Assembly: GCA_041697335.1 (NCBI GenBank)
Contig: JBGUGD010000018.1
Span: 1-28,930, forward strand
Reading direction: 5' to 3'
Source: Vampirovibrionaceae bacterium NZW_1234
Lineage (GTDB): Bacteria > Cyanobacteriota > Vampirovibrionia > Vampirovibrionales > JAGQHJ01
DNA: 28,930 nucleotides
Made by a program: the position numbers and the translations under genes. Below the pieces are notes generated by a model. That model was not told the origin of the DNA. It saw nothing but the letters and a program-made list of their open reading frames with translations, and made no database searches. How positions within the stretch are numbered: position 1 is the first letter of the stretch; every line of letters starts with the position of its first letter. Positions 1 to 28,930 of the stretch are shown piece after piece.

Positions 1-12
1 TAGAAACCTCTC

Positions 13-87
13 GCGGGAGTAATTCAGTGGTAGAATGCTTCCTTGCCAAGGAAGATGTCGCGAGTTCGAGCCTCGTCTCCCGCTCCA
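13..87 (+). tRNA. trnG: tRNA-Gly (anticodon GCC)
   Basis: Acceptor stem GCGGGAG/CTCCCGC with discriminator T and encoded CCA; D-loop CAGTGGTA; anticodon arm CTTCC-TT-GCC-AA-GGAAG; T-loop GTTCGAG. Confidence 0.98.
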
Positions 88-335
88 TTTTTATTTTGTC
101 TGGTGTTTCCGAAACGTTTCCAAATGCGGTACCCGGTGGGAGTGGTTACCTTGTTCCAACCCTGTGAGGTGCTGTTCTTTTCCACTCGAACACGCCCGTG
201 GGATAAGCTATCCCCATACCGACCCGAAACCCCGATTGGGATCACGCTCTGGAATTCCGATTTGATTTTTCGTCGTATTATTGATATGACATTGCCAAGT
301 ATTAGCGTTTTGTTGTCATTAGAGTACTCGATTTG

Positions 336-1724
336 ATGAAAGTTGACGTTGAAAAAGCAGATCAGCATACTGCACAGATTTTATTAGAAATTGATTCCGA
401 ACATGCCAGTATGGAATACAACAAGGCCTGCAAGCGCCTTGGCCAGCGGTTGAATATCCCTGGCTTCCGTCGTGGCAAGGCCCCTCGCCAAGTGGTGGAA
501 AAAGCCATCGGAGTCGATCGCATTAAGCAGGAAGTTTTGGATCGGGTTCTGCCCCACGCCTTTGCCGATGCCATCAGTGAGCATCAATTGGACGTTGTAG
601 CCCCGCCGCAAATCGAGAACTTTACCTTTGAAATGGGCCAGCCCCTGACGGTTAAGGCCTTGGTTGAGCTGCGTCCCGAAGTTTCACTGGCCGATTTGTC
701 CAGTTTGAAAGTGGATGTGCCGGCATACGAAGCGCCCGCCGATTCCTTCGAGAACGAAATCCGTCAGATCCGTGAACGGATGACCACCCTGGAAACCATT
801 ATCGATCGTCCCGCCGAAGCCGGTGACATTGTGAACATCGACTTCACCGGCGCCATCAATGGCGAATTGATCCGGGGCGGTGCGGCCAAGAACTACCAGT
901 TGGACCTGGCCAACAACAACTTCATCGAAGGGTTTGCCGCCCAGATTCCGGGGCATAAAATCGGGGAAGAGTTCACCATTAACGTGAGCTTCCCCAGCGA
1001 TTACCACGACCAGTCCCTGGCGGGTAAACCGGCGGACTTCATTGTGAAAATCAATGAAATCAAGAAGAAAGTGGTTCCCGAGCTGGATGACGAATTGGCC
1101 CGCAAATGCGGTCCTTACGAAAACGTGCAGCAACTTCAGGACGAAGTGCGCAGGTTTATCGAAAAAACCGTGGAAAACGAGAATGTCTTCCGCAAGCAAA
1201 AAGCGGTTATCGACAAAGTGGTTGACGACTCTAAAATGGACGTCCCCGATGCGATGATTAACCGTGAAGCTCGCATTCTTCTGGAAGAGATTCAAACCGG
1301 CTTTAAAAACCAAGGCATGAACTGGGAGCAGTTTGTGGACTCCCAAGGTCACGAGAAAATCTGGCAGAACCTGCGTCAGGAGGCCTTGCGTCGGATTCAG
1401 ACCAGTCTGGTATTTGGTGCCATTGCCAAGCAGGAAGCCATTACGGTGACCGAAGACGAATTCCAGCAGGAAGTGGCCGCCTTGGCCAAAGATCGCAATC
1501 TCGACGAAAAGCAAGCCATGAAGCAACTGGCCAACTCGCCGGAAGCAGCTCAGGCTCTTGCTGACGAGATCCTAAGCCGTAAGATTGTTGAGTTTCTGAC
1601 TTCCCGGGCAGAATTTAACTTTGTGAAAGATGCCCCCCAGGGTGAAGGCAAAGCGCTCCACGAGGCCGTGGCCGTTGCCAGTTCCTTGGAGAAAGAAGAA
1701 TACGAAGTTCTGGCAGAAGACTAG
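336..1724 (+). CDS. tig: Trigger factor (ribosome-associated chaperone/PPIase)
   Basis: Ribosome-binding signature [14 protein letters not shown]-like middle domain ([10 protein letters not shown]...FIEGF...FPSDYH...LAGK), and position directly upstream of clpP-clpX. ATG at 336 chosen over TTG at 333. Confidence 0.97.
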
Positions 1725-1783
1725 TAGGCAGTAGTAATCAATCATTTCATTGTTTTCCAGCGATAGAAGAGGGTTTTTACACC

Positions 1784-2464
1784 ATGAGCGATATTATCAG
1801 CACCAGCAAGCACAATCCCATTGTGAACATGTCTGCGTCCAATGGCAGTGGCATCATTAATCCGGCCTCTTTTGTGCCTATCGTTATCGAGCAATCCAGC
1901 CGTGGGGAGCGGTCTTTTGACATCTTCTCCCGTTTGCTGAGAGAGCGGATTGTCTTTTTGGGCACCCCGGTAGATGACATGGTGGCCAACACCATCGTGG
2001 CTCAGTTGCTGTTGTTGGATTCCGAAAACCCGGAAAAAGACATTATGCTCTACATCAACAGCCCGGGTGGTAGTGTCACGGCTGGTTTCGCTATTTACGA
2101 CACCATGCAGCACATCCGTGCCGATGTGGCCACCATCTGTTTGGGTCAAGCCGCCAGTATGGGTGCTTTCCTGCTGGCTGCCGGTGCGCCTGGGAAACGG
2201 ATGGCCCTGCCTCTGTCTCGAGTCCTGATTCACCAACCCCTGGGCGGTGCTCAAGGTCAAGCGACCGACATCGAGATTCAGGCCGCGGAAATCAACCGTA
2301 TGAAGAAAATTATCAATGAATTGCTGGCGCATCACACCGGCCAGTCCATTAAAAAGATTGAGAAAGACACGGATCGCGACTACATTATGTCCGCTGAGGA
2401 AGCAGTGGCCTATGGTATGGTCGATAAAGTGATTACCCGTGTTGAAGAGGCCAAAGAAGACTAG
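1784..2464 (+). CDS. clpP: ATP-dependent Clp protease proteolytic subunit
   Basis: [28 protein letters not shown], catalytic Ser (AASMG), His (IHQP) and Asp (DRD). N-terminal extension of about 30 aa, so the start could be a downstream ATG. Confidence 0.98.
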
Positions 2465-2585
2465 TATCATAAAGTAAGTAACAATTTTGCATCAGCTCGC
2501 TGCGATCGCTAAAGATCTGCATCGAATTGATCGAGGTAAATCGAAGGGTCTTCTCTTCATAGGCCTTCAAGCGGAGGAATACACC

Positions 2586-3893
<1,308 letters not shown>

Positions 3894-3920
3894 TCTCTTT
3901 GTCAATCAAATCATTATAAG

Positions 3921-3952
3921 AACCCCTCAGACCTGTGTTTGAGGGGTTTCTT
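3921..3952 (+). terminator. Intrinsic terminator after clpX (possibly bidirectional)
   Basis: 12-bp stem AACCCCTCAGAC / GTTTGAGGGGTT (one G-U pair), loop CTGT, followed by TCTT; starts 27 nt after the clpX stop. Confidence 0.8.
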
Positions 3953-3994
3953 GCATCAATGCAATAATACCGGCCACGTCACCATTTTCTTTTC

Positions 3995-4027
3995 CGCGAG
4001 GAACGGAAAATTTTTCCGTTCCTCGCG
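3995..4027. repeat. Perfect 16-bp inverted repeat with 1-nt spacer
   Basis: CGCGAGGAACGGAAAA-T-TTTTCCGTTCCTCGCG, read directly from the sequence. Confidence 0.9.
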
Positions 4028-4196
4028 CTTTGAAACACCGAATCCGGGCCCGAATGGGCCAGGGCTTTATCAAATTTCTTTCCCAGTGTGCTTTTTACCT
4101 GGAATCGGGCTGTCCTCAACATCAATATGCGCAAGAGGTTCCGGCGATGCAGAGTCAACGGAACCGTCCTCATTTGCGTGGGCTCATTCCCATATG

Positions 4197-4625
4197 TTAC
4201 TTTGTGTCACACAAGTCTTGGCGGACCTTGTCCATATCACTGCCGGGTTCAATGGGGACGGCTTTGAGCTGAAGGCGCTGAACGGTGCGGGCCGCACAGT
4301 CCAGATACGCAGGACCGTGGTCCATAAAGACGGGTCGGCCAGTGATGAGGCTCATTTCTTCCTGTAAGGTCCGTCCATACACCATGCGCTCGGTGTAAGT
4401 CACCATGTCTCCCTTACGAATGGCAGAATGGCGATCATAGTAAAACTTATCCCCGATGGGGCTGGTCATGGCATAATGCCAATCCTCTGCGGTCGGTGTA
4501 TCAGTACTCTCCAGCACAGGCAGAGCCCGTGTGTATTGGCTGAGGACGGGAAAACACATGAACAGGCTGAGGATCAGCGGCGTAATCCATGATTTCAATG
4601 TACGTTGTTTAAACGGAGGGCGCAC
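4197..4625 (-). CDS. Exported protein, surface-adhesin protein E-like
   Basis: N-terminal hydrophobic signal. The pattern W...FYYDRHSAIRKGD.V....R....YLDCAART....PIEPGS.....LC with a Cys pair resembles Adhesin_E-like proteins. GTG start. Confidence 0.6.
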   Translation of the reverse strand: MRPPFKQRTLKSWITPLILSLFMCFPVLSQYTRALPVLESTDTPTAEDWHYAMTSPIGDKFYYDRHSAIRKGDMVTYTERMVYGRTLQEEMSLITGRPVFMDHGPAYLDCAARTVQRLQLKAVPIEPGSDMDKVRQDLCDTK

Positions 4626-4900
4626 GTATTCTGTTAACCTCTCAATTCACGCCTTGATAGCTAGGGTATCGACGCCTCTGGGAATTCTTGAGTCCAAATG
4701 CGTGCAGTTTACAAAGATTGTAACCTCATGAAATATTACAAAATATTTCTTAAGGAGCTTGGTTGGCAATAAAAAAGCAATATGTGATTTTGGCGCGTTT
4801 TTATTGGTGTAAGTCTCCAAGGACCATCAATGTCCTAGGGTGAAAGACTCAGAAGCGAGGAGTCACAAGAGAAGAGGAAAAGAGGCTTGAACGACACCGC

Positions 4901-6811
4901 ATGTCGACGTTAGGTAACATTTTAAACCTATCTCTACGCCAAAACGTAGACTCACCGTTTCTGGACTCCCTTACGGGAGTGGGTCCGCCTTCGGATTGGC
5001 TGCTGTCTGTTGCCTCTCTGGATTGGCGCAATCCTTCGAATGCTGATTTTTCACAAGATGCCTTTGATTTTCGAGGTTCTTCTTTGGATCCCAGCTGGTC
5101 ACCGCCGATGGGGCCCAACCCGCGATTTGAGCAAAATCGAGGTGTGTCAATGGCTTCCCCGGGATGGAACGCATTCAGAGCCAATGGTTCCAGTGGAAGC
5201 TTCCTGTCGAATCTGCTGGCTCCTTTGGATAACCTGCCCAATCCCAATGGGCGGGTGATGTCTCCCAATATGGATTTTCGTCCGGGTGCGGATCCGGCCC
5301 CATCTGTCTTGAACGGGGCGCTGGGATTTACAGTCCCAGTAGGAACACCCACAAGGTTGGTTTTGGGTTCGGGAATACAACCCGATCGGTCCATGATGGG
5401 TCTTGCATGGCAATCTCCCACCCTACAGAGTATCGGGAGTCCCCTACAGTCGTTATGGAGCCCTCGTGGGGCCGGATTGATGAATGGCCCTGCACAGGGG
5501 GGGATGCCCCTGGCGAGAACCACCGGAAGCCTGAGCCCTTTTACTGACGTCGGTGTGCCTCAGCCGTCACACGCCCGACGAGAGCCCTCCCCATGGTCAT
5601 GGCGCTTTGAACCGGATGCATCCGCTATCATTCTGGCTTTGGCCTTCAAGGCGAAGAAGAAACAAGAGTCTGCCTCTCTGAGCGAGAGTGGGGCAACCGA
5701 CCTGAAACTTCCCTCCAACAGTACGGGCCGGTCCGGTGAGGGACCCTCGGCAAAGGAAACCGTCTCCTCAGTGAGCACCACCTCTCAGACCCTGACCACT
5801 GCGGAAAGTACCCCGGATCTTTCCACGAAAAGCCAGGCCACCCCAGAGACCAAGACGACAACGAAAATGGTTCAGCTGACCGCGACCACACAGGACCCAA
5901 AAGAAGATGAGAAGACTGAGAAAGCGAAGGCCGATTCGGTTCAAAAGCCGGTAGAATTGCCACCGATGGCAGTCGGCTTGCGGACGGCACCGGAGACCAA
6001 GGAGACCACTTCGTCGAAAGAGGCCACCCCAAGTGTCACCCCTGTCAATCAAAAGCCGATGGAGGTCACTCCTCCCATGGCTGTCGGTTTGATTGCTTTG
6101 CCCACAACCCCCACGGTTCAAGACCCGTCTGCCACAGAGGACGTGCACCACACCTCCTCCCAAGACCGGCAACGGATCCAAGGAACCGTTTACCGATCCG
6201 TGGAGCAGGGCGGGTGGTTAGTCCGGGATGCTCGAACCCGACAGGAATTTCTTCTGGTATTTGATGAGGCCATGCCCCGTCCCTCCTGGCTAAATGATGG
6301 GGTCGAGGTCGAGGTTCTCGGTCAGCCCCGCCCGAATATGCCCACAGTGTATATGCTGGGCACACCCCTGGTGGTGGACGACATCCAGCTGATCCGCACT
6401 CCCACCCAACCCCGAGGCGACTACGATACCGATGCTGTTCTGAGTGTTATTTCCCGAGCGTCGGGGCGCACGGCAGCCAACCCCTCGGTGACCCGAGAAC
6501 AGCTACAACGCTTCTTGCGAAATGCGATGCGAGGATCTCCCGATGCGCAGATCGCTGCCATGCTCCTGGAGAACTTTGACACCCTGATGTCTCCCTATCG
6601 CTATGGCTACCTGGCGGAGCAGGGGGTGGTTCAAGTGAACGTGAACGGGCAACAGTCTGAGTCCTCTTACCAGGAACGGTATTACTATGGTGAAACCTAT
6701 TATAACGGGGCTTTGGATGCCCGGACGATTCAGAGAGTCGCATCCTTGGATGGCAACGGTAAAACCTTCAGTGCGAATGATTTGGGGCGTCTTCGAAAAA
6801 TGCAAGCTTGA
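4901..6811 (+). CDS. Hypothetical, largely disordered protein with a DUF5818/OB-fold-like domain and an EF-hand-like C-terminus
   Basis: 636-aa ORF: P/G/S/M-rich N-terminus, T/S/P/E/K linker with duplicated QKP.E..PPMAVGL, a GTVYRSVEQGGWLV...GVEVEVLG..RPNMPT.YM.GTPL.V domain, and terminal DGNGKTFSANDL. Confidence 0.7.
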   Translation: MSTLGNILNLSLRQNVDSPFLDSLTGVGPPSDWLLSVASLDWRNPSNADFSQDAFDFRGSSLDPSWSPPMGPNPRFEQNRGVSMASPGWNAFRANGSSGSFLSNLLAPLDNLPNPNGRVMSPNMDFRPGADPAPSVLNGALGFTVPVGTPTRLVLGSGIQPDRSMMGLAWQSPTLQSIGSPLQSLWSPRGAGLMNGPAQGGMPLARTTGSLSPFTDVGVPQPSHARREPSPWSWRFEPDASAIILALAFKAKKKQESASLSESGATDLKLPSNSTGRSGEGPSAKETVSSVSTTSQTLTTAESTPDLSTKSQATPETKTTTKMVQLTATTQDPKEDEKTEKAKADSVQKPVELPPMAVGLRTAPETKETTSSKEATPSVTPVNQKPMEVTPPMAVGLIALPTTPTVQDPSATEDVHHTSSQDRQRIQGTVYRSVEQGGWLVRDARTRQEFLLVFDEAMPRPSWLNDGVEVEVLGQPRPNMPTVYMLGTPLVVDDIQLIRTPTQPRGDYDTDAVLSVISRASGRTAANPSVTREQLQRFLRNAMRGSPDAQIAAMLLENFDTLMSPYRYGYLAEQGVVQVNVNGQQSESSYQERYYYGETYYNGALDARTIQRVASLDGNGKTFSANDLGRLRKMQA

Positions 6812-7120
6812 GGACTGAGATGTTCAAAATTGCCTCAAATGTCCACTCAACAAACAGCCTGATTCTTCAAAACCAGCTATAGCAATAAGAATTGCCTTTT
6901 TCCTGAGGCAATTTCGATGCGAAACCGACGCGCACCCATCGATGGTTTGTTTAAGCGTGTCGCAGGTTTGTCGAAAAAACGACGCCCAGCAAGGGGTTTA
7001 GGATTTCTTAATGCACAAAAAAACAAATTTGCGTTTTCCAACATGTACGACAAGGTTCGCATCGCTTCTTTTCGTGACGTGGGTAATTGGACAGATATGG
7101 ACACATAGGAGGGCGAAAGG

Positions 7121-8074
7121 ATGATGAACTTCGGTTCCGTCAAGTATTCCGGCCAGTGGGTTAACAGCAATTACCAAAGTGTTTCCAAAAACGTTCAGGT
7201 CCCCGAAAACTTTTACAATGCGTTTCGCATTAGTACCGGCATGGGCTCCCCCGATATGGAATCGGCCCGAGCCAGTTCCGGGGCCAACTTTATCGAGAAT
7301 TTCAGCCTCAAATTCGGCCGGGGGCAACCTGCCGGCAAAAGCAATTTCCAGGGCCAGTCGCTGGGCCGCTCCGACTTTCGCGGGGCGAACCTGGAACGGG
7401 CGAACTTTAATGGCGCCAATCTTCAGGAGGCAAATTTTGCTGGGGCTCGCTTAAGGGACGCGAAGTTCCTGAAGGCCGATTTGCAAAAGGCCAATTTTAG
7501 CCAGGCCGATATGCGAGACTCCAAGCTCCGGGATGCCAATCTCACCGATGCCAAGCTCCGAGGGGCCGATTTGACCGGGTCGGATATGACCAACGCCAAC
7601 CTCACCCGGGCAGACCTAAGAGGGGCGGATCTGACCCGAGCCAAGTTCTTGAATGCCAACCTGACCGAGGCCAACCTCACCGGGGCCAACCTGCAGGACG
7701 CCAAGTTCAATCATGCCAATCTGTCCAAGGCCAAGCTCATCGAGGCCGATGCCCAAAACGCCGATTTCAGCCATGCCAATCTTCAGCAGGCCAACCTGAT
7801 GGGAGCCCGACTGGACAAGGCCAACCTCACTCAAGCCAAGTTGGACGGGGCCAACCTGAAAGACGCCAAATTCGTGGGGGCCAATCTGTCCCGAGCCAGT
7901 TTAAAAGAGGCCAATGTGATGGGGGCGGACTTTAAGGACGCCAGCTTTGCCGGAGCCGATCTGAGCACCATTCGTAATCTCAACCGGGCCAACCTCGCCG
8001 GGGCCTCCTATGATAAAGAGACTCGCTTTCCCCCCAACTTCGATCCCGAGAAGTTCGGTATGAAGCTCAAGTAA
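7121..8074 (+). CDS. Pentapeptide repeat protein
   Basis: Roughly 44 tandem A(D/N/K)(L/F)xx units after a ~75-aa unique N-terminus. C-terminal cap ASYDKETRFPPNFDPEKFGM. AGGAGG RBS upstream. Confidence 0.95.
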   Translation: MMNFGSVKYSGQWVNSNYQSVSKNVQVPENFYNAFRISTGMGSPDMESARASSGANFIENFSLKFGRGQPAGKSNFQGQSLGRSDFRGANLERANFNGANLQEANFAGARLRDAKFLKADLQKANFSQADMRDSKLRDANLTDAKLRGADLTGSDMTNANLTRADLRGADLTRAKFLNANLTEANLTGANLQDAKFNHANLSKAKLIEADAQNADFSHANLQQANLMGARLDKANLTQAKLDGANLKDAKFVGANLSRASLKEANVMGADFKDASFAGADLSTIRNLNRANLAGASYDKETRFPPNFDPEKFGMKLK

Positions 8075-8126
8075 CCCTCTGAGAACCTCAGCCGGGGCCG
8101 AAGCCCATGGCGTGGTCCCATATTTT

Positions 8127-8135
8127 TGGTATACT
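8127..8135 (+). promoter_or_regulatory. Putative extended -10 promoter element (TGnTATACT) upstream of the aminotransferase gene
   Basis: TGGTATACT lies 76 nt upstream of ATG 8212. Confidence 0.45.
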
Positions 8136-8211
8136 ACCATTCCCACAGGCCGTGCCTGAGAGATTCCCTCGAATAGAAATCGCTAACAAAACCAGGAAGT
8201 GAGATGCCATT

Positions 8212-9399
8212 ATGACGACCCCGCGAGCCAAAACGTCTAAAAAAGCCAGTCAGTTTACCGAGTCCGTCATTCGGGAGATGTCCCGTCTGGCGGCACAGCA
8301 CCAGGCCGTGAACCTGGCCCAGGGGTTTCCGGACTTCTCATGTCCTCAGGAGCTCAAAGACGCTGCCTGCAAGGCCATCAATGACGACATCAACCAGTAC
8401 GCCGTGACCTGGGGCGCCCGGGATTTTCGCCAAGCCATTGCTGAAAAATCAGGCCGCTACTTGGGGATGACCATCAACCCCGAGACCGACATTACCGTCA
8501 CCTGTGGGGCCACGGAAGCCATGGCAGCCGCAATGTTGGCCACCGTCGATCCGGGGGATGAAGTTATCGTATTCGAGCCGTATTACGAAAACTATGGCCC
8601 GGATGCCGTTCTGGCCGGTGCCACGCCGCGTTACGTGACGCTGCATCCTCCCACCTGGAGCTTTGACGAAAAGGAGCTGGAGGCGGCCTTCAACGAGCGC
8701 ACCAAGGGGATCATTATCAATACCCCCCATAATCCCACCGGTAAAGTCTTCTCCCGAGAAGAGCTCGAGTTTATTGCCCGGCTCTGTCAAAAATGGGGTG
8801 TTCTGGCCTTTACCGACGAGATTTACGAGCACATTCTTTACGATGATGCCAAGCACATTGCCTTGGGCTCCCTGCCCGGGATGGAAGATCTGACAATCAC
8901 CATTAATGGCTTATCCAAGACCTACAGTGTCACGGGCTGGCGCATTGGGACCATTATTGCCAATGCCGAGCTGACCTCGGCCATTCGCAAGGTTCACGAT
9001 TTCTTGACCGTCGGGGCGCCTGCGCCCCTGCAACGGGCTGGTGTGGTTGCCATGCAGCTCCCCCAAAGCTATTACGATGACTTGGCGGCCATGTATGCCC
9101 AAAAGCGCCGGACCATGCTTTCGATTTTGGACGAAGCCGGCATTCCGTATTTTGCCCCGCAAGGCGCGTATTACGTCCTCACCGATATTCGTGGCTTCGG
9201 CTTCAAATCCGACATTGATTTCACCCATTTCCTGGTGAAAGACATTGGGGTTGCTGTGGTTCCGGGCTCCAGTTTCTTTAGCCGTCCGGAGCTGGGTCAC
9301 CCTTATGTGCGCTTCTGCTTCAGTAAGAAGCCCGAGACCCTTGAGGCTGCCAAAGCTCGCCTGGTGAAATTGCAACAGGTTCTCAAGGCATCCGTCTAA
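8212..9399 (+). CDS. PLP-dependent aminotransferase class I/II (YbdL/DapC/kynurenine aminotransferase-like)
   Basis: NLAQGFPD, GATEA, NTPHNPTGKVF, DEIY, PLP-lysine motif SKTYSVTGWRIG, and VRFCF. Confidence 0.93.
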   Translation: MTTPRAKTSKKASQFTESVIREMSRLAAQHQAVNLAQGFPDFSCPQELKDAACKAINDDINQYAVTWGARDFRQAIAEKSGRYLGMTINPETDITVTCGATEAMAAAMLATVDPGDEVIVFEPYYENYGPDAVLAGATPRYVTLHPPTWSFDEKELEAAFNERTKGIIINTPHNPTGKVFSREELEFIARLCQKWGVLAFTDEIYEHILYDDAKHIALGSLPGMEDLTITINGLSKTYSVTGWRIGTIIANAELTSAIRKVHDFLTVGAPAPLQRAGVVAMQLPQSYYDDLAAMYAQKRRTMLSILDEAGIPYFAPQGAYYVLTDIRGFGFKSDIDFTHFLVKDIGVAVVPGSSFFSRPELGHPYVRFCFSKKPETLEAAKARLVKLQQVLKASV

Positions 9400-9447
9400 G
9401 GTTACACGAATTCTCCTACCAGCAGAGGCAAGCGAGGGCTCCTGGAT

Positions 9448-11649
9448 ATGAAACACGCCCAACTGCAATTGAAAGGCATGACCTGTGCCGGGTGTGCCCG
9501 AACTGTTGAAAAGGCCTTGCAATCGGTCCCAGGCGTAGAACAGGCTGCGGTAAACTTCGCTGATGCCAGTGCCACTGTTACCTTCTACGAAGAAACAGCT
9601 TCCGTCAGGGCGTTGGTGGATGCTGTTGAAGCCGCTGGATATGAGGCCTCGGATAAGGCTGAGACACGTCAGCCGTTAAGTGTCACGGAAGCCCAGCATT
9701 ATCAGTCTCTGAGGCGCCGTTTTTGGCTGAGTCTCCTGTTCTCCTTGCCGGTGGCTGTTATGAGTATGGCCATGACCCAGTGGCCCTGGCAAAACGGGGT
9801 GATGCTCATCTTGACAACGATTGTGGTCTTTGGCTTTGGCTTGCCTTTCTTTCAGGACGCCTGGAAGGCCCTCACGCACCGACAAGCCAATATGAGTACG
9901 CTGGTGTCCTTAAGTACCGCCACGGCCTATGCCTACAGCGTGGTTGCCACGGTCTGGCCCCAGGGATTCGAGCGATTGGGCATTCATCCTCACGTGTATT
10001 ATGAAGTGGCGGCCATGTTGATGACCTTCATGCTGTTGGGCCGCATGCTCGAAGCTCGGGCCAAGGGAAAAACCTCGGCGGCCATTGAGCATCTAATGGC
10101 TTTACAGCCCAAAACCGCAACGGTTGTCAAAGATGGGCGTGACGAAACAGTGTCCATCGACACCCTAAGCGTGGGCGATCGCATCCGCATTCGCCCTGGC
10201 GAAAAAATTCCCGTGGATGGCGTTGTCGAATCCGGTGAAACGGCTGTCGATGAATCCATGATGACCGGTGAGCCCCTGCCTGTGGATAAAGCTCCGGGTG
10301 CAAAGGTTATTGGGGGGACGTTTAATGTCTCCGGGAGCGTCGTTTATCGGGCAACCCATGTGGGTAAGGACACGATGCTGCAAAGCATTATTGCTCGGGT
10401 CCGGGAGGCTCAGGGCTCCAAGGCCCCGATTCAGCGTCTGGCAGATACCCTGAGCGGCTATTTTGTCCTGGGGATCCTCGTGATTGCGGCCCTGACCTTT
10501 GTTGCCTGGATGATCTTCGGCCCTAAGCCTGCATTGGGGTATGCGGTGATGAGTTTTGTGACCGTGCTGATTATTGCCTGTCCCTGTGCTTTGGGCCTGG
10601 CCACCCCGACCGCACTGATGGTCGGGGTGGGACGTGCGGCTGAGAAGGGGGTTTTAATCCGCAATGCGGAGGTCCTGGAGCGCACGCAAAAGCTGGATAC
10701 CATTGTCCTGGACAAAACAGGAACACTGACGATGGGCAAGCCCCGCCTCGCCCAGATCATCCCGCTGGTTGAACAGAATGGCCATGAAGCCACCTGGTTA
10801 CAGTGGGCTGCGTCGATTGAACAAGGCTCCGAGCATGCTTTGGGGCAGGCTTTGGTACAAGCCGCCCAGGAACGTGCGCTGCCACTGGTGTCGGTAAACC
10901 AGTTTCAGGCCTACTTTGGAAAAGGCGTTGTCGGCGAGGTGGCAGAGCATCAAATCCTATTAGGGACTGCCCATTTTTTGGAGTCTCAGGGCATCTCCCT
11001 GGGGGAAGGTGTCACACAGTTACAGCATGCTGCGGCTGCCGGTCATACGCTGGTGCTGATGGCGGTTGATCAGAAACCCACTGTTGGCTTTGCCATTGCC
11101 GACACCCTGAAGCCGGATGCCCAAGAGGCCGTATCTCGATTGAAAGCCATGGGGTTTGATGTCTGGATGCTGACCGGAGACCAGGAAGCCACCGCAAGAA
11201 CCATTGCCGCCTCTGTCGGGATTGAGCATGTGATGGCCGGGGTTTTACCGGATCAAAAGGCTCACCATATTCAAGCATTGCAGGCCAAAGGCCGGGTTGT
11301 GGCCATGGTGGGCGATGGTATCAACGATGCCCCTGCCCTGGCTCAGGCAGATATTGGGATGGCTTTTGGAGCCGGGACCGATGTGGCGGTTGAGTCCTCC
11401 GACATTACCTTGATCCGGGATCAGGTTCTTGATGTGGTTGAAGCCGTTCGCTTGTCCCGCCGTTGCTTGGGCGTTATCAAGCAGAATCTGTTTTTTGCCT
11501 TTATCTATAATGTTCTAGGCATTCCGCTTGCCGCCGGGGCCTTGTATCCGGTCTTTGGCTTACTGCTGGATCCCATGATTGCCGGGGCTGCCATGGCCTT
11601 GAGTTCGGTATCCGTGGTGAGTAACAGCCTTCGACTCCAAAAAGCCTAA
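9448..11649 (+). CDS. copA: Cu(I)-translocating P1B-type ATPase
   Basis: HMA motif [20 protein letters not shown], phosphorylation site [13 protein letters not shown], and the P1B-1 signatures YN and MALSS. Confidence 0.95.
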
Positions 11650-11787
11650 GCTAAGGCTGAGCCTGCGCCATCACAACGATGAAAAACTCCCTGATTGTGG
11701 GACTGTTTCCAAACGCGATCACGACCATAATATCCATATTGAGAAGTCACACCATGAGAAGCGTAAGACGAGAGGAATGAGGTCATT

Positions 11788-12150
11788 ATGCCAATGGATC
11801 TAGCCCCGGCTCGATGGAATGAGTGGTTTACGATGGGGATGTTGGTGTTCACCCTGGGAGCGCCGGTCTTCTTCCTGTTGTATTTCTTTCGCAAGCACAC
11901 GATGGACGATCCGGACTGCTCTAAATACAATGTTTTTACCACGGACCCTGGTACCAGGCCTGAGGAACACCCCAATATGCCTGCCAGTTGCCAGCCAAGC
12001 TATCTGCAAAGCCGTCCCTGGTGGAATTCGGTGAACACCACTTGGTTGTGGGTAAGTCTGGGGATTGGGGCAGTTTGGCTTGTGATTATGGTTGTGGCCT
12101 TCCTGTTGGCTCGGATGTCGCCGGAAATGCGTCAAGCCTTGCCCATGTAG
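11788..12150 (+). CDS. Small two-TM membrane protein with a CcoS/FixS-like N-terminal motif
   Basis: Two hydrophobic segments. FFLLYFFRKHTMDDPDCSKYNVF resembles the FixS-type F.W....GQFDD.E..KY..L pattern. GAGG upstream; follows copA. Confidence 0.55.
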   Translation: MPMDLAPARWNEWFTMGMLVFTLGAPVFFLLYFFRKHTMDDPDCSKYNVFTTDPGTRPEEHPNMPASCQPSYLQSRPWWNSVNTTWLWVSLGIGAVWLVIMVVAFLLARMSPEMRQALPM

Positions 12151-12168
12151 TCGCTCTCCAGCAGCTTA

Positions 12169-13320
12169 TTACTGGGCGTATAAAATCTTACGGACCTGCT
12201 CTTTGAGAATTTGATTAAAGGGCCGTGTTGCCCAGGCTTGGCCTTGGGCTTCCAACACATCGGTGTTGTGACCTGACTCGCGAAGGACTTCCTGATAGAC
12301 CTTCTGATACTCTTGCGGATCCCGATGCAGGAGCAACGCCATCCAGTAAAGTTTGCCTGCAGGAGAGGCATCGTCAAGGGCCCCCAAAATCTCTTCCTTA
12401 GGCAGGTGCTCCTGCTTCATACGCAGGTAGGCTCTGTAGGCAGGGTGCATGCTGTTGGGTCCTTTTTGCCATTCCGTGGGTTCCATGGCGTATTCGGCTG
12501 CTTTGAGGAGTTTGGTGCGGGCTTCTTCTGCACTTAAGGGCAAATAGGTTGGCCAGGAAAGGTAAAGTGGCCGATAGTGATAGTCGAAGCCTTCGTAGCC
12601 TTGTCGGTATTCTCGGAGGGTCACCATAATTAAGCCAAATTGTTCATTAATCAGTGTCTTAATGGGCGTAATTAAAGCAGTACCTTCGTCATAGGGTAGG
12701 TGAAAGGTTAGAAACGGAATGGGCTCTACTTCAGGGCGAAATGCAAAATCAAAGCCAACGGGCTTATAGACCACATGCTGACTGCCGCTTGGGGTTTCCA
12801 GCATTTCGGGCTGTACAAGGCTGTTGATGGCCACCTGCCAGCGATCATTGGGGGAGAGGGCAAAGGTATATTCCTGAAGTGTCGGATAATTTTCGGCCAG
12901 CTCCTCCAGTGTCCCTGTCAACAGTTGCCCGGCTTCGTTCTTGATGGCGGGTGGTGCAGGTGTTAGCTCCAGGGCTTTCCAGGGAACCACATGCAGTTCG
13001 TTCGCTTTGGTAACCTTTTGTTGCAGGGTTTTACACGCTTTTTCTCCGGCAGATTGAGACTCGGTAGGTTGGATTTGTTTCACGTCCAACGGCTCCCACT
13101 GGTCTTTGCCGTAAAGTCGGACTTCACAGAAAAAGAGCCCGCTGCCATCGCCAATCCAGCTTTCGACCACCCCAAGCTTATCGAGGTTGGTGGACACTCC
13201 GAGAATAGTCATATCGGTTTGCATAAGTGCGTGAACGGGAGTCGATAAGCCCAACAGCATGGCCAGTGCCGGAAGCCACAGGCCAAGTGCAAGCGGCCGC
13301 AAGGGGAGGGGGATGCGCAT
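12169..13320 (-). CDS. Exported hypothetical protein, DUF2259-like N-terminal region plus a helical C-terminal domain
   Basis: Signal peptide ending VHA. ILGVSTN....GVVESWIGDGSG.F and later GYEG.D resemble DUF2259 secreted proteins. AGAAGG precedes ATG 13320. Confidence 0.65.
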   Translation of the reverse strand: MRIPLPLRPLALGLWLPALAMLLGLSTPVHALMQTDMTILGVSTNLDKLGVVESWIGDGSGLFFCEVRLYGKDQWEPLDVKQIQPTESQSAGEKACKTLQQKVTKANELHVVPWKALELTPAPPAIKNEAGQLLTGTLEELAENYPTLQEYTFALSPNDRWQVAINSLVQPEMLETPSGSQHVVYKPVGFDFAFRPEVEPIPFLTFHLPYDEGTALITPIKTLINEQFGLIMVTLREYRQGYEGFDYHYRPLYLSWPTYLPLSAEEARTKLLKAAEYAMEPTEWQKGPNSMHPAYRAYLRMKQEHLPKEEILGALDDASPAGKLYWMALLLHRDPQEYQKVYQEVLRESGHNTDVLEAQGQAWATRPFNQILKEQVRKILYAQ

Positions 13321-13683
13321 GGGAAACACCTTCTAATTATCGTGGACGTTATAGGCTAATCATACGCAACTGTGATAAGCCTTGGCAAGGCATGGGCCTT
13401 TCTCACGTAATGAAGGTGTATACACGCGGTATGCTGGGAAATTTTACCCAGAGGAATTTAGGAACAATTCCTCATGCACGCCCCGGCTGGATTGGCTTTA
13501 ATAGGAGCATCTTCTGGAAGAGAACTTTCCAAGACACCGTGTTAGAAAACACAGAATTCCCCCCAACCAAACTTTGTGAAAGTTCTCTTCTTTTTTTCCT
13601 TTACCCGTTCCTTATTCCCTCCCCTTTGTTGTTAGAGAGTAAAAACACACTGACTGATTCGTGATATTTGACGTGAAGAGCAC

Positions 13684-13712
13684 TCCCTCGACTCCCTGAC
13701 GAGGGATTTTTT
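13684..13712 (+). terminator. Terminator-like hairpin in a divergent intergenic region
   Basis: TCCCTCG-N9-CGAGGGA followed by TTTTTT. Confidence 0.5.
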
Positions 13713-13848
13713 ATGTTTCGAAACAGAGGGATACCTCTCATAACTAGTCCATTGGCGGAGGTCGACCCCATAGATACGCGTTAAGCTATATCGGAATTGA
13801 ATAAGCCACACGACGCAAAGAGCAACGACAGAAGAGGTTGGCATAAAC

Positions 13849-14391
13849 ATGGCGAGGCGTTATAAGGAGGTGGCTCAGGTCTGCGGCCTGATGACCGGCC
13901 CGGATTTACTGTGGGAATTTTTGTCGAGCTTGGAATTGTTACGCTATGGCATTGATGAGGTTAGTGTTTTAATTGCCGAAGAGTCGTGGGAGCTAAAGTA
14001 TGCCGCAGTAGAGCCGCAAGATATTTTGGATGATGACGCTCCTGTTCTGTTGGCTTCGACCGTGTATGACAGTATTGACATGATGGATAGCCTGATGGCA
14101 TTTGAGCCGGGTATGTTGGTTTCAGGTCCCATTCTTGGTGTGATTGCCGGGGGAATTGTGGGCTCATACGCCAATAATTTTGTAGCTGCGCTATCCGGGT
14201 TGGGAATTCCTGAAGATTATGCCCATCAATACGAAGCCACGTTAAAGCAGACGGATGACTGCCTGTTGATTGTCCATGTGCTGGGAGGGGAGACCCATCG
14301 CTTGCCGAAGACGTATGGTTTATTTCAAACCAAAGGGTGTCCCAACACACAGATCTTCTCCCCGGCCACCACGCGTCGTTATTCGCGATAA
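13849..14391 (+). CDS. General stress protein-like (YflT/17M-related) hypothetical protein
   Basis: EVSVLI, Gly-rich PGMLVSGPILGVIAGGIVG and AALSGLGIPEDYAHQYE...LLIVHV are typical of this family. GAGG upstream. Confidence 0.7.
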   Translation: MARRYKEVAQVCGLMTGPDLLWEFLSSLELLRYGIDEVSVLIAEESWELKYAAVEPQDILDDDAPVLLASTVYDSIDMMDSLMAFEPGMLVSGPILGVIAGGIVGSYANNFVAALSGLGIPEDYAHQYEATLKQTDDCLLIVHVLGGETHRLPKTYGLFQTKGCPNTQIFSPATTRRYSR

Positions 14392-14408
14392 CCTCATCCT
14401 CTGCAACT

Positions 14409-15158
14409 TTAGTCGATCGGAAAATCAAAATACGTACTGGGGAAGGGCTCGTTCTCTAAGGTGTAATGCCACCACTCCTGAGGCAGATTTTTAAACCCAT
14501 GGTGTTGCATTATGGTTTTCAGCAAAGCCCGGTTGGCTTTGATTATGGGAGGGAGTTCCGTGGTATCGGTATGGGCCAGGGGATCAAAGCAATCAAAGGA
14601 CGTCCCCATGTCCAGGCTGTTGTCGGGAATAGGATAATGGCGGCTCCGGCAATCCCGAGGCACGGTTTCGGAAGGATCTGGGAGAAAGGGCTTTGGATAG
14701 GGTACCAGGGTTAGATCGATCGTACTGCCGCGACTGTGCCCGGAACGTTCGGCAATATAGCCTTCCTTGAACAAATCACCTTTGGCGACTCGGGGATAGA
14801 ACCCTGCCAATCCTGTTGTGTCGGAAGCCGCCCAGGCAACAAAGTCCAGAACGGCGCGTTTTGGACGGTAACAGTCATACACTTTCAAACCTAATCCAAG
14901 ACTTTGCAATTCCTGTTGGGCATCTGCCAGGGCTTGGGCTGCAGGTCGAGTGAGAATACAAATGGGACGAGTATAGCCCTCAATGGGGCGACCCACAAAA
15001 TTATGTGCCGAGCTATAGCGCATGTCGATGAGAATAGATGGTGCAATTGACTCCAGATTGACGAATTCCGGCGGCCGCTGTGCCTTGGCAGCAAGAGGTG
15101 CGAGCAGCAAAATCAGAATAAACATACTGATGAAGCGCGGCATCTGTGAGGTTCGCAT
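14409..15158 (-). CDS. ddpX: D-Ala-D-Ala dipeptidase (M15D, VanX/DdpX family) with signal peptide
   Basis: YDCYRP, SGHSRGSTIDLT (SxHxxGxxxD), DMGTSFD, EWWHY; N-terminal MPRFISMFILILLLAPLAAKA. Confidence 0.92.
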   Translation of the reverse strand: MRTSQMPRFISMFILILLLAPLAAKAQRPPEFVNLESIAPSILIDMRYSSAHNFVGRPIEGYTRPICILTRPAAQALADAQQELQSLGLGLKVYDCYRPKRAVLDFVAWAASDTTGLAGFYPRVAKGDLFKEGYIAERSGHSRGSTIDLTLVPYPKPFLPDPSETVPRDCRSRHYPIPDNSLDMGTSFDCFDPLAHTDTTELPPIIKANRALLKTIMQHHGFKNLPQEWWHYTLENEPFPSTYFDFPID

Positions 15159-15231
15159 GACACCTTATTTCATTTCACACGAAGTACATGTCACAAAAAG
15201 TAACGTCGATGCCATTTTACACGAGAATCAG

Positions 15232-15259
15232 TTGACTTTAGGACATTGAATTCCATAAT
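15232..15259 (+). promoter_or_regulatory. Putative sigma70-type promoter for the histidine kinase
   Basis: TTGACT-N16-CATAAT in the AT-rich divergent intergenic region. Confidence 0.4.
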
Positions 15260-15393
15260 AATGAAATGTTGCGTAATATTTCAAAACCGTCCAATAAATA
15301 TAGCCCATGTGGGTAGTAAATTCAGAAACGCGTTTATGACATAGACTATGTACATCGGGTGTTGCCTGGACGTCATTTGGACACATTTATTGC

Positions 15394-17592
15394 ATGATTG
15401 CGGATACTGGTATTAGTAGTGATCAGACAGTCGATCGGTCTTGGGTCCCTTCGGAGTCTACTGCTCTTGGGCAGACTCCGGTACCTGTGAATCCCTCACT
15501 GTTGGCAAAGGCTTCCGGGTTCCCGTCCCTGGAAGGATTGACGCAAAGTACATTGCATCAATATCGTACCGTGATTGATGCCGTCCCGGCATTGATCTTT
15601 TTTAAGGATGCCCATAACCGTATTATCACAGCAAATCGCGCAGCTGCGACGTCATTGGGCTTGACTGTAGAGACCATGCAAGGGGTATCGACATATGATT
15701 TATACCCGGACGAAGCGGCACGTTATCATCAGGATGATTTGGACGTGATCTGCAGTGGAAAACCCAAGTATGGGATTGTTGAGCCCTATCGGGACAAGAC
15801 AGGCCAAAAGCATTGGATGAAAACAGATAAAGTTCCCTACTCTGATGAGCAGGGCAATATTGTGGGAGTTGTGGTTTTTAGCGTTGATCTGACGGATACG
15901 ATAGAAGCCAAAGAGATCATTGAGCAGAGTGAAGCCAAGTATCGCCAGATTGTTGAAACGGCCATGGAGGGAATTGTCGTCCTGGATAAAACCCATCGAC
16001 TCACTTTTGTGAACCAGCGTTTTGCCGAGATGACGGGCTACGAAGTGCATGAGCTTCTGGGACGAAGCATGGTTGAATTGACGATATCCTGCCAAACAAG
16101 TCAGATTGAAACAGCCTTAAGTCGTCGCCGACGTGGGTTAAAAGAGATCTATGAAACTCAATTGCTCCGCAAAGACGGTCAACCCCTCTGGGTGATGATA
16201 GCGGCGAATCCTTTGGGGAATAGTGAGGGCAACTATCAAGGGTGCCTGAAAATGATTACCGATATTACCGAACGAAAGCGGATGGAAGAGTCGATTCAGG
16301 AAACCTTGGCCAGAGAAAAAGTGATTCGCCATATCGTAGAATTAATTTCTCATTCTTTTGATGTGCACACCATTTTGAGCCAGATGGCGCACGAAATCGG
16401 TACCTATTTTAAAGCCGATCGGTGTGTTATTCTTCGGTATTGCCGAGACGGTGAGGATACGACCATCGACGTTTCGAGTCAGTATCGAAGTTCTGAGCAG
16501 TTACCCCTGATCCCCAATTCCGATGTGCCCAATGTGGTTAAGCCTTTGTGTCCGCCGGGTTTAACGGAAACATTCTCATCTGTCTATCTGAATGAGAGCA
16601 ATATGGCTCGTATGACCGAGAATGATCCTACCGGGGTCTGGCGACACTTTTGCGAGAAATACCGTATCCAGTCGGCGTTGGTGTTGGAGATTTTTTATCG
16701 TGGTCAACTCTACGGTAAAATTGCCTTGCATCAGTGTTTTTCCCAGCGCCAGTGGCAGGACTCGGAAGTCCAATTTTTACAGGATATTGCCGTCCATGTC
16801 GCCAATGCCTTGTTTCAGGCTGAAAGTTATCAGGCCGAACAGGAAGACAAGCATCGGATTGAAGTGGAAAATGAGCGAAAGCGAACGTTTATTTCCAACC
16901 TGTCGCATGAGTTTAAAACACCGCTTCACGCTATTTTAGGATTTTCCCAGATTCTACAGGAGCAGGAAAGCCAGAATTTAACGAGCAAACAGAATAAATA
17001 CCTGACTAACATCATGTTGAGTGCCGAGCATATGTTACGCATGGTGCAGGATTTGCTGGATATTTCACGGATTGAAGCCGGACGCATCGAGCTTTATCGC
17101 GAGTACATTTATTTGGATATGATGAGCCAAGAAATCGCCAACTTGTTCGATCAAATGGCACGTTGCCATTCGGTCAGCCTGAACTTTCAGGTTCCCCCCG
17201 ACATGCCTCCCATTTATGCGGATCCGAATCGGTTCAGACAAATTCTGTTTAATCTTCTAAGCAATGCCATTAAATATAACAAACCCGGTGGCTCCGTGAA
17301 TGTTAGTTTTGCGCAATCCGAGGCTGGCATCCTGGTTGCCGAAATTGAGGACACGGGTATTGGTATTCCCAAAAACCGGCAACAAGAATTATTCACCGAG
17401 TTCTGTCATTTGGCCACAGAGGCCAGAAGCCCTGAATCCACTGGATTAGGGCTGGCGCTTACCAAAAAGTTGATCGAGCTTCAAGGCGGCAGTATTCACA
17501 TTACCAGTACAGAGGGCATCGGTACACGGGTGAGTTTTACGTTACCCTGTGCAGGGCCGTTGCAATCCGGCGAGGTGAAGAAAACCGTTTAA
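15394..17592 (+). CDS. PAS-PAS-GAF sensor histidine kinase
   Basis: Two PAS/PAC domains (ending SVDLT and DITERK), a GAF domain (ADRC...IALHQC...RQW), H-box SHEFKTPL, N-box NLLSNAIKY, G1 DTGIGIP, G2 GLGL. Confidence 0.93.
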   Translation: MIADTGISSDQTVDRSWVPSESTALGQTPVPVNPSLLAKASGFPSLEGLTQSTLHQYRTVIDAVPALIFFKDAHNRIITANRAAATSLGLTVETMQGVSTYDLYPDEAARYHQDDLDVICSGKPKYGIVEPYRDKTGQKHWMKTDKVPYSDEQGNIVGVVVFSVDLTDTIEAKEIIEQSEAKYRQIVETAMEGIVVLDKTHRLTFVNQRFAEMTGYEVHELLGRSMVELTISCQTSQIETALSRRRRGLKEIYETQLLRKDGQPLWVMIAANPLGNSEGNYQGCLKMITDITERKRMEESIQETLAREKVIRHIVELISHSFDVHTILSQMAHEIGTYFKADRCVILRYCRDGEDTTIDVSSQYRSSEQLPLIPNSDVPNVVKPLCPPGLTETFSSVYLNESNMARMTENDPTGVWRHFCEKYRIQSALVLEIFYRGQLYGKIALHQCFSQRQWQDSEVQFLQDIAVHVANALFQAESYQAEQEDKHRIEVENERKRTFISNLSHEFKTPLHAILGFSQILQEQESQNLTSKQNKYLTNIMLSAEHMLRMVQDLLDISRIEAGRIELYREYIYLDMMSQEIANLFDQMARCHSVSLNFQVPPDMPPIYADPNRFRQILFNLLSNAIKYNKPGGSVNVSFAQSEAGILVAEIEDTGIGIPKNRQQELFTEFCHLATEARSPESTGLGLALTKKLIELQGGSIHITSTEGIGTRVSFTLPCAGPLQSGEVKKTV

Positions 17593-17614
17593 GCCGTGCT
17601 TAATGTTAAAGGGC

Positions 17615-18007
17615 TTACTCTGCGGTTCGAGGGTTTTTAAGGGCCTTCATTTTCTGGGCAATAATATCCTGAATCCGAGAACCTTGTGGAATCCCTTTTT
17701 TACCGGATGACCCGTTACTACCGGAGGACTTATTCAAGCCCAAGCCACCCAGGATTTGACGAAATGCATCATTGCGCTTGTTATAGTTCCGGCTCATTTG
17801 CGAGAAGTCCATATTTCTGTTCTGTGGACTTGAGGGCGCGCTATAAGCGGATGGATTAAATCCAATCGTGTTAGTTGCCGAATCAGGTGAATCCAGGTTA
17901 AACGGCGTTGCGATTATGCTTGATGGGATAAAGCTTCCGATGCCAGGCCCTCCCAAAGGGAAAGGTGCTCCAGGTGGCGATGAACGAGCCACATCAACAA
18001 ATACCAT
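17615..18007 (-). CDS. Hypothetical low-complexity (P/G/S/N-rich) protein
   Basis: ORF fills the gap after the kinase. GGAGG lies 8 nt upstream of ATG 18007. Basic, helical-looking C-terminus. Confidence 0.6.
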   Translation of the reverse strand: MVFVDVARSSPPGAPFPLGGPGIGSFIPSSIIATPFNLDSPDSATNTIGFNPSAYSAPSSPQNRNMDFSQMSRNYNKRNDAFRQILGGLGLNKSSGSNGSSGKKGIPQGSRIQDIIAQKMKALKNPRTAE

Positions 18008-18335
18008 GTTACCAGCCTCCAATGTCCACGTAAGATGATTTTGTACCTATAACCCAATATGTCTGTATGGGCATAAAAACAATATTTTTCTGTCTGTGAA
18101 TAGTTTGTTAATGATTCGCAATATATGGCCGCAACGCGGGTCGTATATCTGGGGGATTTTATGAACGCAGGCACCAATGGCTCACCAAAACGGTCGATGA
18201 TCGCATTAATGAAGAATCGTTCGTTGATGCCGTTGAAAGCGAATCTTGTATTTTTCAGAATTCGATTACCCTGAACTATAATACGCCCCATGCCGGGCTA
18301 CGGACCCGCCGGCAGCCATAAGGAAGACGTTCGCA

Positions 18336-19202
18336 ATGCAGTACAAATGGGAACCTATGGTGAGCTTGAAATCCCTCGGCAAATGCACCGACGAGGGTAA
18401 GGCGGAATTGTATGAAGCCTGGGAGCAAATGCGTGACTTAACGGTTTCGAGCCCTTCTATTGCAGGCAGTGGTATGCAGAAACCCGGCGGGTTTTGGTTC
18501 AAGTTGTCTCAAATGCTTAGTGGAACCGGCTTCTTACCGGCCCTGGGGAATCATTCAATTCAGATACCGGGAACCTCCTATGCGGATCCCATCTCGGGCG
18601 GGACGGGTTTGGCACCAGGCGGACAAGCTCCGTTTGGTTTAGGGCCGTTTTCGCAGTTTAGCGGTTTTCCGACGGGAGGGGCCGCTGGATTGGATACGTC
18701 CTCCATCTTCGCGAGTATGGGAATCGGAAATGCCGGCCTGGGTGTTCTTGGCATTGGCGATCCGGCTTATCCGATGGCTTTTGGCACTATTGGCGGGGCT
18801 GCTGCACCCATGGGAACGGGGACCTCATTGGGCGATCCGGGGCAGGCGCCATCATCTTTAGTGGGGGCATCAGGTTTTGGCCGAAACAAGATATTACCGG
18901 CCATGGGAATTTTGAGTGGCATTGGCAGTATTATGACGAACGTGGCTCCCTTGATGGGGACCTTCGGGATGGCTGGACTCGCAACAGGAGCTGTCCTTCA
19001 GGGCTTGACAGCACCGGTTCTGGCTAAATACGAAAAGGCCAGCAATCGCCTGGTTGTGAGCGCCGATATGGTCCTAGGAACCAAGATTCGCAACATCGAA
19101 ACCGTTGTGAAGCAGATGGAAGCCCAGGAAGATATTATTAAAAAGCTTCTAAAAGAACAGAACGAGACCAATTCCAAAGCTCTACAGGATTTAGGCGGCT
19201 AA
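18336..19202 (+). CDS. Hypothetical Gly-rich protein with a hydrophobic helical segment and C-terminal coiled coil
   Basis: 288-aa ORF: G/A/P/F-rich core, ILPAMGILSGIGSIM...GMAGLATGAVLQGL segment, heptad-like IRNIETVVKQMEAQEDIIKKLLKEQ. Start codon uncertain. Confidence 0.7.
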   Translation: MQYKWEPMVSLKSLGKCTDEGKAELYEAWEQMRDLTVSSPSIAGSGMQKPGGFWFKLSQMLSGTGFLPALGNHSIQIPGTSYADPISGGTGLAPGGQAPFGLGPFSQFSGFPTGGAAGLDTSSIFASMGIGNAGLGVLGIGDPAYPMAFGTIGGAAAPMGTGTSLGDPGQAPSSLVGASGFGRNKILPAMGILSGIGSIMTNVAPLMGTFGMAGLATGAVLQGLTAPVLAKYEKASNRLVVSADMVLGTKIRNIETVVKQMEAQEDIIKKLLKEQNETNSKALQDLGG

Positions 19203-19216
19203 AACGCTGGCATTTC

Positions 19217-20053
19217 CTAAAATGCGCTGAAGGGGTTGAAGCCGGGATTGGCACCCATGCCCCATCCTTGAGCAGCACCTTGCATGGCGTTGGCCATCAT
19301 TGGGCCAAACTGGCCGGAGAAGAATGCTTCAGGCGATGGTGTGGGCATATAAGGCATCATGGGAGCTGCATAGGGGGAGGCATCATTCATTTCGAAAGGT
19401 ACGCCGTTAAAGGATCCCATCGCATTTCTGGATTGGTAGTTGTATCCCCATGAAACCCCGTTCGGGCCTTCTTGAACCCAAGGGCCGTTCATCGCAGGTG
19501 CAGCCGACGTTGCCATCTGACCAAACGGATTGAAAGGTGATCCACCGTAGGAAGCCCGAGGTGCGCCAAAAGAGGGGCCTAAGCCACCGGCATACATATC
19601 CATCGGAGATTGCTGGTTGAAGGCAGGCGGCATCATTCTGGGTGCTGCAGCCTGGAAGGGATTCAGCTCTTGAAATGGATTCATGGGGTTGTTTTGGAAG
19701 GGATCAAAATTACCTGAGAATGCGGGGCCTTGGAATGCGCCAAAACGGCGAGCAAGGGAACCCTGAACAGTAGCCCCGATACTTTGCGCCATCGGTCCAT
19801 TACCAGGGAAAAGCGCTTCAAGTGGGACACCTGCGATATGGCCGCTAGCACCCAACATGCTTTGGTAGGGATTCGTGGGCTCGGCCAATCCAGCTGTGAC
19901 CAGGGCATCTTGTAAGTCGGCATTGCTGTAGCCGGTAATGGCTTCTGATTGTGCAAATCTCTGGAAAGATGCAGGATCGGGTATATTAGCCAGTGTGGCA
20001 TTGAACATGTTGCTGGGAGCACCCATTGCCATTGGCGGTCTTAAACCCATCAT
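19217..20053 (-). CDS. Hypothetical prion-like low-complexity protein (M/P/G/A/F/N/Q-rich) with NPF motifs
   Basis: 278 aa from ATG 20053 (AAAGG upstream). No Lys or Cys. Four NPF and one DPF tripeptides. Confidence 0.7.
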   Translation of the reverse strand: MMGLRPPMAMGAPSNMFNATLANIPDPASFQRFAQSEAITGYSNADLQDALVTAGLAEPTNPYQSMLGASGHIAGVPLEALFPGNGPMAQSIGATVQGSLARRFGAFQGPAFSGNFDPFQNNPMNPFQELNPFQAAAPRMMPPAFNQQSPMDMYAGGLGPSFGAPRASYGGSPFNPFGQMATSAAPAMNGPWVQEGPNGVSWGYNYQSRNAMGSFNGVPFEMNDASPYAAPMMPYMPTPSPEAFFSGQFGPMMANAMQGAAQGWGMGANPGFNPFSAF

Positions 20054-20206
20054 AGAACACACACCTTTCACATTTTTGAGGAACACACACTATATCTTAT
20101 TTAAATAAAAACAATATCTTCTTTGAAATTGCGTTTTGGAGATGCCGATGTAACAAAAGCGATACACTGGCTAAAACCGTGGCCGGGCGTGTAAGTTTAT
20201 GCACGC

Positions 20207-21346
20207 TTAAGACCCAAGGCGAGTTAAGTGGGTCTGGGGAAAATAATAGTGGAGAATGGCATCGTATTTTCGCCCTTTTCGGGCTTGTCCGGCAGCACCC
20301 CACTGGCAAAGGCCCACGCCGTGACCGGCGCCTCGGGAATGGATTTCTATATAATCCATGCCCTTGGCGTGAATGTCGAATTTTGTCCCGGGTGCTTTGT
20401 CCCAGCCAAACTTCTGACCCAGGCGCATCCAGAAGGCGTAGCTCCGTGTGGGGGCGGCGTTGCCCATGGAAATCCAGAGAGGCCGATGGCCATCATCCCA
20501 CGCTGTGATTTGGGGGAGCTTGGGGCCGAAGCTCTGGAAAAACAGCGGACGAGGGATCTGCGTCACGGTCGTGCTCCAAAAGGGCGAAGCTTTGCAATAA
20601 TCACACTTTACGGCGGTAAGGTAAGGTGTATGATGACCAGAGAAGAAACTGCCGGAACTGGTGTGGCCGGCACATGTACTGTGGTAAAGGGCTGAAATGG
20701 GACGGCCTTCATAAGTGAGCACCTGATTCCAGACAGACAAGACGGCTTTCTGGACCTCTGGGCGAAGTGGCCCCATGCCTAAAAACGATTCATCCTGGGT
20801 AGTGTCACTTAAAGGGGTATTGAGTTTCATTTTCGCCAGTCGGCTTTGGGTTAACACCGCCTGTGCTTTCAAGGCTTCGAGGGGCCAACCGGGGGGCGTT
20901 TCACTGCTGACAACGCTACTGACATAGAGGGGAGTGTTCAGTGTGTTTGTAATGACCAGTTGACGCTTTGTGTCCCGATGTATCGCCAATCTGCCATAAT
21001 AGCGGCGAGGCGCTCCGCCAGGCAAACTCAGTCTGAGACCATCTTCAGGCCCTGTATTCAGAACCAGCCGGGTGTAAGTGGCAGATTTTGCGGACAGGGC
21101 CTGACTTGGCTTCAAGCGAAGTCGGTCTTGATGAGGCGCAATCGTATAGCGGCCACATCGCCTAGTGATTGTGTGGTGCGGGTTGGCCAAGGTGAAGCAT
21201 CCATCAAGGATAAGGCTGGAGACCGAAGGCTGAGCCTCAAAGAGACGCACCGTAATCTCAGGGGGCAGTGCTCCCCAGACAATTCCAGACATCTGTGAAA
21301 GCAATACAAGGGCTGTAGCCGGAAGCCAAAGCATAGAGCGTCTCAT
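20207..21346 (-). CDS. SpoIID/LytB domain protein (putative lytic transglycosylase), exported
   Basis: RRYYGRL, YVSSVVSSETPPGWPLEALKAQAV, YHSTCAGHT, GAGHGVGLCQWGA, ILHYYFP. Signal peptide from ATG 21346, which overlaps the upstream gene's TGA (ATGA). Confidence 0.9.
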   Translation of the reverse strand: MRRSMLWLPATALVLLSQMSGIVWGALPPEITVRLFEAQPSVSSLILDGCFTLANPHHTITRRCGRYTIAPHQDRLRLKPSQALSAKSATYTRLVLNTGPEDGLRLSLPGGAPRRYYGRLAIHRDTKRQLVITNTLNTPLYVSSVVSSETPPGWPLEALKAQAVLTQSRLAKMKLNTPLSDTTQDESFLGMGPLRPEVQKAVLSVWNQVLTYEGRPISALYHSTCAGHTSSGSFFSGHHTPYLTAVKCDYCKASPFWSTTVTQIPRPLFFQSFGPKLPQITAWDDGHRPLWISMGNAAPTRSYAFWMRLGQKFGWDKAPGTKFDIHAKGMDYIEIHSRGAGHGVGLCQWGAAGQARKGRKYDAILHYYFPQTHLTRLGS

Positions 21347-22260
21347 AAAGAAAAATCCCACGAGCGAGAGTGTAAGGCTTGGCGCAATAGAGGGACAGCC
21401 TGATCCTGGCTGGTCCCCTGGGGGGCCCGAAGGCAAATGGCGTATCGGGGCTGGTGATAGGGGAAAAAACCCGAGATCCAGGATTGATAGCGATACCCAT
21501 GGTTTGTCGTACCGGTCTTAATGGCCAAGTGGAAATGATTCTTCGGATCCAGATGCTTACCAGTGCCCGAACGAGAGGCCAGATGCATGCCATTTGCCAG
21601 GAATCCCCAGGTCTCAGGGTGGATGACAGGGCTGTCAGAAGGAACCTGCCAGTGAGGGAGTTTTCCCTGGGTAGCAATCAGGCCGCTGAGGCGGAGCAAC
21701 TGGAACAGCGAGGATTGTAAATCGGGGGCAAGGCCGAGGATATAGTCCTGAACGGGTGATTGGGGGTGCTGAGGAAAAGCCCAAGGAAGATCGGGCAGAT
21801 TGGCTTGACGGGTTGGTGAGGCCAAGCCCAAGGCGCGTGCAAAACGCAGGAGTTCATGGATGTGAATAAGCGGTGTCAAATGAGCAAAGTAGCCATTGCA
21901 CGACTGGCCGAGCGCCTGAATAAGGGTAACTCGCCCATGAGGGGCTGAGCAGCGATACACATGGTTCTGAATCCGGAAGATTCCGGTGCATTCAAATTCC
22001 TTGTCGGGAGAAATCAGATGATGTTCAAGGACCATGGCCGTTGTGACGAGTTTCATCAGCGATCCGGGGGGACCGCTGGGGGGTATTGAGCCCGGATGAA
22101 ATAGGATGTTCGAAGTGTGTAAGTCCATCCATGCCCAGGGGACTTTTACGGGTGCAGGTTTTCCCAGGCTGGGCTCGGATAATACCCATGGCAACAGAAG
22201 AAGGCCCTTTACAAAGGCTCTTCGTGACAGTTGTGGTAACGGTAACAAATCGCAATCCAA
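21343..22260 (-). CDS. Penicillin-binding protein, transpeptidase domain only, with twin-arginine signal
   Basis: SxxK (PGSLMK), SxN (QSCNGYF), KTG (IKTGT), plus SWISGFFPY..PRYA typical of class B PBP transpeptidase domains. N-terminal SRRAFVK. TTG start. Confidence 0.85.
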   Translation of the reverse strand: MDCDLLPLPQLSRRAFVKGLLLLPWVLSEPSLGKPAPVKVPWAWMDLHTSNILFHPGSIPPSGPPGSLMKLVTTAMVLEHHLISPDKEFECTGIFRIQNHVYRCSAPHGRVTLIQALGQSCNGYFAHLTPLIHIHELLRFARALGLASPTRQANLPDLPWAFPQHPQSPVQDYILGLAPDLQSSLFQLLRLSGLIATQGKLPHWQVPSDSPVIHPETWGFLANGMHLASRSGTGKHLDPKNHFHLAIKTGTTNHGYRYQSWISGFFPYHQPRYAICLRAPQGTSQDQAVPLLRQALHSRSWDFSL

Positions 22261-22398
22261 TGCGTCAACCTGCTGTGTTTGCTGTATGGTGAAACTCTAA
22301 GAGAGGTTGATGATCATTGTACGGGTAGGATGTTCCTGGTGAAACCTGTTCCTTTTGGGAAGTCGTTTTTACACTCCATGTCACGATGCGTCGTGACC

Positions 22399-22980
22399 AT
22401 GGGATTCTCCTTGGTGCTGCTAGGGCTGATGTTCTCAATTTTCACGATGGCTTCGGCCCAGGCCATGACGACGTTGCCCCAGGTGGTTCGGATGACCATG
22501 GCGCAGTATTTCAGCCCCACACACACGCAGGACTGGAATCGATGGGCGGCGGGTATTCCGGTAAGCCCGATGTATAAGCAGCCCGCGGGTCTCTTTGTGA
22601 CTTTGAGCGTTAACGGCAGATCCCGAGCATGTTGGGGAACCCTCTTTCCCGAGCATGCCAATCAGGTCCAGGCCACCGTATTTAATACCCTGGGTGCCTT
22701 GACCAAGGAGTATCGCTTCCCTCCCATCCGCCCAGACGAATGGGAGCACCTGAAGCCCCAGGTCACTGTGGTTAAAGGCATCGAGCCTGTGTCATCACTG
22801 GCTGCCGTCAACCCCTTGCGTGATGGCTTGATGGTTCGTTCGGGCGGAAAGTCCGGTATTATTCTTCCCGGGGAAGCCCGGAATGCTCATTATCAATTGG
22901 TGCAATGCAAGTTGAAAGCCGGTATCCAGCCCGGGGAACGCTATCAGATCTATAGGATTCGGACCGATGTTTATCGCTAA
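22399..22980 (+). CDS. AMMECR1 domain protein with N-terminal signal peptide
   Basis: GLFVTL...RACWGT (cf. LRGCIG), EYRFPPI.PDE (cf. DPRF.P), GLMVRSGGKSGIILP, KLKAGI. Hydrophobic leader MGFSLVLLGLMFSIFTMASAQA. Start could be 22378 or 22330. Confidence 0.8.
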   Translation: MGFSLVLLGLMFSIFTMASAQAMTTLPQVVRMTMAQYFSPTHTQDWNRWAAGIPVSPMYKQPAGLFVTLSVNGRSRACWGTLFPEHANQVQATVFNTLGALTKEYRFPPIRPDEWEHLKPQVTVVKGIEPVSSLAAVNPLRDGLMVRSGGKSGIILPGEARNAHYQLVQCKLKAGIQPGERYQIYRIRTDVYR

Positions 22981-25900
22981 GCTCAAGCAGTCCTGGACAT
23001 GGGTATTGGCCCTGGCTGCCATGGTGACATTATTGGCCTTTGCAGTTGGGTTGGAACGCCCGGTTGGGGCCCTGGAAGGGCGCATCGCTATTGAGCAGCA
23101 AGGATTTAATCTGGCCAGCTATGACATTCGGGGACAGAAGGTTTATGCCCTGGCCATTGGCCCTCGAGGCGATCGTAACGTCCTGGAACGTGGGGTCTGG
23201 GTCAATCCCGACGGAAGCTTTCGTATTGAACGGCTTCCTGTAGGCGAATATGCCCTACGTGTCAGAGCACCGGGCTTTGCCACCGAGAATAAGTATGGGC
23301 TATATGTGGATGAGGGCCGCATCCATACCGTAGCGCCCATTCGCCTTCACCTGTTGGCTCCGTCGGTGAACTTGGCTTCCAATACCCGGGTTTTTACAAC
23401 CAAAGAGCAGCCGTCGTTCTGGATTAATGCCTCCGGGGCAAACCGAGCGGTGGTGAAACTGTATCGCCGCGACGCCCTACCGATGATTCAAAATTCAGGA
23501 ACACTGGCGGCAAGTCAAAATCTGTATTTCAGTACCAGTTTGAATCTCTACAAGCCCACTGGGGCTATAAATACAGCCTTTATCAATCAGACACCCATTG
23601 AGGTGTTTGAGCGCAAGCTGGAAACCGATTTTGAAGATTGGGCCAGAACGCCTATGAAGCTGGCCAAGCCCTTGCCCGTAGGCGACTACTTCGCCGTGGC
23701 CGAGGTCTATAACTTCCAAAGCCAGCAGGATTGGAATGCCATGTGGTTTTCCGTCACCGATGTGGGCCTGGTCATCAAACATGCCCCGGAAAAAGCGGTG
23801 GTCAGAGCTGTTGACTTGAATACGTTGAAGCCTCGTCCCGGTGTCAATGTCGCGTTATACGCCTCTGACTTTCAGACTCCGGTGGCTCCAGCGGCGCAAA
23901 CGGATGCCAATGGCCTGGTCGAATTCCCCGTGCCGAAAGCCTACGGCGAAAAGAGTTACACAAACTTTCTGGCGGTAGGGACCCATGGCCAAGAGCGGGC
24001 CTATGGTGGAATCTCTTTTTATCGAGCTCATTCAGACAAGTATCGGACTTATTTTTACACCGAGCGCCCTGTATATCGGTTAGGGCAAACCGTGTACTTC
24101 AAAGGCATGGTCCGGGTTCTCGATCCCGATGGTCTGCATTTGCCTGAAGGCAGCCTGCCTGTTCATGTTGCTGTTGAAGACCCGGATGGGACGAAAATCT
24201 GGGAAGGCCCTTTTCAGACCAATGGCCATGGCACCTTTAACGGGACCTTTACGCTTCCCGAGGAAGCCAAGACGGGGGCCTACCAAGTCTCCATGAGGTA
24301 TCCGGACAATACGTATTCCTATGCCTGGTTTGAGGTGGCCCAATACCGTAAACCCGAGTATCAGGTGGAGGTCATTCCTATACAGTCCCGAGCTGTGGTG
24401 GGTGACACGGTCAAAGCGCGGGTTCGGGCCACGTATTATTTTGGTGCTCCCGTGACCCATGCCAAAGTCCACTACTCCGTCTATGAATCGGTGGATTGGG
24501 CGGGTCGTTCTCGATTGATGAATCGCCCCGAGTATGAATCCTACTATGATTCCTGGGATCCGGATATGGACTCCGGTTCCTATGACGGCGATCTGGTTAC
24601 TGAGGGTTATATCCAGACCGATGAAAATGGCGAGGCCATTGTTGAATTCAGGACCCACCCGCCACAAAAACCAGCCAATGGGCCCTATGGGACTGATTTT
24701 TATGACAAACGCTACAAAATCCAGGCCGATGTCACCGACTTGAGCCGTATGACGGTTGTGGGAAGCGGAACATTACCTGTGTCCATGGCCAATTTTGCGG
24801 TTTTTATCAAGCCGAGTTCCGAAGTGGTCCGTCAAGGCGAAGCCATTTCTGCCGATGTGATGGCCGTCGATTATGAGGGCAGGCCTGTAGCCAACCAAAC
24901 CATTGACGTGAGCCTGGTCCGTTGGATATGGGATATCCGGCGGGGGGAATATCGTAGCAAGCAGGTTCCGCAGACGGCCTCCGTCAAAACCGATGAAAGT
25001 GGCAAGGCCCACCTGACCCTGCAAACCGATTCGGCTGGTATGACCGACGTCTACTACCTGACGGCAGTTGCTCAGGATCAAAAAGGGCGGCCGGTGTTTG
25101 ACGAACATTCGGTCTGGATTGCCAGCCCCAATCAGCCCTATCTTTTGTCTCCCAAAGAAGCCCAACAGCAAGCCCTTTCCGTGCGCCTCGACAAGTCGGT
25201 TTATCAACCCGGCGAAACTGCCAAGATTATGGTGGCTGCCCCGGTTACAGGTAAAGAGGGAACCCAGGCCCTGTTAGCCATTGAGGGTACCCGCTTGCAT
25301 GAGTATCGGTTAATCGACCTGGATGCTTCGGCCAAATTGGTGGAAGTTCCTTTAAAGGCCGAGTATGAGCCCAATGTCAATGTCACGGTAACCTATGTGG
25401 GCCAGAAACATCAGTTTTATACCCAGTCTCACATGATTAAAGTAACGCCCCACAAGCACTTTCTCCAGCTTGCAGTCCAAACGGACAAACCCAAGTATCA
25501 TCCCGGGGACGAGGTGACCTTGCGTGTGCATGCACAATATCCGGACGGCAAACCAGCGGCAAAGACCGAGCTTTCGATTGGTGTAGTGGATGAGAGCATC
25601 TATGCCATTCGGGCTGATCAGAGCGAGAATATTCAGCAATTCTTTTACGATGAGCGCGCAAATTGGGTGACGACAACCAGCTCATTCCCGGAAGAATATT
25701 CCGGCGGGCCGGATAAGATTGAGCCCCGCATGCGCAAGGACTTCCGGGATGTTGCTGCCTGGTTCCCCACGGCCATGACCGATGAGAACGGAGATGCCAT
25801 AGTGACATTCAGGGTTCCGGATAACCTGACCACCTGGCGAGCCACGGTCCGTGGTATTACTCAGGCTACCGATGTCGGCTCGGCCATTGGGAGCTTCATC

Positions 25901-27958
25901 GCAACCCAGGATCTGATTGTTCGTCTGGCCTTGCCCCGCTTCTTCACGCAGTGGGATGAAGGCGTCGTGACCGCCATTGTTCATAACTACACGGAGCATC
26001 CTCAGGACATTCAAGTGGCGCTCTCCATGCCGTCCCTGCTTACGACCAAACATCGCCTGGTACAAACCCTGAATGTGAAGCCCGAAGGTGCTCAGCGAAT
26101 TACATGGCCGGTTTCAGTCCAGACACCTGGGCAGGCTACGTTTCAGGTCAAGGCCATCGGGCAGACCGCCGGAGATGCCTTGGAGAAAACCATTCCGATT
26201 TTGCCGTTGGGGATGCCTGTTGAGAAGATCCAGAGCGGTACAATGACCCTGGACGCCACTTCTGTGTCTCTCCCGGTAACTTTACCTCCAGGGGTGGCCA
26301 TGGAAACCGTCAGGTACCATATTGCTTTGGCGGCGTCGACCCTGGGGCCCGTTATTGGGAGCTTTGATGCACTCATTGATTATCCTTACGGTTGTACAGA
26401 GCAGACCATGAGTCGGCTAATACCATCCATTCTGGCTATCCGACTAAATCAAACCTTGAATGTGCCTTTAAGCGATTCGGCCCGGGCCCGTTTTGAGGAC
26501 GTGTATCGTAAGGGCATAGCCCGCCTCCGTGAGATGCATCATGGTGACGGTGGCTGGGGCTGGTGGGAATTTGATGAAAGCCAGGCTCAGATGACGGCCT
26601 ATGTTCTCGAAGGGCTGATGATGCTTCGCCAGGCTGGCTATGCGGTTGACGATGATCTGGTGTCATCCGGTCGGGAGTGGCTTCGAAAGGCGATGCCGGA
26701 ATTGCAGAGGCAACTGTCTGATCCCAAGCTGGCCAAGGAAGGGGTGGCGGATGCCCGGATTGATTTGGCGATGATGGCCCATGCTGCAAGCCTTCATGGA
26801 GATAAGGTTTCCGATAAGCTCTCGTCTTGGGCGAAATCCCGCGTCTCCTCGGCATCACCCGAAGAACTCGCGTACTGGGCATTGGCCTTCCACAAGGCGA
26901 ATCAATCTGCCTTGGCCAAACTGGCGCTATCGGAACTGATGAGTCTGGCGCATCAAAGCGGGGAATTGATGGATTGGGACAATACACCCCAGATGAGGCG
27001 CCGTTTAGAGCAACGTCAGCAGGAATATACCTATCGATTTACCGGTGTCGAGCGAACCGCGCTGGCCCTCAGGGCTTTGTTGGCGGTTAGTCCGGATAAT
27101 ACGGGTGCCATTGAAGCCACTCGACGTTGGTTATTGACGCAACGGGGCAAGGATGGCTGGGATAACACGAAAACCACCTCCCAGGTCCTTCAGGCCTTAA
27201 TGGCGGAAGCCATTCACACGGGTGGTTCGGCCAAACCCGAGTTTCTGGCGACACTTCGTTTAATGAATGACGTTCTGGCCGAGCAATCGTTTAATGCGGC
27301 CAATGCCTATGGCCCCGAAATTCTCTTCAAGCCCAATCTGGCCCAGATTGTAGGGCAGGAGCTAACCCTGCTGAAGGAAGGTATTGGGCGTTTGTTCTAT
27401 GCCAGTGTGCTCAGTTATATGCACCCACTCAAGCCTGGCGATACGGTGAAGGAACCATCCCGGCCGGAAGGCTTGCGCATCTATCGGGAGTTCTTCCGTC
27501 TTGAAGCTCAAGCGATGACCAGTGACGGTAAGATTCATTTTCGCACCAAACCCTTGGGCAACCAGGCGCTTAAAGCCGGGGAAACGGTGTTGATGAAGGT
27601 CTTTATCGAATCCCCTATCACCTTGCCCTATATTCTGTTGGAAGCAGCCTTGCCCAGTGGGGGTGAGGTCATCATGAACGATCCCCGGTTGAACACTCTG
27701 GATGAGGAGCAATCCCCCGAAGCGGATTCCGATATTACCGGCGATTGGGGGACCTGGTGGTGGGAACACCAGGATGTCCTTGATGATCGGGTGGTGTTCT
27801 TTGCAACACAACTCCCTGCAGGCAAGACCAGTTTCCACACCATGATTCGCATGGAGATGCCGGGTACGTTTCAGATGAATCCGGCTCGTCTGGAAGGGAT
27901 GTACACACGAAACATCCGTGCTTACTCTGACCTGAATCACCTTCGGGTTACCGAGTAG
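22967..27958 (+). CDS. Bacterial alpha-2-macroglobulin family protein with thioester motif
   Basis: MG2 motif YTERPVYRLGQTVYF, YYFGAPV, LDKSVYQPGE, VVDESIY, RKDF...AWFP, PDNLTTWR, thioester YPYGCTEQ (CTEQ at 26393-26404), DGGWGWW, C-terminal PA.LEGMY. Overlaps the upstream gene by 14 nt. Confidence 0.95.
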   Translation: MFIAKLKQSWTWVLALAAMVTLLAFAVGLERPVGALEGRIAIEQQGFNLASYDIRGQKVYALAIGPRGDRNVLERGVWVNPDGSFRIERLPVGEYALRVRAPGFATENKYGLYVDEGRIHTVAPIRLHLLAPSVNLASNTRVFTTKEQPSFWINASGANRAVVKLYRRDALPMIQNSGTLAASQNLYFSTSLNLYKPTGAINTAFINQTPIEVFERKLETDFEDWARTPMKLAKPLPVGDYFAVAEVYNFQSQQDWNAMWFSVTDVGLVIKHAPEKAVVRAVDLNTLKPRPGVNVALYASDFQTPVAPAAQTDANGLVEFPVPKAYGEKSYTNFLAVGTHGQERAYGGISFYRAHSDKYRTYFYTERPVYRLGQTVYFKGMVRVLDPDGLHLPEGSLPVHVAVEDPDGTKIWEGPFQTNGHGTFNGTFTLPEEAKTGAYQVSMRYPDNTYSYAWFEVAQYRKPEYQVEVIPIQSRAVVGDTVKARVRATYYFGAPVTHAKVHYSVYESVDWAGRSRLMNRPEYESYYDSWDPDMDSGSYDGDLVTEGYIQTDENGEAIVEFRTHPPQKPANGPYGTDFYDKRYKIQADVTDLSRMTVVGSGTLPVSMANFAVFIKPSSEVVRQGEAISADVMAVDYEGRPVANQTIDVSLVRWIWDIRRGEYRSKQVPQTASVKTDESGKAHLTLQTDSAGMTDVYYLTAVAQDQKGRPVFDEHSVWIASPNQPYLLSPKEAQQQALSVRLDKSVYQPGETAKIMVAAPVTGKEGTQALLAIEGTRLHEYRLIDLDASAKLVEVPLKAEYEPNVNVTVTYVGQKHQFYTQSHMIKVTPHKHFLQLAVQTDKPKYHPGDEVTLRVHAQYPDGKPAAKTELSIGVVDESIYAIRADQSENIQQFFYDERANWVTTTSSFPEEYSGGPDKIEPRMRKDFRDVAAWFPTAMTDENGDAIVTFRVPDNLTTWRATVRGITQATDVGSAIGSFIATQDLIVRLALPRFFTQWDEGVVTAIVHNYTEHPQDIQVALSMPSLLTTKHRLVQTLNVKPEGAQRITWPVSVQTPGQATFQVKAIGQTAGDALEKTIPILPLGMPVEKIQSGTMTLDATSVSLPVTLPPGVAMETVRYHIALAASTLGPVIGSFDALIDYPYGCTEQTMSRLIPSILAIRLNQTLNVPLSDSARARFEDVYRKGIARLREMHHGDGGWGWWEFDESQAQMTAYVLEGLMMLRQAGYAVDDDLVSSGREWLRKAMPELQRQLSDPKLAKEGVADARIDLAMMAHAASLHGDKVSDKLSSWAKSRVSSASPEELAYWALAFHKANQSALAKLALSELMSLAHQSGELMDWDNTPQMRRRLEQRQQEYTYRFTGVERTALALRALLAVSPDNTGAIEATRRWLLTQRGKDGWDNTKTTSQVLQALMAEAIHTGGSAKPEFLATLRLMNDVLAEQSFNAANAYGPEILFKPNLAQIVGQELTLLKEGIGRLFYASVLSYMHPLKPGDTVKEPSRPEGLRIYREFFRLEAQAMTSDGKIHFRTKPLGNQALKAGETVLMKVFIESPITLPYILLEAALPSGGEVIMNDPRLNTLDEEQSPEADSDITGDWGTWWWEHQDVLDDRVVFFATQLPAGKTSFHTMIRMEMPGTFQMNPARLEGMYTRNIRAYSDLNHLRVTE

Positions 27959-27975
27959 GCAAGTCGGGAGGAACG

Positions 27976-28692
27976 ATGGTCCGGCTTTCAGTGTTGTTCT
28001 GGCTTGGTCTTCCCGTGGCCCTCAGTGTCCTGTTGTTTTTCGGGCAGCCCTTTTCCCGGCCGGTGGCCATGAAATCTCTATCCCTTGATCCGTTGACCCC
28101 ATCCCAGCGCCTGAATCTTCAGGAAGCAGCCCAACGTCTGGATGGGGTGGTCTTAGCGCCCCGACAACAATTTTCCTTTAACCGCCAGGTCGGCCCCAGG
28201 ACTCGTCATCGGGGGTTTGCCGCATCGCCCTCCTACGTGGAAGCCGCCAGCCCGGACAGCATTGGTGGTGGAATTTGCATCCTATCTTCTCTTCTTTACC
28301 AGGCGGCTTTGGAGCATGGGATGCGTATTCATCAGCGTGTCCCCCACCTTCGCCCGATGAGAACCATTTTGCCGGGCCTGGACGCCACGGTGTGGTATGG
28401 TCAAGCCGACCTTGTCTTTGAAAACACGACATCCGTCCCCATCCAGCTCAAGACGCAGGTACAGCAGCAAACTTTGTCTGTCGGGTTTGTCGCTCGTCAG
28501 GCTCTCCCTGCTACGCCTGTGACTCGGCGGGCGCATCAGCTGTCGCCGGAGCAACTTCAGGTAACGGTGTTTCGGCGAATTGATGATCGAGATGTGCTGG
28601 TATCCAGAGATTTATACCGCCTGACGTCGCATCGCCATTTTTTGGGTCACCAGCGCGTAAACAGCGACAATAACAATGAGCGCCCCCAGTAG
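27976..28692 (+). CDS. VanW family protein
   Basis: NL..AA.RLDGVVLAPRQQFSFNRQVGPRT...GF, GGGIC.LSS.LY, PGLDATV.YG..DL.FEN. N-terminal anchor; GGAGG RBS. Confidence 0.9.
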   Translation: MVRLSVLFWLGLPVALSVLLFFGQPFSRPVAMKSLSLDPLTPSQRLNLQEAAQRLDGVVLAPRQQFSFNRQVGPRTRHRGFAASPSYVEAASPDSIGGGICILSSLLYQAALEHGMRIHQRVPHLRPMRTILPGLDATVWYGQADLVFENTTSVPIQLKTQVQQQTLSVGFVARQALPATPVTRRAHQLSPEQLQVTVFRRIDDRDVLVSRDLYRLTSHRHFLGHQRVNSDNNNERPQ

Positions 28693-28930
28693 GGTCAGCT
28701 TGTCGCTTCGGCTTGCTTCGTTGGCCCAATCCAACAGGCCTGCACCTAGAAGGCTGGTCTGGATGATGACGAAGGGCATGCTTAGAAGTGGTGGATGTTC
28801 CAGAGAGGCCTTGTAAGAGGGCAATGCGGTCAGGCCGGTGCCTGCAACAAGACTGGCCAAAAGGAAGCTTGCTACCACTTCAGATTGAAATAGGGCACTC
28901 AGGGTGATTCCGAGAATGAGGGAGCCACCG
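28612..28930 (-). CDS. Partial (3' end) multi-pass membrane protein, starts beyond the window
   Basis: Frame is open to the window edge: GGSLILGITLSALFQSEVVASFLLASLVAGTG...LTLLGALIVIVAVYALVTQKMAMRRQAV*, with several hydrophobic segments. Confidence 0.6.
   Translation of the reverse strand, partial: GGSLILGITLSALFQSEVVASFLLASLVAGTGLTALPSYKASLEHPPLLSMPFVIIQTSLLGAGLLDWANEASRSDKLTLLGALIVIVAVYALVTQKMAMRRQAV

Follow-up and report, generated by a model that had tools for sequence, protein, structure and literature searches.

Two types of bacterial macroglobulin have been described. Type I is represented by E. coli yfhM-pbpC and Salmonella Sa-A2M, and pairs an alpha-2-macroglobulin (A2M) carrying a CxEQ thioester with the bifunctional glycosyltransferase-transpeptidase PBP1C. 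Type II is represented by E. coli yfaA-yfaT-yfaS-yfaQ-yfaP and P. aeruginosa magABCDEF, envelope units of some six genes whose A2M has neither a lipobox nor a thioester. In this type, magB and magC are required for processing of MagD (PMC5764988), and YfaQ was previously reported to have a transpeptidase plus SpoIID make-up, with wall-remodelling-like phenotypes on yfaQ deletion (bioRxiv 2025.02.11.637708). The locus analysed here mixes both types, as it combines a thioester A2M, the absence of a lipobox and a split YfaQ.

Layout of the locus

Five genes had been proposed to form the locus in the window (the whole stretch of 28,930 nucleotides that was analysed). Open reading frames, Pfam domain matches above the curated cut-offs and junction positions confirmed all five, together with their domains and junctions (Table 1). 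The membership, however, was incomplete, as a sixth gene encoding a membrane protein had been overlooked. It converges on the VanW gene with an overlap of 81 nt, and its 5' part was found at G000:C22:30494-31612, at the end of that contig of the same genome. The PBP and SpoIID genes share an ATGA overlap (21343-21346), the AMMECR1 and A2M genes overlap by 14 nt, and A2M and VanW are spaced by 17 nt. The divergent gap, given originally as about 140 bp, measures 138 bp from the AMMECR1 ATG at 22399 or 117 bp from the ATG at 22378. It is presumed to be a two-way promoter region. A promoter scan of the gap region gave five sites against 1.9 +/- 1.6 in shuffles, which is not clearly above the shuffles; one minus-strand sigma-70-like site (22343-22316) lies in the gap. 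The most hydrophobic 13-residue stretch falls within the first 47 residues in each of the five proteins. This agrees with the predicted N-terminal export signal or anchor in all five, where export was read from hydropathy and conserved N-terminal patterns.

Table 1. Features of the locus, in window coordinates.
Feature	Coordinates	Strand	Remarks
SpoIID gene	20207..21346	-	379 aa; Pfam SpoIID above curated cut-off, E 4.5e-12
PBP gene	21343..22260	-	305 aa; Pfam Transpeptidase above curated cut-off, E 6e-18
Divergent intergenic gap	22261..22398	.	117-138 bp, set by choice of AMMECR1 start
AMMECR1 gene	22399..22980	+	start may be 22378; Pfam AMMECR1, E 2.3e-25
A2M gene	22967..27958	+	1663 aa; Pfam MG2, bMG3, A2M_BRD, A2M, TED, bMG10
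VanW gene	27976..28692	+	238 aa; Pfam VanW, E 6.2e-38
Sixth gene, 3' end	28612..28930 (window end)	-	membrane protein; no Pfam family

The macroglobulin and its split YfaQ partners

The A2M carries the thioester motif GCTEQ at residues 1142-1146, and GCxEQ was present in all 61 long homologues. Its N-terminus has no Cys and hence no lipobox (0/17 scorable homologues), and it bears an extra CarboxypepD_reg-like domain. On a FastTree tree the A2Ms of such loci form one group (split support 0.96) outside the YfhM group, and the A2M profile matches CD109 and human A2M as strongly as YfhM.

The PBP is a stand-alone penicillin-binding transpeptidase domain. Its motifs are conserved across homologues (SxxK 54/54, SCN as SxN 53/54, KTG 54/54), as are a twin-arginine-like signal (RRxF-like in 52/54) and a Cys-Cys-His-Cys zinc-site pattern (54/54); the alignment includes non-coding upstream extensions of some open reading frames, which leave the matched columns unaffected. 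These motifs would fit either transpeptidase or carboxy/endopeptidase activity. SpoIID is, by homology, a SpoIID/LytB-type lytic transglycosylase with a Sec-like signal. Its Glu149, a Glu in all 42 alignment rows, aligns with Glu101 of C. difficile SpoIID (5txu), which we take to be the catalytic residue. In profile comparisons, the PBP matched the N-terminal domain of YfaQ (hhalign prob 97.1, E 5e-11) and SpoIID matched the middle of the YfaQ family (prob 95.7, E 9e-9). Residues 20-247 of a YfaQ model have a PBP/beta-lactamase fold (Z 15.4, rmsd 3.3, 201 aligned). By homology, then, the counterpart of E. coli YfaQ (MagE) is divided here between the PBP and SpoIID genes, and the locus is therefore a cousin of the yfa/mag operon. 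A search for longer fused PBP forms, which spanned 763-2175 aa and missed the YfaQ size range, gave one unrelated match. The two proteins may serve as intact-motif stand-ins for the poorly understood YfaQ, as the PBP motifs are canonical here whereas YfaQ has SLWK, SCG and KTW. The best solved-structure matches of the PBP are zinc-binding class B PBPs (C. difficile PBP3, SpoVD; PMC9334274), which share the Cys-Cys-His and the Cys of SCN. Unlike these, the PBP has no pedestal domain or membrane anchor, and carries a twin-arginine-like signal in this order.

The original prediction of a third A2M arrangement holds in that the locus fits neither published type, but not in its independence from yfa/mag, since the PBP and SpoIID are the YfaQ halves. 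Type I shares the thioester and a neighbouring penicillin-binding domain with the locus. In contrast to Type I, the A2M here lacks the lipobox, groups apart from YfhM and is accompanied by a lone class-B-like transpeptidase domain; one other locus (L103) instead has a PBP with Transgly, Transpeptidase and BiPBP_C domains. Type II shares with the locus the six-ish gene envelope unit, the lipobox-less A2M, the YfaQ/MagE homologue, and a membrane protein and putative small cysteine enzyme upstream of A2M. Here, in contrast, the thioester is intact, and VanW, AMMECR1 and a pyrophosphatase-fold protein are extra. With single-sequence queries, tblastn found no YfaA/MagB, YfaT/MagC or YfaP/MagA-F homologue in the same genome (E 1e-3), and phmmer found YfaA, YfaT and YfaP only in E. 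coli, Deinococcus and Meiothermus loci, a kind of search that remote homologues may escape. YfaT matches NlpC/P60, and its gene precedes A2M in all three.

AMMECR1, VanW and the membrane protein

AMMECR1, the only one found in its genome, has the motif RACWG with the conserved family cysteine (R[AG]CxG in 60/60 homologues) and a second motif, [DE]xR[YFW], in 57/60 (strict DxR 14/60). Of 56 short homologues with the W motif, 48 have a signal-like N-terminus. We know of no reaction for the AMMECR1 family. Like AmmeMemoRadiSam protein A, the protein here spans the complete domain and keeps the conserved Cys motif (it matches 1zq7, 1vaj and 1wsc), but it has a predicted signal peptide and the RACWG and ExR variants. 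An AmmeMemoRadiSam operon was rejected, as the protein scores 67 bits against the TIGR04335 cut-off of 99 (NCBIfam) and the inspected flanks held no Memo or radical-SAM neighbour, the neighbours being PBP and A2M. No AMMECR1 was found in plasmids and viral contigs. AMMECR1 was also modelled together with SpoIID and the thioester domain of A2M; the score of 0.00 speaks neither for nor against an interaction. The locus places a soluble exported AMMECR1 beside defined candidate substrates, which makes AMMECR1 function testable with a small assay panel.

VanW has an N-terminal anchor and an invariant Cys101-His124-Asp136 (C-x22-H-x11-D in 54/54 homologues), followed after the Cys by L/V/C/I/M. Although the family had been called poorly understood, it has since been characterised as an L,D-transpeptidase family, with activity in 3/7 foreign VanW proteins in the defining paper (PMC11348318). 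VanW is thus a candidate L,D-transpeptidase, and C101/H124/D136 probably correspond to the published Cys-His-Asp triad. C. difficile Ldt4/Ldt5 share the VanW domain, the invariant Cys/His/Asp and the N-terminal anchor; in contrast, VanW here lacks PG4 and G5 domains, belongs to a diderm lineage and is A2M-coupled or A2M-fused. A vancomycin-resistance cluster was rejected, as VanW falls far under the NCBIfam vanW cut-offs and no counterpart of the VanX-like gene at 14409-15158 turned up in related loci.

The sixth protein (~480 aa, about 17 helices) had no Pfam or PDB sequence match, and an ESM Atlas search gave nothing above 0.9, with a model of low confidence. Its homologue in L021 was modelled (pLDDT 90) with a membrane-pyrophosphatase fold, matching 5gpj over 429 residues (Z 23.5, rmsd 3.7 A); pyrophosphatase-fold matches reached Z 23.5 and 22.7, against 9.3 for the next fold. 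The conserved His/His/Glu/Gln lie on the predicted outer face, and the single conserved inner-side acidic residue is D141 (28/35 sequences). The fold and N-out topology are predicted to be shared with membrane-integral H+/Na+ pyrophosphatases. In contrast to these, the protein has about 480 rather than 730 aa. It also lacks the conserved cytoplasmic acidic catalytic motifs, and an active pyrophosphatase was rejected. The locus brings to light a so far unnamed family of membrane proteins in which the pyrophosphatase fold is repurposed. Catalytic motifs, as read from the alignments, are intact in the enzymes and not conserved in this sixth protein.

Conservation of the locus

Gene order was identical in 7/7 relatives fetched with full flanks, which argues against chance clustering. 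Among the 66 best A2M loci, which were chosen by A2M similarity and are related, so that counts are not independent, AMMECR1 was upstream of A2M in 61 of 62 loci with room, the PBP was present in 57/58 and VanW in 55/57. Thirty-seven of these relatives were fully flanked, with 9 kb on either side of A2M; 28 of them have all five genes and 27 have all six, the latter within ~10 kb of A2M. SpoIID was absent from 8/46 full flanks and the membrane gene from 6/40; displaced SpoIID orthologues were located elsewhere in 5/5 genomes tested. Across 301 phylum genomes, the membrane gene was found in 18, 17 of which also have an A2M; a genome search did not find it in G041. Fusions of SpoIID::AMMECR1 (L097, L098) and of A2M::VanW (L123, in a cluster named Bacillota) were also observed. 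The predicted linkage of the five families is thus borne out across many genomes and, judged from gene neighbourhoods, the six genes are one conserved unit. The literature searched held no published description of it, as originally expected, and among the macroglobulin operons known from bacteria it appears to be a variant not described before.

The divergent layout is real here but specific to certain lineages; others have all genes in one direction, a split at another place, or scattered genes. A co-directional string of membrane gene, PBP, SpoIID, AMMECR1, A2M and VanW occurs in L086, L088 and L091, and with insertions in L087 and L089; in L133 the order is permuted and still co-directional. 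The complete genome G295 keeps all six genes, but scattered. One locus (L053) has an A2M of the same kind without adjacent AMMECR1 or VanW, and another (L032) has no VanW. Exported AMMECR1 genes were partnerless within long flanks in L114, L121, L132 and L136, and accompanied by PBP-SpoIID with no nearby A2M in L137, L143 and L174.

Possible function

The direct evidence on the six-gene system consists of homology, intact motifs, linkage, fusions and co-occurrence, from which we infer function. On balance, we think it probable that the six genes form one periplasmic envelope system around the thioester A2M, combining an inner-membrane-based protease trap with wall remodelling. A penicillin-binding domain occurs in all three A2M contexts, which suggests that wall remodelling is what they share, and the "defence-plus-repair" idea for Type I could also apply here. 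The breach response suggested originally is likewise carried over from the Type I hypothesis and would be a candidate role here. The A2M would trap intruding proteases covalently once its bait is cleaved. SpoIID would cut glycan strands, the lone zinc-type PBP would trim or cross-link D-Ala peptides during local wall rework, and VanW would make 3-3 cross-links, or tether proteins, from tetrapeptides. The membrane protein would be a non-catalytic inner-membrane platform, holding or sensing for the lipobox-less A2M as MagB does for MagD. The exported AMMECR1 would be a cysteine enzyme, positioned just upstream of A2M like the NlpC/P60-like YfaT/MagC of yfa/mag and Deinococcus operons, and from this position it may either prepare wall peptides for SpoIID or process A2M. 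These last two steps appear to be the least supported of the mechanism; no homology of the membrane protein to MagB, or of AMMECR1 to YfaT, was found, and their equivalence is purely positional. A bolder and doubtful extension is a third, widespread class of thioester proteins, in which a pyrophosphatase-fold receptor, an exported AMMECR1 that activates A2M or cuts wall peptides, and VanW would form one complement-like pathway. If true, an AMMECR1 protein would for the first time have a substrate assigned to it, and the membrane-pyrophosphatase fold would have acquired a new use.

Rather unlikely, in our estimate, is an A2M that serves mainly not to trap proteases but to attach itself covalently to the envelope or a surface: its thioester, or VanW, would link it to peptidoglycan or a foreign surface, and the wall enzymes would open and reseal the wall so that it can be placed or exported. 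Such an attachment role is consistent with the A2M::VanW fusion, the equal match to CD109 and human A2M, the suitability of SpoIID and PBP pairs for local wall opening, and the reported tethering of proteins to the wall by L,D-transpeptidases (PMC12274547). However, both studied types of bacterial A2M trap proteases, the A2M_BRD domain is present, and no conserved secretion-system genes were found beside the locus in the inspected flanks.

The protease-trap system also has to be weighed against at least two loosely related modules (PBP-SpoIID-membrane gene and AMMECR1-A2M-VanW) that are co-regulated under envelope stress and share no complex or pathway. Breakpoints that vary between lineages, the full scatter in G295 and the lone AMMECR1 genes on some contigs suggest such independence. 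We regard it as unlikely, as the SpoIID::AMMECR1 fusions bridge both halves, with the differing breakpoints each gene has a coupled partner in some lineage, and the full set is retained even in scattered genomes.

A nucleic-acid- or nucleotide-modifying role of the exported AMMECR1 apart from wall chemistry, with the membrane protein moving a phosphate-containing substrate for it, is very improbable: RNA base modification as predicted from the RAGNYA fold (PMC2034487) and the descent of the membrane protein from a pyrophosphate-handling fold speak for it, but the signal-like N-termini and the lack of Memo or radical-SAM neighbours in the inspected flanks speak against it, and the polar residues conserved in the membrane protein are predicted to point outward, away from the cytoplasm.

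Six genes at the A2M locus

The window is the entire contig C1 of the NZW_1234 genome (G000). ORF calling and a Pfam search recovered the five genes of the original prediction (PBP, SpoIID, AMMECR1, A2M and VanW), and the sequence bore out its three junctions, the SpoIID start overlapping the PBP stop. By hydropathy, the most hydrophobic stretch was N-terminal in each of the five proteins, in agreement with the predicted signals or anchors. The predicted set was, however, incomplete: a sixth ORF, the membrane gene, is convergent with VanW and extends beyond the end of C1, with its remainder at the end of contig C22. Searches of G000 found a single AMMECR1, a single VanW and a single A2M. Coordinates of the features discussed are listed in the table.

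Conservation among close relatives

A2M turned up in eight of the 40 same-order relatives searched, and the order and orientation of the six genes were kept in all seven fetched with full flanks. When species genomes were scanned, 313 related stretches came up; the 80 best of them, representing 66 loci, were retained, and most of these are labelled as Vampirovibrionales or Obscuribacterales, lineages related to Cyanobacteria that do not photosynthesise. The 66 loci were selected by A2M similarity, their source genomes are kin, and six lie on the same contigs as relatives from the 40-relative set. Among those with room, AMMECR1 was upstream of A2M in 61/62, PBP was present in 57/58 and VanW in 55/57; L053 lacks both AMMECR1 and VanW, L032 lacks VanW and L075 lacks PBP. 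The predicted linkage of the five families held: where 9 kb was available on both sides, all five genes were found in 28 of 37 loci and all six in 27. SpoIID was missing from 8/46 full upstream flanks, and all five such genomes tested carry a close SpoIID orthologue elsewhere, one of them broken. The six-gene locus is real and conserved.

Relation to known A2M systems

The two-type scheme of bacterial A2Ms is said to originate with Budd et al. 2004. The window locus shares the thioester of type I (yfhM-pbpC) but lacks PBP1C; like type II (yfa/mag) it has a YfaQ relative and no lipobox, but single-sequence queries found no YfaA/T/P homologue. The original prediction of a third arrangement stands in that, for each of the two types (PMC3735191, PMC5764988), some of the defining tests came out negative, whereas the YfaQ relative is a link to type II. 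The PBP profile matched the N-terminal part and the SpoIID profile the middle part of the YfaQ family, and a YfaQ model has a PBP fold across residues 20-247. The transpeptidase-like and SpoIID-like domains of YfaQ are already in print (bioRxiv 2025.02.11.637708). YfaQ may have a third, metallopeptidase-like domain without a counterpart in the window. The thioester in a yfa-type context in Deinococcus and Meiothermus also blurs the two-type scheme.

GCxEQ was present in 61/61 long A2M homologues and a lipobox in none of the 17 scorable ones. In a FastTree tree of 29 A2Ms (1361 columns; YfaS entered as N-terminal ORF only), a split supported at 0.96 set the 18 of the six-gene type apart from the long cyanobacterial forms and from YfhM, YfaS and Deinococcus; deeper branching was weak.

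Literature searches on macroglobulin with SpoIID, Melainabacteria, VanW or AMMECR1 returned no account of this operon type in openly searchable papers. The locus is apparently an unpublished variant among bacterial macroglobulin envelope loci; the domain make-up of YfaQ and the function of VanW were already known.

Other arrangements across the phylum and beyond

Twenty A2M loci were fetched from the wider phylum. In L086, L088 and L091 a single co-directional string runs membrane gene, PBP, SpoIID, AMMECR1, A2M, VanW; L087 and L089 have the same string plus insertions. SpoIID::AMMECR1 fusions occur in L097 and L098, while L090, L093, L095 and L096 retain AMMECR1-A2M-VanW with the remaining genes clustered elsewhere. 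No such neighbours flank the long A2Ms (~1900-2100 aa) of L092 and L099-L103; PBP1C lies beside A2M in L103. In a phylum sample of 301 genomes, 66 had A2M and 18 the membrane gene; 17 of the 18 also had A2M, and in the remaining one (G047) the membrane gene sits with PBP and AMMECR1 at the end of a contig. The 132 genomes of family f4 yielded neither A2M nor the membrane gene.

A metagenome scan for which divergent exported AMMECR1 proteins served as queries returned 69 loci; 42 of these include an A2M match. L133 is a co-directional permutation with a short, 337-aa membrane gene, L115 and L128 have PBP-SpoIID-AMMECR1-A2M, and L123, from a cluster labelled Bacillota, has an A2M::VanW fusion; one exported AMMECR1 homologue is labelled Armatimonadota. 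As counter-cases, L114, L121, L132 and L136 have exported AMMECR1 without any partner in long flanks (amid housekeeping genes in the last three), and L137, L143 and L174 have no A2M nearby. The complete genome G295 carries the full set of six, unlinked. Weighing such dispersal against the fusions and retained strings, we regard loose co-regulation of the genes as rather improbable.

Protein features and a possible mechanism

All three catalytic motifs of the PBP are intact. Its Cys-Cys-His-Cys pattern (54/54) corresponds to the zinc site seen in C. difficile PBP3 and SpoVD (PMC9334274). A twin-arginine-like signal in 52/54 PBPs, missing in L087 and L089, fits export in folded form. VanW keeps its Cys-His-Asp spacing in 54/54; the original prediction had called this family poorly understood, but PMC11348318 already reports experimentally that its members are L,D-transpeptidases. 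SpoIID has Glu at the catalytic position in 42/42.

AMMECR1 retains the conserved Cys of its family. Among the best 150 representatives, 48/56 short W-motif homologues and 39/55 other short ones have a hydrophobic N-terminus, suggesting that exported AMMECR1 is a broad subfamily. The sixth protein had no Pfam family match in 35 members. A model of its homologue L021 (pLDDT 90) matched membrane pyrophosphatases at Z 23.5. Basic residues place alternate loops in the cytoplasm, whereas the loop residues with the strongest conservation (R271, Q308, N317, N322, H325, H375 and E377) are at the non-cytoplasmic face.

On balance, we favour a membrane-based protease trap coupled to local wall remodelling, in which the sixth protein would be the platform for the trap and AMMECR1 a cysteine enzyme in the slot occupied by YfaT/MagC. 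Covalent attachment to the wall or surface seems unlikely as the role of the locus, and nucleotide chemistry very improbable. SpoIID enzymes require peptide-free glycan and the locus has no amidase, which makes AMMECR1 a candidate for freeing the glycan of peptides ahead of SpoIID; the SpoIID::AMMECR1 fusions fit this role.

Coordinates of features in the window and in fetched loci
Feature	Source	Position (strand)	Observation
tig-clpP-clpX	window	333-3893 (+)	ordinary cluster
ORF	window	4901-6811 (+)	no Pfam/NCBIfam match
ORF	window	12169-13329 (-)	no Pfam/NCBIfam match
ORF	window	13849-14391 (+)	no Pfam/NCBIfam match
VanX-like D-Ala-D-Ala dipeptidase	window	14409-15158 (-)	Peptidase_M15; 5 kb from locus; no counterpart found in related loci
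ORF	window	18336-19202 (+)	no Pfam/NCBIfam match; 50% paralogue on contig C10
ORF	window	19217-20086 (-)	no Pfam/NCBIfam match
SpoIID start	window	21346	ATG
A2M	window	22967-27958	profile against solved structures: human CD109 and A2M (E 1e-44 to 2e-41) score at least as well as E. coli YfhM (5e-41)
Long cyanobacterial A2M	L101	7230-12932	YfhM group; no CxEQ at aligned position
Long cyanobacterial A2M	L103	7240-12936	YfhM group; no CxEQ at aligned position
YfaQ	L010	6149-7798	C-terminal DUF2300; HEYLH (zincin-like HExxH) invariant in 38/38 homologues (alignment A6)
DUF1175 (YfaT), A2M, small gene	L106 (Deinococcus plasmid)	7734-13718	thioester motif intact; gene after A2M weakly matches DUF1570
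DUF1175 (YfaT), A2M, small gene	L107 (Meiothermus plasmid)	7945-13758	thioester motif intact

Follow-up and report, generated by a model that had tools for sequence, protein, structure and literature searches.

AMMECR1 proteins, conserved all the way from archaea to humans, are known as a family of the cell interior. What does a gene of this family do when it encodes a hydrophobic leader and lies directly upstream of an alpha-2-macroglobulin (A2M) gene? In canonical AMMECR1 proteins a Cys is placed in a cleft, and RNA-base chemistry has been proposed for it together with radical SAM and dioxygenase-like partners (PMC2034487; also PMC4075521). Catalysis by this Cys is presented there as a proposal, for the canonical family included; the standing guess is chemistry on RNA or small molecules, with radical SAM proteins as partners. 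We addressed the question in 28,930 nucleotides from Vampirovibrionaceae bacterium NZW_1234 (contig JBGUGD010000018.1), which we call the window, in the rest of the source genome (G000), and in related loci. The features of the window are listed in Table 1.

Table 1. Features of the AMMECR1-macroglobulin locus (positions within the window).
Feature	Position	Strand	Evidence
AMMECR1 protein of the exported type (export predicted)	22339..22980	+	PF01871 90.3 bits; AF2 model; fold searches; start uncertain: 22339, 22378 or 22399
Predicted Sec signal peptide ending in AQA	22378..22464	+	Hydropathy 2.75; leader in 95/103 close homologues; heuristic only
RACWG motif with putative nucleophilic Cys (22630-22632)	22624..22638	+	R, C, W and G in 120/120 close homologues
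EYRF, variant of the DxR-aromatic motif	22708..22719	+	E or D, Y and R in 120/120
LPGEA, which marks the exported branch (Glu invariant)	22864..22878	+	E in 103/103 non-canonical representatives
Alpha-2-macroglobulin (A2M), 1663 aa, N-terminal hydrophobic anchor	22967..27958	+	Pfam MG2, A2M_BRD, A2M, TED, bMG10
Thioester motif PYGCTEQ, aa 1140-1146 of A2M	26384..26404	+	Cys in 92/93 loci read
Minimal conserved bait SFPEEYSGGPDK, aa 906-917 of A2M	25682..25717	+	Second Gly 73/74, Lys 73/74; low pLDDT, C-half model
VanW-family L,D-transpeptidase homologue, N-terminal membrane anchor	27976..28692	+	PF04294 129.7 bits
Stand-alone SxxK penicillin-binding/transpeptidase-fold protein, 305 aa, twin-arginine leader	21343..22260	-	PF00905 65.5 bits
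SpoIID/LytB lytic-transglycosylase homologue, hydrophobic leader	20207..21436	-	PF08486 and TIGR02669 above cut-off

Judged by profile and model, the window protein is a real AMMECR1 family member with the duplicated RAGNYA fold, as a reading of the sequence alone had proposed. Its PF01871 score compares with a gathering cut-off of 25 bits, and its sequence matches in the PDB are MM0484 (1zq7, E 1.6e-11) and PH0010 (1vaj). Foldseek aligned the AF2 model (pLDDT 97.0, pTM 0.90) with 1vaj (TM 0.81, E 6e-12) and 1zq7 (E 1.8e-13), and VIA aligned it with 1zq7 over 166 residues (Z 15.1, rmsd 4.5), the next row having a Z of 4.8. Clear structural matches in both searches were confined to AMMECR1 structures. 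The score against TIGR04335 (AmmeMemoRadiSam system protein A) was 67.8 bits, below the curated cut-off of 99.

The same sequence-only reading had described, in the ORF read from 22399, a hydrophobic leader ending in AQA and the motifs RACWG, EYRF and LPGEA. All are present where it placed them, with the AQA at 22456-22464. It considered the motifs altered, and the variant letters are indeed there, but measured against the published signatures RGChG and DxRa (Balaji and Aravind, PMC2034487) the changes are conservative, i.e., G to A, D to E, and W as the hydrophobic residue. In our close-homologue set, the best 120 of 446 homologues at E ≤ 0.001, RxCWG, [ED]YR, and the LPxE Glu show no variation, which bears out that the Arg and Cys of the signature are retained. 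The named members of this set come from Vampirovibrionales, Obscuribacterales, and other Melainabacteria, the class to which the window would then probably belong as well. The ORF ends at 22980 (+) and offers in-frame starts at 22279 (TTG), 22330, 22339 (GTG), 22378, 22399, and 22465, of which 22339 is the database call (P0001, 213 aa). Since the basic n-region of the leader comes only with the upstream starts, the true start probably lies before 22399, at 22339 or 22378. A start at MTTLPQ was rejected because only 2 of the 120 close homologues have a Met at that position. With a leader scored as an 11-residue Kyte-Doolittle mean of at least 1.8, a hydropathy heuristic that is the sole basis of the export prediction, 95 of the 103 sequences whose core is preceded by 15 residues or more (among the best 120 of 446) have a hydrophobic segment, and one of these 95 has a lipobox-like motif. 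The findings named beforehand as telling against an exported AMMECR1 (no HMM or structural match, homologues devoid of a leader, or the MTTLPQ start) were thus not what we obtained. Scans for promoters and terminators gave no signal above chance level, and a plasmid collection gave no match.

To which part of the family does this protein belong? From a 50%-representative search we took the best 150 of 2542 entries and used the 139 rows with a near-complete core. A canonical clade of 32 rows (LRGCIG, DPRF, LLPDLEGV) was recovered with a FastTree support of 0.988, and with 0.905 in a second tree to which three canonical loci had been added. A leader was found in 85 of the 93 non-canonical representatives whose core is preceded by 55 residues or more (107 non-canonical rows in all) vs. 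none of the 32 canonical ones, a control that is not like for like because most long canonical rows are Memo/LigB-type fusions. The Cys is kept in all 103 exported-type representatives (the 107 rows minus four truncated or aberrant ones) and in all 32 canonical ones. Charge differs between the two types, the core being basic in the exported type (median +6), whereas the canonical median is -3. Among sequences derived from loci, 114 of 132 have the leader, and the source labels of the branch include Synechococcales, Armatimonadota, and Bacillota. Judging from trees and predicted leaders, exported-type AMMECR1 is therefore a distinct, leader-bearing branch apart from the canonical clade. The sequence-only reading had raised the question whether signal-bearing RACWG variants form a clade always found beside A2M. 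The branch is indeed distinct and tied to A2M, but RACWG marks only one of its sub-branches, since members with RGCWG, RGCMG, or RGCYG have the leader and LPxE too, and in a few members (L168, L180, and L183) none of the partners lies within about 10 kb.

Is the leader really an export signal? It could be something else, or the gene could be a passenger that keeps the canonical cytoplasmic role; export is predicted by hydropathy only, and MagE, which also has a predicted signal peptide, was localized to the cytoplasm (PMC3735191). However, the leader tracks the branch in the counts given above, and a canonical copy accompanies an exported-type copy in five of the five genomes tested, which points to a different job for the latter. 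In the source genome, which is 94.75% complete, the window gene is the only AMMECR1 gene found, and neither Memo (PF01875) nor the partner radical SAM protein (TIGR04337) was found. Together with the trees and leader counts, these absences uphold the earlier idea of a leader-bearing branch that does without Memo and radical SAM. A radical-SAM motif matched none of 134 loci, and it matched only one of three canonical control loci. We regard a cytoplasmic role as the least probable of the explanations considered here. The papers that we found on AMMECR1 combined with macroglobulin, periplasm, or signal peptide, or on macroglobulin combined with VanW or SpoIID, mostly non-subscription, contain neither the exported branch nor the gene set described below, and the exported subfamily is apparently undescribed so far.

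In the window, the A2M gene overlaps the end of the AMMECR1 gene by 14 nt and is followed by the VanW gene, and the SxxK and SpoIID genes are divergent from these three. Export signals are predicted on all four partners, including a hydrophobic anchor in 70 of 78 VanW proteins of this type and a twin-arginine motif in 50 of 63 SxxK transpeptidases. The three peptidoglycan-enzyme homologues look active, to judge from their intact catalytic motifs. Counting the window protein each time, C101, H124, D136, and D145 of VanW are conserved in 89/89 sequences, S67-x-x-K70, S120, and K248-T-G of the SxxK protein in 77/77, and E179 of SpoIID in 70/70. As for the A2M, the one exception among the 93 thioester loci is a misaligned row, and apparent non-Cys thioester motifs were rejected as pattern artefacts. 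Its bait is unusual in being short and nearly fixed in length. Between the conserved residues that flank it lie 31-36 aa in 74/74 aligned A2Ms, a span centered on Y-x-G-G-x-x-K, whereas the baits of three A2Ms that lie outside this gene set, in genomes of the same phylum, are long and variable. The low pLDDT at the bait runs into a strand motif shared with YfaS and may be partly an effect of the N-terminal half missing from the model.

Other genes of the source genome deserve mention. Three YkuD-type L,D-transpeptidases (LDTs) are encoded elsewhere (contigs C20, C23, and C25), which suggests that generic 3-3 cross-linking does not depend on VanW and that the substrate of VanW may be a dedicated one. 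A VanX-like D-Ala-D-Ala dipeptidase gene (14409-15158, -) lies about 5 kb from the AMMECR1 locus; it was rejected as a member because no match was found in any of 60 related loci. Two window ORFs have no Pfam match: a 288-aa ORF (18336-19202, +) that has a 50%-identical paralogue on contig C10 and is found in 0/60 related loci, and a 636-aa ORF (4901-6811, +) downstream of a tig-clpP-clpX cluster.

We wondered how constant this company is. Around the AMMECR1 gene in 60 GTDB loci (tblastn; many contigs short), A2M is directly downstream in 57, and the transpeptidase is present in 52, VanW in 46, and SpoIID in 39, counts that, like all module co-occurrence counts here, are descriptive because the genomes are related and not independent events. 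The three loci that lack an adjacent A2M come from genomes that have the same A2M type elsewhere. AMMECR1, A2M, and VanW share their distribution over 41 genomes of the order: the same 9 gave matches for all three, and the other 32 for none. Nine genomes also gave the transpeptidase, which is missing in G040 (contig end) and present in G026. The last of these genomes, 99% complete, contains what looks like a decayed module (L213, G026:C15), with an intact SxxK gene and only a C-terminal remnant of SpoIID, and AMMECR1, A2M, and VanW were not found in it. In a sample of 301 genomes of the phylum, A2M adjoins 19 of the 20 exported-type AMMECR1 genes examined, the commonest order around them being transpeptidase-SpoIID-AMMECR1-A2M-VanW. 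When the operon splits, AMMECR1 accompanies A2M-VanW more often than SpoIID, and in four genomes whose locus comprises just AMMECR1-A2M-VanW the transpeptidase-SpoIID pair is kept elsewhere (4/4). In G301, a complete genome that holds the twentieth of these genes, all five genes are kept on a single contig but are scattered (L111, L202, L209-L211), with the minimal bait retained. The module occurs in non-photosynthetic relatives of cyanobacteria, in some cyanobacteria, and, going by record labels, in Armatimonadota and Bacillota.

Scanning metagenomes with a distant alignment yielded 74 loci, 25-52% identical to its first row, which were picked by the motif LPGEA[RK]T and not by their neighbors. 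With SpoIID and VanW profiles built on trimmed columns, 56 of the 74 have at least one partner (A2M 35, VanW 32, SpoIID 25, transpeptidase 14), as do 35 of the 38 loci of at least 8 kb. The 74 loci form 42 clusters at 70% identity, 30 of them with a partner, and show gene orders such as A2M-VanW-TP-SpoIID-AMMECR1 and VanW-AMMECR1-A2M-SpoIID-TP. Rearranged or fused versions of the module come back at 25-45% identity. In the cluster of L168, L180, and L183, about 10 kb of surrounding sequence contains none of the partners. These three belong with L173 to an LPGEA-type sub-clade without module partners, in which L168 and L173 lie directly before a TrkA-type potassium channel gene.

Some of the genes are fused. 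VanW forms the C terminus of A2M in a single ORF at nine loci of two clusters (L131, L133, L135, and L143-L148, e.g., L144:10587-15629, +), and SpoIID is fused to AMMECR1 with no internal leader in one clear lineage, G095 (L120:9854-11398 (-), P0219). SpoIID and AMMECR1 also share a frame in G113 and G041 (L121 and L122), where the G113 join still has a leader-like stretch. One 594-aa protein, P0240, combines a leader, AMMECR1, an AhpC/TSA redoxin, and a polysaccharide deacetylase. In a family of small genomes, AMMECR1 frames of about 450 aa are found (75/129) and A2M matches are not (0/129); these frames are probably Memo fusions, judged by length, and a search for longer fused AMMECR1 forms gave only two Memo fusions among the matches listed.

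These findings make it highly probable that exported-type AMMECR1 belongs to a module of five proteins, with A2M, VanW, SpoIID, and the SxxK protein, that are kept and lost together. The tie to A2M foreseen by the sequence-only reading is thus real, with adjacency in 57/60 loci, but A2M is one of a set of five genes, three of which encode peptidoglycan-enzyme homologues.

What might AMMECR1 do in this module? We propose that it would act beyond the inner membrane, as a constant component of a module for defence and repair of the envelope, with a thioester macroglobulin at its center. By analogy with relatives, the macroglobulin would trap the protease or the wall-lytic effector of an attacker. 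The damaged wall would be trimmed, cut, and re-cross-linked by the SxxK protein, SpoIID, and the VanW L,D-transpeptidase. The cleft Cys of AMMECR1 would react with a peptidoglycan stem peptide, or with an amide that links a protein to the wall, to give an acyl-enzyme, followed by hydrolysis or transfer. It might, for example, strip stems so that SpoIID, which needs stem-free glycan, can cut, or it might reverse links made by VanW. We give such Cys-dependent acyl chemistry on stems or protein-wall links a probability of roughly 0.4, the most weight of any reading, because the other small partners are wall enzymes, the module has no amidase gene, the AMMECR1 core is basic, and fusions to wall enzymes occur. 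Several points count against it. A reaction of AMMECR1 is demonstrated nowhere in the literature that we found, so that the proposal draws on one conserved Cys and gene context; the leaderless SpoIID fusion is confined to one lineage; one metagenome cluster has no partner nearby; MagC/YfaT, whose gene slot AMMECR1 holds, is described as inactive (PMC10318531); and L,D-transpeptidase activity was reported for only three of the seven non-C. difficile VanW proteins tested (PMC11348318).

The behavior of split operons, which leave AMMECR1 with A2M-VanW over SpoIID, fits a macroglobulin-directed role equally well. AMMECR1 could be a dedicated macroglobulin enzyme that cuts or acylates the YxGGxxK bait, or that forms, protects, or discharges the thioester, a target that the sequence-only reading had suggested; possibly, VanW could then tie the macroglobulin to the wall. 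The tight gene coupling, i.e., overlap or near-adjacency with A2M in nearly all GTDB loci, and the conserved minimal bait bring this explanation close to the wall-chemistry reading, and the A2M-VanW fusions speak for it as well. Nevertheless, we know of no protease-like triad in AMMECR1, which weighs against a bait-cutting enzyme. The E. coli YfhM bait also has a Gly-Gly (RFGGD), yet no AMMECR1 gene is adjacent to it. Since the AMMECR1 Cys and the thioester are kept together in every readable locus, their covariation provides no test, and a complex prediction for mature AMMECR1 with macroglobulin residues 836-1663 only (score 0.00, mark 0.32) is evidence neither way. In related systems, the operon partners are required for the processing of MagD in vivo (PMC3735191, PMC5764988), and LDTs attach proteins to the wall through Lys or an N-terminal Gly-Gly, although such anchoring is described for YkuD-type LDTs, not for VanW (PMC12729407). 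On balance, we consider a dedicated macroglobulin enzyme a real but rather unlikely alternative.

Combining these elements leads to a bolder idea, in which the module would be a covalent wall-anchoring circuit and not a broad protease trap. AMMECR1 would be a cysteine peptidase or transacylase of new fold acting at the Tyr-x-Gly-Gly-x-x-Lys bait, VanW would join peptidoglycan to the Gly-Gly end thus exposed or to the invariant Lys, and the macroglobulin would end up fixed at sites of wall damage. We consider this improbable as a whole. If true, it would give the family, of which human AMMECR1 is a member, its first reaction, and VanW its first role in anchoring proteins.

Alternatively, AMMECR1 might not be an enzyme at all, but a non-catalytic subunit or peptidoglycan-binding adaptor that stabilizes and places the macroglobulin, like MagA/MagF or inactive MagC. 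Mag partners bind MagD 1:1 and stabilize it (PMC5764988), and the product of the gene in the same slot, DUF1175/MagC, is described as an inactive NlpC/P60-like peptidoglycan binder (PMC10318531). The basic core of AMMECR1 would suit such a role. Dead enzymes, however, usually let catalytic-type residues drift, whereas the Cys, both Arg, and the Glu are near-invariant over 25-60% identity. An adaptor thus seems unlikely to us.

A further possibility is a periplasmic thiol-redox or thiol-protecting function, serving the thioester Cys of the macroglobulin and the catalytic Cys of VanW. Two partners do depend on a free Cys, P0240 carries a redoxin domain, and the L182 member lies beside a thioredoxin-like gene. 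These redoxin links are two anecdotes, though, and there is no CxxC motif; a second, resolving Cys in AMMECR1 was rejected because 28 of 103 cores have one Cys only. We therefore regard this function as very unlikely.

Action on RNA is not easy for a branch predicted to be exported and surrounded by wall enzymes. Exported AMMECR1 offers the first concrete candidate substrates for the family: sacculi, muropeptides, one conserved bait peptide, and one thioester.

How does the module compare with known systems? AMMECR1 proteins of known structure (1zq7, 1vaj, and ST0229, 1wsc) share with it the duplicated RAGNYA fold, the RxCxG and [DE]xR motifs, and the cleft Cys (PMC2034487). Unlike canonical AMMECR1 and the AmmeMemoRadiSam protein, the module protein has a predicted signal peptide, LPxEA where those have LLPDLEGV or LLPQV, and a basic instead of an acidic core, and its partners are envelope proteins, not the Memo and radical SAM proteins sought in G000.

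Bacterial A2Ms have been divided into Type I, with a thioester and paired with PBP1c, and Type II, with no thioester and encoded in the six-gene mag/yfa operon (PMC5764988, PMC3735191). Like Type I (E. coli yfhM-pbpC; Salmonella SaA2M), for which trap-and-repair defence has been proposed (PMC5764988), the module couples a thioester A2M with a peptidoglycan enzyme. It differs in that no bifunctional PBP1c is adjacent, the neighbor being the 305-aa protein with a transpeptidase domain only, and in that there are four partners instead of one. Its A2M has no visible lipobox at the N terminus and is about 23% identical to YfhM, and the baits of both YfhM and YfaS from E. coli are longer.

Type II (P. 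aeruginosa magABCDEF; E. coli yfaA-yfaT-yfaS-yfaQ-yfaP) is likewise a multi-gene operon of exported proteins around A2M. The region around the module bait resembles YfaS, a gene of about 200 codons overlaps the A2M start in both systems, and YfaQ of E. coli matches the SxxK profile in its N-terminal part (E 1.8e-10) and the SpoIID profile in its C-terminal part (E 5e-12), so that the two genes correspond to a split YfaQ/MagE. In contrast to Type II, the module A2M keeps the CxEQ thioester and has a minimal bait, and the YfaQ equivalent is two genes. The profiles of the four small module proteins did not match YfaA, YfaT, or YfaP, and Pfam detected none of the YfaA/MagB, YfaT/MagC, and YfaP/MagA/MagF families among the 23 window ORFs. 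AMMECR1 occupies the gene position of yfaT/magC but is unrelated to it, and the parallel is positional only. In the Mag system, MagD protects against some wall-targeting T6SS effectors (PMC12663445).

VanW domains, for their part, have been described as L,D-transpeptidases with a Cys-His-Asp triad in Ldt4 and Ldt5 of C. difficile (PMC11348318), and the corresponding residues are invariant in the module VanW. Unlike Ldt4/Ldt5, the latter is a single domain on a membrane anchor or is fused to the A2M C terminus, and it occurs in diderm lineages where VanW is otherwise scarce.

In our best reading of these comparisons, the locus belongs to neither AmmeMemoRadiSam nor Type I nor Type II and would be most like a thioester-positive relative of the Mag envelope-defence system. 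It looks like a third arrangement of bacterial macroglobulin, in which a Type I thioester is combined with Type II-like partners and a VanW transpeptidase.
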